A DNA stretch of 61,487 bases, counting the filler. It is 4 parts of 4 records of this genome, joined end to end, with 100 filler letters (N's around TTAATTAATTAA, not from the genome) between each part and the next. Parts side by side here need not be neighbours in the genome. Positions count along the whole stretch, not along the records: positions 37,837 to 53,096 come from SRR20825006_1023; 3 more parts are not named here. One strand, given 5' to 3'. Below, piece by piece: positions 1-61,487 of this stretch. The notes beneath the pieces are model-generated. The model was not told where the DNA came from. It ran no database searches and worked only from the letters and a program-made list of their open reading frames with translations. Both the position numbers and the translations under genes were made by a program. Numbering within the stretch: the stretch's first letter is position 1; each line of letters begins with the position of its first letter.

Positions 1-30
1 GGGAGTGCTCTACCTCTGAGCTACAGCAGC
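1..30 (-). tRNA. tRNA 5' fragment, probably tRNA-Thr(GGT), truncated by window start
   Basis: Reverse complement GCTGCTG-TA-GCTC-AGAGGTA-GAGC-A-CTCCC is an acceptor strand, D-arm and anticodon stem 5' strand. The anticodon is outside the window; Thr is inferred from the usual position divergent from murA in Rhizobiales. Confidence 0.8.
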
Positions 31-184
31 CAGTTTCCGCGTCAGGGAAAACAAAAGCGCACCAGACCGGGCAAGCGGGCTATTGCCATAGCTCAGCCTG
101 GAGTGCAAGACGCTATTTCGATTTCTTTTACGCCGCATAACACTTTTTTCACAATCACATAGCGACCGCAGGCAGGAGGGCACA

Positions 185-364
185 ATGGCAGACACACCCA
201 ATTCCCGGGAAAGCCGAGCTGACAGGGCTGCAAAACTACGCAAGGAACGTGCAGCACAGAAGCTGCGCGAAAACCTGATGCGCCGCAAGCAACAATCACG
301 CGCCCGACGCCAGGGTGAAGCCGATGATACCGATGGCCTGCCAGCTACGAAATCTGAAAAATGA
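185..364 (+). CDS. Small basic protein, 59 aa, upstream of murA (not in the ORF track)
   Basis: GGAGG at 175-179, ATG 185, TGA 362-364; MADTPNSRESRADRAAKLRKERAAQKLRENLMRRKQQSRARRQGEADDTDGLPATKSEK; LRENLxRRK resembles a small protein I recall before murA in alphaproteobacteria. Confidence 0.75.
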   Translation: MADTPNSRESRADRAAKLRKERAAQKLRENLMRRKQQSRARRQGEADDTDGLPATKSEK

Positions 365-576
365 CGGGGGAGGAGCGCAGTGTCGCTCTCTTGCATCATA
401 TAGAAATTTAACCCATCCGGATTAAATAAGTCATTTCGCCGCCACTTTTCCTTGTTCTGACCACAGCCTGGAAACAACTTGTCAACCATTGCGATTGATC
501 ATCGCCAATGCTTCGTCTAAAGCGACACGCCAAAACGCATGGAGAGGCCGGGATCAAAGCGTCCCGGATATAACGG

Positions 577-1869
577 ATGGATAAAATCAGAATCGTCGGC
601 GGCAACCCTTTAAAGGGCAGCATCCCCATTTCCGGCGCGAAAAACGCCGCCCTGCCCCTTATGATCGCCTCACTTCTGACGAGCGAGACGCTGACGTTGG
701 AAAACGTCCCCCATCTGGCTGACGTGGAGTTGCTGATGCGGATTCTCGGCAATCACGGCGTCGACATTTCAGTCAACGGCCGCCGCGAACGCCAGAATGA
801 CGGTTACGCCCGAACCATTCATTTCAACTGCCCGACGATTACCGATACGACCGCTTCATATGAACTTGTGCGCAAGATGCGTGCTTCTTTCTGGGTGATC
901 GGCCCGGTGCTCGCACGTGAAGGTATTGCCCGCGTCTCGCTGCCCGGTGGCTGCGCGATTGGCACACGCCCGGTTGATCTTTTCATTGATGGCCTGAAAG
1001 CGCTCGGCGCAGAAATCGAAATCGAACAGGGCTATGTCGAAGCCAAGGCACCTTCCGGCGGCCTGATCGGCGCGCATTATAAGTTCCCCAAGGTGTCCGT
1101 TGGCGCCACGCATACGCTGATGATGGCTGCGTCCTTGGCCAATGGCACCACGGTTCTGGAAAATGCGGCCCGCGAACCGGAAGTCGTTGACCTTGCCAAT
1201 TGCCTCAAGGCCATGGGCGCGAAAATTGAAGGCGCAGGAACCGGCACTGTTACGATCAAGGGCGTGACATCGCTTTCTGGTGCAAGGCACATGGTTCTGC
1301 CGGACAGGATCGAGACCGGGACATACGCAATGGCCGTTGCCATGACTGGTGGCGATGTGATGCTGGAAAACACGGACGCATCTCTGCTTTCTTCCGCTCT
1401 GGATGCGATTCGCGCCGCAGGCGCTGAAGTGACTTCGACTGCTTCCGGCATCCACATCGTCGGCCATGGCGATGAGATTCGCCCCGTCGATATCCGCACT
1501 GAACCGTACCCCGGCTTCCCGACCGACCTGCAGGCTCAGTTCATGGGATTGATGTCCCGTGCGAAAGGCACGTCGCAGATTGTTGAAACGATCTTCGAAA
1601 ATCGCTTCATGCATGTTCAGGAGCTTGCAAGGCTGGGCGCAGACATTTCGCTTTCCGGCCAGACAGCAACGGTCAAAGGCGTTAACGAGCTTCATGGAGC
1701 GCCGGTGATGGCAACAGATCTTCGCGCCTCCGTCTCGCTTGTCATAGCAGGCCTGGCAGCAAAAGGTGAAACCACGGTTGGCCGCGTCTATCATCTCGAT
1801 CGCGGTTTTGAACGCCTTGAAGAAAAGCTCACCCGCTGCGGTGCAGAGATCGAACGGATCAGTGACTGA
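577..1869 (+). CDS. murA: UDP-N-acetylglucosamine 1-carboxyvinyltransferase
   Basis: [21 protein letters not shown] (catalytic Cys loop), [17 protein letters not shown]; 430 aa. Confidence 0.98.
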
Positions 1870-2035
1870 CCGCCTTTTCGGAAAGACCACCACCGATGCG
1901 TATCATCAAACCGATGCGCTATCACCCGATTTAAAGCAAAACTGAGGCCGGCAAAATCCCCCCGCCGGTTGCCTTTGCGCGTCCAGCGGCTTATCTCGGG
2001 AATGAAAGATCAACACCCGCCGGGAATATAACGTC

Positions 2036-2497
2036 ATGACCTCTTCTCCGCTTCGCCTGATCGCACTGGATGAGGAAGACCTCGTTGTCATCTCAGCAAA
2101 CCTTCAGGATGCCATATTCCTCTCGCGTGACCTGAAATTCAGTGCACCGAAAGGCGACCATGACAATACGCTCGGACAGTTCGAGCTGTCATTCAACAGA
2201 CTGGTCAGTAACGGCAAGCGCTGGTTCTTCAAAAAGACGCAGCGGCGCCGGGCAACCCTCATCGTCAAGCGGGTAAACGCTATCCGCAGCGTTGGTGTTG
2301 AACGTGACAACGCCAACGAGGTTCACAACCTGCTCGCCATTCAGTTTGAGAAAAACGCGGACGGTCCCGACGGCAGTCTGGCCTTTGTGCTGTCCGGCGG
2401 CGCAGAGATCATTCTGGATGTCGAGGCAATCGAGCTATCTCTTGCCGATGTCAGCGAAAGCTGGGAAGGCGGGCGTCCGCCGCATCACCCGCGCTGA
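2036..2497 (+). CDS. DUF2948 family protein
   Basis: LRLIALDEEDLVVISANLQDA N-terminus; position between murA and hisD. Confidence 0.85.
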   Translation: MTSSPLRLIALDEEDLVVISANLQDAIFLSRDLKFSAPKGDHDNTLGQFELSFNRLVSNGKRWFFKKTQRRRATLIVKRVNAIRSVGVERDNANEVHNLLAIQFEKNADGPDGSLAFVLSGGAEIILDVEAIELSLADVSESWEGGRPPHHPR

Positions 2498-2542
2498 GTG
2501 AAAAGGCGGATCTTCTTATGACAACGCATATGAGGCATTAAC

Positions 2543-3847
2543 ATGGCTATCTGGCTCGATGCTGCTGACGCAGACTTCGAAGACCGCTTCAAGGCACTGC
2601 TTTCGACAAAACGCGAAGTGTCCGCGGATGTCGGCACTGTGGTTGATGCCATTATCGACGATGTTCGCCAACGCGGCGATAACGCGCTTTCTGCTTATTC
2701 AGCGCGTTTCGACGATGTTGACTTTTCCGATCCGGCAACGCCGATGAAAATCGGCCAGGATGAGATTGAGCAGGCTTTTGCAGAGGTCCAGCCGAAGGTT
2801 ATCGAAGCACTGAAACTCGCCGAAGCACGCATTCGCAGCCACCATGCACGGCAGTTGCCTGCTGACGATTTTTACCAGGACGAGATTGGCGTTGGTCTTG
2901 GTCATCGCTGGACCGCTGTGGAAGCTGTCGGTCTTTACGTTCCCGGTGGCACAGCCAGCTATCCCAGCTCGGTTTTGATGAATGCTGTTCCGGCCAGTGT
3001 TGCCGGCGTTGAACGCATTGTCATGGTCGTTCCTGCCATGAAGGGCAAGGTTAATCCTGCGGTTCTCGCCGCAGCGCAGATTGCCGGTGTTTCGGAAATT
3101 TATCGCATCGGTGGCGCACAGGCTATCGCTGCACTGGCCTATGGAACAGAGACAATCCAGCCGGTTTCCAAGATTGTCGGTCCGGGCAATGCTTACGTTG
3201 CAGCCGCCAAGCGCGTGGTTTTCGGGACGGTCGGTATCGACATGATTGCCGGTCCTTCGGAAGTTCTGATCATCGCCGATGGTGAAAACAATCCCGATTG
3301 GATTGCTGCCGACCTTCTGGCGCAGGCCGAGCATGACACAGCCGCACAATCAATCCTGATCACCACTGACAAAGCTTTGGGCGAAGCCGTTGACGAAGCT
3401 GTCGAGCGTCAGCTCAAGACCTTGCCACGCGGCGAAATCGCACGGGCAAGCTGGCGGGATTTTGGTGCGATCATCACCGTTTCCGATATCGAGGCCGCCA
3501 TGCCGCTGGCCAACCGTATCGCGCCCGAGCACCTTGAGCTTGCCGTTGACGATCCCGACACACTGATCCCGAAAGTGCGTAACGCCGGTGCCATTTTTGC
3601 CGGTCACTACACACCGGAGGCAATCGGCGATTATGTCGGCGGCTCGAACCATGTCCTGCCAACCGCCCGCTCGGCGCGTTTTTCCTCCGGGCTGACTGTG
3701 CTGGACTTCATGAAACGAACGTCCATCCTGCGTCTGGGGGCCGAACAGTTGAACAGACTTGCGCCACCGGCTATCGAACTTGCAGAATGCGAGGGACTGG
3801 GTGCACATGCCCGGTCGGTATCCATCCGGCTCAACCGCAAGGAATAG
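2543..3847 (+). CDS. hisD: Histidinol dehydrogenase
   Basis: [48 protein letters not shown]. Confidence 0.98.
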
Positions 3848-3849
3848 TC

Positions 3850-4323
3850 ATGGCCAAGGGCGATTACAGGCTAAGCGATGTTGTTCTCGACGAGAGCATC
3901 GGCCGCGCCTCGCCCGATGTCGAGCATGAACGCGCAGTCGCTATTTTTGACCTTCTGGAAGAAAACCATTTCGAACCGCAAAGTCACTCTGGCGGCCCTT
4001 ACAAACTAACCCTGTCCATTGCCGACAAGCGCCTTGTCTTCAACATCATGCTGGAAAACGGCGATCAGGTGGCCACTCATATCCTGTCACTGACGCCATT
4101 CCGTCGAATTGTAAAAGACTATTTCATGATCTGCGAAAGCTATTATGAAGCGATCAAGTCCGCATCACCGGCCAAGATCGAAGCCATCGATATGGGACGC
4201 CGCGGTGTTCACAACGAAGGCTCACAAACGCTGATGGATCGCCTCAACGGCAAGATCACACTGGATTTCGATACCGCAAGGCGTCTGTTCACCCTCGTTT
4301 GTGTGCTTTACTGGCGCGGATAA
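3850..4323 (+). CDS. UPF0262 family protein
   Basis: [35 protein letters not shown]; start reassigned to ATG 3850. Confidence 0.9.
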
Positions 4324-4600
4324 GGCCGAATTTCTTCAAAATAGCTGCATTACTGCCAAACTAAAAATCAAAGAGTGAACAAAACAACTGTAGGCCGGGC
4401 AAACAAGGTTCACAAACGTTAAAGGATTGTGTAGGTTCCGCCGCAAATCCAAGGGCTGCGTGAGCACACAATGCTCCGCAGGTGCCCGAACGAAAATTGA
4501 GAAACGCGTCTGACCCAGCCCGTCAGCAGGAGCTGGCGAGATGGTTATGCGCCGAAACCCAGATAGAAACCGGTTTCGATGTACGAAAGAAAAGAACTAA

Positions 4601-4819
4601 ATGGCTAAAGAAGAAGTACTGGAATTTCCCGGCGTCGTCGTTGAGCTGCTGCCCAATGCGACCTTCCGGGTCAAACTGGAAAACGATCACGAGATCATCG
4701 CCCACACGGCAGGCCGTATGCGCAAGAACCGCATCCGCGTTCTGGCGGGCGACAAAGTTCTCGTTGAGATGACGCCCTACGACCTGACCAAAGGCCGTAT
4801 CACCTACCGCTTCAAGTAA
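4601..4819 (+). CDS. infA: Translation initiation factor IF-1
   Basis: MAKEE...[13 protein letters not shown]...[16 protein letters not shown]...[13 protein letters not shown]; 72 aa. Confidence 0.98.
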
Positions 4820-4859
4820 GTAACACGCTGACCTTACCAGCAAGCAGCAGGATTTCGAC

Positions 4860-5486
4860 GTGGCGTATACGAAACTGATTCTGGCATCCGCATCGCCGCG
4901 CCGGGTCGATCTTCTCAAGCAGATCGCGATCACACCTGATCGGATCGAGCCTGCCGATATCGATGAGACACCGGCAGCGAATGAGACCCCGCGTCTTCTG
5001 GCTGGCCGCCTGGCTCAGGAAAAAGCCGAAGCCGTGCTGACGAAATTCGAAGATCAGGCCGAATGGCAGACCGCTCTGGTGTTGGCCGCAGATACTGTCG
5101 TGGCTGCCGGACGCAGAATTCTGCCCAAAGCGGAAACGGAAGATCAGGCAATCGCTTGCCTTGACCTTCTTTCTGGCCGAAACCATCGCGTTTTCACCGG
5201 GCTTTGTGTTGGCGCGGTTGCCGACGGGACGGTGAGCCTGCGGATTATCGAAACACGTGTGACCTTCAAGCACCTGTCGAAAGCTGAGAAACAGGCCTAT
5301 CTGGCGTCTGGGGAATGGCAGGGGAAAGCCGGAGCTTATGCCGTCCAGGGTCTTGCTGCGGCCTTTGTATCCCGTGTTCTGGGTTCGTATTCCGCAGTCG
5401 TCGGGCTGCCCGTTCATGAAACAGCAGCACTTCTTGCCGGACGCGAGTTCGATGTTTTAGCGCAATGGGAGAGGAGCGCCAGATGA
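4860..5486 (+). CDS. maf: Maf-family nucleoside triphosphate pyrophosphatase (YhdE type)
   Basis: LILASASPRR, LAADTVV, KAGAYAVQG, VVGLP; GTG start. Confidence 0.95.
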   Translation: MAYTKLILASASPRRVDLLKQIAITPDRIEPADIDETPAANETPRLLAGRLAQEKAEAVLTKFEDQAEWQTALVLAADTVVAAGRRILPKAETEDQAIACLDLLSGRNHRVFTGLCVGAVADGTVSLRIIETRVTFKHLSKAEKQAYLASGEWQGKAGAYAVQGLAAAFVSRVLGSYSAVVGLPVHETAALLAGREFDVLAQWERSAR

Positions 5487-5692
5487 GTTCCAAACCGAAA
5501 GCCAGTGTTGAGCCTTTGCGCAAACCGCGCAAATGCCCGGAATGCGGCAAACCATCGACACGGGAAGACTATCCTTTTTGCAGCGAACGCTGCCGCCAAC
5601 TCGATCTTTCGCGCTGGCTGACAGGTTCCTACAGTATTCCCGTCGCGGAGGATGAATCCAAAGCCGACGACGAGGGCCAGTACGAAAACTGA
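5483..5692 (+). CDS. yacG: DNA gyrase inhibitor YacG
   Basis: CPEC...YPFCSERCRQLDLSRW zinc motif; ATGA overlap with maf stop. Confidence 0.93.
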   Translation: MSSKPKASVEPLRKPRKCPECGKPSTREDYPFCSERCRQLDLSRWLTGSYSIPVAEDESKADDEGQYEN

Positions 5693-5761
5693 CCCGTCTT
5701 TTTTGATCGCCGGAAATTGTTGAGGCCGGGCGACAATATGCCATCCCGGCTTTGTCTGTTT

Positions 5762-6550
5762 TCAAATACCCGCCGAATACTGTTCCCAGGCACCGCCAGG
5801 CGCAGTCGCAGCGTTCAGCGCGGCGAGGTTCTTGGCTGCCTGATCAGCGGATACCCCGCTTGTTGCCACCCGCTGAGCCTCGTCACGTTTTCCCTGAAGG
5901 GCCAGCACCAGTGCCAGATTGACGCGCACATCCGGGTCAGCGTCACGCTGTTTGACGGCATCCCGCAAAAAACCTTCTGCCGAAGGCAGGTCATGGGTAA
6001 GCACATAGGAGGTCGCCATATTGGACAAGACCTCAGGATTGTTGCGCGAAAGCGAAAGCGCCTTGCGATAGGCCATGCGCGCTTCCATCGGCTGCCCCAT
6101 CTGATCGAGAATCAGACCTTCCTGCGAATAGGTTCGCCAGTCATTGGGCGCCAGTTGGATCGCGCGTCGGACTGTGCGCAGCGCGTCAGGATAGTTTCCG
6201 ATCGCAGCCTGTGACCGGGCATAATAGAGCTGCGCATCAGCAGACCCCGGATTGCGGTCCGCTGCGGTTTTCATAACAGCATTAGCTTTATCAAATTGCC
6301 CTTCGGCCTTCAGGAACTCCGCATAGGCCGCGGCATTGCCGACATTGCCCGGATAACGCTGAAAATCGATCTCCAGCCGCTGGCTCAGGACCGCGCGCTG
6401 CGAAGCGGGCATGGCGGCAACGTCTTCAACGGTCAGCCCCGTAACCTGTTCCATTGCACCACCGCGCGCACTTGCACAGGCAGAAAGCGCGATTGCAGAG
6501 ACGGCCAGCAATGCCACAGTTGTTTTATGAAAGCCGATTCGATACGCCAT
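5762..6550 (-). CDS. TPR-repeat lipoprotein (TadD/CpaO-like)
   Basis: Lipobox LSAC; TPR-like repeats (ARMAYRKALSLSRNNPEVLSN, VRVNLALVLALQGKRDEA). Confidence 0.8.
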   Translation of the reverse strand: MAYRIGFHKTTVALLAVSAIALSACASARGGAMEQVTGLTVEDVAAMPASQRAVLSQRLEIDFQRYPGNVGNAAAYAEFLKAEGQFDKANAVMKTAADRNPGSADAQLYYARSQAAIGNYPDALRTVRRAIQLAPNDWRTYSQEGLILDQMGQPMEARMAYRKALSLSRNNPEVLSNMATSYVLTHDLPSAEGFLRDAVKQRDADPDVRVNLALVLALQGKRDEAQRVATSGVSADQAAKNLAALNAATAPGGAWEQYSAGI

Positions 6551-6682
6551 TTTCCACACTCCGATGGTTTGCCCTAATATGACCGGCGCAACGAATCAAA
6601 ACCGATCCTTGATCAGAATCTACATAAAAGTTCTGGCAGCAGAAAGCCTGCGTCAGTCCAGCCGAAAAATGAGACAGGTATC

Positions 6683-8071
6683 ATGACAGCTTTCTCGATC
6701 ACACAACGCGAAAGCGCTTTATGCGCCGATGCCGAAGTAACACGCCGTATCTATGCCGTAACACCAGAAGATATGGCCAATCCGGACCGTCTGCCATATC
6801 CGCTGGCCGCCTTTGCCCGCACTGCCGGGTTCAAGGCGCAGCCGGGTGCGTTTCTTCTGTGTCCCGGTGATACTGGTCATGTCGAGGCTGCGCTGTTCGG
6901 TCTGGGCGACAAGCCGAATGATACACCATTCCTTTCCGGCAGGCTCGCCAAACTATTGCCCGAGGGCGATTGGCGCTTCGCCTTTCATTCAGGAGATATT
7001 GACAAAGCCTTTTTGGGATTTGCGCTCGGTTCGTACAGTTTTGATCGTTACAAGAATGCCGCCGCCGACAGGGCACGGCTTTTTATGGCGGATAGCAAGA
7101 ACCTTGCTGAACTCCAGCGCATCGAGACCGCCGTTTTTCTGGCACGTGACCTGATCAACACGCCCGCCAACGATATGCAGCCTGATCATCTGGAGGAAGC
7201 CTTCGAGGCACTCGCCAGACACTATAGTGCAAAGTTTTCAACCATTCGCGGCGACGACCTTCTGGATGCCGGCTTCCCGCTTGTTCATGCCGTTGGCCGG
7301 GCCGGTGAAAAGGCTCCGCGGCTGATGGAGATGCGCTGGGGCCGGAAAGGCGCCCGCAGCATCACGCTTGTCGGCAAAGGGGTTTGCTTTGATACAGGCG
7401 GCTTGGATCTGAAATCAGCAGCGGGCATGGGGCTGATGAAGAAGGATATGGGCGGCGCAGCCAATGTTATGGCGCTCGCCATGATGATCATGGATGCCGG
7501 CCTTGATGTCGATCTTCGCGTCATTGTGCCAAGCGTTGAAAATGCCGTTTCCGACAACGCATTCCGCCCCGGCGATATTTACCGCACCCGCAAGGGCCTG
7601 ACGGTTCAGATCGACAATACCGATGCCGAAGGCCGCCTGATCCTTGCCGACGCGCTCGCCTATGCAGATGAGGAACAACCTGATCTTCTCATCGACATGG
7701 CAACGCTGACGGGTGCGGCCCGTGTGGCACTTGGTCCCGATGTGTCCCCATTCTTCACCAACGATGATGTTTTTGCAAAAAGCGTGGACGAAGCATCGAC
7801 CGCAGTGGATGACCCGGTCTGGCGTATGCCGCTTTTTGCCGGTTACGAGAGCAGGCTGAAAACCGGTATTGCCGACCTCACAAATGCACCGCCCGGAGGC
7901 ATGGCCGGGGCGATTACCGCCGCACTTTTCCTCAAACAGTTTGTTTCGGGTAAAGTAAGCTGGGCGCATTTCGACATTTACGGACATGCACCGGCTGATC
8001 GTGATATCGGCCCTGCCGGTGGCGAAGCACAGGCCATTCGCGCCATTTTTGACACCATTTGCAAAGGCTGA
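6683..8071 (+). CDS. M17 leucyl aminopeptidase family protein
   Basis: LVGKGVCFDTGG, MKKDMGGAA, NTDAEGRL, DMATLTGA. Confidence 0.95.
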   Translation: MTAFSITQRESALCADAEVTRRIYAVTPEDMANPDRLPYPLAAFARTAGFKAQPGAFLLCPGDTGHVEAALFGLGDKPNDTPFLSGRLAKLLPEGDWRFAFHSGDIDKAFLGFALGSYSFDRYKNAAADRARLFMADSKNLAELQRIETAVFLARDLINTPANDMQPDHLEEAFEALARHYSAKFSTIRGDDLLDAGFPLVHAVGRAGEKAPRLMEMRWGRKGARSITLVGKGVCFDTGGLDLKSAAGMGLMKKDMGGAANVMALAMMIMDAGLDVDLRVIVPSVENAVSDNAFRPGDIYRTRKGLTVQIDNTDAEGRLILADALAYADEEQPDLLIDMATLTGAARVALGPDVSPFFTNDDVFAKSVDEASTAVDDPVWRMPLFAGYESRLKTGIADLTNAPPGGMAGAITAALFLKQFVSGKVSWAHFDIYGHAPADRDIGPAGGEAQAIRAIFDTICKG

Positions 8072-8074
8072 AAG

Positions 8075-8935
8075 ATGGAACTCGACCGCAGGCTACACGT
8101 GTTCCGCCCCGACCTGGCAGATCAACGGTTATCAGGCATGGTAAAAGCGGAGCAGTTCGCCAAACCGGTCTCTGCACAGGTCATTGCTCCGGTTGCACCG
8201 CTCAGACCGAAACCTTCGGAAGCCGTCGGGATCGATACCCAGCTTCTTTTCGGCGAAACCGTCGACGTATTTGAGCGACACAATGGCTGGGCATGGGTTC
8301 AGTCGCGCTACGATTCCTATGTCGGTTATCTGCCGGATGCCATGCTGGCTGACGGCGAACGACAGGCGACTCATATCATCTCGGTGCCACGCACTTTTCT
8401 CTACCCGGAAGCAGAACTGAGGATGAGCCCTGTCTGCGCTCTTTCGATGGGGTGCAGGCTGACATTTACCGGAGAGACGGAAACACGCGGCACACGCTAC
8501 TTCACCTGCGAGGACGGTTCCGCCGTTTTTGCCGGGCATTGCCATCCACTGGGCAGGGTCTTCGAACCAGATCCGGTCAAAACCGCGCTCCGCTTTCTGG
8601 AAACACCCTACCTTTGGGGCGGACGCTCCGGTTTTGGCATTGATTGCTCCGGTCTGGTGCAGATGGCCATGATGATGGCGGGCATCACCGTACCACGCGA
8701 TTCCGATATGCAGGAATTGATGGAAGCAGAAGCTGTGCCACGCACCACACTGAAACGGAGCGATCTGGTTTTCTGGAAAGGCCACGTGGGTATTATGGAA
8801 GATGAGCGCACCCTCGTTCATGCCAGCGGCGCAGTCATGCGGGTCACACGGGAAAATATCGATCAGGCTGCCGCACGGATCGCCCTGCAATACGGCAATC
8901 CAACCATCTGCCTGCGTCCGCAAACCAGCGCATAA
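8075..8935 (+). CDS. SH3 + NlpC/P60 peptidoglycan endopeptidase
   Basis: TQLLFGE...GWAWVQ...YVGY SH3-like; TPYLWGGRS.FGIDCSGLV, GHVG, HA triad. Confidence 0.92.
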   Translation: MELDRRLHVFRPDLADQRLSGMVKAEQFAKPVSAQVIAPVAPLRPKPSEAVGIDTQLLFGETVDVFERHNGWAWVQSRYDSYVGYLPDAMLADGERQATHIISVPRTFLYPEAELRMSPVCALSMGCRLTFTGETETRGTRYFTCEDGSAVFAGHCHPLGRVFEPDPVKTALRFLETPYLWGGRSGFGIDCSGLVQMAMMMAGITVPRDSDMQELMEAEAVPRTTLKRSDLVFWKGHVGIMEDERTLVHASGAVMRVTRENIDQAAARIALQYGNPTICLRPQTSA

Positions 8936-8983
8936 TGGGACGAAAAGCCGTTTCGACAAAAACGGCAAACGGAACAGAACGAC

Positions 8984-9018
8984 AAAACGCCGCCCTTTTC
9001 AGAGCGGCGTTCTTCTTT
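8984..9018. terminator. Hairpin terminator between convergent NlpC/P60 and adhE
   Basis: AACGCCGC...GCGGCGTT stem with A-rich and T-rich flanks. Confidence 0.6.
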
Positions 9019-9038
9019 ATTACCCTTTGAGGATCAGA

Positions 9039-11708
9039 TTATTTGCGGGCGTTGAGCGGCACAACCGAGCTTTGCTCGTCCGCCCTGGTTTCTTCCTCAT
9101 GCGTCACGCCTTCCTGATAGGCACGGCCATAATAGCTGTCGAGAAGCACCTGACGGATTTCCGAGATCAGCGGATAGCGCGGGTTTGCGCCGGTGCACTG
9201 ATCATCGAAGGCCTTTTCCGCAACTTCATCGACATGATCGAGGAAGTCTGCTTCAGCAACACCAGCCGCCTGGATCGACGCCGGAATATCGCAATCGTTC
9301 TTCAATTCCTCTATCCACTTGACCAGGTTTTCAACCGATTCCTCATCGGTCTTGCCGCCGAGATCAAGATGACGGGCGACTTCGGCATAACGGCAAAGCG
9401 CCTTCGGACGGTCATACTGGCTGAAAGCAGCCTGCTTGGTCGGATTGTCGACCGCGTTATAGCGCACAACATTGGCCAGCAGCAGTGCGTTCGAAAGACC
9501 ATGGGCAAGGTGAAACTGGGCGCCGACCTTGTGGGCCATCGAGTGGCAGACGCCGAGGAACGCATTGGCAAAAGCGATACCCGCCAGCGTCGCACCATTG
9601 TGAACCTGCTCACGTGCCTTCGGATCGCCTGCACCGTTTTTGTAAGACGACGGCAGATACTGCTTTAACAGCTTCAAAGCGGCAAGCGCCTGACCATCCG
9701 AATACTCGTTCGCCATAATCGATACATAGGCTTCCAGCGCATGGGTCACCGCATCGACCCCGCCATGGGCCGTCAGCGATTTCGGCATGTCCATGACCAG
9801 ATTGGCATCAACGATGGCCATGTTCGGTGTCAGCTCATAATCGGCAATCGGATATTTGATGCCGGTTTTTTCATCGGTCACAACCGCGAAGGGCGTCACT
9901 TCCGAACCCGTGCCCGAAGTCGTTGGCACAGCGACAAACTGAGCCTTCACGCCGAGTTTCGGGAAACGGTAGATGCGCTTGCGAATATCCATGAAGCGCA
10001 GCGCCAGATCGGCAAACTCAACTTCCGGATGCTCATACATCACCCACATGATCTTGGCGGCATCCATCGGCGACCCGCCACCCTGCGCCAGGATGATATC
10101 AGGCTCGAACGAACGGGCCAGTTCCCAGCCCTTGCGAACAACCGCCAGCGTCGGGTCTGCCTGAACATCGAAGAACGTTTCAACCTCGATACCAAGGCCC
10201 TTCAAAACAGTAACAGTCTCGTTAATATGACCGTTTTCAAACAGGAATCGGTCGGTGACAATCAGGCAACGCTTCTTGCCCTTAAGCTCTTCCAGCGCGA
10301 AGGGAAGCGCACCGCGGCGGAAATAGATTGACGGAGGAAGCTTGTGCCACAGCATGTTTTCAGCTCTTTTTGCGACTGTCTTCTTGTTGATCAAATGCTG
10401 TGGGCCAACATTTTCCGAAATCGAGTTGCCGCCCCACGAACCGCAGCCCAGCGTCAGCGATGGTGCCAGACGGAAGTTATAAAGGTCGCCGATACCGCCT
10501 TGCGATGCCGGTGAGTTGATAAGAATACGCGCGGTCTTCATCTTCGCGCCAAAGGCCTCGACACGTTCCGGCTGCAGATCCTGATCCGTGTAGAGCACCG
10601 ATGTGTGACCGATACCGCCCAGAGCGACCAGTTCCGCTGCAATACGCGTGGCGTGATCGAAATTCCTGGCGCGATACATAGCCAGCGTTGGCGACAGCTT
10701 TTCGTGGGCGAAGACTTCTTCCTCCCCGGTGCTCTCAACTTCGGCAATCAGGACCTTGGTGCGCGGCGGCACTTCGATACCGGCCATCTTCGCGATCTTA
10801 TCAGCCGACTGGCCGACGATTTCAGCGTTCAGCGTGCCCTTCTTGTTCATGATGATATCGCGCACAGCACCGGCCTCGTTACCCGAAAGCACATAGGCAC
10901 CATGGCTGGCAAAACGCTCACGCACCTGATCGTAGACCTTGTCGACAGCAATCACCGACTGTTCCGAGGCGCAGATAACGCCATTGTCGAAAGTCTTCGA
11001 CATCAGGATCGAGGCAACCGCCCGCTTGATGTCTGCAAACTCATCAATAACGGCTGGCGTGTTCCCTGCGCCGACGCCGATGGCCGGTTTACCCGACGAA
11101 TAAGCAGCCTTGACCATGCCAGGACCGCCGGTCGCCAGAATGAGGTTGATGTCATCGTGATGCATCAGCGCATTCGACAGCTCAACTGATGGCTCGTCGA
11201 TCCAGCCGATGATATCCTTCGGCGCTCCGGCTTTCACAGCAGCTTCCAGAACAATACGGGCGGCTTCGCAGGTCGAGCGTCTGGCGCGCGGATGCGGTGA
11301 AAAGATAACGCCGTTGCGGGTTTTCAGGCTGATGAGCGCCTTGAAGATAGCAGTTGAGGTGGGATTTGTGGTGGGGACGATAGCGCAAATCAGGCCGATC
11401 GGCTCAGCGACAGTGAAGATACCGTATTCCGGCTCTTCCGAAAGAATGCCGCAGGTCTTGTCGTCCTTGTATTTGTTGTAAATGTATTCCGAGGCGAAGT
11501 GGTTCTTGATGACCTTGTCTTCCATCACGCCCATACCCGTCTCTTCAAAGGCCATACGGGCCAGAGGAATGCGGGCATCGGCTGCGGCAAGGGCCGCCGA
11601 GCGGAAGATATAGTCAACCTGTTCCTGCGTGTAGTTCGCAAACTTTTGTTGCGCTGCCTTCGTCCGGGCAACGAGCTGGTCTAGTTCGGTCGTGCTGGTA
11701 GCCGGCAT
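9039..11708 (-). CDS. adhE: Bifunctional acetaldehyde-CoA/alcohol dehydrogenase
   Basis: 889 aa; PTTNPTST, ATGGPGMV, FDNGVICASEQ, linker TLGCGSWGGNS, Fe-ADH GGGSPMDAAK, PTTSGTGSE, HSMAHK...HG. Confidence 0.97.
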   Translation of the reverse strand: MPATSTTELDQLVARTKAAQQKFANYTQEQVDYIFRSAALAAADARIPLARMAFEETGMGVMEDKVIKNHFASEYIYNKYKDDKTCGILSEEPEYGIFTVAEPIGLICAIVPTTNPTSTAIFKALISLKTRNGVIFSPHPRARRSTCEAARIVLEAAVKAGAPKDIIGWIDEPSVELSNALMHHDDINLILATGGPGMVKAAYSSGKPAIGVGAGNTPAVIDEFADIKRAVASILMSKTFDNGVICASEQSVIAVDKVYDQVRERFASHGAYVLSGNEAGAVRDIIMNKKGTLNAEIVGQSADKIAKMAGIEVPPRTKVLIAEVESTGEEEVFAHEKLSPTLAMYRARNFDHATRIAAELVALGGIGHTSVLYTDQDLQPERVEAFGAKMKTARILINSPASQGGIGDLYNFRLAPSLTLGCGSWGGNSISENVGPQHLINKKTVAKRAENMLWHKLPPSIYFRRGALPFALEELKGKKRCLIVTDRFLFENGHINETVTVLKGLGIEVETFFDVQADPTLAVVRKGWELARSFEPDIILAQGGGSPMDAAKIMWVMYEHPEVEFADLALRFMDIRKRIYRFPKLGVKAQFVAVPTTSGTGSEVTPFAVVTDEKTGIKYPIADYELTPNMAIVDANLVMDMPKSLTAHGGVDAVTHALEAYVSIMANEYSDGQALAALKLLKQYLPSSYKNGAGDPKAREQVHNGATLAGIAFANAFLGVCHSMAHKVGAQFHLAHGLSNALLLANVVRYNAVDNPTKQAAFSQYDRPKALCRYAEVARHLDLGGKTDEESVENLVKWIEELKNDCDIPASIQAAGVAEADFLDHVDEVAEKAFDDQCTGANPRYPLISEIRQVLLDSYYGRAYQEGVTHEEETRADEQSSVVPLNARK

Positions 11709-11934
11709 GGGACTTCTCCTGCGCTTTTAGCCGAAACCTTGTGGGCCGGCGGTTACTGACAATCCATTGGACAAGCCGAACACCGATCTTGGGCTCGGTG
11801 GCTTCACGGCCCTGTATCTGCCTGGCGCTTTTTCTCAAAAACGGTCATCGCCGCCAACGCGCTTCTGTGATGCTCGATCAAGGGCCGCTCGATCTCTCCG
11901 ATATGAGACATAAATCGTTTTAAATCATTTCGTT

Positions 11935-11948
11935 TTGATCGTGATCAA
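11935..11948. promoter_or_regulatory. FNR/FixK-type binding site upstream of adhE
   Basis: TTGAT-CGTG-ATCAA is a perfect TTGAT-N4-ATCAA; a degenerate copy TTGAT-CTTT-TTTAA follows at 11951-11964. Confidence 0.85.
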
Positions 11949-12034
11949 ACTTGATCTTTTTTAAGTCCAAGGCACGTCAAACATATAACAGCCGCGATTT
12001 ACCACCCAAAATTTTCTGGCAGTCTCAAACACAA

Positions 12035-12072
12035 AGATCGGGATTGGCCTCATGATAGGCCATTCCCGATCT
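12035..12072 (-). terminator. Terminator hairpin downstream of copA
   Basis: AGATCGGGATTGGCCT/AGGCCATTCCCGATCT long stem, T-rich tail on the minus strand. Confidence 0.6.
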
Positions 12073-12115
12073 GAATAAAGAGGCATTGATGAATTAATGT
12101 TCAATCCCGTCCGTT

Positions 12116-14617
12116 TTATGTTTCCGCCACGACAACAGGCGCAAAACGTTTCAGCCGCAGCGCGTTCGACAGAACGAAGACACTGGAAAGGCCCATCGCG
12201 GCGGCGGCAAGCATGGGTGACAGCAACATACCGTTCACCGGATAGAGAATGCCTGCAGCCACAGGGATCAGAAGCACATTATAGGCAAAAGCCCAGAACA
12301 GGTTCTGTCCGATATTGCGCATCACCGAACGCGACAGCGAAATCGCATTCACGACACCGGAAAGTTCGCCGGACATCAAAACAACGTCAGCAGTCTCAAT
12401 GGCGATATCCGTTCCCGTGCCGATAGCGATACCGGTATCGGCTGTCGCCAGCGCAGGCGCATCATTGATGCCGTCCCCGGCAAAGGCAATCGCGCCATAT
12501 TCATTTCTCAGTTTTTCAACTGCGGTGACTTTACCATCAGGCAGAACATCGGAAACAACCGTATCGATACCGACTTCGGCAGCGATAGCATGGGCCGTTT
12601 TGGCATTATCGCCGGTGATCATGGCCGTCGTTACACCGGCCTTGTGAAGCGCTGCAATGGCCGCTCTCGCCGATGGCTTGACCGGATCTGCAACGCCAAT
12701 CACACCGGCAAGCGTGCCATCAACTGCAACAAACAGCAACGACCGGGCCTTGGCCGCCAGATTTTCGGCCTCCCCGTCCAGCGCAGCAACATCGACCGAA
12801 AGCGTCTCCATAAAGCGGCGCGCACCAACGGCAACGGTTTTGCCATCCACTCCGGCCTTCACACCGTAGCCGGGTACCGCTTCAAAGTCGGTCGCCTTGC
12901 CAACCGTCAACCCGTCATCATGCGCGGCGGTCATAACGGCTTCTGCCAACGGGTGCTCTGAGCCGGACTCAACAGCCGCCGTCAATGCCAGAAGTTGCGC
13001 CCGGTCAAAGCCACCAGCCGTCAGTATATCCGTCACCAGCGGACGACCTTCCGTCAGTGTACCGGTCTTGTCAAAGGCAACAATCTTCGTGTCCCGCAGT
13101 GTCTGAAGCGCTTCGCCGTTTCGGAAAAGCACACCGATTTCTGCCGCTCTGCCCGTTCCGACCATGATCGAGGTCGGTGTTGCCAGACCCATGGCGCAGG
13201 GGCAGGCAATGATCATGACCGCAACAGCATTAATGACCGCGAATGTGAGCGCCGGTGAAGGCCCCACAAACAGCCAGATAAAGAAGGTGATTGCTGCCGC
13301 CACCAGCACAGCAGGCACAAACCAGGCGGTTACCTTGTCCACCATCGCCTGAACCGGTAATTTCGCCCCCTGCGCGTTTTCGACCATTTTGACAATGCGG
13401 GCAAGAACGGTGTCAGACCCGATTGCCGTGGCACGAAACGTAAACGAGCCTGTCTTGTTGATCGTGCCGCCTGTGACCTCATCCCTCTCACCTTTTTCAA
13501 CGGGAACAGGCTCACCGGAAAGCATGGACTCATCAATATAGGAAGTTCCGGATAGGACAACGCCATCGACAGCGACTTTCTCGCCGGGCCGGACGGTGAC
13601 AATATCCCCGAGCTTCAGCTCAGCAATAGGAATATCGACGGTCGTTCCGTCGCGCTCCACGCGAGCGGTTTTCGGCTGCAATCCCATCAGGTGTTTGATG
13701 GCCGCCGATGTGCGGCCCTTGGCCTTGGCTTCAAGATAACGACCGAGCAGGATCAGCGAAATGATCACGGCAGACGATTCAAAGTAAACCTGAGCCGCTC
13801 CTTCCGGGAAAATATGCGGCAGGAACGTTGCAACCGTCGAGTAACCCCAGGCGGCGCTGGAACCCAGCATAACCAGCGCATTCATATCCGGCGATCTGCG
13901 ACGAAACGAAGCAATGCCGTGGCGGTAAAAACGCCGACCGGGACCGAATTGCACGATTGTCGCCAGAACAAAATAAAGGACATGCAACGGAAAAAGCCCG
14001 ATGGATGAATGCAACAGCGCGCCGAAGGGCCGCACCAGATGCGACCCCATCTCCAGAATGAAGAGCGGGAGTGTGAAGACAAATGCCGCCACAAGATCAC
14101 GCCTGAGCAAGGCCAGTTCTTTCGCCTTGGCATTATCGTGCGCTTCTGCTGCATTCACCGCATCGCCGATCCGGCGCGCTTCAAAGCCGGCATTTTCAAT
14201 CGCCGCTTCCAGCGCCTCGATACCGGTTGAAGGTGTTGCGGAAACGCGAGCGCGCTCACTCGCCAGATTGACTTTGGCATCCATCACGCCCGGCACTTTT
14301 GAAAGCACACGCTCGACGCTTTGAACACAGGATGCGCAATGCATGCCCGCAACTTCCAGCTCTATGGTCTGCAGTGGCACACCATATCCGGCGCTCTCGA
14401 TCGCCGCGATCACAGCACTGCCTGCCTTCGGGTCAGAAAGAGCGACATCAGCACTTTCGGTCGCCAGGTTCACAGCAACGGTTTCAACACCTTCAACCTT
14501 GGCAACGACACGCTCAACACTACGAACGCAGGACGCGCAGGTCATGCCGGAAACCGGCAACGTCAGATGTTGCGGCGCCCTGGATGCAGATTTGTTATTG
14601 GAAAGCGCCTGTTCCAT
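12116..14617 (-). CDS. copA: Cu(I)-translocating P1B-1 ATPase
   Basis: Two HMA domains (GMTCASC, GMHCASC), SGE(P), CPC, DKTGT, SEHP, GDGIND, YN and MxxSS metal ligands. Confidence 0.96.
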
Positions 14618-14664
14618 GAAACGCTCCTTCCTGAAAAAAGAATTTCCGATGGCAAAAGCCGGTT

Positions 14665-14874
14665 TCAGCCGACGACATCGTAGCCGCTATCCTCAACGGC
14701 CTCGACGGCCTGCTCGCGGGTCGCAGGTGAGGAAAGCGTAAACTCAGCCACTTTGCTCTCAAGGCTGACCTTGATGCCGGAAACGCCATCCAGCGCACCG
14801 AGGGCCTTCTCAACCTTCCCGCTGCATTTTGCGCAGCCCATGCCTTCAATTTTCAGGGTAATGTTCTCAGCCAT
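14665..14874 (-). CDS. copZ: Copper chaperone (HMA domain)
   Basis: 69 aa, [18 protein letters not shown] upstream; precedes copA. Confidence 0.9.
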
Positions 14875-14903
14875 CTTCAACACTCCTTTATAGGTTGAAT
14901 GCA

Positions 14904-14934
14904 GAGATGGTGCTTCCAGTCACTGGAAGGTCAA
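14904..14934 (-). promoter_or_regulatory. CueR-type (MerR-family) promoter/operator of copZA
   Basis: Minus strand TTGACC overlapping the palindrome CTTCCAGT-G-ACTGGAAG (14913-14929), matching the ACCTTCC-N7-GGAAGGT consensus. Confidence 0.88.
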
Positions 14935-15058
14935 GACAGTTTATGTGTTTTCTTTTAAAAAAAACGTTTTGGGCACGGCAAACCCTGCATCACACAGGAA
15001 TGGGAATACAGAATAAGGCCACGCCCTCATTTGCCCAGAACAAGCATCGTCCAGCACA

Positions 15059-15448
15059 TCAGGGCAGTTTAGCAGCCGTCACCTCAACTTCGACAAGGAA
15101 TTCGGCGCGGGTAAATCCGCTGACAACCAGCAACGTGGAAACTGGCATAGGATCAGAAATATAACGGTCCCGTACATCCATATAGGCGGGAAAATCTTCA
15201 CGCATCGTAACATAGCCGGTAATGCGTATTGCATCTTCAAAACTCATATCCGCCTCAGCCAAGATCTTTGCAATGGCTTCAAAACAAAGCTCCGCCTGGC
15301 CCTTGACCGAACGTGGAATGGTTTCATCCTGCCCGATACCCAACTGACCGGAGGTGACCAGCATACCGGCCCCCGGCGGCACGTAAAGCCCGTGACTGTA
15401 ATTTCCGAACGGCTTGCGAACACCGGTTGGGTTGATGCTTTTCTTCAT
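15059..15448 (-). CDS. RidA/YjgF/UK114 family protein
   Basis: YSHG, TSGQLG, GQAELCF, STLLVVSGF...LVEVEVTA. Confidence 0.88.
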   Translation of the reverse strand: MKKSINPTGVRKPFGNYSHGLYVPPGAGMLVTSGQLGIGQDETIPRSVKGQAELCFEAIAKILAEADMSFEDAIRITGYVTMREDFPAYMDVRDRYISDPMPVSTLLVVSGFTRAEFLVEVEVTAAKLP

Positions 15449-15485
15449 TTTACCTGCCTCCGAAACCTGTTTGACGCATGGCCGT

Positions 15486-15523
15486 AAAAAGACCCGGCTG
15501 TCAAGGTCTTGTCGACAACCGGG
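15486..15523 (-). terminator. Probable terminator after aldehyde dehydrogenase
   Basis: CCCGGCTGTC...GACAACCGGG stem followed by TCTTTTT on the minus strand. Confidence 0.5.
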
Positions 15524-15559
15524 CGCTCTACATCATGTTACGGTATTTTTACGGAGATT

Positions 15560-16984
15560 CTAAGCCTTGAAACCGCGAATTCCCTTGATTTCCAGAAAAT
15601 CTTCCATTCCGAAGTCGCCAAACTCGCGGCCATTGCCGGATTGCTTGTACCCTCCAAACGGGATGGACGTATCCCAATCGGTTTCATTGATGGAAACATT
15701 GCCCGCCCTCAGTCGCATAGCAACGGCGCGCGCATGTTCGAGTTCGCCCTGAATGTAAGCAGCAAGCCCGTATTCGGTATCGTTGGCGATCTCGATGGCT
15801 TCCTCTTCAGTGCCGTAAGGTAATACCGACAGAACCGGCCCGAAGATCTCTTCCCGCGCGATCGTCATGTCATTGTTCACATTGCCGAACACGGTCGGCT
15901 TGACAAAGTAGCCATGATTAAGGCCGTTCGGCCGTCCCGGACCACCGGTGACCAGTGTCGCCCCCTCTTCAATGCCAGCGTTGATCAATCGCTGAATCTT
16001 CTCATATTGCAGCTCGCTCACCACCGGGCCAAGATCCGTGTCTTCGGCCATGGGATCACCGGTTTTCAGGCCTTCTGAAACGCGTTTTGCAATCTCAAGA
16101 GCCTGATCATGTTTTGCAGCCGGTACAAGAAGCCGTGTTGGCGCGTTGCATGACTGGCCTGTGTTCTGAAAGCACTCTTTGACGCTCAGCGTCATAGCCG
16201 CTTCGAGGTCAGCATCGTCGAGAACGATATTCGGGGACTTGCCGCCCAGTTCCTGACAAACGCGTTTCACCGTATCAGCGGCTGTTTTTGCAACCTGAAT
16301 GCCTGCGCGTGTTGAACCCGTGAAGGATACCATATCAACTTCCGGGTGACCGGTCATAGCCTGCCCAACGTCCGGTCCGTTACCGTTGACGAGGTTGAAC
16401 ACGCCTTTCGGGACACCGGCCTCTTCGAGGATTTCGGCAAAAATAATTGCAGTGATCGGCGCTATTTCCGAAGGTTTCAGAACAACAGTGCAGCCGGTTG
16501 CAAGAGCCGGGGCCACCTTGGCGGCAATCTGGTTCAGCGGCCAGTTCCAGGGTGTGATCAACGCGCAGACACCAATCGGTTCGCGAACGATCAACCCTTT
16601 GTTGCGCTCCTCGGAGAACGAGAAGTCTTTCAGAGCATGCATTGTGGATTGAATGTGAGCGGCGCCGACCGGCACCTGCGCAGCACGCGCAAGTGAAATT
16701 GGCGCACCCATTTCCTGGCCAATCGCCGAAGCCAGGTCATCGAAGCGCGCAACGTAGCAATCCAAAATGCGGCCCAGAAGTGCGACCCTCTCCTCACGGG
16801 TCGTTTGCGAAAATGACGCAAAGGCAGTTCGCGCTGCCCTGACCGCCTTGTCGACATCGGCGCTGCTTCCAAGCGAGATCTGAGTGTAGACTTCTTCCGT
16901 TGCCGGATTGATGACATCAAGCCTTTTGGGTTCGACCGGATCGACCCATACGCCATCTATATAAAACTTCAGGTGATTGCTCAT
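15560..16984 (-). CDS. NAD(P)-dependent aldehyde dehydrogenase
   Basis: ITPWNWP, LKPSE, FTGST, QELGGKSP, GQSCNAP, EEIFGP, FGGYKQSGNGRE. Confidence 0.95.
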   Translation of the reverse strand: MSNHLKFYIDGVWVDPVEPKRLDVINPATEEVYTQISLGSSADVDKAVRAARTAFASFSQTTREERVALLGRILDCYVARFDDLASAIGQEMGAPISLARAAQVPVGAAHIQSTMHALKDFSFSEERNKGLIVREPIGVCALITPWNWPLNQIAAKVAPALATGCTVVLKPSEIAPITAIIFAEILEEAGVPKGVFNLVNGNGPDVGQAMTGHPEVDMVSFTGSTRAGIQVAKTAADTVKRVCQELGGKSPNIVLDDADLEAAMTLSVKECFQNTGQSCNAPTRLLVPAAKHDQALEIAKRVSEGLKTGDPMAEDTDLGPVVSELQYEKIQRLINAGIEEGATLVTGGPGRPNGLNHGYFVKPTVFGNVNNDMTIAREEIFGPVLSVLPYGTEEEAIEIANDTEYGLAAYIQGELEHARAVAMRLRAGNVSINETDWDTSIPFGGYKQSGNGREFGDFGMEDFLEIKGIRGFKA

Positions 16985-17266
16985 CTCAGCTTCTCCCTTT
17001 CATGGGTCATATTTCATCTCGCCGTCGCTTCACTGATTTTAGGTTGAAACGCCAGAATAACACCTCTGGTTGCGACAACGCCAAAACTGTTACTTTTGAT
17101 TTGCAGCAAAAAAAAGGCTGATCATTTTTGTTCTCATGTCACCAGCGAGGCTATCCAGTATCGGTTCAAAACCATTAAATTAGCATCTCACTTACGGGCG
17201 TTCACGCGCTCACTCTTCTCCGGTGTCTCAACACACCGGACCGCGTAAAATCGTTTCCGGCGACCT

Positions 17267-17962
17267 CTATTCCGGATCTTCCGGCAATTGCCAGTCAATC
17301 GGCTCCATCCCCTTCTCCAGCAGAAACTGATTGGCTTTTGAAAAGTGACGGCAACCGAAAAAGCCATTGTGAGCGGAAAAAGGCGATGGATGTGGTGCTT
17401 TTAGAACCAGATGCTTCGCGCTGTCGACAAATGAGGCCTTCTTTTGGGCATAAGCGCCCCAGAGCAGAAAGACAACATGGTCGCACTCATCATTGACGGT
17501 GCGGATCACCGCATCGGTGAACTGTTCCCACCCCTTGCCGCGATGGGAGGCTGCCTGTGCCTGCTGCACCGTGAGCACACTGTTCAAAAGAAGCACGCCC
17601 TGCCTTGCCCAATGTTCCAGAAAACCATGCTTGACTGGCTGAAAGCCGACGTCAGTTGACAGTTCCTTGTAGATGTTGACGAGGGACGGTGGCGTACGCA
17701 CGCCCGGCTTTACCGAAAAGCACAACCCGTGTGCCTGCCCTGGTCCGTGATAGGGATCCTGCCCTAAAATCACGACACGGACATTTTCAAGCGGTGTCAG
17801 ATCAAGCGCCCGGAAATATTCCGTTCCTTTTGGAAAAACAGCTTTTCCGGCTCTGAGTTCTGCCTTCAGAAAGGCTCTGAGGTCACTCATGTAGCCGCTG
17901 TCGAATTCCGGCTTCAGCTTTTCTTTCCAACCGTCTTCCAGCCTGATCTCATGTCCGGGCAT
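17267..17962 (-). CDS. ung: Uracil-DNA glycosylase, family 1
   Basis: [32 protein letters not shown]. Confidence 0.96.
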
Positions 17963-18195
17963 AGCAAAACCAACCTTCAATCCGTTTATCTGACAACGAA
18001 CAAACAGTTAGCGCCACGCGGACGCGGATGCAAACCGGTCAAAGCACCACCAGCAACGGTTCACCACAATCGAGCGAAAACGCCTGAATATTCTGATATG
18101 ACACGCCTCAAACGATTGACCGGCGTTGTCGCGCAAGCCAAACTGGCGGGCGTGACAAAAAAGCACAATCTCCTATCCTTACAGAGGGTTTCGAT

Positions 18196-19176
18196 ATGTT
18201 GAATTTCAAGAAGGCTGCCCTGGCCGCTGCGACCGTTGCAACGCTCGCCGGCCTTGCAGGCATTGCCCAGGCACAGGATGCAGACGAGAAGACCGTCGCC
18301 ATTACCTATATCGTGGAACATCCCGCACTTGATGCTGTACGCGAAGGCATCATCAAGGGTCTCGGCGAAAACGGCTTTAATGAAGGTGAAAACCTGAAAA
18401 TCGTCGCCCGCTCTGCGCAAGGCAATATGACCACGCAGACCCAGATTGCCTCAGAATTCGCAGGGATCAAGCCGGACGTGACAGTCGGCATCTCCACCCC
18501 GTCGGCACAGGCACTGAAAAATTCGATGGGCGACACGCCTGTTGTCTTTGCAGCCGTCACCGACCCGGTTGCTGCCGGCCTTGTCGAAAACCCGCAAACC
18601 CCGGAAGCCAACATCACCGGCACATCCGACAACCAGCCCGCCGGACCGGCCCTCGAAATGATCCGGGCGTTTGTTCCCGATGCCGAAAAGATCGGGGTTA
18701 TCTACAATCCCGGCGAGGCCAACTCGGTCGCACAGGTTGAGGACATCAAACGCGGCGCAAAAGCGTTGGGAATGGAAGTCATCGAAAGCCCCGCTGCCCA
18801 GTCAACCATGGTGCCTGATGCTGCACGCAATCTCGTCGGCAAAGCTGATGCCATCCTGTTGCCAACCGACAATTCGGTCATTTCGGTTCTGGAAGCCATC
18901 GTTACGGTTGGCGAGCGCGCCAAGCTTCCGGTTTTCACCACCGACACTGACTCTGTTGAACGCGGTGCGGTCGCCGCGCTTGGCTTCAACTACGGCGAAA
19001 TGGGTGTGGTAACCGGCCAGATGGTCGCTGACATTCTCAATGGTACCGCCATTGCCGATATCCCGGTCGTTGTTCCCGGCAATCAGGACCTGTTCCTGAA
19101 CCTGACGTCGGCTAAGGCCATGGGCGTCACCGTTCCCGATGAAATGAAAGCCAAAGCCAAGAAGGTCATCGAATAA
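18196..19176 (+). CDS. ABC transporter substrate-binding protein (COG2984, aromatic amino acid type)
   Basis: Signal peptide; IVEHPALDA, AVTDPV, NITGTSD, YNPGEANS, PTDN. Confidence 0.9.
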   Translation: MLNFKKAALAAATVATLAGLAGIAQAQDADEKTVAITYIVEHPALDAVREGIIKGLGENGFNEGENLKIVARSAQGNMTTQTQIASEFAGIKPDVTVGISTPSAQALKNSMGDTPVVFAAVTDPVAAGLVENPQTPEANITGTSDNQPAGPALEMIRAFVPDAEKIGVIYNPGEANSVAQVEDIKRGAKALGMEVIESPAAQSTMVPDAARNLVGKADAILLPTDNSVISVLEAIVTVGERAKLPVFTTDTDSVERGAVAALGFNYGEMGVVTGQMVADILNGTAIADIPVVVPGNQDLFLNLTSAKAMGVTVPDEMKAKAKKVIE

Positions 19177-19177
19177 C

Positions 19178-20119
19178 ATGACGCTTTTCGCTCTTGCCGG
19201 TGCACTGGAGACCGGCCTGCTCTTCGCCCTCGTGGCGTTGAGCATCTTCATGTCATTCCGCGTGCTTGATTTTCCGGACCTGACCGTTGATGGCAGCTTC
19301 CCGCTCGGGGCTGCCGTTTCGGCTGCGGCCATCATCAACGGTATTGATCCGTTTGTTGCGACATTTATGGGCGCGATGGCAGGCGCCGCTGCGGGTTTTG
19401 TCACCGGACTTTTGAATGTGCGCTTCGGGATCATGAACCTTTTGTCAGGCATCCTGATGATGGTCGCACTCTTTTCCATCAATCTGCGAATTATGGGGCG
19501 GCCCAACCTGCCGGTCTACGGGCATGACACGGTATTTTCCCGCGCCGAGTCCCTTTTCAACGCCGGCTTGTGGAGCAACTCGATCCTGCTTTTGATCTTC
19601 GCCGTAGGCGCGAAGCTGATCATCGACTGGTTCCTGAAAACCGAAGTCGGCCTGGGGCTGAGAGCCTCCGGCGAAAATGCAGCCATGGCCGAAGCGCAGG
19701 GCATCAGAAACGGTGCGATGACACTTCTGGGCATGTCGATTGCCAATGCACTCTGCGCCCTTGGCGGCTCTCTTTTTGCTCAGATGCAGGGCGTTGCAGA
19801 CGTGACGATGGGTGTCGGCACCATCGTGACCGGCCTTGCTGCGCTGATCATTGGTGAAGCGATCCTTGGCCGCCGCACCGTGTTTCTGGCAACACTGGGC
19901 TGCATTATCGGCGCTGTTGTCTACCGCCTGTTCATCGCGATGGCGCTTTCAGCCGGGTTTATCGGCATTCGCCCGCAGGATCTGAACCTGATTACAGCTA
20001 TCGTGGTGGCTGTTGCCGTGGTTCTCTCCCAAAGACGCGGTAAAAAGGGGCGTCGCAAGCCGCTTTTCAACTTCAAACTGGTACGTGGTGACCGGGCGAA
20101 CGAAGAAAGGGCTGAATAA
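19178..20119 (+). CDS. ABC transporter permease (COG4120)
   Basis: FRVLDFPDLTVDGSFPLG, SINLRIMGRPN; hydrophobic. Confidence 0.9.
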   Translation: MTLFALAGALETGLLFALVALSIFMSFRVLDFPDLTVDGSFPLGAAVSAAAIINGIDPFVATFMGAMAGAAAGFVTGLLNVRFGIMNLLSGILMMVALFSINLRIMGRPNLPVYGHDTVFSRAESLFNAGLWSNSILLLIFAVGAKLIIDWFLKTEVGLGLRASGENAAMAEAQGIRNGAMTLLGMSIANALCALGGSLFAQMQGVADVTMGVGTIVTGLAALIIGEAILGRRTVFLATLGCIIGAVVYRLFIAMALSAGFIGIRPQDLNLITAIVVAVAVVLSQRRGKKGRRKPLFNFKLVRGDRANEERAE

Positions 20120-20916
20120 TGCTGCGGATGAGCGATCTCCACATCACTTTCAATGCTGGTACAGCCACCGAAGTCAAAGCCCTGCGTGGTATAACCACAG
20201 ACATCACCGAGGGTGAATTCGTTACCGTGATCGGCTCCAACGGTGCGGGCAAATCGACGCTGCTATCCACTGTCGTCGGTACAGTAAAACCCGACACCGG
20301 CTCAATCTGGCTGGATACAGATGATGTTACCGCCTGGCCAGCCGCCAAGCGTGCGCGCCATGTGGGCCGGGTATTTCAGGAGCCACGTCTCGGCACTTGC
20401 TCATCGCTTTCGATTGAGGAAAATCTGGCGCTTGCCGCAGCACGCGGCAAGAACCGGGGCCTGCGGCTGGCGCTGGGCAAGAAAGGTCAAAAGCAGATGT
20501 TTGCTGAACATCTGGAAAAACTTGGCCTCGGCTTGGAGCATCGCATGGGAACGCCTATCGGTGCGCTTTCCGGCGGGCAGAGACAGGCTGTGAGCCTGTT
20601 GATGGCAACGCTTCTGCCGATGAAGATCCTCGTTCTCGACGAACATACGGCAGCGCTTGACCCATCAGCAGCACACAAGGTGCTCACACTTTCGGCAGAA
20701 ATTGCTGAGGAACGGAAGCTCACAACGCTGATGGTAACGCATTCCATGCGTGACGCGCTGGATTACGGCACACGTACCTTGATGATGAATGCGGGTCAGA
20801 TCATTCTCGATATCAAAGGTGAAGAACGTTCGAAACTGAAGGTTTCCGACCTTCTGGAGCGCTTTGGCCGTGCGGCGGGCACCGAGATTGATGACGATCA
20901 GATGATGCTGGGATAA
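20119..20916 (+). CDS. ABC transporter ATP-binding protein (COG1101)
   Basis: GSNGAGKST, LSGGQRQ, LDEHTAALDP, VTH. Confidence 0.93.
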   Translation: MLRMSDLHITFNAGTATEVKALRGITTDITEGEFVTVIGSNGAGKSTLLSTVVGTVKPDTGSIWLDTDDVTAWPAAKRARHVGRVFQEPRLGTCSSLSIEENLALAAARGKNRGLRLALGKKGQKQMFAEHLEKLGLGLEHRMGTPIGALSGGQRQAVSLLMATLLPMKILVLDEHTAALDPSAAHKVLTLSAEIAEERKLTTLMVTHSMRDALDYGTRTLMMNAGQIILDIKGEERSKLKVSDLLERFGRAAGTEIDDDQMMLG

Positions 20917-20938
20917 GTCTCCCGGTTTCCCACCTTGT

Positions 20939-20970
20939 AAAAAAGGGCGGCTGACCCAAATCAGCCGCCC
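20939..20970 (-). terminator. Rho-independent terminator downstream of the GH28-GH105 gene
   Basis: GGGCGGCTGA-N6-TCAGCCGCCC with a T6 tail on the minus strand. Confidence 0.75.
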
Positions 20971-21081
20971 AGTCGGGAGGATAGCGCGGTTTAAAACGTC
21001 AGCAGATGGCTTACGCGCAATTTCCATCCGAAGCGCCGCAGACCGAAAATGCAGCGCTGAACTTTGACCGTGGCTACCCGA

Positions 21082-23739
21082 TCAGGCCACCGCCCTGCCC
21101 TTGTCTTTCATGCCCTTGTCTTTCTTCGAAACATTCGTAGCCCGCGTTGCGGCAAGAACTTCGGCAAAGCCCATCATGAAGGGTCCCACGCCCTTGATGT
21201 CATCGGTGCGAATGGCTTCAGTCAGATAGTAGCCCGGCGTCCCGTCACGCACCACGCCGCCAAACGCCCCCAGCCCGGCAACGCAAACGATCTTACCCAA
21301 TACGCGGCGGCCTGTTTCATCCGTTTCAAACGCCTTGCGCACAAGCGCCTCGAAAGCCTTGTCTCCGACTTCGGAATTCACCGCCTCAAGACCGAGACGG
21401 CGGCTCTTCGTGTAAGCATACGCAAGCATCGCTGTGGCCGAACTTTCGGCATAGTTTCCGCCGAGTTCCGGCTTGTCGGTCACCTGAAGCCAGCGACCAT
21501 CCGCCGTTCTCATTTCAGACAATCGTTCGGCCAAAGCTTTCCAACGGCCAATCAGCTGGTTGCGGCTTTCGCCCTCCGGCAGGTTTTCAATAATATCGAC
21601 CAGCGCCATGGCTGCCCAGCCGATCGCCCGCGACCAATGCGCAGGTGCCTGCCCTGTCTGCTTGTCAGCCCACGGCTGAACACGAGCGGAATCGAACGCA
21701 TGACGATAGAGCCTGCTTTCCGGATCATAGGTGACATCCAGTCCGGCGAGCAACTCATCTGCTGCTTCTTTGATCATATGCGGCGCATCAAAAGCCAGCC
21801 CATATTCCAGTTTGAACGGCAACCCCATATAAAGGCCATCGAGCCAGACCTGTTCGGGATAGCGATGCTTGTGCCAATGTGGGCCTTCCTTGGTACGCGG
21901 ATGCTTCGACAGCTGCTCCACCAAGGTCTCGGCGGCCTTCTTGTAACGTGGATCATCGCTTCTCTGCGCGAGCCAGACCAAAGCACGACCGGACAGAACA
22001 TTGTCGATGTTGAAGTCTTCCAGCACGTAACCTGCCATCATACCATTTTCGTCAACCTGAGCATTGACGAGGCGCACCAGATGATCGAACCAACGTTTCT
22101 CACCTGTGACCTCGTACAGTGCGATCAGGCCGCGATACAGGCAACCGTCTTCGTAGCAGAACGGCCCGCCCTTATAGGCATCATAATCGCGGGCATATTC
22201 ATCGCAGTAACGCAAAAGCGCTTGCTGATAGAAAGGTTCAACCGAAGCTTCGCGCTCAAACACGACATTGGTGGCCGTTACCGATGCATTCTCGGCGATA
22301 ATACCACCGTGGCGCACCGGATCGATATTGCAGGCCATAACCGGCGGCTGGGCTTCAGCATGTGGCGCATAGGAGACCGTATAATCCTCGATCGTCACGT
22401 TTTCGATCGGCATTTCCGGCAACCCATAAAATGCAGCAGCAGACGTGTGCACATTGCGCGCAACAACACGGCGCATCGTGATATCCGACATGCGCGGTGT
22501 GACCTCGGAAACCATATCAGGTTCACGCGACTGCACATAATCGGACTTGCCATCGGCATCGCAGAAGTAGAAGGCGTTCATCACGAACGGGCTGATAACA
22601 TTGTCCATCTCGCAATCTTCCATCAGGATTTGCGAAACAAAACCGCCACGCCCGCGCCGTGTCTTGACGCGAAACCCTCGGTCGGTATCGCGCATCTCAC
22701 AGCGCGCGACAGTCACGTTGGAGACCGAACCGCTCATTTCCGAGCCAATGACGACTCCGCCATGGCCGCGCTCCATCAGGCAGTTTTCGATACGGATATT
22801 ACGCGTCGGACCATCAAGACCACCTTTCGGGTCGCGCTTGCCCGCCTTGATGGCAATGCAGTCGTCACCAACCGAGAAATGAATACCGCGCATATAAACA
22901 TTGGTGCAGCATTCCGGGTCAAATCCATCGGTATTGGGTGAATCCGGATCGCTTTCGATTTTTACATCTGCAACCAGCATATCCCTGCTGAAAACCGGAT
23001 GCACCATCCATGCGGGGGAATTGCAGATCGTAACACCGGTCACAGTGATGTTTTCGCAGCCGGACAAAAACAGGGTGCGGGCGCGCCGTGCGCCGTTGCG
23101 GGTTTCCCTAAACCAGCTCCACCAGTCACCACGGTCTCCACCGGCATCGATACGGCCGGGTCCGGTGATGACAATATCGGTCTGATCGATAGCGGTAATG
23201 ATCGAGGCATAGCAGGGCTCGGCGACACCTTCCCAGGTGCCGAGAACGCGGCCATCTTCATGGCGTGCGGGTAGGATTGGATATTGGTCGCGGTCGGTAA
23301 TGCCGTAGAGAACGGCACCTTCTTCAAGATAAACCGCGACACCGCTTTTCAGAAACAGGGGGCCGGTGTTCCAGATGCCTTTGCCAAAGCGAAGTGTTGA
23401 CCCGGCTGGCAGCGTATCAAGCGCGCTCTGGATCGCATTGGCATTATTGGCGCTTTCGATGGAGGCTCCGAACGCGGTGACGTCAGCGAAACGGGTTTCA
23501 CCGGGTGTCGCGAAGGACAGGCTTTCACCACCGATCTCAAGACGATATTCACGCGCGGGATCAAGGTCGAAGACACTGAAGACTGTTTTCGCTGTATATC
23601 CCTTGGCAACCTCTTCTTCGGAAGCCTTGTCGACAAGGCGCCAACCAAGCGAATCCTTCAGGAAATACTTATTCTGTCTCGAAAAGACGGCAAAAGTCAC
23701 CGTCCTCGCCGTCACGGCGAGCAACTCAATGGCAGTCAT
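21082..23739 (-). CDS. Fused GH28 polygalacturonase + GH105 unsaturated (rhamno)galacturonyl hydrolase
   Basis: 885 aa with no stop; GH28 motifs SPNTDG, GDDC, GHG, RVK; GH105 motifs YEDG, FNIDNV, WHK.RYPEQVWLDGLYM, WSRAIGW, ESSATAM; no signal peptide. Confidence 0.9.
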   Translation of the reverse strand: MTAIELLAVTARTVTFAVFSRQNKYFLKDSLGWRLVDKASEEEVAKGYTAKTVFSVFDLDPAREYRLEIGGESLSFATPGETRFADVTAFGASIESANNANAIQSALDTLPAGSTLRFGKGIWNTGPLFLKSGVAVYLEEGAVLYGITDRDQYPILPARHEDGRVLGTWEGVAEPCYASIITAIDQTDIVITGPGRIDAGGDRGDWWSWFRETRNGARRARTLFLSGCENITVTGVTICNSPAWMVHPVFSRDMLVADVKIESDPDSPNTDGFDPECCTNVYMRGIHFSVGDDCIAIKAGKRDPKGGLDGPTRNIRIENCLMERGHGGVVIGSEMSGSVSNVTVARCEMRDTDRGFRVKTRRGRGGFVSQILMEDCEMDNVISPFVMNAFYFCDADGKSDYVQSREPDMVSEVTPRMSDITMRRVVARNVHTSAAAFYGLPEMPIENVTIEDYTVSYAPHAEAQPPVMACNIDPVRHGGIIAENASVTATNVVFEREASVEPFYQQALLRYCDEYARDYDAYKGGPFCYEDGCLYRGLIALYEVTGEKRWFDHLVRLVNAQVDENGMMAGYVLEDFNIDNVLSGRALVWLAQRSDDPRYKKAAETLVEQLSKHPRTKEGPHWHKHRYPEQVWLDGLYMGLPFKLEYGLAFDAPHMIKEAADELLAGLDVTYDPESRLYRHAFDSARVQPWADKQTGQAPAHWSRAIGWAAMALVDIIENLPEGESRNQLIGRWKALAERLSEMRTADGRWLQVTDKPELGGNYAESSATAMLAYAYTKSRRLGLEAVNSEVGDKAFEALVRKAFETDETGRRVLGKIVCVAGLGAFGGVVRDGTPGYYLTEAIRTDDIKGVGPFMMGFAEVLAATRATNVSKKDKGMKDKGRAVA

Positions 23740-23767
23740 AGTCTTCGTCCAATCACGTATGCGGAGG

Positions 23768-23798
23768 AAAGGGCGACGGAAAGCCGCCGCCCCTTTTT
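23768..23798. terminator. Intercistronic hairpin between togB-like and GH28-GH105 genes
   Basis: AAAGGGCGACGG-AAAG-CCGCCGCCCCTTTTT. Confidence 0.5.
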
Positions 23799-23801
23799 GT
23801 G

Positions 23802-25076
23802 CTAGCGGTTCAACCTGTCGATAACATCGTTAACGTTGTAGATGATGTCGTCGGCTGCCGTCTCTGCATCGATCTGGCCATAGGCAAACTGTTCAAGCGT
23901 GTCGCCCACGGCCTGAGCGATCTGCGGGTGCTCGAAATAAGGCGAAATGGTCGGCCCGGTCGCATCCAGAATGATCTGGTGCGCATTCATCTGCTGAGGA
24001 TCCAGGTCACCGCCAGCCTCAAGCAAATCAAGTGCTTTCTTCGAAGCAGGAATGCCGCGGGTTGTACCGAGTATTTCAACGGCACCACCATCATTCAGAA
24101 GGCAGTTCACCACTTCGGCGGCAGCATCCGGATTGTCCGAGTTACGCGAGATCGAGAACAACATGGACGGCTTTCTATAAACACCGTCATTCGTTGCGCC
24201 TTCAGCCAGCGGAATCGTCGAAGCCACGAGTTCCTGACCATCCTGCAACGGGTCCGCGATCTTGAAGTAGGCCGAATCCCAGGCATAGGTGCCTGCGATA
24301 TGACCATCCGACCAATTCGGATTTTCATTCAGAACCAGATTACCGCCAGCGGCCACCTTCGGCCATGGAATGATCACACCTTCATCAGAGAAACGCTTGT
24401 ACATGTTCAGCGCTTCAACCAGTTCATCCATGGAGTAGTTCAGCTCCAGCGTTTCCGGATCGATCATGGTCTTGCCGGTTTTCTGGGTCAGATACGCAGT
24501 CATCAGAAGGCGTGCATCAAGCCCATCCTTGCCTGTCGCTTCGTAAGGATAATAATCCTCACCAAGTTTTTCCTTGAAGACCTTTCCAGCCTCTTCCAGT
24601 TCCACCCATGTTGTCGGCAGATCCAGCCCGGCCTTTTCAAAGGTCGTCTTGTTGAAGAACGGTACGCGCCCGGTAATCGAGAGCGGCAGGCCCTGCAGAT
24701 GGCCACTAACGGTGGACGTGGCCAGCTCGGCGTCGGACCACTGCGACAGATCGATAATGTCGGAGAACTCATTCAGATCGGCAAAACCTTCGCCGGTCGG
24801 TGTGAACAGCGGCAGCCACGGCCAGTTGATCTGCATGATGTCGGCTTCCGTGCCACCGGCAAGCTGCGTGGTGATCTTTTCCTGGTGGCCAGACCAGCCG
24901 GTGAATTCCGGCGAAATCGTGTGACCCAGCTTCTCTCCGCAATATTTCAGCGCTTCCTGGGTGGCCAGATGGCGGCTGTCGCCGCCCCACCAGGACATAC
25001 GCAGATCTGCGGCCTGAACAGCCGAAAGCGAAGTGGCGGCCATCAATCCGGCCAGTACAGTCATCTTCAGTTTCAT
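23802..25076 (-). CDS. togB: Oligogalacturonide ABC transporter substrate-binding protein (TogB-like)
   Basis: Signal peptide; LRMSWWGGDSRH, TQLAGGTEADIMQINWPWL, YRKPSMLFSI; next to a pectinolytic enzyme. Confidence 0.8.
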   Translation of the reverse strand: MKLKMTVLAGLMAATSLSAVQAADLRMSWWGGDSRHLATQEALKYCGEKLGHTISPEFTGWSGHQEKITTQLAGGTEADIMQINWPWLPLFTPTGEGFADLNEFSDIIDLSQWSDAELATSTVSGHLQGLPLSITGRVPFFNKTTFEKAGLDLPTTWVELEEAGKVFKEKLGEDYYPYEATGKDGLDARLLMTAYLTQKTGKTMIDPETLELNYSMDELVEALNMYKRFSDEGVIIPWPKVAAGGNLVLNENPNWSDGHIAGTYAWDSAYFKIADPLQDGQELVASTIPLAEGATNDGVYRKPSMLFSISRNSDNPDAAAEVVNCLLNDGGAVEILGTTRGIPASKKALDLLEAGGDLDPQQMNAHQIILDATGPTISPYFEHPQIAQAVGDTLEQFAYGQIDAETAADDIIYNVNDVIDRLNR

Positions 25077-25108
25077 AGTATCCTCCCTTAAAAGATGATC
25101 GTCGGACG

Positions 25109-25748
25109 TTATGCCGAAAGCGAGATGTTCTCGCCGGTACGGCGGTGGAAAATGTGCATCGCGTTTGCACGCGGTTTGACACGAATCTGCTGATCGCGAA
25201 GGTACTGTCGTTCAACACCTGTTGCCGGAACAACGATGGTAAAAGACTGATCTTCGACCGTGACATACAGAAAGATTTCGTGCCCCATGAACTCGACATG
25301 GGAAATCTGGCCGAGAAGACCTTCGCCTTTTTCCGGATCAACGAGGTCGAAATGCTGCGGACGCACACCGAAGGTAACCTCTGTCGGTGCATCCTTTTCG
25401 ATACGTGCCAGCGTCCTGTCATCGAGCTGAAGCACCTGTGTACCGATCCGGATCGAGCCGTCACTGCCAAGCGTGGCATCACCGATATTCATTTCCGGCG
25501 AGCCGATGAAACCGGCAACGAAAGCATTCGCAGGCTTTTGGTACAGCGTATAGGGATCGGCAACCTGCATGATCCGGCCCTCCTTCATCACGCAGATGCG
25601 GTCTCCCATGGTCATGGCTTCCGTCTGGTCATGCGTGACATAGACAACGGTCGAATGCATACCTTCTTCAAGCAGACGCTTGTGCAGATCGGTGATGCGG
25701 ACACGCATTGATGCACGAAGCTTGGCATCAAGGTTCGACAGCGGTTCG
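25109..25748 (-). CDS. Sugar ABC transporter ATP-binding protein, C-terminal part (TogA/MalK-like), truncated at contig end
   Basis: EPLSNLDAKLRASMR, YVTHDQTEAMTMGDRI, FVAGFIGSPEMN, GVRP. Confidence 0.9.
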
Positions 25749-25848
25749 NNNNNNNNNNNNNNNNNNNNNNNNNNNNNNNNNNNNNNNNNNNNTTAATTAA
25801 TTAANNNNNNNNNNNNNNNNNNNNNNNNNNNNNNNNNNNNNNNNNNNN
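25749..25848. other. Artificial contig linker
   Basis: N44-TTAATTAATTAA-N44, stops in all six frames. Confidence 0.99.
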
Positions 25849-26565
25849 CGGCGGATTGTCGGACTCGATAAGGGCCAAGACTGCCTCGGCAAGTTTCGCA
25901 GGATCGCCGAGTTGCTTACCGCTCTTTTCTTGACGTGCCTCCCTAATCGGACCAAACAGCGCATCGTAGTCCGCAATAGATCTTTCCGTGCGGATCATCG
26001 AACGTCCGGCCCAGTCGGTTCGGAACGAGCCTGGGCAGAGCGTGGTAACGTTTACACCGAATGGCGCCATTTCGGCGCGCATGACCTCGGAGAGGCCCTG
26101 GAGGGCGAACTTGCTGCCGCAGTAGTAGCCAATGCCGGGCATGGTGATCATTCCGCCCATTGAGGTGACGTTGACGATGAAACCGTGACGTCTTTCGCGG
26201 AAACGCGGCAGGAAGGCCTTCGCCACTGCAACCGCACCGAAAACGTTCACATCGAACTGGCGTCGCATCTCTTCTAGCGGCGACTCTTCGAGGATACCCT
26301 CATGGCCGTAGCCGGCATTGTTGATCAGGACGTCCACCGGCCCGTAGTCTGCCTCAGCCTGTTCGACGACATCGGGTATCCGGTCAAATTCTGTAACATC
26401 GCACAGAACAGAGCGGACGGCAGGCAGGCGTTCTGCAAGGCTTGCCCGCAACGCTTCGGAGCGGATGGTGCCGACAACCGTATGGCCCTGTTTGCTGGCT
26501 GCCGTAGCTATGGCAAGACCGAAGCCCGAATTGGCACCCGTAATGAAAAAGGTCTTCTTGGACAT
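25849..26565 (-). CDS. Short-chain dehydrogenase/reductase, 3' truncated
   Basis: ITGANSGFG, NNAGYG, YCGSK. Confidence 0.93.
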
Positions 26566-26633
26566 ACGTGACTTCCTCTCCTTGTGTGATTGTCGTCTTT
26601 GACTGATACTCTCCTGTACGCGATCTGATGAGA

Positions 26634-26667
26634 CCAAATTCTATGACTTCCTTGCCAAATCCTATGA
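26634..26667. promoter_or_regulatory. Tandem direct repeat, candidate AraC-family operator
   Basis: CCAAATTCTATGA (26634) and CCAAATCCTATGA (26655), 21-bp period, between the divergent SDR and AraC genes. Confidence 0.55.
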
Positions 26668-27587
26668 GTGTCGAAAGTGGGCAGGTTGTGCGTGAGCGGC
26701 TGTTGGAGTTGGCCGGACTGCTCGCCGCAGATGAGGGTTACAATCTGACGGGACTTCCAGGCCTTCGCATTCTGAGGACGGAGACGGTGCTTCATGACGT
26801 CCCGGTGCTCTACAAGCCCGGGGCCGTCTTCGTGTTGCAGGGAAGAAAGCAAGGCATGCTGGAAGGCGACGTGTATCTCTACGACGAGGAGCACTATCTA
26901 TCGGTCTCGGTGCCTGTTCCGTTCCGTATGGAATCTGTCGCCAGCGTGGATCGGCCGCTTCTTGCGATTTATGTGGAATTCGATATGCAGTTAGCCGCCG
27001 AGATCGCCTCGGAAATCGAAAAGCGGTCCTCCGGGACGTCGACCGCCAAGGCAAAAAGTCTCGTATCGAGCAAGATGGGACCCGATATCTTGGACGTGTT
27101 GCTGCGTCTGTTGAAAGCCCTGACCAATCCAGTGGAGACTGCGGTGCTGGGCAAAGGCATCTTGTGCGAACTGCATTATCGGGTTCTTGTCGGCCCGCAG
27201 GGTGGGGCGATGATATCGGCGCTACAGCAGAGAGGTACATCCGGGAAAATCGTGCAAAGCCTAGCCCGGCTGCGCGACACGTACCGCTCAGACGTCTCCG
27301 TCGCAGCTCTGGCAAGCGACGCGGGCATGAGCGTTCCGTCCTATCACGCCTATTTCAAGGCGCTTACCGGCAGCAGCCCGATACAATACGTCAAGGCCAT
27401 GCGGCTTCATGAGGCCAGATTGATGATTGCGCGCCAGGACATGACGATCGCGGAAGTCGCTCTCTCGGTTGGCTATGTCAGCCCCGCTCAATTCAGCCGC
27501 GACTTCAAACGGCACTTCCGCCGCACCGCTTCGGAAGAGGCGAATTGGGTCCGCCAGCATCTCGGCGCGCTTGCCTTGGGAGCATAG
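26664..27587 (+). CDS. AraC-family regulator (AraC_N/YqhC type); start uncertain (26628/26643/26664)
   Basis: VLYKPG..FVLQGRK, ELHYRVL.GPQG, SPIQYVKAMRLHEAR, VGYVSPAQFSRDFKR. Confidence 0.92.
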   Translation: MSVESGQVVRERLLELAGLLAADEGYNLTGLPGLRILRTETVLHDVPVLYKPGAVFVLQGRKQGMLEGDVYLYDEEHYLSVSVPVPFRMESVASVDRPLLAIYVEFDMQLAAEIASEIEKRSSGTSTAKAKSLVSSKMGPDILDVLLRLLKALTNPVETAVLGKGILCELHYRVLVGPQGGAMISALQQRGTSGKIVQSLARLRDTYRSDVSVAALASDAGMSVPSYHAYFKALTGSSPIQYVKAMRLHEARLMIARQDMTIAEVALSVGYVSPAQFSRDFKRHFRRTASEEANWVRQHLGALALGA

Positions 27588-27881
27588 GACGATTGTCCGC
27601 AATTGGCGCTCAGGAGACTTGATGCCACAGCGTAGCTATGTCCGCTTTCGGGAGCGCGCGATGACGACCTCTACGACTGAAATGGCGGCACCTTTCGGAC
27701 CGGCAAAAACGGGGCCGTTGCCTGACAGTCCGGTTCTGGAAAGATCCAGTGGTAAAAATGCCGTTCATTAATCGTCACCCGCGCAACAAGACTGAGCCGC
27801 GGTGGGAGAACCTTATGAAATGCATGTCCTTGCTTCTTCAACATATTGGATTAGCTACGGGCGCGGAAGCCTTTCAGTTCT

Positions 27882-29045
27882 TCAGTAGGTCGGGTAAGGA
27901 TCCTTGAAAACGTGCTGGATGGCGATCGCGGCGGCACCTGCTGTCCAGTAGAAGCTGGTATCGTCCGGCACGATGCGCGGGCCTTGTTCGCGGTAGTAGA
28001 AATGATCGAGCGCGGCCTGCATCGGTGCGATAAAGGCCTCGCCGAATGCAGTGCTTTCGCCGCCAAGAACGATCAGCTCTGGGTCGACGACGGTAACCCA
28101 GTTGGCAAGATATCGGCCGATGACGGCGCCGGCTTCTGCGACGAGTGCGCATGCCTCGTCATCGCCGTTCAGCAAAGCCTCGCCGAGGGCGGATTGTCCG
28201 CCCGTTTCAACAAGCCAGCGTTGCTCGAGTGCTGTTGCTGCGTAAAAGGTCTGGAGGCAGCCGCGCCGACCGCATTCGCAGACCGGCCCGTCCTCCTGAT
28301 GAAAAACATGCCCCACCTTGCCTGCGTTTCCGAGGTTGCCACGCCAGACCTGACCATCGATGATGCAGGCGCAGCCAATTCCCTCGCCAACGGCCAGTGC
28401 GCAGAAGGATCCGAGCTTCTGCCCTATGCCGAACAGTGCGTGCGCCAGCCCGTAGGCCAATGTATCGTCTTCGATGAACACCGGAAGCCCAAGGGCTTCG
28501 CGCATCATCGGCCCGATCGGAACATCGTTCCAGCCGAGGCGATGCGAGCGGATACAGATACCCTTGTCTGGATCGACCCTTGCGGGGAGGCTGAGACCGA
28601 CGCCGAGGATCGGACGTTTCGGTCCCTTCTGGCGGCTGACGACTTCATCGACAATCTGTCGCGCGTGGGCAACAACCGTGTCCGGGTTCCCGTCAGGCAG
28701 GTCGATGGAGAGCCTATCCAGCGATCCCATGGCAATATCGGTGAGAAGACAGTCGAGACGACGACTGCTGATCTTGAGGCCGACCGCCAGATGCCCGTTC
28801 TCATTCAGCCTGAGCGGGACCGGTCGGCGACCCGACCGGCTGTCACGGGGTTTTTCCTCGACAAGAAAACCTTCGTCGAGAAGTTCACGGATCACGAAGC
28901 CGACGACTGCGGCCGACAGGCCGGTCTGCGCCGCGATGTCCGCCCGGCTGAGGCCATCGGACCGGCGTATGATGTTCAAAATCATCTGCCTATTGATTGC
29001 CCGCCCGGTTTTCTGGTCGATTTTCTGTGTCTCGCGGCGGTTCAT
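27882..29045 (-). CDS. ROK-family transcriptional repressor
   Basis: N-terminal HTH SRADIAAQTGLS, GRRPV, GNAGKVGH, CECGRRGC. Confidence 0.92.
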   Translation of the reverse strand: MNRRETQKIDQKTGRAINRQMILNIIRRSDGLSRADIAAQTGLSAAVVGFVIRELLDEGFLVEEKPRDSRSGRRPVPLRLNENGHLAVGLKISSRRLDCLLTDIAMGSLDRLSIDLPDGNPDTVVAHARQIVDEVVSRQKGPKRPILGVGLSLPARVDPDKGICIRSHRLGWNDVPIGPMMREALGLPVFIEDDTLAYGLAHALFGIGQKLGSFCALAVGEGIGCACIIDGQVWRGNLGNAGKVGHVFHQEDGPVCECGRRGCLQTFYAATALEQRWLVETGGQSALGEALLNGDDEACALVAEAGAVIGRYLANWVTVVDPELIVLGGESTAFGEAFIAPMQAALDHFYYREQGPRIVPDDTSFYWTAGAAAIAIQHVFKDPYPTY

Positions 29046-29152
29046 CTCTCAATGGCATCCATTTCAACAAGGGCGGCCGCAGAGAGGGGCTGCGACCGCA
29101 AATCGGACCGTGCCGCGGTCGCGCGGCGCGGCTTTGATCGCTATAGCCTATT

Positions 29153-31294
29153 TCATGGCTGCAGAACAGAAACCCCATAGGCCCCAAGTTCGAGTGTGCC
29201 GGAATGGCTGGTGCCGGTCAGAAGATCTGTCGCCGGCGCGGCAAGCGTAACGCTAGCCGGCTCGTCTGTCGTGTTCAGGATGAACAGAAGCTGCGCGCCG
29301 TTCGCGCCGATGCGTTCGGTTACTTCGACGGTTTCGGGCGCGTCCGGCAGAAGCGGCAGGACACCATCGTCGCGCAACAGGTCCACCAGCCTTTCTGTCA
29401 GTTCGTCGGTCAGATAGGTGCCGGCATAGATGGCCTTGCCCTTGCCGATCCGACGCATCGTGACGGCGGGCTCGCCATCGAGGAAGCGATTGCCCCAGGA
29501 CATCAGGGCTTCCACGTCGTCTTCTACGATCAGCTTCTCGTAGAGGTGACTTGCTGGAAACGTTGTGTTGCCATGGCGCAGAAGATAGCGGCGGCCGGCC
29601 GAGCAGGCGGGCAGGCGCGCCACACCCGATGCACTGAAACCTGCCGCGGCACCCGGCGGCTCGAACAGACCGTCGCTTTCAAGTGCCGCGAGGCGGCCGA
29701 ACTCCTCGACCCGAACGCCGAGCATGTCTGCAAGGCCATTTCCGGGGGCAAGTTCTCGGTGAATATGGTTGTCGCGGGTGCGCGTTCCTGTCATGGCCGA
29801 AACGATCAGGGTTCCGCCATTTTCGACGAAACGCCGGACATTCTCGGTCCAAGCATCATCCCACATCAGGAAATGCGGAACGTAGAGCGCTTTCAGGCGG
29901 GAGAGATCGTCGGACGGATGAATGAAACCCGTGGCCACATTGCGACGATAGAGGGTCCGATGCAGGAGGAGGCCGTCTTCCAGCGGCGACGGCAGGCCCA
30001 TCGGATAGGTGCGGTAGGCTTCCTGATTGTCGAAATCGGCGCCGGCGATGCCGACATCCATGCGGACGCTGGAGCCGATCAGCTGTTTCTCGATGGCGGC
30101 GATATCGCCCGCAAACTGCTTTGCCTCTTCGTAGCGGCGGCGCGGGACATCGTCATGATCGATGATGCCCATCCAGTAGATTTCCGCGCCGAAATGGGCG
30201 GGACGCCAGCGGAAGAACATCAGGCTGTCGGCCCCGCGCGCGACCGAACTCATGGCCATGCGCCGCATCTCTCCGGGTTCCGGCGTCATGGTTGAGAATG
30301 TCGGTTGGCTGCCGAAGCCGGAAGCCTGCTCGGGCACGATGAAATTACCGCTGTAGGCCCGGCAGATATCGAGCTGCAGCGCTTGGGTATAGGCATGGCC
30401 GCCAGTGCGGCGCATTTCGTCGTAGAGCATCGGGTAGATGTCGAAGCCGATAAAGTCGAGATCCTCGCCGAACTGGCCGCGGAAATCGATGTCCTCAAGC
30501 TGCCCGAGATTGTGGAACACGAACCAGTCCGGATTGACCGCCCGCAGGATCTCAACCTGATCGTGCTGGAAGGCGGCCGTGGCATCGGCGAGGAAGCGAT
30601 GATAGTCCTGACGGTGGCCGGGCGACACATGGCCAGGCGCCATCGGCAGCGGTAGCACCACCTGGTCGAAATTGTCGTAATGGGTGGCCCAGAAATCGCC
30701 GCCCCAAGCCGCGTTCAGCGCATCGATGGTCCTGTAACGCAACTGACACCATTTGCGGAACTCGGCAGAGCAGCTTTCCGAAAAACTCAGCGACGTTGTG
30801 GTGTTGAGTTCGTTGTCCGTCTGCCAGCCGATTACATCCGGATTGTCCCTGTAGTGCTCTGCCATTGCGCGGGTGATCCGGCGGGAATGGTCTCTCAGCA
30901 CCGGGCTGGTGGTGTCGGCGTGCTGGCGCGAGCCGTGGCTTGCCTGCCGTCCGTTTTCGTCGACGCGCAGCATTTCGGGATGCGCCGTTGTCAGCCAGCG
31001 CGGCGGCGTTGCCGTCGGCGTGCACAGGATGGTCTTGATGCCGTGGCGGGAAAGCACCGCGATGGCGCGGTCGAACAGATCGAAATCGAAATGGCCCTGA
31101 TAGGGTTCCCAGATATGCCAGGCAAATTCCCCCATGCGCACGGCGTTGAAGCCGGCTGCCGCCATGCGCTCGGCATCGCGCTCCCAATAGCTCTCGTCCA
31201 CATGTTCGGGATAATGCGGGACACCGATGATGAAGCGGTCGATATTGATCGGACGCCACACCGACAGCGGCGCGGGTTTGTTCTTCTTCTTCAT
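29153..31294 (-). CDS. GH42 beta-galactosidase
   Basis: HYPEH, VRMGEFAW, TPTATPPRW, WQTDNE (acid/base), PEQ (nucleophile region), FFRWR; trimerisation domain. Confidence 0.93.
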   Translation of the reverse strand: MKKKNKPAPLSVWRPINIDRFIIGVPHYPEHVDESYWERDAERMAAAGFNAVRMGEFAWHIWEPYQGHFDFDLFDRAIAVLSRHGIKTILCTPTATPPRWLTTAHPEMLRVDENGRQASHGSRQHADTTSPVLRDHSRRITRAMAEHYRDNPDVIGWQTDNELNTTTSLSFSESCSAEFRKWCQLRYRTIDALNAAWGGDFWATHYDNFDQVVLPLPMAPGHVSPGHRQDYHRFLADATAAFQHDQVEILRAVNPDWFVFHNLGQLEDIDFRGQFGEDLDFIGFDIYPMLYDEMRRTGGHAYTQALQLDICRAYSGNFIVPEQASGFGSQPTFSTMTPEPGEMRRMAMSSVARGADSLMFFRWRPAHFGAEIYWMGIIDHDDVPRRRYEEAKQFAGDIAAIEKQLIGSSVRMDVGIAGADFDNQEAYRTYPMGLPSPLEDGLLLHRTLYRRNVATGFIHPSDDLSRLKALYVPHFLMWDDAWTENVRRFVENGGTLIVSAMTGTRTRDNHIHRELAPGNGLADMLGVRVEEFGRLAALESDGLFEPPGAAAGFSASGVARLPACSAGRRYLLRHGNTTFPASHLYEKLIVEDDVEALMSWGNRFLDGEPAVTMRRIGKGKAIYAGTYLTDELTERLVDLLRDDGVLPLLPDAPETVEVTERIGANGAQLLFILNTTDEPASVTLAAPATDLLTGTSHSGTLELGAYGVSVLQP

Positions 31295-31334
31295 GACGAA
31301 ACCTTCAGAATTCTCTCAATGCGGTAGGGCGCCA

Positions 31335-32471
31335 TCAGGCGCCGATGGTTTTCTCGGTGGTCAGCGTCCGGCCGTCAGGCCCAAAAAGGTAGGCGCTACT
31401 GGTATCGAAGCCGAATGTCACCGTGCTGGCTTCGGCCGGAATGTCGCCTTGTCCGGCAAGCAGTGTCACGTCGGAGGTGCCGGTATCGGACCCAACGGTC
31501 TTCAAGACACCGGCATCCGCGTAGAGCACCGTTTCCCGGCCCAATTGCTCCGAAAGGCGGATCTTTGCCTGTGCTTGGATCTCGTGATCGTCGGACAAAT
31601 GCAGATGCTCCGGGCGGACGCCGACGGCCACCGTGGCATTCTTGGTCAGGCCGTGACCTTGGCGGATATTATCGAAGGCAAGCGGCGGCAATCCCTCGAC
31701 CTCAACGACAACGATCTTGTCTTCGGTGCTCGCGACCTTTCCCTCGAAAAAGTTCATTCGCGGTGAACCGAGGAAGGATGCGACGAAGCGGTTCGCAGGG
31801 TTGTGATAGAGGGCGAGCGGGGTACCGACCTGTTCGATCAAGCCGGCTCGCAACACAACGATCCGGTCGGCCATCGTCATCGCCTCGATCTGATCGTGAG
31901 TCACGTAGATCATCGTCGCTTTCAGGTCTTTGTGCAGCGTTGCCAGCTCCACGCGCATTTGTGTTCTCAGTGCCGCGTCCAGATTGGAAAGCGGCTCGTC
32001 AAACAGGAAGACGTGAGGCTGTCGGGTGATGGCCCTGCCGATAGCCACCCGCTGCCGCTGGCCGCCCGAAAGTTGGGCCGGTTTCTTTTCGAGAAGCTCC
32101 TCGATCCTGAGGATTTTTGCAGCGCGCTGAACGGCGGCCTCGATTTCCTCGACCGGACGTTTCATGATCCTCAGGCCGAAGCCCATATTCTGCCGCACAG
32201 TCATATGCGGATAGAGCGCGTAGGACTGGAAGACCATGGCAATTCCGCGATCGCCGGGCTCTTCGCGGGTCACATCGTGCCCGGCGATTTCGATCGTGCC
32301 GTTGCTGACTTCTTCCAGCCCGGCGATGGTCTTGAGCAGCGTGGACTTACCGCATCCTGACGGGCCGACCATGACGACGAACTCGCCCGGCACGATATCG
32401 AGATCGATATTTTTCAGCGCGTGAAATGGTCCATAATGCTTGTTGACGTTCTTCAATGTGACATTTGACAT
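31335..32471 (-). CDS. Sugar ABC transporter ATP-binding protein
   Basis: GPSGCGKST, VFQSYALYPHM, LSGGQRQR, FDEPLSNLD. Confidence 0.95.
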   Translation of the reverse strand: MSNVTLKNVNKHYGPFHALKNIDLDIVPGEFVVMVGPSGCGKSTLLKTIAGLEEVSNGTIEIAGHDVTREEPGDRGIAMVFQSYALYPHMTVRQNMGFGLRIMKRPVEEIEAAVQRAAKILRIEELLEKKPAQLSGGQRQRVAIGRAITRQPHVFLFDEPLSNLDAALRTQMRVELATLHKDLKATMIYVTHDQIEAMTMADRIVVLRAGLIEQVGTPLALYHNPANRFVASFLGSPRMNFFEGKVASTEDKIVVVEVEGLPPLAFDNIRQGHGLTKNATVAVGVRPEHLHLSDDHEIQAQAKIRLSEQLGRETVLYADAGVLKTVGSDTGTSDVTLLAGQGDIPAEASTVTFGFDTSSAYLFGPDGRTLTTEKTIGA

Positions 32472-32493
32472 ACTCGAAACTCCTTTTTGCCTT

Positions 32494-33345
32494 TCAGCCC
32501 TTGACCGCGCCCATGGTCAGGCCGGAGACGAAATGCTTCTGCATCAGGAAGAACATCAGCACGGGAGGAATGGCGACAAACAGCGTGGCGGCGGAAATCA
32601 CGTTCCAGGCGGAAACCCATTCGCCGCGAAGGTTCGCGAGACCGGCGGTCACCGGTTTGACCGCGTCGGTTTGAGTCAGAACGATGGCCCAGAAATAGTC
32701 ATTCCATATGAAGGTGAAGAGCAGGATCGCAAGCGCCGCGAGCGCAGGCCTGACAAGCGGCACGACAATGACCCGCAATATCTGCATGGGCGAGGCGCCC
32801 TCGGCGCGGGCTGCCTGGAAAAGCTCCCCCGGAAGCGCTGCAATGAAGTTGCGCATGAACAGCGTGGCGAAGCCGAGCTGAAACGAGACATGAAACAGGA
32901 TCAGCGCACCATAGGTGTCATAAAGGCCGAGCGAGACCATCAGGTCGCGCACCGGGATCATGAACACCTGATAGGGCATGAAATTGCCAGCGATGAAGGC
33001 CGCGAACAACAGCGTCGATCCCGCGAATTTGTGACGGGAGAGGACAAAACCGGTCATCGTCGAAAGCGCCAGAACAAGGATTACCGACGGTATGGTAATG
33101 ATCAGGCTGTTGCGGAAATAAACCAGCATGTCGGTCTGCTGGAAAATCGCCGCATAGTTTTCGAGGATGTTGAACCTGGTCGGCCAGCCCCAGTAATTAC
33201 CGGCCATGATGTCGTCGAAGGTCCGGAACGACGTCATGATGATCGCTGCGACGGGCAAAAGCCAGATGGCAAGCACCGTCCATACGCCGGTCATGTAAAG
33301 AACGCGGTTCATGCGGTGCGATGGGGGTATGGGTTTTGGATACAT
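32494..33345 (-). CDS. Carbohydrate ABC transporter permease (MalG type)
   Basis: EAA-like loop ELFQAARAEGA, WNDYFW. Confidence 0.93.
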   Translation of the reverse strand: MYPKPIPPSHRMNRVLYMTGVWTVLAIWLLPVAAIIMTSFRTFDDIMAGNYWGWPTRFNILENYAAIFQQTDMLVYFRNSLIITIPSVILVLALSTMTGFVLSRHKFAGSTLLFAAFIAGNFMPYQVFMIPVRDLMVSLGLYDTYGALILFHVSFQLGFATLFMRNFIAALPGELFQAARAEGASPMQILRVIVVPLVRPALAALAILLFTFIWNDYFWAIVLTQTDAVKPVTAGLANLRGEWVSAWNVISAATLFVAIPPVLMFFLMQKHFVSGLTMGAVKG

Positions 33346-33348
33346 CGC

Positions 33349-34230
33349 TTAAGCCCCGTTTTCGTTTTTCAGAAGGTTTGCGAGATACCAGACGATGAAG
33401 ATCAGCATGATCGCGAACAGCACCGTGGCAATTGCCGCGCCGTAACCGTAGCGATAGGAAAACAGCGATTCTTCGTACATCTGATAGGCTAGGACGCTGG
33501 AGGAGCCGAACGGGCCGCCCGATGTCATCACGGAGATAATATCGAAGGAGCGAAGCGCGCCGATCATCGAGATCGCCAGTGCGATGAAGCTGACCTGCTT
33601 GAGTTGCGGCAGCACGACATGACGCAGCATCTGCCAGCCGCGCGCATTGTCGACGCGTCCGGCGCCGATAATCTCGGAATCGAGATTGTTGAGCCCCGCG
33701 AGGAAAAGCACCAGGCAGAACGCTACCTGTGGCCAGAGTCCGGCAAAGACGACCGCGAAAGTCACATAGCGCTCGCTTGAAAGAAGGGCTGGCGCTTCGG
33801 CGCCGAAGAGGCCGAAGATCTTCGCAAGAATGCCGAAGGTGGGGTCATAGAACCAGCTGAAGATGACACCCACAGTCACCAGTGAAAGTACCAGCGGCAT
33901 GAAAAACAGCGATTTGGCGATCCGCATTCCGGCGATTTTCTGGTTCACCAGAAGAGCGATTGCCAGGCCGAGCGGAGGGGCGAGCAAGAACACCACTAAC
34001 CAGATGGCATTGTTCTTGAGCGACATCCAGAATTGCGGATCTGTCCACAATTCCCGGTAATTCGCCAGTCCGACATAGACGGCCGCGCCGAAACCGTCCC
34101 ATTCGTGCAGCGAAATCCAGAAAGTTCTGAACGCTGAAAAGACGATGACGCCGAAGAACAGGATCAGGCCGGGCGCAAGAAGAAGAGCGGGCGTCCACCG
34201 CTGCAGCATTTTCTGACGAGGCGTTGTCAA
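33349..34230 (-). CDS. Carbohydrate ABC transporter permease (MalF type)
   Basis: VGLANY, AGRVDNA, MTSGGP, YGAAIA; TTG start with GGAGG RBS. Confidence 0.93.
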   Translation of the reverse strand: MTTPRQKMLQRWTPALLLAPGLILFFGVIVFSAFRTFWISLHEWDGFGAAVYVGLANYRELWTDPQFWMSLKNNAIWLVVFLLAPPLGLAIALLVNQKIAGMRIAKSLFFMPLVLSLVTVGVIFSWFYDPTFGILAKIFGLFGAEAPALLSSERYVTFAVVFAGLWPQVAFCLVLFLAGLNNLDSEIIGAGRVDNARGWQMLRHVVLPQLKQVSFIALAISMIGALRSFDIISVMTSGGPFGSSSVLAYQMYEESLFSYRYGYGAAIATVLFAIMLIFIVWYLANLLKNENGA

Positions 34231-34260
34231 GAAGACCTCCCTTTTTCAAAATCGAATGCA

Positions 34261-34302
34261 ACCGGCGACGGCGGCCGGGAGAGAGTGGCCGCCGCCGTCG
34301 GT
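34261..34302. other. Intercistronic stem-loop after the SBP gene
   Basis: ACCGGCGACGGCGGCC...GGCCGCCGCCGTCGGT; typical mRNA-stabilising hairpin position in sugar ABC operons. Confidence 0.55.
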
Positions 34303-34304
34303 GT

Positions 34305-35552
34305 TCAGAGTGCGCCGTAAGCGCGTTCGCGGGCGCGCTCGATCTGGGGGAGGATACGGTCGACTCTGTCCGGATGAACCATGAACTCCTGAAAGCCCTT
34401 CAGCCCTGCCTGCGCGACGTCCGGGCTGGTGTCGCGATCGAAATACTGCGATGTGCCGTCGACCTCTTTCAGCGCATTGGTTGCCATGGCGACAAGCGGG
34501 TCACTGGTCAGGTCTACATCCGTGCGGGCGGGCACATTGCCTTCCGGCTGCACATAGGCCTTCAGGTTTTCCGGCTGATAGAAATAGGCGAGGAATTCAC
34601 GCGCGACTTCAGGATGCGGCGCGCCGGAAGGAATGTGGATGGAATCGACCGAGAAATCCTCAAAACGCCCGACCGAAGGATCGACGGTCGGGAACAGCTG
34701 GAAGCGAACCTGGTCGAGTTCGTCTTCGGGGAAGGCCTGCTTGATGAAGAGACCGAGATCCATCATACCGGCGCGCTTCTGGACCAATGCGGCGGCGGCC
34801 TGTTCCCAGGCGTAGGACGTGGCGTTCTGGGTGAATAACCCCGCATTCACGGCTTCCGCCCATGTGTTCATGACCTTAACGATGCGGGAATCGGTGTAGG
34901 AGACCCTGCCTTCCATGAGGGCCTGGTGGAATTCGAGACCGTTGATCCGCAGGTTGAAATGGTCGAAGAGCCCTGCGGCAGGCCACATGTTCTTTGTGCC
35001 AATTGTGATCGGCGTCAGTCCTTCCGCCTTGGTCTTTTCGCCGAACGCGATGAGATCTTCGAAGGTTTCCGGCGGCGTCAGCCCATGCTCGTCGAATGTG
35101 TCCTGCCGATAGAAAAGGCCCCAGAGTGTGCCCGAGGTCGGCAGGCCGTATTGCTTGCCGCCAACCGTGACCGCGCTCATCGAGGGGACGACCTTCTTCC
35201 AGCCCTCCTGATCCACGAGGTCGGAAATGTCGGCGAACAGGCCGCGTTCCACGAAGCCGCGCATACGTTCGCCGGAAAACCAGAAGCAGATGTCCGGCGG
35301 GCTCGCCACCAGATAGTTGCGAATCGCGGTCTTATGGGCCTCGTGATCCATATTGTTGACCGAAACCTTGACGCCGGTGGCCTTGCCGAACTCGGCAGTG
35401 ATCGTCTCGAGTGCGGCGCGCTGACCGGGATTTCCCCGGTTCGAGATCATCACCAGTTCACGTGACTGCGCGATCGCCGGCATCGATAACGATACCGATG
35501 CTGCTGCTGTCGTGGCAAGAAATGAACGCCGTGTGAGTGTGAAATTCGCCAT
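34305..35552 (-). CDS. Sugar ABC transporter substrate-binding protein with Tat signal
   Basis: LTRRSFL twin-arginine motif; DHEAHKTAIRNYL, QYFDRDT. Confidence 0.92.
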   Translation of the reverse strand: MANFTLTRRSFLATTAAASVSLSMPAIAQSRELVMISNRGNPGQRAALETITAEFGKATGVKVSVNNMDHEAHKTAIRNYLVASPPDICFWFSGERMRGFVERGLFADISDLVDQEGWKKVVPSMSAVTVGGKQYGLPTSGTLWGLFYRQDTFDEHGLTPPETFEDLIAFGEKTKAEGLTPITIGTKNMWPAAGLFDHFNLRINGLEFHQALMEGRVSYTDSRIVKVMNTWAEAVNAGLFTQNATSYAWEQAAAALVQKRAGMMDLGLFIKQAFPEDELDQVRFQLFPTVDPSVGRFEDFSVDSIHIPSGAPHPEVAREFLAYFYQPENLKAYVQPEGNVPARTDVDLTSDPLVAMATNALKEVDGTSQYFDRDTSPDVAQAGLKGFQEFMVHPDRVDRILPQIERARERAYGAL

Positions 35553-35578
35553 GTCTGAACCTCCCTTTGGCTGGATTG

Positions 35579-35635
35579 ATCATGCACATCGCAAAACTTC
35601 GAGTCAAATTAATTTAATAAATAAAATAAATGAAA
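35579..35635 (-). promoter_or_regulatory. Sigma70 promoter and AT-rich candidate ROK operator/UP element of the GH42 operon
   Basis: Minus strand TTGACT-N17-CATGAT (35607-35579) preceded by a nearly pure A/T tract at 35608-35635. Confidence 0.6.
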
Positions 35636-35923
35636 CATCTCGCTTTTTTGACTGAGGTAAGCTTGTGGACCACCATCTCGAGCCGATCGAACGGGTTCCT
35701 ATTCGCCGTGCTCAGCACTATCTTCTGTCTTGTTGGAGAAAACTGTCCTGAGGGCTCCCACTTTTGCGGACAGAAGAAAAAAGCCGCAGCCTCCGAAGCG
35801 GAGACGTGCAACTGACTGACTGGAAAGGGGTCGGTAGCCGCCCGGCGGCTATGAGGTGATTTGCTGCCTGTCTGCTTTGATCTATGACAGGACGAAAACG
35901 GACGAACGAAAAGGCGTAAAGGT

Positions 35924-36559
35924 TTGGCTACCGTGAAAGAGATCTTCGTGGTGACACATACTGAGGCGACCCATCACCTGGAGAATAAGGTTGGGGGTTG
36001 GTACGACAGCAACTTAACTCATCGCGGCTCGCAAGAGGCAGATGCCGTCGCCGAGCGCCTTGCAGTCCTGATCGGTACAGGCGAAGTCGAAATCTACAGT
36101 TCCGACCTGCGACGTGCGGCTCAGACAGCGGCTGCAATCGCCAAGCGTATGGGTCAGACAGCGCAGGAGACCTCAGCCTTGCGAGAAATCAACTACGGGG
36201 TCGCGGGTGGCAAACCCCAAGAATGGCTGGATGCACGTTACACCCCGGCACCAGATGATAATAGGCTGGATCATGATTGCGGCATTGAAGGCGCCGAGAC
36301 GCGGCGCGACGTTGCAAACCGAGTGTTTCCTTTCGTTGATGACGTTGTGGGACGTCCTTGTCAGACACAGATCATCGTGACGCACGGCTTTACGCTTAGC
36401 ATGGTCGTCGCGGCGTGGATGAGAATCCCTATCGACGCGGCAGGTTTCGTTGCTTTCCCTGTCAAATCGGGAAGCATAACCCAGCTCAGACAGGACGATT
36501 TCTTCCAAAACCGAGCTGTCATCTCCATAGGGGACGTGGCCCATTTATTCGGAATTTGA
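35924..36559 (+). CDS. Histidine phosphatase (phosphoglycerate mutase) family protein
   Basis: VVTHTEA (variant of RHG), SSDLRRAAQTA, LREINYG, IVTHGF; TTG/GTG start. Confidence 0.85.
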   Translation: MATVKEIFVVTHTEATHHLENKVGGWYDSNLTHRGSQEADAVAERLAVLIGTGEVEIYSSDLRRAAQTAAAIAKRMGQTAQETSALREINYGVAGGKPQEWLDARYTPAPDDNRLDHDCGIEGAETRRDVANRVFPFVDDVVGRPCQTQIIVTHGFTLSMVVAAWMRIPIDAAGFVAFPVKSGSITQLRQDDFFQNRAVISIGDVAHLFGI

Positions 36560-36606
36560 CGGTTGCGATGTGCGGCCCATATGCGGTTGGGCGACCAACA
36601 AAGTCA

Positions 36607-36633
36607 GTCGGGCGGCGATTCATACCGCCCGAC
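36607..36633. terminator. Hairpin between convergent genes
   Basis: GTCGGGCGG-N9-CCGCCCGAC. Confidence 0.5.
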
Positions 36634-36639
36634 CAGCTG

Positions 36640-37152
36640 CTAGCCGATCAAGCGCAGGCGCGCATTTTCGAAAGCGTAGCCATCATCATCAAGAGGGCGG
36701 CGTGACAGCTCTCGAAACCCGAGTCCGATGTAGAAAGCTACTGCCTGCCGGTTGGCGGTGTACACCTCAAGCTCCAGCTTACCTTTGAGGTTCAGAGCGT
36801 GAGCGACAAGCCGGCGTCCGATGCCAAGTCCTTGCCGATCGGGAGCAACAAAAATTCCGCCAATGAAGGTGTCGAGCAGGCTAATGAAGCCGCAGGGTTG
36901 ACCACCCACACATGCCACCCAAGTCTCGGCATTAATGTAACCGTAGACGTAGAGCTTCAAAAGGTCGGCCGGATCGTAACCCGGCCGGTCGGTCTCCTTC
37001 GCAGCAACACGTATGAAACCGGCTCTCGCCAGGTCCAACTGATCAACGAAGGCTTCGATGAAACGGACCGGGTTGTCCGGAACGACGTAATCGTCAACCG
37101 CTTCCGGCAGAAGCAGTAGTTGTGCGCGGTCTGTTCCTGAAAGATGTGCCAT
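36640..37152 (-). pseudogene. In-frame chimera of IS1182-family transposase N-terminus and GNAT acetyltransferase C-terminus
   Basis: MAHLSGTDRAQLLLLPEAVDDYV.PDNPVRFIEAFV...RPGYDPADLLKLYVYGYIN (DUF772-like) joined near 36931 to AETWV...GFISLL...FVAPDRQGLGIGRRL...EVYTANRQAVAFY (GNAT motifs A and B). Confidence 0.8.
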
Positions 37153-37629
37153 GGTAAAGTCTAACACGGCAAATCGATTTGCGGAATCGCCGACGGCTTA
37201 TGGTGCCGTCTGTGGGTGCCCTGCTGGTGGGATGAGCATGGAAAAGTCTGTCGCCAAAGATCATAAAGCAACTTACCCGGATCCAATCGCAGTCAAAGTC
37301 GGCGACATAATCACCCTGTCCGGTAGAACGGATATATGGGATGGACATACTTGGCTCTGGGCAGAAGGCCCGGACGGCAAGGCTGGATGGGTACCAGACT
37401 CTCTCGTGAGCTCCAGCGATGGGGTGATGCAAGCTCTCCGCCAATACTCCGCCACCGAGCTCACATGCCAAAAAGGGGCATTCTAGTCGTCATCGAAGAA
37501 GCGCACGGGTGGGCATGGTGCCAATCAGACAACAACAAGCAAGGTTGGGTACCTTTACAGAACCTTTCGCCCACAGAGTCTTGCGAAGTCTTCCATTGTC
37601 AGAGGCCCAAAGAGTTTTAGGACGGTCTG
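36931..37629 (-). mobile_element. Truncated IS1182-family remnant (candidate left end to transposase 5' part)
   Basis: Transposase 5' fragment plus candidate terminal repeat GAGTTTTAGGACGGTCTG (37612-37629) followed by TTAG; end assignment is from recollection of IS1182 termini. Confidence 0.55.
37232..37620 (+). pseudogene. Tandem SH3-domain protein, frameshifted near 37470-37480
   Basis: Frame 1 YPDPIAVKVGD...WLWAEGPDGKAGWVP...YSATELTCQKG; another frame continues ILVVIEEAHGWAWCQSDNNKQGWVPLQNL; shift at CAAAAAGGGGC. Confidence 0.75.
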
Positions 37630-37705
37630 TTAGAGTTCCGCGACGACATCTCGCCGAGATCGGTTTTGGTCATCACATAGCATTTGCAGGGATCGTTCCC
37701 ATGCT

Positions 37706-37736
37706 TGTGAGAACGGCGGTGCAAAAGTCGGCCACG
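37706..37736 (+). mobile_element. Probable IS21-family terminal inverted repeat at contig end
   Basis: TGTGAGAACGGCGGTGCAAAAGTCGGCCACG starts with TG and resembles rhizobial IS21 ends as I recall them; the assembly breaks here. Confidence 0.5.
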
Positions 37737-37836
37737 NNNNNNNNNNNNNNNNNNNNNNNNNNNNNNNNNNNNNNNNNNNNTTAATTAATTAANNNNNNNN
37801 NNNNNNNNNNNNNNNNNNNNNNNNNNNNNNNNNNNN
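37737..37836. other. Artificial contig linker
   Basis: N44-TTAATTAATTAA-N44. Confidence 0.99.
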
Positions 37837-37869
37837 AAACCGGATTTCGCCCCGCGCCATCGTCACCGG

Positions 37870-38229
37870 TCAGCTCCCCCTGTAAGTCGCGTAACCGTAG
37901 GGAGACAGCAGCAAAGGCACATGAAAATGCTGGTCCGCATCCTCGATACCGAAGCGCAGCGGAATGGTGTCGAGGAACAGGGTGCCATCTCCGACATGGC
38001 CCGCCGATTTCAGATAATCGCCAGCATGGAAAAGCAACTCATAGACGCCGGGCGTAAAGCTTTCGCCTTGCGCCATCGGGCCGTCCGTGCGCCCGTCCGC
38101 GTTCGTCACCGCATGCGAGACAGGTTGCGGCACGCCACCGGTCAGCCGGAAAAGCTCGATCTTCAGCCCCGCCGCCGGTTTCCCTGCCGCCTGATCAAGC
38201 ACATGAGTCGTCAATCGTCCTGACGCCAT
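37870..38229 (-). CDS. uraH: 5-hydroxyisourate hydrolase
   Basis: LTTHVLD, TNADGR, HFHVPLLLSPYG, C-terminal YRGS. Confidence 0.96.
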   Translation of the reverse strand: MASGRLTTHVLDQAAGKPAAGLKIELFRLTGGVPQPVSHAVTNADGRTDGPMAQGESFTPGVYELLFHAGDYLKSAGHVGDGTLFLDTIPLRFGIEDADQHFHVPLLLSPYGYATYRGS

Positions 38230-38422
38230 AGCAAGTCTGCCCCTGTTTTGCCGGGTTGATCCCGGTTGCAGTCTTTGCACGACCGCGTTCTTTGACTGAA
38301 TTAGATTGTCTAGGAATTGTATATGAAAGGGGGCTTGTCATAAGACTCTTTCAAAATTTTGTTGAATGTCCGCCGGGCGGTTCTCTGGAACGATGGCGCC
38401 CGCAGGCATGAGAGGAAGAAGT

Positions 38423-39838
38423 ATGGGGACCTATCCGCGCGATCTTGAAGGCTATGGCCAGACCGTTCCGAATGCCGCCTGGCCGGGCGGTGCGAAGGTC
38501 GCGGTGCAGTTCGTCCTGAATTACGAGGAAGGCGGCGAAAACAACCTGCTGCACGGGGACGACGCCTCCGAAGCTTTCCTCTCGGAGATCGTCGGTGCCG
38601 CCGCCTGGCCAGGCCAGCGGCACTGGAATATGGAATCGATCTACGAATATGGCGCCCGGGCCGGGTTCTGGCGTCTGCACCGGCTGTTCACCGAGGCCGG
38701 CATCCCGCTCACTGTCTATGGCGTTGCCACGGCACTCGCACGTAGTCCGTCGCAGGTGAAGGCGATGCAGGAGGCCGACTGGGAGATTGCCTCGCACGGG
38801 CTCAAATGGATCGAGCACAAGGACATGACCGAGGCGGAGGAGCTGGCCCAGATCGTCGAAGCGATCCGCCTGCATGCCGAAGTCACCGGAGAGGCGCCGC
38901 GCGGCTGGTATACCGGCCGCTGCTCCATGAACACGGTCGGGCTCGTCGCCGCGCGGGGCGATTTCGACTACATCTCGGACAGCTATGCCGACGACCTGCC
39001 CTACTGGATGGAAGCGGGCGAGCACGATCAGCTGATCATTCCCTATACGCTCGACGCCAACGACATGCGGTTCGCAACACCGCAGGGCTTCAATACCGGC
39101 GAGCAGTTCTTCCAATATCTGAAAGACAGTTTCGACGGTCTCTACGCGGAAGGCGCAGCCGGTCGCCCGGCCATGATGTCCGTCGGCCTGCATTGCCGCC
39201 TCACCGGCCGGCCCGGACGGGCGGCAGGACTGAAGCGCTTCATCGAATACGCGCAATCCCATAGCGATGTCTGGTTTGCCCGCCGGATCGAGATCGCAGA
39301 GCACTGGAAAGCCAATTTCCCGCACAAGCGCTGGGAGCGGCCCGGCGCCATGTCCCGCGAACGGTTTGTCGAGTGCTTCGGCGGCATCTTTGAGAACTCT
39401 CCCTGGATTGCCGAGCAGGCCTTCGATCTGGAACGCGGCCCGGCGCACGACACGGCAACCGGCCTGCACAACGCTCTCACCCGGATCTTCCGCTCGGCCA
39501 GCGAAGCGGAACGACTGGGCGTCCTTAACGCCCATCCGGATCTCGCCGGAAAACTGGCGCAAGCCAAACGCCTGACCGAGAATTCCACATCAGAGCAGGC
39601 CAGCGCCGGACTGGACGCCCTGACCGACGCGGAACGGACCAGCTTCGAGGCGCTGAACGCGGAATATGTGGCCAAGCACGGCTTCCCGTTCATCATCGCC
39701 GTCCGCGATCATGACAAGGCGGGCATCCTCACTGCCTTTCAACGCCGCATCGGCAATGACCGGGAGACGGAAATAGCGGAAGCGTGCCGTCAGGTCGAAC
39801 GCATCACCGAGTTGAGATTGAAGGATCTGCTGCCATGA
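38423..39838 (+). CDS. puuE: Allantoinase PuuE fused to OHCU decarboxylase
   Basis: YPRDL.GYG, NYEEGGE, ESIYEYG, GLHCR.GRPGR; C-terminal UraD: FGGIFENSPW, AHPDLAG, SEQ.SAGL, FPFIIAV. Confidence 0.95.
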   Translation: MGTYPRDLEGYGQTVPNAAWPGGAKVAVQFVLNYEEGGENNLLHGDDASEAFLSEIVGAAAWPGQRHWNMESIYEYGARAGFWRLHRLFTEAGIPLTVYGVATALARSPSQVKAMQEADWEIASHGLKWIEHKDMTEAEELAQIVEAIRLHAEVTGEAPRGWYTGRCSMNTVGLVAARGDFDYISDSYADDLPYWMEAGEHDQLIIPYTLDANDMRFATPQGFNTGEQFFQYLKDSFDGLYAEGAAGRPAMMSVGLHCRLTGRPGRAAGLKRFIEYAQSHSDVWFARRIEIAEHWKANFPHKRWERPGAMSRERFVECFGGIFENSPWIAEQAFDLERGPAHDTATGLHNALTRIFRSASEAERLGVLNAHPDLAGKLAQAKRLTENSTSEQASAGLDALTDAERTSFEALNAEYVAKHGFPFIIAVRDHDKAGILTAFQRRIGNDRETEIAEACRQVERITELRLKDLLP

Positions 39839-40692
39839 GCACCAAAAAACAGGACGCAGGGTCCTACTTCGCCATCGAAGGCGGTCTGCCGGGCCAGCGC
39901 GAGCTGATGACCGGCCGAGCGGTCTTCACCGACGCCTATGCAGTGATCCCGAAGGGCGTGATGACCGATATTGTCGCCAGCCTGTTTCCGTTCTGGGAGA
40001 AGACCCGGGGCTGGATCATCGCCCGGCCGCTTTCCGGTTTCAGCGAAACTTTCTCGCACTATGTGATGGAAGTCGGCCCCGGCGGCGGCTCGGACAGACC
40101 GGAACCGGAAGCAGGCGCCGAAGGCGCGCTGTTCGTTGTCTCCGGCTCGGTCACCGTTACCGTCGGCGGGGCGGAGCATGTGCTTGAGCCGGGCGGTTTC
40201 GGCTTCCTGCCGCCGTCATCGGGCTGGACCCTGCGCAACCGGGGAAGCGAGACGGCAAAGTTTCACTGGGTCAGGAAGATGTACGAGGCCGTGGACGGGC
40301 TCGATACTCCTGAGCCGCTTTTCGCCAATGACCGGGACACCCCCCCCAATGCCATGCCCGATACCGAAGGCCGCTGGGCGACGAGCCGGTTCGTCGATCC
40401 AGAAGACCTGCGGCATGACATGCACATCACAGTCGTCACGTTCCAGCCGGGCGGCACCATTCCGTTCGAGGAAACCCACGTCATGGAGCACGGCCTCTAC
40501 GTGCTGCAGGGCAAGGGCGTCTACAAGCTGAACCAGGACTGGGTGGAGGTCGAGGCGGGTGACTATATGTGGCTGCGTGCCTTCTGCCCGCAGGCCTGCT
40601 ACGCGGCCGGGCCGGAGCCGTTCCGCTATCTGCTCTACAAGGACATGCACCGGCATCCGAAACTGACCGGTGTCGGCGGGTTCGGGCGATGA
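39835..40692 (+). CDS. allE: (S)-ureidoglycine aminohydrolase (bicupin, YlbA/AllE)
   Basis: RAVFTDAYAVIP, ETHVMEHGLYVL, FCPQAC, FRYLLYKD. Confidence 0.93.
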   Translation: MSTKKQDAGSYFAIEGGLPGQRELMTGRAVFTDAYAVIPKGVMTDIVASLFPFWEKTRGWIIARPLSGFSETFSHYVMEVGPGGGSDRPEPEAGAEGALFVVSGSVTVTVGGAEHVLEPGGFGFLPPSSGWTLRNRGSETAKFHWVRKMYEAVDGLDTPEPLFANDRDTPPNAMPDTEGRWATSRFVDPEDLRHDMHITVVTFQPGGTIPFEETHVMEHGLYVLQGKGVYKLNQDWVEVEAGDYMWLRAFCPQACYAAGPEPFRYLLYKDMHRHPKLTGVGGFGR

Positions 40693-41180
40693 GCCGAACT
40701 ATCAAGGCGCAGCCGTTGACGGCAGAGGCTTTCGCACCGTTCGGCGCCGTGCTGGAAGCGACGGGTACGCCAGACTTCATGATCAACGCCGGTCTCTGCG
40801 GCCGCCATCACGATCTCGCCCGTCCGGAGACGGATGCCGACGGCGCCGTAAGCCTGAGCGTCGGGCGCAGCGAGGCCGTCACCCTGCCGCTTTCCCTTGG
40901 TATGATGGAGCGGCACCCGCATGGCAGCCAAGCTTTCGTACCGATGGCGGGAACACAGTTTCTGATTATCGTCGCCAAAGATGAGGACGGCACACCCGGC
41001 ACGCCGCGTGCGTTCCTGACGAACGGCAATCAGGGTATCCAGTACAGGATGAATTGCTGGCATGGTGTCCTGGCGCCATTGGCAGGCCCCGCAGATTTCC
41101 TGATCGTCGACCGGGTTGGTCCCGGCGATAATCTGGAAGAGCATCACCTTGCCCAGCCCTACACAATCGTGACGGGCTGA
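40689..41180 (+). CDS. allA: Ureidoglycolate lyase
   Basis: PLTAEAFAPFG, MERHPHGSQAF, WHGVL, FLIVDR, DNLEE. Confidence 0.93.
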   Translation: MSRTIKAQPLTAEAFAPFGAVLEATGTPDFMINAGLCGRHHDLARPETDADGAVSLSVGRSEAVTLPLSLGMMERHPHGSQAFVPMAGTQFLIIVAKDEDGTPGTPRAFLTNGNQGIQYRMNCWHGVLAPLAGPADFLIVDRVGPGDNLEEHHLAQPYTIVTG

Positions 41181-41211
41181 GCCGGCAAGCGGGTACATCC
41201 CCCGGAAACAG

Positions 41212-41235
41212 AAATTGCCGCCAAAGCGGCAATTT
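41212..41235. terminator. Bidirectional terminator
   Basis: AAATTGCCGC-CAAA-GCGGCAATTT between convergent allA and XRE genes. Confidence 0.7.
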
Positions 41236-41286
41236 ACTCAAAGTGTTTGTTATTCAAAGTGCCGGGTTTTGGCCTGAAGCCAGTGG

Positions 41287-41829
41287 TTAGCTTCGGTCGT
41301 TATCCTGGCCTGGATCAGCCAGCTCCGACATGGTGCGCACCAGGTCGACGATGCGGGTCCGCGCATGTTCCGGCAGGTCACACCAGAGCCGGACAAGCTC
41401 ACTGGCCTGACGGCGTGCCAGCGGCGAGTCAATCTCGACATCATGAGAGCTGACCATTGGCGGCGCCATACCTTCGCCACCCAGCAACCGCGCCGGGGAC
41501 TGAGCTATCGTCTGCTCGTCCATCTCGTCGAAGAAGAAAGAAACCGGCGTATTCAGGACCGAGGCCACATCGAACAGACGCGATGCACTGATCCGGTTAT
41601 CGCCGCGTTCATATTTCATGTATTGCTGGGAGGTGACGCCGATCTTCTGCGCGACAATGCGCTGGGTCATCCCCATTTCCTTCCGGCGGCGGCGCAGACG
41701 AGCACCGACAAACACATCGACCGGATTGTTCGAGGTAGATGACTTGCCACGGTCCGCGACATCCTTATCCGTCGCCAACGTTGAGTCCTCAGACAGATCG
41801 TCAATCAGACGATTAGCCGCGTTCTTCAT
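41287..41829 (-). CDS. XRE-family HTH transcriptional regulator
   Basis: NPVDVFVGARLRRRR, GVTSQQYMKYERGDNRISASRL, PVSFFFD. Confidence 0.9.
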   Translation of the reverse strand: MKNAANRLIDDLSEDSTLATDKDVADRGKSSTSNNPVDVFVGARLRRRRKEMGMTQRIVAQKIGVTSQQYMKYERGDNRISASRLFDVASVLNTPVSFFFDEMDEQTIAQSPARLLGGEGMAPPMVSSHDVEIDSPLARRQASELVRLWCDLPEHARTRIVDLVRTMSELADPGQDNDRS

Positions 41830-42293
41830 ATCCTCACCCCCATGCCGTTTAGACGTCCCTGAATCAAAAGTCTGTATAGCTATAGCGACTATGCGGATCG
41901 GGGATGGCCCCTCTCAAGCTGAATCGCAGCGTCTAAAAGCGTTCTGCTGCGCCCGATCAGGCGCCGCCATTATGCGCATTGCCTTGCCGAAGCTTAGCGA
42001 CGCTGCCTTTATTGATTTGGGCAATTGGCGTTCAGATGCGCAACCATACAATATTGCGCCGTAACATTCAATTTTTACGTGGTCGTCATAGGTGAATTTT
42101 TATTAATATGCGCTATATTGTATTTTGCCGCCAAGCGGCTCTCAGAGCTGGTTTCTGAGCTTCACACAGATAAAATACGACATAAAAAACCACCGCCTCC
42201 ATCAACCATTGCGGGTCCATATAAGCCGCACGGTGAAAACTTGCAGATTACCAACACCCGGCCGACACTGAAGAGCGCCATTAAGGAACCGTC

Positions 42294-43415
42294 ATGCTCG
42301 TCGATATCGCCGTCATAGGAAATGGTCCGACCGCCCGCCTCGCCACCCACGCATTCCGCGATTGCGGGGAGGGTGTGGTGATGATCGGACCCGATGCCAA
42401 CCGGTCCGCCGACCCGCGCACCACAGCCCTGATGCCATCGAGCGTTGAATCACTGGATATGCTCGGCATCGATGTCCGCACGAGGGCAACCCCGCTTCTG
42501 GATCTTCGGATTGAGACAACCGGCCCGTTCGGAATTGTCTCGGAACTGTTCACTGCGGAAGATGCTGGCGAGGGTTTCCTGGCCCAGAACCTGTTCATTC
42601 GGGATCTGATGGATGTCATGCCCGATGTCCCGCAGCACAAAGCCACGGTAACCGGCGTTCAGCCCTCAGCGGACAGCGTCCGGATCGCAACGGATGACGG
42701 CAAGACGATAGAAGCCCGTCTGGTTATCGCCGCCGACGGCCTGCAATCCCTGGCCCGGGAAGCCGCTGGTATCAGAATGCGCAAAAAACCGCTCGGCCGG
42801 AGCGCGCTGTGCGTGCCGGTCCGGCTTGAACACCCGCACGAACGGCTCTGTATCGAGCGTTATGACGATACCGGCACGCTGACCCTGATCCCCGTCGCAG
42901 AGCATGACGCCTCCCTGATCACCATTGCTTCCCCGGATGAGATCGCCGCCCTCTCCGCGCATCCGGACGAAACCATCGAACGCAAGCTGACACGCCGTCA
43001 GGACACTTTCGGACGTATAGCCTTCACCGGTCCGAAAGCCGTCTTCCCCCTGGCACTCGGCTTCACGCCGCAACCCGCGCGGGACCGGGTCGTCGTCATC
43101 GGCGAGAGCGCGCATATCGCCCCTCCCATTGCCGCCCAGGGCTGGAACATGTCCGTGCGGGACATCATGACCTTGCGGTCGCTGCTGACAGAAGCCGCCA
43201 CCAAAGGCGAGGATATCGGCAGCCAGCAGGTGCTCGGCTCCTATGCCCCCCGCCGTCAGCCCGACGTCGCCGGGCGGCTGTCCGCCATAGGCGCCCTGGC
43301 TGGCGTCGCCACCCGCCCGTCCGGGCCGCAGAAACTGATCCGCCAGGCCGGGCTTGCCGCGATAGGCCGGTTCAGCGGATTGAAACGCGGCCTGATGCGC
43401 GCCGGCCTCAGATAA
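42294..43415 (+). CDS. UbiH/UbiL-family FAD-dependent hydroxylase
   Basis: IAVIGNGPTA, DPRTTAL, IAADG, IGESAHIAPPIAAQGWNMSVRD. Confidence 0.85.
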   Translation: MLVDIAVIGNGPTARLATHAFRDCGEGVVMIGPDANRSADPRTTALMPSSVESLDMLGIDVRTRATPLLDLRIETTGPFGIVSELFTAEDAGEGFLAQNLFIRDLMDVMPDVPQHKATVTGVQPSADSVRIATDDGKTIEARLVIAADGLQSLAREAAGIRMRKKPLGRSALCVPVRLEHPHERLCIERYDDTGTLTLIPVAEHDASLITIASPDEIAALSAHPDETIERKLTRRQDTFGRIAFTGPKAVFPLALGFTPQPARDRVVVIGESAHIAPPIAAQGWNMSVRDIMTLRSLLTEAATKGEDIGSQQVLGSYAPRRQPDVAGRLSAIGALAGVATRPSGPQKLIRQAGLAAIGRFSGLKRGLMRAGLR

Positions 43416-43417
43416 GA

Positions 43418-44071
43418 ATGCGAACGGCTCCCGCCGCTATACTGATACTGATCTATCTGCTGATGGCATCGACGGGCCCTGCCGTCGCCACAACGCAGCA
43501 GGATGCAACCCCGCCGCCGCCATTCTCCCATCTTGAATTCGGCATGAGTGCGCGCGCGGCCTCAAATGCCCTGCCACAGGCAAAGCGCCTGACACCCGGC
43601 GTCAATTTCGGCCATCTGAAAGGACGGCTGGTCATTCCGGAAATGGAGGCCTTCGGGTCCAGCTTCCGCGTTTACCTGCAGTTCGACTCTGCGGACACGC
43701 TGCGACAGATCCTGCTCGAACGGCGGCACGCGGCCGCGACAAGAAAAAGCGCCGGAAATATCCAGCGATACCTGACCAATGATCTGGGGGAGCCTGACGA
43801 GATCTGTCTGCCGCCCGTAGCCACACCTGCGGCGGCCCGGGTCACCTGGCGGAAGGAAAACTGGTCACTGCATCTGATCGGGTTTGACGACCTCGGCCTC
43901 GGCATCCGGACACAAGATGCCGACCGGGGCGACCCACTGGAGATAAAGCCTCTCGGCCGCAGCCGTGCCGAACGGTTGCGCAGCCGGCAGCAAAGTAGTC
44001 TGCCGCGCCGGATCCTTATCCGGATCCATGACGCGGATGACCAGACGCTAGAGCCGCCAGCCTGCGGCTAA
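43418..44071 (+). CDS. Hypothetical exported protein
   Basis: Hydrophobic N-terminal signal peptide; starts 2 nt after the ubiH-like stop; no family recognised. Confidence 0.7.
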   Translation: MRTAPAAILILIYLLMASTGPAVATTQQDATPPPPFSHLEFGMSARAASNALPQAKRLTPGVNFGHLKGRLVIPEMEAFGSSFRVYLQFDSADTLRQILLERRHAAATRKSAGNIQRYLTNDLGEPDEICLPPVATPAAARVTWRKENWSLHLIGFDDLGLGIRTQDADRGDPLEIKPLGRSRAERLRSRQQSSLPRRILIRIHDADDQTLEPPACG

Positions 44072-44351
44072 CGCCCAGTCTGCGACGACGCCAGGGAATC
44101 CCGGAAAATGACAGTGCGCTGCCGGACTTCGAGTCCGTCAGCGGCGCCGCACGCCGAGATATGCTCCCGCAAGGAAAGGTGAGCTTAACATTGTTCCAAC
44201 GCCTGCCGTGCCAAGACATGCCAATAAAACGCCATGAATCAAACATCCATCCACGGACATAAACAATATAACTGATAATTATTTATAATTTACTACCGCC
44301 AATCAACAAAAACTCACGAGATCGAAATTTTATTTGAATGTTTTGCTTTAA

Positions 44352-44440
44352 AAATATGACTATTCAGCGTCATATTTATGACCACCATTTTATCACGCCG
44401 CCGTGCATCGACTTGACAGCCTCGATGCCGGCAGTATGTC
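44352..44440 (+). promoter_or_regulatory. Palindromic sites and candidate sigma70 promoter of creatininase-ribD
   Basis: AAATATGAC-N8-GTCATATTT (44352-44377); TTGACA (44413) bracketed by GCATCGA/TCGATGC; TATGTC at 44435. Confidence 0.5.
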
Positions 44441-44482
44441 TTCGACCGACCACAGCAGCAAAAGCAACGGAAATTCAAAAGG

Positions 44483-45292
44483 ATGCCAATCAGGACGTGG
44501 GGTCATCTGACTACAGTTGATGTCGCAGCGCTCGATCCGGCGCGCGCCATTGCGGTGCTTCCCGTTGGTGCCGTCGAGCAGCACGGCCCGCACCTGCCAC
44601 TGGCGACCGACATCCTGATCAGCGAAGGCATTCTCGCGGCCGCGGCCGAACGGGTTGCGCCGGATATCGACCTGATCCGGCTCCCCTCCCAGTCCGTTGG
44701 CCTCAGCCCCGAACATATGAATTTCGCCGGTACGCTCTCGCATGAAGCCGAAACCCTGCTCGCTTCCTGGACCGAGATCGGCCTGTCCGTCGCTGCGGCC
44801 GGGCTGCGCAAAATGATCATCCTGAACAGCCATGGCGGCCAGCCCCAGATCGTCGATCTGGCGGTGCAGCGGCTGCGCAGCGAGGCAGGCATGCTGGCCG
44901 TGCGGGCGAACAGCTTCCGCTTCGACCTGCCGCCGGACCTGGTTGCCGAGGACGAACGGTCCTTCGGCCTGCATGGCGGCCAGATCGAAACCGCCCTGAT
45001 GCTGACGCTTCACCCGGACCTGGTACGCAAGGACAAGATCGCGAACTTTCCGAACAAGGCGGCAGACCGTGCCCTTACGGCAAAGCGCCTGGGGCTTTCC
45101 GGGGCCGGGGGCTATGCCTGGAATGCGGAGGATCTGAACCCGGAAGGAGCGACCGGCAATGCCAGTCTGGCAACGGCGGAACAGGGCGCAACCCTGCTCG
45201 CCGCCTATGCAGACCAGTTTGCGGAGCTGATCTCCGATGTTGTCGGCTGGCCGGTCAAAGACGGTGAAATAGTCGGGCACGGCCATGAATGA
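44483..45292 (+). CDS. Creatininase/FAPy-deformylase (ArfB/MftE-like) amidohydrolase
   Basis: PVGAVEQHGPHLPLATD, SPEH, NSHGG, HGGQIET. Confidence 0.92.
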   Translation: MPIRTWGHLTTVDVAALDPARAIAVLPVGAVEQHGPHLPLATDILISEGILAAAAERVAPDIDLIRLPSQSVGLSPEHMNFAGTLSHEAETLLASWTEIGLSVAAAGLRKMIILNSHGGQPQIVDLAVQRLRSEAGMLAVRANSFRFDLPPDLVAEDERSFGLHGGQIETALMLTLHPDLVRKDKIANFPNKAADRALTAKRLGLSGAGGYAWNAEDLNPEGATGNASLATAEQGATLLAAYADQFAELISDVVGWPVKDGEIVGHGHE

Positions 45293-46037
45293 TGAATGGC
45301 CCGATATTCTGGCCACACTCGGGAAAGACTGCGAGAAAGAGGCCGCACCGTCCCGGGACACAGCCGACATCCCCTGGCAGCTCTACCGCGATCTTGCCCG
45401 GGATTGCATGGAACGGCCGATCGTCATCGCCCAGATCGGGCAAAGTCTTGATGGACGGATCGCCACGGCCAGCGGGCATTCCCACTATATCAACGGTGCA
45501 GAAAGCCTCGACCATCTGCATCGGCTCCGGGCCATCGCCGATGCCGTGGTCGTCGGAGCCAACACGGCTGTGCTGGACAATCCCCGGCTGACGACACGGC
45601 GCGTCTCCGGGCCGAACCCGGTCCGTGTGGTGATCGATCCGAAAAGGCGTGTCCCGGCAGAGCATGCCCTGCTGTCGGAACCCGACGCCGAAACCTTGCT
45701 GGTAACCAGCCGCGATATTTCCGGCCTGCCGCCACACTGCTTCGCCATTGCTCCGGCAGACGATGCCGAACAGGTCTCGCCGGGCAGGCTTCTGGAACAG
45801 CTCCGCAACAGGGACCTGCGCACCATCCTTATCGAAGGCGGCGGGAATACGATTTCACGCTTCCTGAGCGCGGGGCTGATCGACCGGCTGCATATCGCCG
45901 TTGCCCCCATGCTGATCGGCTCCGGCCGCCCGGGGCTTGAGCTGCCGGAGATCGAAACACTCGCCGACGCACGGCGTTTCGAGGCCCGCACCTACAAACT
46001 CGGACAGGACACCCTGTTCGATTGCCGGCTCAACTGA
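45285..46037 (+). CDS. RibD C-terminal reductase-only protein (RibD2-like)
   Basis: AQIGQSLDGRIAT, HRLRA.ADAVVVGANT..DNPRLT, IEGGG, IAVAPMLIG; no deaminase HAE/PC motif. Confidence 0.9.
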   Translation: MNDEWPDILATLGKDCEKEAAPSRDTADIPWQLYRDLARDCMERPIVIAQIGQSLDGRIATASGHSHYINGAESLDHLHRLRAIADAVVVGANTAVLDNPRLTTRRVSGPNPVRVVIDPKRRVPAEHALLSEPDAETLLVTSRDISGLPPHCFAIAPADDAEQVSPGRLLEQLRNRDLRTILIEGGGNTISRFLSAGLIDRLHIAVAPMLIGSGRPGLELPEIETLADARRFEARTYKLGQDTLFDCRLN

Positions 46038-46839
46038 TCCGGGGCACGGCAAAGTGATCCCGATGGCCAACGCGGATCGTGGCTTCCGGCGCCGCGTATA
46101 GGGCTTCGGCCCAGGCCTCGAAATTACCGCTCCGCTCCGGCGCCATCTCGGACGCAGCCTCCACCCAGCCGCCGACAAGCTCGGACGCGCCCGGATCGCC
46201 CATTCCGACGATCCAGTCGCTCTCCCCGTCCTGCACATCATACGCTCGCGCGGCAAGACCGGCGGACAGTGCGCCAGACGCGTCAGGGCCCAGTGCCGGG
46301 CCGAACCCTTTGTCCTTCCGCTGATGCCGGTTGACCAGCTCCCTGACGGCCGCCAATGCCTCCTGGTCGGCACGCGCCTCTATCCGCCCGTCATAGGTCA
46401 GAACGGCAAGCAGGGCCGCCCCCTCGTCTGTCAGAACATCGAGCAAAGTGTCGAGCCAGTCCTGCGAGACCAGATCGAACAGCGCGGAGGCGGTAACGAG
46501 ATCAGCCCCGGCGATCAATTTTGCCAGATCGGCATGCGCCAGATCCGTTATCTCCCGAACCAGCGTATCCTCTGGTTTCAGACTGGCAGTCCGCTCTGCA
46601 GTGGTTAGCAATGCCTGATCATTATCGACCAGCATCCAGTCCACCGGCACCGGCAGAAGCGGCGCGAGGTGACGCTGGTTGTTCCCGTTCCCGGCCCCGA
46701 GATCGACGATCCGGAGGCGTTCTCCGGTCGATGCGCGTTTGCCGGCCCAGTCGGTCAGCGCATCCTGTACGGTCCTGTTCCGGGCCGGGGCATCCCAGGC
46801 CGCGCGGGCACTGAGCCAGGCGTCGGAAAATCCGCTCAC
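46030..46839 (-). CDS. Class I SAM-dependent methyltransferase-like protein
   Basis: FSDAWLSAR, IVDLGAGNG, LVDND, LVTASALFDLVS, HQRKDKGFGPALGP. Confidence 0.85.
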   Translation of the reverse strand: MSGFSDAWLSARAAWDAPARNRTVQDALTDWAGKRASTGERLRIVDLGAGNGNNQRHLAPLLPVPVDWMLVDNDQALLTTAERTASLKPEDTLVREITDLAHADLAKLIAGADLVTASALFDLVSQDWLDTLLDVLTDEGAALLAVLTYDGRIEARADQEALAAVRELVNRHQRKDKGFGPALGPDASGALSAGLAARAYDVQDGESDWIVGMGDPGASELVGGWVEAASEMAPERSGNFEAWAEALYAAPEATIRVGHRDHFAVPRIS

Positions 46840-47915
46840 TGCAGGATCACCCCGTCCACTGCCCTCTGGAATGCCGCCTTGGCCCTGCCCCAGTCAGACA
46901 GCTTGCCCGCCGCCGGGACAGAGCGTCCGGCCATCTGCACCCGCAGCTCACCCTTGCCAAGCACATCGCGCAAGGCTTCCGTCAACGCGGGCACGTCTCC
47001 CGCGGGCACCAGTTGCGCCGCTTCGCGAACAGCATCCGCAACCGCACCCTCATGGGTCGTCAGAACCGGCAGCCCGGCGGCGACAGCATCGGCAAGGGCC
47101 ATGCCGAACCCTTCATGGTGTGTCGCCGACAGAAACAGCCCTGCCGCGCCATGCATCCGGGCCAATTCTTCATCGGAAACCTCGCCATGCAACGTTACCC
47201 GCCCCGCCAGACCTAGCTCTCCGATCAGGCTGCTCAGCTCAGCCGCATGGGCTGCATCGTGGGCCGCGCCGACAATATCGAGCTGCCAGTCGAGATCGCG
47301 GCAATTGGCCAGCGCCCGCACCGCGCTCTCATGCCCCTTGCGCCGTGTCAGCGTGCCGACCGAGAGAATGCGCAGCGGCCCTTCCGCCGGGCGCCTTTCG
47401 ACTGACGACACCCAATCGGCAATACCAGGCTCGACCACATGAACGGTTGAGGGATGTACATCGAAATCAGCCAGCCTCTCCGCCGTGCGGCGGCTGGAGA
47501 CGACGATCCGCGCGACCTCTTTCAGCACGGCTTTCTCCGCCTGGAAGAAGGCCTCCGTCTCCCGCTCGGAGAGTCCGGTCTCATCCGCCAGCGGGTGATG
47601 GATCATGGCGATCACGTCGAGCCGGGGCGCATGCTGGGCGACAGCCTGGCCCAGCGCCGTCAGCGCCAGACCGTCGATCACGCAGCGCGCGCGGTCCGGC
47701 AACCCGGCCAGCACCGCCGCACCGGCGGCGATGTCGTAGGGCCGGGCCCTGGGGAAATCGCCTTCAATCTCATGCACGCCGCCCAACCTGCCGGAGGCAC
47801 GGAGACCGTCGACCATATGCCGGTCATAGATGAACCCGCCCGTCAGGGTATCGAGGGGACCCGGAACGATGAAATGGACGGGCGGCTCCGAGCCTTTGAA
47901 TGGATCGGCGCTCAC
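46836..47915 (-). CDS. Glycosyltransferase family 4
   Basis: [29 protein letters not shown]. Confidence 0.9.
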
Positions 47916-48310
47916 AGCATCCCCTCATAGGAAGCCCAGGCGATGTGGGATTCGTGCAGCGTCACCTTCATGGAATCGAGTTCCTTCGCCCCTTCGCCAA
48001 GCTCTCCGGCCGCAATCGCGCCCGCCATCCGGTCAAAGATATGCCGGGCCAGGAACTCGGTCGTCGTATTCTCTCCGGCGAATTCCGGCAGATCGTCCAG
48101 ATTGCGGTAGCCGAGCGGCTCCAGCACCGCCTTCAGCCGCTCCGACGCGGCGCCGATATCGACCACCAGATTATCCGCATCCAGCTCCGCACGGCGGAAT
48201 TCCACGTCGATCACGTATGTCGCGCCGTGCAGCCGCTGGGCCGGGCCGAAGGTTTCGGAATTGAAGCTGTGCGCGATCATCACATGGTCGCGGACGGTGA
48301 GTGCGTACAT
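47912..48310 (-). CDS. COG0720 6-pyruvoyl-tetrahydropterin synthase-like protein, PTPS-IV type
   Basis: [45 protein letters not shown]; no Cys and HGA instead of HGH. Confidence 0.88.
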
Positions 48311-48323
48311 TGAAATACTCCGG

Positions 48324-49322
48324 TCAGTCAGAATAACGGATGCGATGGCAAAGGGTTTCCGGCGCTCCGGCGACAAGCCCCGCCAGAACTTCCGGCAGGG
48401 CCTCGAAGGGGCTCTCGTCGGTGATGAGAATGTCGAGCGCGGGATCGTCCAGCAGGGTCAGCGCCTCGGCCAGACGCTCGGCGTGCCGCGCCAGGTCCCG
48501 CCGGGATGGTGCCACGGCACCAACCTGGGAGGCCTGGATTGTCAGACGCTGGGAATGGAAGGCGCCGCCCAATGGCAGGGAAACTTCGCGGTCCCCGAAC
48601 CAGCTCAGCTCAAGAATGGTCGCTTCGAAGGCCGCGAGGTCGAGCGCCGTGCGCAAACCGGCCTCGGTCGCGCTGGCATGAAAGATCAGGCTGAATTTTT
48701 CCGGGTGTGCGCCAGCTTCCGCATAATGGAGGCCAAGCTGCCCGGCCACCGTTTTCCGGCTTTCCACCGGATCGAACACCCAGACTTCCGCCGCCCAGAA
48801 CCGGCGGGCAAGATATCCGGTCAGCAAACCGACCATGCCGCCGCCGACGACGGCGATCTGGCCTGTGCGCGCAGCTTCCGCATCCCAGACCGCATTCAAC
48901 GCCGTTTCCATATTCGCAGCCAGCACGGCCCGCTCCGGCGTCACGCCTTCCGGGATCGGAATAGCGGCGGCGGCGGGCAGCACGAAACGGGTCTGATGCG
49001 GGTAAAGCGCGAAGATCAGGGAGCCGGGCTTCAGCGCGGAGCCACTGACCACACGCGCAACAGCGGCATAGCCATATTTCACCGCCCCCGGGAACGGCCC
49101 TTCCTGAAATGGACACGCCATGCGTTCCCATTCGGAGGCAGGTACACCGCCCCGGAAAACAAGGCTCTCCGTGCCCTTGCTGACGGCGGAATAGACGGTT
49201 TCCGCCAGCACCTCGTCCGGCCTTGGCGCGGCAAGCCGGACCTCCCGGATCTCGCCCCGGCCATCGCCGAGGGACCAGAACGCCTGCGCGCCGTTGCTGC
49301 CAGCCTTATCCTGCCCGATCAT
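48324..49322 (-). CDS. MDR-superfamily (zinc-ADH fold) dehydrogenase
   Basis: [56 protein letters not shown]; the usual Zn-ligand Cys/His motifs are not visible. Confidence 0.85.
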
Positions 49323-49440
49323 TTCCGCCTCATTGGAAGACGCACAAACCCTACCGGTGAAGGCCTAGTCCGTTGTGCTTCCGAGCGCAGCAAAAACTAT
49401 CGTGAGCGTGATGTTTTCGAGCTCTTCCCTACCCCAAAAC

Positions 49441-49527
49441 CGTCATCCCGCACTTGATGTGGTTCCCAGGGAACGAAGGGCGATGTTCTACGATCATCTG
49501 GGTCCCGGCTCTCCAGCCGGAATGACG
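49441..49527. repeat. CGTC-type REP inverted dimer (degenerate)
   Basis: CGTCATCCCGCAC...CCCAG ... CTGGGTCCCGGCTCTCCAGCCGGAATGACG. Confidence 0.7.
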
Positions 49528-49555
49528 AAGATGGATGGCCAGACGGGATATCGAT

Positions 49556-50086
49556 CTAAAACTTCTTGAGTCTCAGGCGAACTTTCAGATCCACAGGTGG
49601 AAATGAAACCAGATCGGCAGCATCAAAGACAACTTCAATTGGCACAAGCTGGTGCGATGTCCATTCGATCGCCTGCTGCCGATTGGCCGCAGCAACTTCC
49701 ATAGCAAGCGTACAATGCGGCACCCAATTTCCGGGCCTATAATGCTCGCGACAGGATTCAGGCTCCAAATGCCGGTGAATCTCTCCATGAAGCGCAACTA
49801 AATCATTAGAGCAAGATGGAGCGGCCCAGACCACGAGAGGGTCAGCATCAAAATAACAGAGACGATCAAAAGTCAGATGCACACAGGCCCGTTCCCGGAA
49901 TACAGACTGGACGATATCTCCGACCTCATTGGCTTCTATGTCATCCCATACGGCGAAAGTGATATGGGGCGGGTAATTGAGCCGTGACATTGTCGGCTCA
50001 TCCTCCAGCAAACCAAAATCATGCCAGAGCTGACGCACACGATCCGCGCTTCTGTTGTTCGCAGAAAGAGAAATCGCGTACGCCAT
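49556..50086 (-). CDS. 2H phosphoesterase (2'-5' RNA ligase family)
   Basis: Two HxT motifs: PPHITF and WVPHCTL. Confidence 0.85.
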   Translation of the reverse strand: MAYAISLSANNRSADRVRQLWHDFGLLEDEPTMSRLNYPPHITFAVWDDIEANEVGDIVQSVFRERACVHLTFDRLCYFDADPLVVWAAPSCSNDLVALHGEIHRHLEPESCREHYRPGNWVPHCTLAMEVAAANRQQAIEWTSHQLVPIEVVFDAADLVSFPPVDLKVRLRLKKF

Positions 50087-50119
50087 CAGTGACACACCTC
50101 AATTTGGGACAAGGTAACT

Positions 50120-51061
50120 TTATACCTCCGAAGCCTCCGGCAAACGCGCTTCCACACCGGTCAGCTTTTCATAGGCCTTGATCACCGCCGTACAGCTTTC
50201 ATCCTCGAACCCCATGATGGAGGCCAGTGCGTAGGTCTGGTGCACGGACTCGGCCATGAAACCCGGCAGCCCGGCCTGTTCCAGCCACTGCGCGTAATAG
50301 CGGACATCCTTCTGCGCGTTAGCAAGCGACATCAGCGGGGTGAAGTCGCGCTTCAGGGTGGCTTCACCGTAGAGATCCATCATGCCGGACTTGCCGCCCG
50401 CAGCGGAGATGATGCCGATCACCTTGTCCATGTCGAGCCCTTCCCGGGCGGCGAGCGCGAAGCCCTCGCACCAGGAGGCGACATTGGCGAAGGCGATGTA
50501 ATTGTGGATCAGCTTCAGCCGGACCGCATGACCGGCGGGGCCGACATGGAAGATGTTCTCGGCATAGGTCTCGAACAGCGGGCGCAACCGCTCCAGCAGA
50601 TCCCCGGAGCCGCCGAACAGGATATTAACCTCGCCCCGGTCCGCGTGCACCGGCGTCCGTGTCATCGGCGCCTCGCAATAGGCGATGTTGAGCGCGGCGC
50701 AGGCCTCACGCATCCTGTCCACATGATCGGGCGAGACCGTGGTGTGATCGAGGAAGACCGCCCCCTCGCGCATATGGGAGAGCAGACCGTCCGGCCCGAG
50801 CGCGAGTTTCTGGACCGCCTCCGCCGTGGTGATGCAGATGCCGAGCACATCTGCCCCGGCCGCCATTGCCGCCAGATCCGACTCGGCGCGGGCACCCTGC
50901 GAGACGGCCAGCGCCACCGCTTCCGAGTCGAGATCATGGACCGCGACCGTGGCGCCTCCAACCAGCATGTTCTTCACAACCCCGCGGCCCATGCCGCCGA
51001 GGCCGATGAAGCCGACGGAGAAATCCGTTGCCGTTTCTGTGCCCGTATCGTTTCCGCTCAT
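50120..51061 (-). CDS. Beta-hydroxyacid dehydrogenase (3-hydroxyisobutyrate dehydrogenase family)
   Basis: GFIGLGGMG, DHTTVSP, EAPM, KLIHN, QKDVRY. Confidence 0.9.
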   Translation of the reverse strand: MSGNDTGTETATDFSVGFIGLGGMGRGVVKNMLVGGATVAVHDLDSEAVALAVSQGARAESDLAAMAAGADVLGICITTAEAVQKLALGPDGLLSHMREGAVFLDHTTVSPDHVDRMREACAALNIAYCEAPMTRTPVHADRGEVNILFGGSGDLLERLRPLFETYAENIFHVGPAGHAVRLKLIHNYIAFANVASWCEGFALAAREGLDMDKVIGIISAAGGKSGMMDLYGEATLKRDFTPLMSLANAQKDVRYYAQWLEQAGLPGFMAESVHQTYALASIMGFEDESCTAVIKAYEKLTGVEARLPEASEV

Positions 51062-51185
51062 GTCCCGCCCTCCTGCTACGATCGATCTTGTCGACTTGCC
51101 GGAAGAGTGCCGGATTTTTGCTACATTATTAAGGTGTTATTCCGTTTTGATGGCGCTAAAGCGTTCTTGCGGCACGCCCCCTCAC

Positions 51186-51267
51186 CGTCATTCCCGCGAA
51201 GGCGGGAACCCAGGGATCATAGAGTTGTATTCGTCATCCCTGGGTCCCTGCTTTCGCAGGGATGACG
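51186..51267. repeat. CGTC-type REP inverted dimer
   Basis: CGTCATTCCCGCGAAGGCGGGAACCCAGGGAT...ATCCCTGGGTCCCTGCTTTCGCAGGGATGACG. Confidence 0.85.
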
Positions 51268-51293
51268 ATCAGAGAAAATGATGTGCAGAAATC

Positions 51294-51321
51294 AAAAAGG
51301 GCCGGTCGAACCGGCCCTTTT
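51294..51321. terminator. Rho-independent terminator after peroxiredoxin
   Basis: AAAAAGGGCCGGT-CGA-ACCGGCCCTTTT. Confidence 0.85.
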
Positions 51322-51338
51322 CCCAAAATGGTCAGCCC

Positions 51339-51974
51339 TTACGCGCCCGGCTGATCGACCACCCGGAGATAGGGGCGCTGCTCGTCCCAGCCGCCCGGAA
51401 ACAGCTTCTTCGCATCGTCGTTCGACAGAGCCGGGACGATGATGCACTTGTCGCCGCTGGTCCAGTTCACCGGCGTGGCCACCTTGTGCTTGTCGGTCAG
51501 CTGCAGGGAATCGACCACGCGCAGGATCTCGTCGAAATTCCGTCCGGTGCTGGCCGGATAGGTCAGGATCAGACGGACTTTCTTGTTGCCGTCGATGACA
51601 AAGACAGAGCGCACCGTCAGCGTGTCGTTCGCGTTCGGGTGGATCATATCGTAGAGACCGGCCACCGTCTTGTCGTGGTCCGCCACCAGCGGGAAGTTCA
51701 GGTTGTTGCCCTGGGTCTGCTTGATGTCGTCGGCCCATTTTTCGTGGTCGCCGAGACCGTCGACGGAAAGGCCGAGCACCTTGACTCCGCGCTTGTCGAA
51801 TTCCGGCTTCAGACCGGCCATGTAGCCGAGCTCGGTGGTGCAGACCGGGGTGAAATCTTTCGGATGCGAGAACAGGATGACCCAGTTATCGCCCGCATAA
51901 TCATAGAAGTTGATCTTGCCGTCCGTGGAATCCTGCGTGAAATCAGGCGCTATATCGCCAAGCCGGATGGTCAT
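51339..51974 (-). CDS. 1-Cys peroxiredoxin (Prx6 type)
   Basis: FSHPKDFTPVCTTE, TVRSVF, YPASTGRNFDEILR, ATPVNW. Confidence 0.96.
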   Translation of the reverse strand: MTIRLGDIAPDFTQDSTDGKINFYDYAGDNWVILFSHPKDFTPVCTTELGYMAGLKPEFDKRGVKVLGLSVDGLGDHEKWADDIKQTQGNNLNFPLVADHDKTVAGLYDMIHPNANDTLTVRSVFVIDGNKKVRLILTYPASTGRNFDEILRVVDSLQLTDKHKVATPVNWTSGDKCIIVPALSNDDAKKLFPGGWDEQRPYLRVVDQPGA

Positions 51975-52112
51975 GGCCTTCTCCTCCTGGTTTGATCTTT
52001 TGAAGTCGTCCGCCTCCCTCCCGGGGAATGCGCGAGCGACGGCACTATAAGCGCAAGCGGGGCCGGGCGAAACCGCCACGACCCCGCTTTTAACCTTAAA
52101 CCCGATGCCGGA

Positions 52113-52739
52113 TCAGGGCAGTTCCATGCCCTTGCTCAGAGCCGGACGCGCCATCATGGCGTCGAACCAGCGCTTCACGTTCGGAAACTGGGCCAGGTCC
52201 ACTTCCTGCCACTCATGCCGGAAGACCCAGGGCAGGGTCGCGAAATCGGCGATGGAGACCTCGTCATTGGCGAGATAATCGCGGCCTTCGAGGCGGCTGT
52301 TCAGCACGCCATAGAGACGCAGGCATTCCTTGCCATAACGCTCGATGCCATAGGGCACTTTCTCTTTCGCGGCACGCTTGAAATGGTGCACCTGACCGAA
52401 GATCGGGCCGATGCCGCCCATCTGGAACATCAGCCATTGGATGACTTCATAGCGTTTCGCCATGTCGGTCGGCATGAACTTGCCGGTTTTCTCCGCCAGA
52501 TACATCAGGATCGCGCCGGATTCGATGACCGTGTAAGGCTTTCCGTCCGGGCCGTCCGGGTCGATAATCGCCGGGATCTTCGAGTTCGGGTTGATGGCGA
52601 TGAATTCAGGCGTGAACTGGTCATCCTCACCGATATTGATCGGATGCAGGTTGTACGGAATTCCGCACTCTTCCAGCATGATCGTGATCTTGCGGCCGTT
52701 CGACGTTTTCCAAGTGTAGCAATCTATCGGTGCCGTCAT
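52113..52739 (-). CDS. Glutathione S-transferase family disulfide reductase (YfcG-like)
   Basis: TSNGRKI, INPNSKIPAI, ESGAILMYLAEK, QWLMFQMGGIGP; start at ATG 52739. Confidence 0.92.
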   Translation of the reverse strand: MTAPIDCYTWKTSNGRKITIMLEECGIPYNLHPINIGEDDQFTPEFIAINPNSKIPAIIDPDGPDGKPYTVIESGAILMYLAEKTGKFMPTDMAKRYEVIQWLMFQMGGIGPIFGQVHHFKRAAKEKVPYGIERYGKECLRLYGVLNSRLEGRDYLANDEVSIADFATLPWVFRHEWQEVDLAQFPNVKRWFDAMMARPALSKGMELP

Positions 52740-52775
52740 GGCTTCCCCCTTTTGAATTCTTGAACTGTCATACAA

Positions 52776-52809
52776 GAAAAGACGGGTGCGTTTCCGCAAC
52801 CGTCTTTTC
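52776..52809. terminator. Terminator hairpin after the molybdoprotein gene
   Basis: GAAAAGACGG...CCGTCTTTTC. Confidence 0.65.
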
Positions 52810-52819
52810 AGAACGAGAC

Positions 52820-53096
52820 TTATTCAGCCGCCGCGAGTTTGCCCGCGTTGGCAACGGCCCAGATTTTCTCCGGCGTTGCCGGCATGTCGATATTGGTGAC
52901 GCCGAGCGCATCGCAGACCGCGCTGATCGCGGCCGGCGGGGCACCAATGGCGCCGGCCTCGCCGGAGCCCTTGATGCCGAGCGGGTTGGTCGTGCACCAG
53001 ACATTATGGGTTTCGAAATCGACCCACGGCACATGGTCCGCACGCGGCAGGGTGTAATCCATGTAAGAGCCGGTCACGAGCTGGCCGCTCTCGTCG
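52820..53096 (-). CDS. Xanthine dehydrogenase/CoxL-family molybdopterin subunit, C-terminal fragment
   Basis: [39 protein letters not shown]. Confidence 0.9.
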
Positions 53097-53196
53097 NNNN
53101 NNNNNNNNNNNNNNNNNNNNNNNNNNNNNNNNNNNNNNNNTTAATTAATTAANNNNNNNNNNNNNNNNNNNNNNNNNNNNNNNNNNNNNNNNNNNN
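53097..53196. other. Artificial contig linker
   Basis: N44-TTAATTAATTAA-N44. Confidence 0.99.
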
Positions 53197-55317
53197 GTCA
53201 AGACGATGCGAAAGTTCCTCCCAGGCGGGGGCGCTTGTTATCGATTGTTCGCTCCCCAGGACTTCGATTTCCGGAATCCACCATGACGCCGTCCCGCCCA
53301 TGCGCAGTTTCAGCGCAAGGTCGAGCCCCTTTTCCGACGGGCCAATATAGCCACGAGTAAAACCGTTTATGTCTTCGAATGCCTTGCGCGGCATGACGCA
53401 ACATTCCGGGGTTCCGGCACTGACTTCGGTCGGTTCGGCATCGGCCAGAACGGCACGCGGATAACCGACATAACGATCCGACAAATACTGCCCGTCGACA
53501 TCGCCCTCGATCCAGGTGCCTGCCCAACGGACGGAATCATCTTCAAACAGGATCGTCGGACAGACGACGCATTTGCTGCCGCGTTTGCGATAAGCCGCCA
53601 GCAATGGCTCGAACCAGCCTGTGTCGTGTGGCAGGATGTGTGCTGACACCAACGCGATTGTTTCGGAATTCGTTGCAGCAACGCCAACCTCAAGCGCGTC
53701 GCAGAAATCCTCGACGCCCTCGGCAAAAACGATGCGGACATTAAGTTTATAAAAGGCCGCCAGCCTCATCATGTCGCTGCCGACCTGATCAAAACTTTCG
53801 GCGGGGCCTGCTATCACAATCGGCAGATGGCGCGTGACCTCATCAAGGCCAAGCAAGGCAATAGTCACACCGATATCGCTAATCGTGTCGTCAACACCAA
53901 CGATCAGGGTAACTGGCGCGTCTTCATCGAAATTGCCGATATCATGGGTATCGATGGCAAACGGGCTTTGCGCCGTCATGTTCTGCAACATCGGGCCAAA
54001 CTGTCGTTCGATGCTGTTTGATGCCGTAACCGAACGCGGATCAAGGGACGGCAGAACCCGCGACAATGCCTGTCGCGCCGACGCACGGGTCGGGTTTAGC
54101 GGGCAATAGGCCGGGAACGCGTCGGATATGGCCAGTTCCAGATAAACCGGCTGATCGGATGACGGTGTATCTTCCAGCGGACAGAACACCAGAAAACCAT
54201 GGCTGTTACGTGCCGGGTTAAGCCCCGAAAACATCGGATCGTTCAGAAATGCATTGGTAACGTCGGGCCGTGACTGCCGGGTCCAGCGATCATCAATCCG
54301 AACCGCTTCACCGCCAACGCGCAACATGACGGTTTCAACCGCACGATCAGGGTCAAGCATCCAGCCCGATACCAGAATGCCACTGCCTTCTATCACCAGC
54401 GAAAAGTCGATCCCGATCCGCACCGGACGATCCAGTTCGGAAACAGTATCGCGACCGTCAAAGCGATGGGCTGCCATCCGGATTTGCGCAAGGATGTTAT
54501 CGGGCGCCTTTACCCGATCCAGAACAGAACGGATATGCGCAGGCACATCTTGCAAGGCAACCAGCACGCGCTGCTGATAAACCTCGATCGAGAACCAGCC
54601 ATCACGACCACGGAAATAAACGCGCTGCAACTTGCTCGGATTGATCCTGGTGTCGCCAGCCATAAGCCCGGTAACGCCCGATGCATGTTCACCAAGATCA
54701 TCGCGTTGAAATTCAGCACTGGTCAGTTCGGCAAGAACCGGGCCTTCGTCTATCGCGATCACGCGGGTGCGGCCGGTCGGGAAATTGCTCGACCAGCCCT
54801 GAATGTAAATATCGCCTTCTTCCAGACCGCCCAGAACTTCGATAAAGCCGTTGCTTCGTGCAGCAATCCGGACAAGGGCAGCCACAGTGCGCAAACGCTT
54901 CTTGTTCGGGTTGCCGGCCAGAAGCGCCTCGATAACGCCGTCAATCACGGTCGCGAATGCCGACCCGGATTGCTCGGCCACGGCAGATAGAATGGATTCA
55001 AGTCCCTGCGAGCGGCTTTCAATCCGATATTCGCCGGGCTGTCCCGGTGCCTTGAACAGGGCCGTTTTCAATCGGCGTTGCGATACATTCTGCATCGGCA
55101 GAAGTGCGACAAAACCAAAAGCAGCCTCGGGTGGGCCATCGGCACGACGCCAACTGATGATTGATGCCTGAACCTTGGCATCAGATTGACCGTTCAGGAA
55201 TACATCGATTGTCGCGGGCATCGCAGCACCGACACCCGCCATAAGCGCAAGCCCGTCATCGACCAAAGCGGCCACAACGGTCCTGCCGTCCAGCGGCATT
55301 CCAGACGGTTCAGTCAT
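53197..55317 (-). CDS. WgeF/ExpE6-like protein with degenerate C-terminal GT2 fold, 3' truncated
   Basis: C-terminus aligns by eye with the GT2 domain of 58382-60634 (ILFEDDSVRWAG, INGFTRGY, DLALKLR); sixth gene of a wge-like order. Confidence 0.7.
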
Positions 55318-55476
55318 GCCCTGCCCTCCTTGTCATTTCTTGTGATTGTGAATTGAAAAACAGTTCAGCCAGACCGAACGGCACCGTCATTACAAATGAC
55401 GGCGCCGAAAAATCCGCGCTGCCGGTACTTTCGAGCAATTCGCGATGATTGTTGGCCTTTGTCATGACGCCCTGCC

Positions 55477-56259
55477 TCACCAAACCATTGCGCCGATGGA
55501 AAGTCCGACCGTCACACCAATCAGGCAGGACAGCACCAAAAGCGGCGTTTTCAGATCGTTGCGATGCCGCTCGGTCAATACGGAAAGACGTTCGTCAAAT
55601 CCGCCAAGTGACTTGTCGAAGCGAACCAGGAAAACTTCGAGTTCCTCAACACGACGGGTCAGTTCGTCCTGCCCGGTACGAACAAGCTTCACACCGGCCT
55701 CGATCCCGTCATCGGCGGACGCCAGTTCATCCATGCGCTTGGATGCATCAACAAGGCGCTTGGCGGCTTCACGCTGACCATTTTGTAAAATGTGCTGAGC
55801 CGCCAGCAAACGATCAAGCCGGTCCAGAATTTTCGAAAGCGGCGCGTTGACGGCCGATTGCGCCTGCTGTTCGCTTTGCGACGGAATGCGCAACTCGATC
55901 TGATCGCCGGTTTCAGGCGCAATCGCGAAAACGCTAACATTTTCAACACTTGCCAAGGCGGCTTCGGGAAGCTCCACCTCGAATGCGTGGGCACCGTCGC
56001 CTATGCCATTACGGCGCAGGTCGACACGCTCGTTTTCGGCCTTCATCCGCAACAAGGTATGCCCGTTCAGACGAACGATAACTTCGATGCGCGCATCCGG
56101 GCGCTCCGGGCACCAGACCCAGCCAAACAACCGTTGACGATCAATCGCATCAACGCGTCCCTCGATTGTCGGGATCGCCGGTTCGACATCGTTTTTTGCC
56201 GCATCATTGGCAACGGGCTTTGCAGATGTTTCTGATAGGTCTTTCTGGGCAATCGCCAT
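55477..56259 (-). CDS. Membrane-anchored protein, WgeE/ExpE5-like
   Basis: EGRVDAI...FGWVW...RVDL..NGIGDGAHAF domain, coiled coil, C-terminal TM helix. Confidence 0.75.
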   Translation of the reverse strand: MAIAQKDLSETSAKPVANDAAKNDVEPAIPTIEGRVDAIDRQRLFGWVWCPERPDARIEVIVRLNGHTLLRMKAENERVDLRRNGIGDGAHAFEVELPEAALASVENVSVFAIAPETGDQIELRIPSQSEQQAQSAVNAPLSKILDRLDRLLAAQHILQNGQREAAKRLVDASKRMDELASADDGIEAGVKLVRTGQDELTRRVEELEVFLVRFDKSLGGFDERLSVLTERHRNDLKTPLLVLSCLIGVTVGLSIGAMVW

Positions 56260-56280
56260 GAATGCCTCCTTTTATCTGTG

Positions 56281-57543
56281 TCAGGCCGCGACGAAATCGG
56301 GACGGATCATCTTGCGAAACAGCACAAGGTGCTTTTGCGCAACTTCATCGATACCGGCTGGCGGACGCACATGCCCCGACAGCTTCTTCCAGAGTTTCGG
56401 ATTGGTGGCACAGTCCTTCATCACACGGGCAAGATCGGCCGGATCATCGGCGCGCACGTGAATACCGTCATGACCATCGCGGACCATTTCAGCCATGCCG
56501 CCGATGCCGCTTGTGATCACAGGACGGCCATGCTGGAACGCTTCCTGAATGACTAGCGGGGCATTTTCCCACCAGATCGACGGTACGACGACCCAATCGA
56601 TGCGTGCCATCAGTTCGGGGATATCGGCTCGTTCATAGGCCCCCATACGGTGAACTTTCGAACCGGTTGCATCGAAAAGACCATCAATCTTTTCATTAAA
56701 GGCAACAGTCTGGAACGGTGCCCCGCCGTGAATACGCAATTCAAAATCAACATCATCGGCTGCCAGTTTCTGACTGGCTTCAAGCAGAACATCCGCCCCC
56801 TTCCATGGGTTCAGATTGCCGAAATAACCAAACACATTTGGCATCCCGGCCCCCATATCGCGTTTGGGTGCGGCCGGTACGGACGGGCGACCATTGTGCA
56901 TGACTTCGATCTTTGCCGGGTCAATTCCCCAATCGACATAGCGATCACGCAGGAACGCGCTTGGAGACAGAAAGCGATCAACAACGCGAAGATGATTGCG
57001 CAGATTGACCGTCCGCATTGAAAACCGTTCCGGCGCAATGCCATCAAGACCACAACGTTTGCCAATCCGGTCCGCTTCCAGATAACGCTGACGGGTCCCG
57101 CGATGGATCATCAACCCGTCATTCGGGCAAATCGCATAGTAGTCATGCAAGGTCATCACGATCTGGCAATGCGGCAAAACACGGCGGATCAGAATCGGCA
57201 ACTCGATCCCCCAAAGAACCAGATGATGGATATGCACCACATCCGGATCCCAGGTTTTCAGTAGCTCGGTAAAATTCGGCGCGACGGCATAAAGATCCGT
57301 CTGCGACATGTTAAACCGGTCAAAATGCCCCGCCCAGAACAGCATTTCATCACCGGCATCATTGATCGCCTGAAAGCTGGTGCCAGGGCGACGTTCACGA
57401 TGGATATCGTTGGTCGCGCCAATGAAAATGGCTTCGCACCCTGCCCGCTTATAGGCATTAAACAGATCGTGGGCGAAAATCTCGGTGCCGCCGGGATGCA
57501 AATCGGGATGATTATGAGCCAGAACCATGATGCGCGGGTTCAT
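56281..57543 (-). CDS. Glycosyltransferase family 4, WgeD/ExpE4-like
   Basis: HPGGTEIFA, PDVVHIHH, TLHDY, PWKG, PSIWWENAPLVIQEA. Confidence 0.92.
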   Translation of the reverse strand: MNPRIMVLAHNHPDLHPGGTEIFAHDLFNAYKRAGCEAIFIGATNDIHRERRPGTSFQAINDAGDEMLFWAGHFDRFNMSQTDLYAVAPNFTELLKTWDPDVVHIHHLVLWGIELPILIRRVLPHCQIVMTLHDYYAICPNDGLMIHRGTRQRYLEADRIGKRCGLDGIAPERFSMRTVNLRNHLRVVDRFLSPSAFLRDRYVDWGIDPAKIEVMHNGRPSVPAAPKRDMGAGMPNVFGYFGNLNPWKGADVLLEASQKLAADDVDFELRIHGGAPFQTVAFNEKIDGLFDATGSKVHRMGAYERADIPELMARIDWVVVPSIWWENAPLVIQEAFQHGRPVITSGIGGMAEMVRDGHDGIHVRADDPADLARVMKDCATNPKLWKKLSGHVRPPAGIDEVAQKHLVLFRKMIRPDFVAA

Positions 57544-58385
57544 GCGTTCCTCCGCGGTTTTTCTGCAATCAGGAAGTCCTGGTAATGATCGGCCTGATCA
57601 CCGTGCCAGGTTCCGAAACTTTTGGATTTCAGGGTAAATCCGGCGGCACTCATCGCGCCGTCGATGAAACCATCATCAAAGCCGACGGCCGCCATCGGGT
57701 TTTCACCCTTAAGATGCCAGCACGGCTGGTTTTCAAGTTTTTCCAGACTGGTCAGTCGCGGATCGCAACCGGGCTTTGAAAGTTCTTCTGGATCGCGAAT
57801 GATGAATGCCGTCAGAAACAGCTTCCCGCCCGGGCGCAGCACGCGGAACACCTCGGTGCAATAGGTTTCGATTTCTTCAGGCGGCAAGTGGGTTGCCACC
57901 GAGATCATTGCGGTGAAATCGAATGCACCATCCTGAAAAGGCAACCGCATGCCACGCCCGCCGATGGATCCTTCGGGATTATACAGCGCGTTTTTGACGT
58001 CCTGCGTCTGGAAACCAAAATTTGGATAAGCGGGTGAAATCGTGCGCTTGCACCATTCAATCCCGTTTGCAACCGGGTCAATGCCTTCGTAGATCGCATT
58101 GGACGCATCAAGATACTGGGTCAGTGGCACCGCAATCCGCCCGATGCCGCACCCGATATCAAGCACATCATGGTCAGGCATAAGGCCCGCCCGGCGGACA
58201 AAATGCCCCAGAAATTCGGCACCGATGGCACGATAGTCGCCATCGCCGACAAAAACGGCTTCTTCGGGCGGTACCGGCAGAAAACGATTGGCGATGATCT
58301 GCTTGCAAAGCCAGTCCAGATGCTGTTCGCTTTTGGCGTCGAGCACCGGTTCATCATGGTTGGAAAATGCCAGAACCTGGCTCAT
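57540..58385 (-). CDS. Class I SAM methyltransferase, WgeC/ExpE3-like
   Basis: VLDIGCGIGR, LPFQDGAFD, SVATHL, RVLRPGG. Confidence 0.92.
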   Translation of the reverse strand: MSQVLAFSNHDEPVLDAKSEQHLDWLCKQIIANRFLPVPPEEAVFVGDGDYRAIGAEFLGHFVRRAGLMPDHDVLDIGCGIGRIAVPLTQYLDASNAIYEGIDPVANGIEWCKRTISPAYPNFGFQTQDVKNALYNPEGSIGGRGMRLPFQDGAFDFTAMISVATHLPPEEIETYCTEVFRVLRPGGKLFLTAFIIRDPEELSKPGCDPRLTSLEKLENQPCWHLKGENPMAAVGFDDGFIDGAMSAAGFTLKSKSFGTWHGDQADHYQDFLIAEKPRRNA

Positions 58386-60634
58386 GCCGCTTCTCCTTGA
58401 TCGTCTTTATCTGAAACACGGTTTTGCGGCCGGTTCTGTGGAACATCGTTTTTGTGGAAATCTTCGAGCATGTCTGACCAGCGCGAGGCATGAAGCCAGG
58501 CGTTGTATTGCGTCGCCACACCAAGCATGTAATCGGTGTGGGTCGAGATCGACTTTCGCTCGAAATGATAAAGGCTGGCGTCAGGTACATATTTGATATC
58601 GAAATCGGCCTTGCGGATTTTGAGGCAAAGGTCACTGTCCTCGTAATCGCCGATCACGTAATCTTCGGTAAAGCCACCGACATCATTGAACGTGCCACGA
58701 TGCAACAGCATGCAAGCCCCGGTGATCCCGGGAACGGATCGTTCAACATTGGCGTCACGGAACTGATCGGGCAGCCCTTTATAGAAATGATGGTTCAGCC
58801 ATTGTCCGCGTTCATTGCGGGCAAAATACATTCCGGCATGCTGCAACGAGCCATCTTCAAACAGAAGCTTTGGCCCGACCGCGGCGACATCCTGCGGACC
58901 GCCCATTTTTGAGGCCATCAATTCCAGCCAGCCAATCTGATAGGGAATGACATCCGAATTCAGCATCGCGATCAGGTCTGACCGAGCCTGTTCGGCACCT
59001 GAATTGCAGGCCCGCGCATACCCCCCATTTCGGGTCATGACCACCAGACGCATCGGCATGTCATAAAGCAGATGCAACCCACGCAGCAGATGTTCGCACT
59101 CTTCTGCCTGTTCCGGAGAATCCAGAACGTAAATCACTTCGCAATATCGTGAAATCCAGGGGTCACAGGCAAAGGCACCAACCTGGGCACGCAGGAAATC
59201 GAGCACCCGATACAGCGGCACAACAATCGAAACAGCGGGCTCTTTAAGCTGCTCACCAAACTCGATGGTTCGATCCGCTTTGGCAGCAGCAAGCAATTTC
59301 TGCTGCAAATCACCAATGACCGGAGCCAGACAGTTTTCAATGATCTCGTCAGTCAGGTGCTGCGGTGGGACCGCACGCAGGATACGTGCCCGCGCCTCTG
59401 CCGGGTCAATCGGCTGGGCGGTTGGCACCATCAGGTGACGACTGCCCGAGGTCAGTCGCATCAAACTGCGTGGTTGAAGGATCGGTACCTGGCTTTGAAT
59501 GTCACGATAAAACCCGACAAACCCGGTGGCCGAAACCGTTCGGTCGTCATCCATGACATTCCCGGCATAGCGATAAAAACCATCGCCGAATGGATGGGCT
59601 GTGCCCTTGCTGTCAAGAATATCAATGCTGGCGATCATTTCAGCCGGATCACGATACCAGCCGCCAATCAGGGTGCCACGCGCAGTAGTTACGGCAAGGT
59701 CGACCTCACCACTGGGCAAGCCACCGCCACCCGTAACCCGCTGGCTTGAAAGCGGACAGCGTAGCTGGAATTCAAGCGCGGCCTTTCTGGCCTTGGTATC
59801 GCCACGCGCCATTGCGCCAATGATATATTCGCGCAGATCGGCATCAGATTTGCCGCGCGCCAGCCACCATCGCGACAACGAGGGCAAAACTGGCGTCGCC
59901 GCCAGATGGCGAATGGCCAGCGCGCGTCCGCCGGTCACGACGAGATAGGCACCGTTCTCGGTGCCGTCGCGATCAGCGATCATGTAGGTCTGTTTTTTGC
60001 CTTGGGGCCCCTCGCTGCTTTCATGTGGCGGAACAGCCAGACGGCGGAATCCGAACGAGGACACGATATAAACAGCTTCGATGTCACCAAACGCCACCGG
60101 CAGCCCAGCCGAGATCAGTATCTGCTGATCTGAGAGTTTTGCGACCGCTTTGGCGCGCTGTGGCGTATCGACAATTTCGGAAACCAGTTTATTGAGAAAT
60201 GCGGTGTAACTTTTGCTTCGGCGGGTACGAAACATGCTTGCCCACGCACCAAGCAGCGCAGACATAAGAGACAAGCGTCCCGATGGCGTCACGTCTTCAA
60301 GCAGCATGCTCGCATTGGCAAATTCAAAATCACCTTCCGGATCGATGGTGATTTCATCTTTGCGGCCAAGAGTCCCTGCTTCTGCCAGGAACGAAACCGG
60401 TTCGTCCTTAGGCCGACGGATCAGGCGCAGAAGTCGCGTGCCGCCACCATTAAGCGGCAAACGCAGTGTGGCTTGCGGCGAGATTGCCTTGCCTTCGGTA
60501 GTTTCAAGTTTGGGCACCGCCCACAAGCGGGTCGGCATATCCCAGATCAGAAGCAATGTTTCCGGGTTAAGCAGGCAAACGTCCGGCGCGTCACCGGTCG
60601 TCCGCACAGCATCGGACGAGGCAAATTCAAGCAT
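58382..60634 (-). CDS. Large GT2 glycosyltransferase, WgeB/ExpE2-like
   Basis: VSIVVPLY, NGGYARACN, LNSDV, LQHAG, TGACML, VGGF, YEDSDLC, YHFE; long N-terminal extension; start 60634 or 60679. Confidence 0.9.
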   Translation of the reverse strand: MLEFASSDAVRTTGDAPDVCLLNPETLLLIWDMPTRLWAVPKLETTEGKAISPQATLRLPLNGGGTRLLRLIRRPKDEPVSFLAEAGTLGRKDEITIDPEGDFEFANASMLLEDVTPSGRLSLMSALLGAWASMFRTRRSKSYTAFLNKLVSEIVDTPQRAKAVAKLSDQQILISAGLPVAFGDIEAVYIVSSFGFRRLAVPPHESSEGPQGKKQTYMIADRDGTENGAYLVVTGGRALAIRHLAATPVLPSLSRWWLARGKSDADLREYIIGAMARGDTKARKAALEFQLRCPLSSQRVTGGGGLPSGEVDLAVTTARGTLIGGWYRDPAEMIASIDILDSKGTAHPFGDGFYRYAGNVMDDDRTVSATGFVGFYRDIQSQVPILQPRSLMRLTSGSRHLMVPTAQPIDPAEARARILRAVPPQHLTDEIIENCLAPVIGDLQQKLLAAAKADRTIEFGEQLKEPAVSIVVPLYRVLDFLRAQVGAFACDPWISRYCEVIYVLDSPEQAEECEHLLRGLHLLYDMPMRLVVMTRNGGYARACNSGAEQARSDLIAMLNSDVIPYQIGWLELMASKMGGPQDVAAVGPKLLFEDGSLQHAGMYFARNERGQWLNHHFYKGLPDQFRDANVERSVPGITGACMLLHRGTFNDVGGFTEDYVIGDYEDSDLCLKIRKADFDIKYVPDASLYHFERKSISTHTDYMLGVATQYNAWLHASRWSDMLEDFHKNDVPQNRPQNRVSDKDDQGEAA

Positions 60635-60703
60635 GGCGATTTTCACTTCACAAGAAGAACGGGGTGACGCCCGCAACATAAGTTGCGGACGCCAACATTC
60701 GGA

Positions 60704-61487
60704 TTACTGGACGCTGAAGAAGCTGTCCGGATTGTCCTGGACGTCTTCTGCATCGACATTGTTGAGGGTGATGGAATCCCCATTGCCAAGGTCGATAACA
60801 GTGTTGGCGCCAACCTGCGATGCACGCGCAGCAATATCATCGGCACTTTCAATGCCGGTATCATTGATGTTGCTGCTAATGGAAAGCATGTCTTCACCAA
60901 CCGTGAAGTCGAGCACGACGTCGTTGCCGCCGCCACCGGTGAAGACAAAGGTATCGCTACCCGAGCCACCGACCAGCAGGTCGTCCCCGGCACCACCGTC
61001 AAGGACATCGTCCCCGGAGCCGCCAAGCAGGACGTCATTGCCATCGCCACCCTGGAGAACATCGTCCCCAGAACCGCCCAGCAACTGATCGTCGCCTGCA
61101 CCGCCCAGCATGATGTCATCGCCGCCACCGCCGACCATAAGATCATCGCCTGCGCCACCATCAAGGACATCATTGTCCGAACCGCCAAGCAGGGTGTCGT
61201 CACCGGCACCACCTGACAGTACGTCTTCGCCAGAGCCACCTATCAACAGGTCGCTGCCGGAATCCCCCATCAGCACATCGTCACCCGATCCACCGAACAG
61301 GATATCGTCACCTTCGCCACCAATCGCGACATCGTTTCCTGCGCCGCCGAACAGAACGTCATCGCCCTCTTCACCGAACAGAACATCGTCATCACCTTGT
61401 CCGAAGATTGTATCGTCACCGCCACGTCCGAAAATCACGTCGCTGAAACGAGACCCTAGAAGCGCATCATCAAAGGCGCCGCCTTCG
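60704..61487 (-). CDS. RTX-type calcium-binding repeat protein, WgeA/ExpE1-like, 5' end outside window
   Basis: About 20 tandem GGxGxDxLx nonapeptides then DTFVF...DVVLDF...[12 protein letters not shown]-terminus; frame open to the window edge ([19 protein letters not shown]). Confidence 0.92.

Follow-up and report, generated by a model that had tools for sequence, protein, structure and literature searches.

A six-gene PTPS-IV cluster in a marine Nisaea bacterium as a probable membrane-less form of a conserved orphan pathway

The six genes at positions 44,483 to 49,322 of the window (the whole stretch of 61,487 nucleotides analysed, filler included) form, with a probability that we place at roughly 0.6, one functional unit, namely a "core plus feeder" version, free of membrane genes, of the conserved orphan pathway that is marked by the PTPS-IV (SCO6650-type) protein. 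The Nisaea cluster is a trimmed copy of this widespread and long-noticed pathway; its genes are inherited together and its PTPS-IV protein has lost catalytic residues. Judging from the enzyme families encoded, the pathway probably converts a GTP-derived building block to a sugar-bearing, methylated small molecule, and a literature search gave no published identification of the product of any PTPS-IV cluster, in agreement with the original prediction on this point.

All six predicted reading frames of this marine bacterium were verified at their coordinates and matched to named families by profile searches. The plus strand carries a creatininase-family metal amidohydrolase (44483..45292; 269 aa; PF02633, 225.7 bits) followed by a stand-alone RibD_C pyrimidine reductase paralogue (45285..46037; 250 aa as ORF; PF01872, 146.3 bits). 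The minus-strand operon begins with a zinc-less MDR-fold dehydrogenase (48324..49322; 332 aa) and continues with the PTPS-IV T-fold protein (47912..48310; 132 aa from ATG; PF01242, 86.4 bits), a GT4 (GT-B) glycosyltransferase (46836..47915; 359 aa, GTG start; PF00534, 92.2 bits) and a class I SAM-dependent methyltransferase (46030..46839; 269 aa, GTG start; Methyltransf_12, 24.5 bits). Tight packing with overlapping gene ends had been claimed for this locus and is evident from the ORF coordinates: the creatininase and RibD_C genes overlap by 8 nt, the convergent 3' ends of RibD_C and the methyltransferase by another 8 nt, and the methyltransferase/GT4 and GT4/PTPS pairs by 4 nt each. The gap between MDR and PTPS amounts to 13 nt if translation of PTPS begins with the ATG (48310) that serves as start in its orthologues, the ORF itself extending over 47912-48376 to a TTG.

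An AT-rich intergenic region (44072..44482) upstream of the plus-strand pair forms the left border of the cluster, and its promoter-like sites at 44260-44306, one per strand, are not above expectation (2 seen vs 0.9 +/- 0.9 in shuffles). Spacer sequence of 233 nt ahead of the MDR gene (49323..49555, minus strand) forms the right border; the promoter of the four-gene operon is presumed to lie in it, and a scan found no consensus promoter there. The 2H phosphoesterase gene beyond this spacer lies near PTPS-IV in 1 of 80 loci sampled, and the flanking genes as a set (FAD monooxygenase, 217-aa ORF, 2H phosphoesterase, HIBADH-like protein, peroxiredoxin and GST) recur in at most 6 of the 80, their conservation being confined to Nisaea.

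These 80 PTPS-IV loci come from Proteobacteria, Actinobacteria, Acidobacteriota, Myxococcota, Gemmatimonadota and one haloarchaeal MAG. Synteny by tblastn places MDR beside PTPS-IV in 78 of them, GT4 in 69, the methyltransferase in 58, RibD_C in 53 and creatininase in 23. Conservation of the frames across so many loci from several phyla is far beyond chance. A second sample consisted of 63 genomes of the order to which Nisaea belongs, 40 of them PTPS-IV-positive and 23 negative. The identical 40 genomes hold PTPS-IV, MDR, the methyltransferase and the cluster-type RibD_C (at least 48% identity), GT4 is found in 39 of them and close creatininase relatives (at least 43% identity) in 34, while for all six gene types the count among the 23 negative genomes is zero. 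Fisher tests of the phyletic pattern gave p = 1e-17 and 5e-12, values computed on related genomes and hence on trials that are not independent. The claim that these genes cluster across genomes is thereby upheld, and the lack of co-occurrence that had been named as its refutation was not what we found.

In several genomes of the order (G012 and G043-G051) the creatininase-RibD_C pair lies on another contig than the MDR-PTPS-GT4-methyltransferase operon or 0.8-4.4 Mb away from it, so that co-occurrence outlasts unlinking. Natural fusions were also seen, joining MDR to PTPS, three tandem PTPS domains to MDR, PTPS to GT4, PTPS to GT4 and the methyltransferase, PTPS to GT4 and a flippase, and a nucleotidyltransferase to PTPS; these come from metagenome gene calls and may be frameshift artefacts, since the genes overlap by 4 nt.

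The PTPS protein bears the FGPAQ motif, given as the PTPS-IV signature in PMC5445326, and matches S. coelicolor SCO6650 (PDB 3D7J) with E 9.3e-52, both of which bear out the type assigned to it originally. Its description as "Cys-less" was right and even understated. E. coli QueD (PDB 4NTK) carries a catalytic cysteine, a third zinc-ligand histidine and an Asp-His relay, whereas in the Nisaea protein all of these are substituted (Cys27 by Ala, His33 by Ala, Asp70-His71 by Gly-Tyr). Lacking every one of its family's catalytic residues, PTPS-IV may be no enzyme at all.

The neighbouring proteins fall into families of graded certainty. The RibD_C protein scores 153.3 bits against TIGR00227 (cut-off 150.15), has no deaminase domain in family profile searches, and finds its closest solved structures in the archaeal-type 2,5-diamino-6-ribosylamino-pyrimidinone 5'-phosphate reductases 6P8C (E 9.3e-31) and 2AZN. 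Because the domain begins at about residue 45 of the ORF, translation may actually start from Met 42. A complete RibD (371-aa ORF) is encoded in a separate rib operon of Nisaea. The MDR protein reaches 19.3 bits with ADH_zinc_N, below the cut-off of 31.8, and a sequence search of the PDB found no match; its AlphaFold (AF2) model (pLDDT 92.3) gave threonine, sorbitol and idonate dehydrogenases and TarJ as top Foldseek matches (TM 0.71-0.77 at 12-18% identity). Residues G160, G162, G165 and D184 are invariant and the Cys/His/Glu zinc triad is absent by residue conservation, and the enzyme is probably NAD-dependent. The methyltransferase shows the glycine-rich SAM motif VDLGAGNG, its Pfam matches being sub-threshold (Methyltransf_12 as above against a cut-off of 30; Methyltransf_25, 21.9 bits). 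GT4 has its nearest solved sequences in MshA (7QSG, E 2.5e-14; also 3C4Q/3C48) and in the Tll1590 protein (6KIH), which we take to be a sucrose-phosphate synthase.

The creatininase-like protein is the sole member of its family in each of three Nisaea genomes and stays under the cut-offs for MftE (112.8 vs 172 bits), creatininase (88.1 vs 235) and ArfB (20.7 vs 180). It may deformylate ring-opened GTP (AFRPP) or hydrolyse another small amide or lactam. Bacterial precedent for the proposed deformylation does exist in BrbF, a creatininase-family enzyme whose AFRPP formamidase activity was demonstrated experimentally and which riboflavin synthesis in another alphaproteobacterium needs (PMC9478397).

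Association with RibD_C, creatininase and GTP cyclohydrolase II is the sole basis that makes a GTP origin of the product plausible. GTP cyclohydrolase II lies within 24 of the 80 loci, 56 having none nearby, and 27 are without a neighbouring RibD_C. The residue equivalent to E. coli Tyr105 is Tyr in 10 of 10 cyclohydrolases from creatininase-free loci, and in those from creatininase-bearing loci it is 9 times His, once Met and 4 times Tyr, a correlation that is carried by a few actinobacterial lineages and broken by four proteobacterial-type loci. The RibA paralogue that was said to accompany such clusters is not present in or near the Nisaea cluster within the window. Nisaea has just one GTP cyclohydrolase II that is catalytically intact; its gene is not linked to the cluster, it keeps the Tyr, and with an occurrence in 60 of the order's 63 genomes it is a housekeeping enzyme. 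It thus offers no known source of a formylated creatininase substrate, as in S. meliloti.

In the route that we propose, this housekeeping cyclohydrolase would open GTP to an early pyrimidine nucleotide of the riboflavin pathway. By precedent of BrbF and ArfB, the creatininase-family enzyme would deformylate any formylated form, a step that is dispensable because 6 of the 40 positive genomes are without this creatininase type. The RibD_C paralogue, which has no deaminase partner domain, would, going by its family and nearest structures, reduce the ribosyl group to ribityl with the 2-amino group retained and thereby divert the intermediate from riboflavin synthesis. More speculatively, the zinc-less NAD-type MDR enzyme might oxidise the ribityl-phosphate chain at a secondary hydroxyl in partnership with PTPS-IV, which might hold the 2-amino-4-oxopyrimidine ring or catalyse a different ring closure or tautomerisation. 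Lastly, to judge by their families, glycosylation of the phosphorylated polyol would fall to the MshA-like GT4 and methylation of the product to the SAM enzyme.

Two unrelated abutting units could produce the same gene order, the creatininase and RibD_C serving as a BrbF-like riboflavin branch and the MDR-PTPS-GT4-methyltransferase operon acting on a substrate of non-GTP origin, for instance a phosphorylated sugar or polyol. The riboflavin role of BrbF (PMC9478397), the opposite strand and own upstream region of the pair, the single creatininase-family gene of Nisaea, the genomes in which the pair lies far from the operon and the mere 23 of 80 loci with a creatininase all speak for it. However, the RibD_C type tracks PTPS-IV exactly (40 of 40 vs 0 of 23) and the close creatininase type occurs in 34 of 40 vs 0 of 23, whereas a riboflavin enzyme is not expected to follow an accessory cluster in such a manner. 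Nisaea already possesses a full RibD in its rib operon and an intact Tyr-type cyclohydrolase, and in other phyla RibD_C, creatininase and cyclohydrolase genes recur inside the cluster, arranged in several orders; we consider such a split quite improbable. It is scarcely credible that PTPS-IV serves F420, queuosine, folate or biopterin synthesis with incidental neighbours, despite the review statement, cited as unpublished work in PMC5041015, that PTPS-IV takes part in F420 synthesis, and despite PTPS-IV being the sole PTPS-family gene in the three Nisaea genomes, two of which hold QueC. An F420 role in Nisaea is ruled out by CofH and CofE, found in none of the three genomes (positive controls were methanogens and Haloferax), and a queuosine role by QueE, found in none of the three by a model that detects it in 9 control genomes, together with the absence of QueC from the single-contig genome that carries the cluster. 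FolE is present in Nisaea, so no bypass is needed, and the QueD-type cysteine, zinc ligand and relay are gone.

The third alternative concerns where the product of the single six-gene unit ends. At loci of most other phyla the cluster also holds membrane genes for a CDP-alcohol phosphatidyltransferase, a flippase-like protein and an LtaS/EptA-like transferase; among 42 loci from outside Nisaea with complete 10-kb flanks, 35 contain one or more of them. It might be argued from this that the Nisaea product is likewise finally attached to a membrane lipid or envelope polymer, with unlinked or generic enzymes replacing the dedicated trio, and stand-alone LPG_synthase_TM proteins do occur elsewhere in the Nisaea genomes. 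The modelled sulfatase-family member also speaks for it by folding like LtaS/LtaP, EptA/MCR-1 and GacH, although the model has a pLDDT of 72 and target-normalised TM is only 0.39-0.58. Yet the window contains no cluster-type membrane genes, and none turned up in the three genomes: their only two PF01066 genes are both unlike the cluster-type CDP-alcohol transferase (2 of 63 genomes in the order), one query found no sulfatase-family protein, and their flippase-like proteins reach no more than 64 bits vs a within-family median of 128. We therefore regard this alternative as unlikely. Of the original prediction the GTP-derived, glycosylated and methylated metabolite stays plausible, the envelope modification in Nisaea is unlikely, and the suggested order of steps (T-fold rearrangement, then redox, sugar and methyl transfer) gained no support. 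With the membrane genes missing from Nisaea and nearly the whole order, the core product there is probably soluble, glycosylated, methylated and pyrimidine- or pterin-like. In most other phyla the membrane module appears to build it into a phospholipid as the head group and to hand it on to the envelope.

The DNA of the window is derived from a Nisaea species (Alphaproteobacteria): its PTPS-family protein is 99% identical to the N. nitritireducens counterpart, and the six-gene block at 44483–49322 is 89–99% identical at the protein level to that of an uncultured Nisaea metagenome-assembled genome. On the + strand the block encodes a protein of the creatininase family (PF02633, cut-off 31.3, score 225.7 bits) and a stand-alone RibD_C reductase of 250 residues (PF01872, 146.3 bits), a single-domain protein in which the deaminase domain is absent. 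On the − strand, in order of transcription, follow a medium-chain dehydrogenase-like protein (MDR), the PTPS-family protein (PF01242, 86.4 bits against 22.4), a GT4 glycosyltransferase (PF00534, Glycos_transf_1, 92.2 bits against 26.4) and a SAM methyltransferase, whose best Pfam methyltransferase domain reaches 24.5 bits with a cut-off of 30 and whose translation carries the glycine-rich SAM motif. The gene overlaps described in the original prediction are evident from the ORF coordinates. Apart from the RibD_C domain model, none of the curated NCBIfam models scored above cut-off with the six proteins, and promoter and terminator scans returned counts not significantly above those in shuffled sequences.

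The T-fold protein could be assigned to the PTPS-IV subfamily of COG0720. The FGPAQ motif, which takes the place of CxxxHGH and is described as the PTPS-IV signature in PMC5445326, where PF00925 and PF01872 are also named as PTPS-IV neighbours, is present in its translation. Across 49 PTPS-IV sequences, F21, G22, P23 and A24 do not vary, and Q25 is kept in at least 90%. Together with the PF01242 score and the match to S. coelicolor SCO6650 (PDB 3D7J; E 9.3e-52 over residues 1–130, and 2.4e-71 in a profile search), the motif bears out the type that had been proposed from the DNA. In a profile alignment with E. coli QueD (4NTK), in which we take Cys27 to be catalytic, His33 to bind zinc and Asp70-His71 to form the relay, Cys27 is replaced by Ala, His33 by Ala and Asp70-His71 by Gly-Tyr, and the only remaining ligands are the equivalents of His16 and His31. 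The Ala at the Cys27 position agrees with the earlier description of the protein as Cys-less, and from these replacements it is predicted that the PTPS-IV protein cannot work in the manner of PTPS or QueD. Thirty-two positions, including H14, H28, E85, E120 and H122, are invariant in the 49 PTPS-IV sequences, which come from several phyla; the protein is therefore under strong selection and has probably kept a specific ligand. In T-fold enzymes the 2-amino-4-oxopyrimidine ring is held in place by a conserved Glu, and E120 is at most a candidate for the equivalent of this residue.

Conservation of the neighbourhood was assessed in a search of genome contigs, which gave at least 512 PTPS relatives among at least 600 matched stretches, and the best 80 loci were kept. 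With presence of a partner defined by tblastn (at least 50% coverage, E ≤ 1e-8), MDR was found in 78 of these best 80 loci, GT4 in 69, the methyltransferase in 58, RibD_C, which lies 1.9 kb from the PTPS gene in the window, in 53 and the creatininase in 23, while the other neighbours in the window occurred in at most 6, all from Nisaea. Contig ends truncate 34 of the 80 loci, so that absences are over-counted in these figures.

The phyletic pattern was examined in 63 genomes of the order to which the Nisaea genome belongs. PTPS-IV occurs in 40 of them, and the same 40 genomes carry MDR (adjacent to PTPS-IV in every one), the methyltransferase and a RibD_C protein of the cluster type (at least 48% identity); GT4 is present in 39 of the 40 and a close creatininase (at least 43% identity, one copy being split) in 34. 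All six gene types are missing from the remaining 23 genomes (0/23), in which the RibD hits are canonical-like only (32–36% identity) and the creatininase is of a distant type (28–36%). The one GT4 miss, in a search that scored the best 32 candidates, concerns genome G048, where a 1.07-kb gap lies between PTPS and the methyltransferase. In genomes G012 and G043–G051 the creatininase–RibD_C pair is located 0.8–4.4 Mb from the four-gene operon or on another contig, and the co-occurrence of pair and operon persists despite this unlinking. Fisher tests on the phyletic pattern gave 1e-17 and 5e-12, values that refer to related genomes and hence to non-independent events. The genes thus co-occur both by synteny (80 loci) and by phyletic pattern (63 genomes), as would be expected of the single pathway originally predicted.

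Gene fusions were sought among 1716 candidate proteins of at least 232 residues, 326 of which match PTPS-IV at E ≤ 1e-10; the 120 matches listed include 12 that combine ADH_zinc_N with PTPS and 20 that combine Glycos_transf_1 with PTPS according to precomputed Pfam assignments. Twelve of the listed proteins were scanned for their architecture. MDR–PTPS fusions are seen in P0137 and P0219, tandem PTPS domains with a C-terminal MDR in P0122 (three PTPS) and P0150 (two), PTPS–GT4 in P0178, with 230 residues ahead of PTPS that give only a faint DAO dinucleotide-binding hit, PTPS–GT4–methyltransferase in P0237, PTPS–GT4–flippase-like in P0240 and an IspD/TarI-like nucleotidyltransferase–PTPS fusion in P0144. 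PTPS is joined to a Glyco_transf_4 domain only in P0227 and to a weak dinucleotide-binding hit in P0233, and P0154 and P0124 contain PTPS domains only. Since the genes overlap by 4 nt, some of these fusions may have arisen through frameshifts in metagenome gene calls. Separately, the long metagenomic proteins P0122, P0150, P0154 and P0124 (about 41–45% identical to the PTPS of the window) share two to three tandem PTPS-IV domains, the C-terminal MDR of some lying about 900 residues downstream behind middle parts without a Pfam match; such proteins are in effect the T-fold trimer written in one chain.

For the dehydrogenase, a PDB sequence search found no relative, the BchC model (TIGR01202) gave 50.9 bits against a cut-off of 291.25, and the 120 homologues listed bear generic names ("zinc-binding alcohol dehydrogenase", BchC-like). 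Its AlphaFold model (pLDDT 92.3) resembles threonine, sorbitol, idonate and butanediol dehydrogenases and TarJ in Foldseek (TM 0.71–0.77). G160, G162 and G165 (Rossmann GxGxxG) and D184 are invariant in the family, which indicates a predicted Rossmann site with the acidic residue typical of NAD and not of NADP. The segments S48-x-G50-x-E52 and G84-Y85-A sit where the zinc ligands (Cys, His, Glu/Cys) of classical MDRs are presumably to be expected. TarJ is among the best structural matches, with the top target-normalised TM of 0.77, but its identity to the MDR protein is 12–13% and it is a zinc enzyme, whereas the zinc ligands are missing in the MDR of the window; the resemblance to polyol-phosphate dehydrogenases such as TarJ is one of fold only. 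TarJ and TarI are a ribulose-5-phosphate reductase and a cytidylyltransferase that together make CDP-ribitol, and, unlike that pair, the window cluster contains no cytidylyltransferase. Taken with the nucleotidyltransferase–PTPS-IV fusion P0144, the TarJ match may point to redox chemistry at C2 of a chain resembling ribitol 5-phosphate.

We infer a GTP origin of the pathway from three supports, namely the deaminase-less RibD_C paralogue, the location of the full Nisaea RibD elsewhere, in a separate rib operon, and the precedent of the creatininase family acting on AFRPP, the formylated ring-opened GTP product. The RibD_C protein scores 123.8 bits against bifunctional RibD (TIGR00326, cut-off 156.35), and its nearest solved relatives, 6P8C and 2AZN, are archaeal-type reductases of a 2-amino (undeaminated) substrate. 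These pyrimidinone 5'-phosphate reductases are likewise stand-alone and act before deamination; however, the window protein remains below the cut-off of the 2,5-diamino-6-ribosylamino-4(3H)-pyrimidinone 5'-phosphate reductase model (TIGR01508; 110.2 against 186.45 bits) and, in contrast to them, is a second copy beside a complete RibD. The co-inheritance of this paralogue with the core (40/40 against 0/23) suggests that, most probably, the pathway departs from riboflavin synthesis ahead of the deamination step.

The creatininase of the window conserves what we take to be the metal-binding motifs of its family. It belongs to the same family as BrbF and the archaeal ArfB, two AFRPP formamidases that liberate formate from the ring-opened nucleotide. 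BrbF (S. meliloti SMc02977, B. abortus Bab2_0247) initially carried a creatininase annotation; PMC9478397 reports it as a creatininase-family enzyme shown to deformylate ring-opened GTP, with homologues falling in three clades. The window protein scores 20.7 bits against the ArfB model (NF033501, cut-off 180), the NCBIfam scan returned no BrbF family among its matches, and in contrast to BrbF and ArfB this creatininase type tracks PTPS-IV and not riboflavin synthesis. Its absence from 6 of the 40 PTPS-IV-positive genomes marks it as dispensable there, as judged by gene content.

A relation between the creatininase and the cyclohydrolase was observed at the position equivalent to E. coli Tyr105. 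Cluster-linked cyclohydrolases from loci without the creatininase have Tyr in 10 of 10 cases, and those from the 14 loci with it have His in 9, Met in 1 and Tyr in 4 (p 6e-4, a correlation that rests on few actinobacterial lineages). SCO6655, in work attributed to Spoonamore et al. 2006/2008 and Phillips et al. 2012, reportedly stops at, or releases, the formylated product owing to a Met at the Tyr105 site. No GTP cyclohydrolase II (PF00925) paralogue was found in the 61-kb window. The only intact Nisaea cyclohydrolase is unlinked to the cluster, of the Tyr type and preceded by a degenerate DHBP-synthase-like N-domain, and the rib operon encodes a RibB to which a degenerate cyclohydrolase domain is fused. 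The intact protein aligns over its full length with the cluster-linked copies of other proteobacteria and is a housekeeping enzyme, because it is present in 60 of the 63 genomes of the order. As a side observation, the Nisaea loci L082 (736–2076) and L086 (778–2010) encode a complementary pair of RibBA-like proteins, each half degenerate: in one, an intact DHBP synthase is combined with a cyclohydrolase domain without the zinc cysteines, and in the other, of the type found in 60/63 genomes, a degenerate DHBP-synthase-like N-domain with an intact cyclohydrolase II.

Outside Nisaea the core is frequently extended. Clustering of the ORFs of the 80 loci and a Pfam scan of representatives revealed a CDP-alcohol phosphatidyltransferase in 40 loci, a membrane-anchored sulfatase-family protein in 38, a flippase-like LPG_synthase_TM protein in 34, a GTP cyclohydrolase II in 24 and an FkbM methyltransferase in 11; apart from the generic FkbM-family domain model, no curated NCBIfam cut-off was reached by these five families. 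The sulfatase-family protein of these loci had no match in a PDB sequence search, and its model (pLDDT 72, the catalytic domain mostly >85) best resembles LtaP/LtaS, EptA/MCR-1 and GacH, a moderate likeness because the target-normalised TM is 0.39–0.58. LtaP/LtaS, EptA/MCR-1 and GacH move phospho-head groups from phospholipids to envelope acceptors. Among the 42 loci outside Nisaea whose 10-kb flanks are complete, 35 carry one or more of the three membrane genes and 7 carry none; in most phyla a lipid, and subsequently the envelope, therefore appears to be the end point of the pathway. A 136-residue ORF without a Pfam or NCBIfam match (u26) was also noticed between the CDP-alcohol transferase and RibD_C in seven actinobacterial loci (L007, L036–L038, L063, L065 and L078).

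In Nisaea the situation is different. None of the extra partner families is encoded within the 61-kb window, and in three Nisaea genomes there are two CDP-alcohol transferases only, neither like the cluster type, a search with one query did not recover the sulfatase-family protein, and the LPG_synthase_TM proteins reach no more than 64 bits in comparison with the cluster type, for which the within-family median is 128. Across the order the cluster-type CDP-alcohol transferase occurs in 2 of the 63 genomes and the core in 40. The core therefore functions without the membrane module in Nisaea, where its product would most simply be a soluble molecule. The envelope modification contemplated in the original prediction thus finds no backing in Nisaea, since the membrane genes are absent from the window and were not found in the three genomes.

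Several known pathways were considered as alternative explanations. A role of PTPS-IV in F420 synthesis is mentioned as unpublished in PMC5041015; it was rejected, at least for Nisaea, as neither CofH nor CofE was found in any of three genomes (0/3 each), the controls being positive in three archaea. As to queuosine, PTPS-IV is the only PTPS-family gene in the three Nisaea genomes and QueC is present in two of them, but QueE was not found and QueC stands alone, which leaves no de novo queuosine pathway in which PTPS-IV could act. This orphan QueC (E 1e-65; G001/G002, L113–L115; absent from G003) adjoins a radical SAM gene resembling RlmN. The lack of a GTP cyclohydrolase I was likewise discarded, as FolE is present. 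Mycofactocin was set aside because the creatininase protein, at 112.8 bits, stays below the cut-off of 172 for the peptidase MftE (TIGR03964), and a defence system because PADLOC gave just a weak methyltransferase match.

Several described systems resemble the cluster in part. The same partners (MDR, GT4, methyltransferase, RibD_C and creatininase) occur in the Streptomyces locus L055 and in other actinobacterial loci; the neighbourhood of SCO6650, by gene numbers, presumably reaches up to the GTP cyclohydrolase II paralogue SCO6655, whereas the Nisaea cluster is without the cyclohydrolase paralogue, the CDP-alcohol transferase, the flippase-like gene and the LtaS/EptA-like gene. For GT4, the nearest solved sequences are 7QSG, 6KIH (Tll1590 protein, which we take to be sucrose-phosphate synthase) and 3C4Q, of MshA/sucrose-phosphate synthase kind. 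MshA, which belongs to mycothiol synthesis, and sucrose-phosphate synthase are GT4 enzymes acting on phosphorylated polyols or sugars; the MshA equivalog model is not reached (57.3 bits against 462.5), and these structures suggest that the acceptor may be a small phosphorylated polyol. Cyanopterin, a pterin glycoside, carries O-methylated sugars. Pterin glycosides, made by pteridine glycosyltransferases such as CtPGT of Chlorobium tepidum, combine a GTP-derived heterocycle with a sugar placed on the polyol side chain by a GT-B enzyme, according to PMC5683033. Their route runs through GTP cyclohydrolase I, a PTPS with the canonical Cys, and sepiapterin reductase, whereas the T-fold protein of the window is without the catalytic set and the feeder enzymes are from the riboflavin branch.

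Our preferred reading, to which we give a probability of about 0.6, is that the pathway leaves the riboflavin route before deamination, that the MDR/PTPS-IV pair would, in a speculative step, remodel the ribityl-phosphate chain or the ring, that the MshA-like GT4 would then add a sugar with a methyl group following, and that the end product in Nisaea would be soluble. In an unlikely but bolder version, the core would bypass GTP cyclohydrolase I, RibD_C reduction and C2' oxidation replacing the Amadori step. RibD_C would reduce the ribosylamino-pyrimidine of the riboflavin branch, the zinc-less MDR would re-oxidise C2' of the ribityl chain, the chain would close onto the 5-amino group on the PTPS-IV scaffold, and the resulting neopterin-phosphate-like or related heterocycle would be glycosylated and methylated. 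Were this true, the compound could be a soluble cofactor, pigment or protectant in Nisaea, while the majority of other phyla would use it as the head group of a phospholipid not known before and transfer it to the envelope.

The PTPS-IV/SCO6650 cluster, which is present in hundreds of species from different phyla, was first noticed many years ago and is among the larger gaps that remain around GTP-derived cofactors; no paper identifying its product was found in the literature searched, subscription journals lying mostly outside its coverage. The cluster type is already known as an orphan, and the window is one more member. New here are the exact co-inheritance of the core with a RibD_C paralogue, which tells where the substrate should be sought, the predominance of the membrane-less form throughout an order, the relation between the cyclohydrolase residue and the creatininase, and the fusions. 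Nisaea has the shortest complete version, which consists of six genes and lacks both the membrane module and a cyclohydrolase of its own, and its carriers include the type strains N. denitrificans DSM 18348 and N. nitritireducens DSM 19540 from a public culture collection; a short membrane-less version in cultured type strains makes the question more tractable.

Some features of the surrounding DNA were recorded as well. An ORF of 722 residues at 53149–55317 (−) has a weak GT2 match of 21.7 bits, below the cut-off, in its C-terminal third. At 49556–50095 (−) a 2H phosphoesterase-superfamily gene lies between a HIBADH-like gene and the MDR gene, and was recently inserted beside the upstream region of the operon, because it is found just in the window and one other Nisaea locus. 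Directly upstream of the cluster, at 42294–44071 (+), an FAD-dependent monooxygenase (PF01494) and an overlapping 217-residue ORF without a Pfam match keep the same position in 5/5 Nisaea loci and are missing from the rest of the 80 loci; the two may form a tailoring pair specific to the genus, or be unrelated. The G+C content is 0.52–0.58 over most parts of the window, with a stretch of 0.61–0.62 at 28–32 kb, and 0.60–0.66 at 38001–52000 (peak 0.659 at 46001–48000), a region that may reflect local variation or an acquired block.
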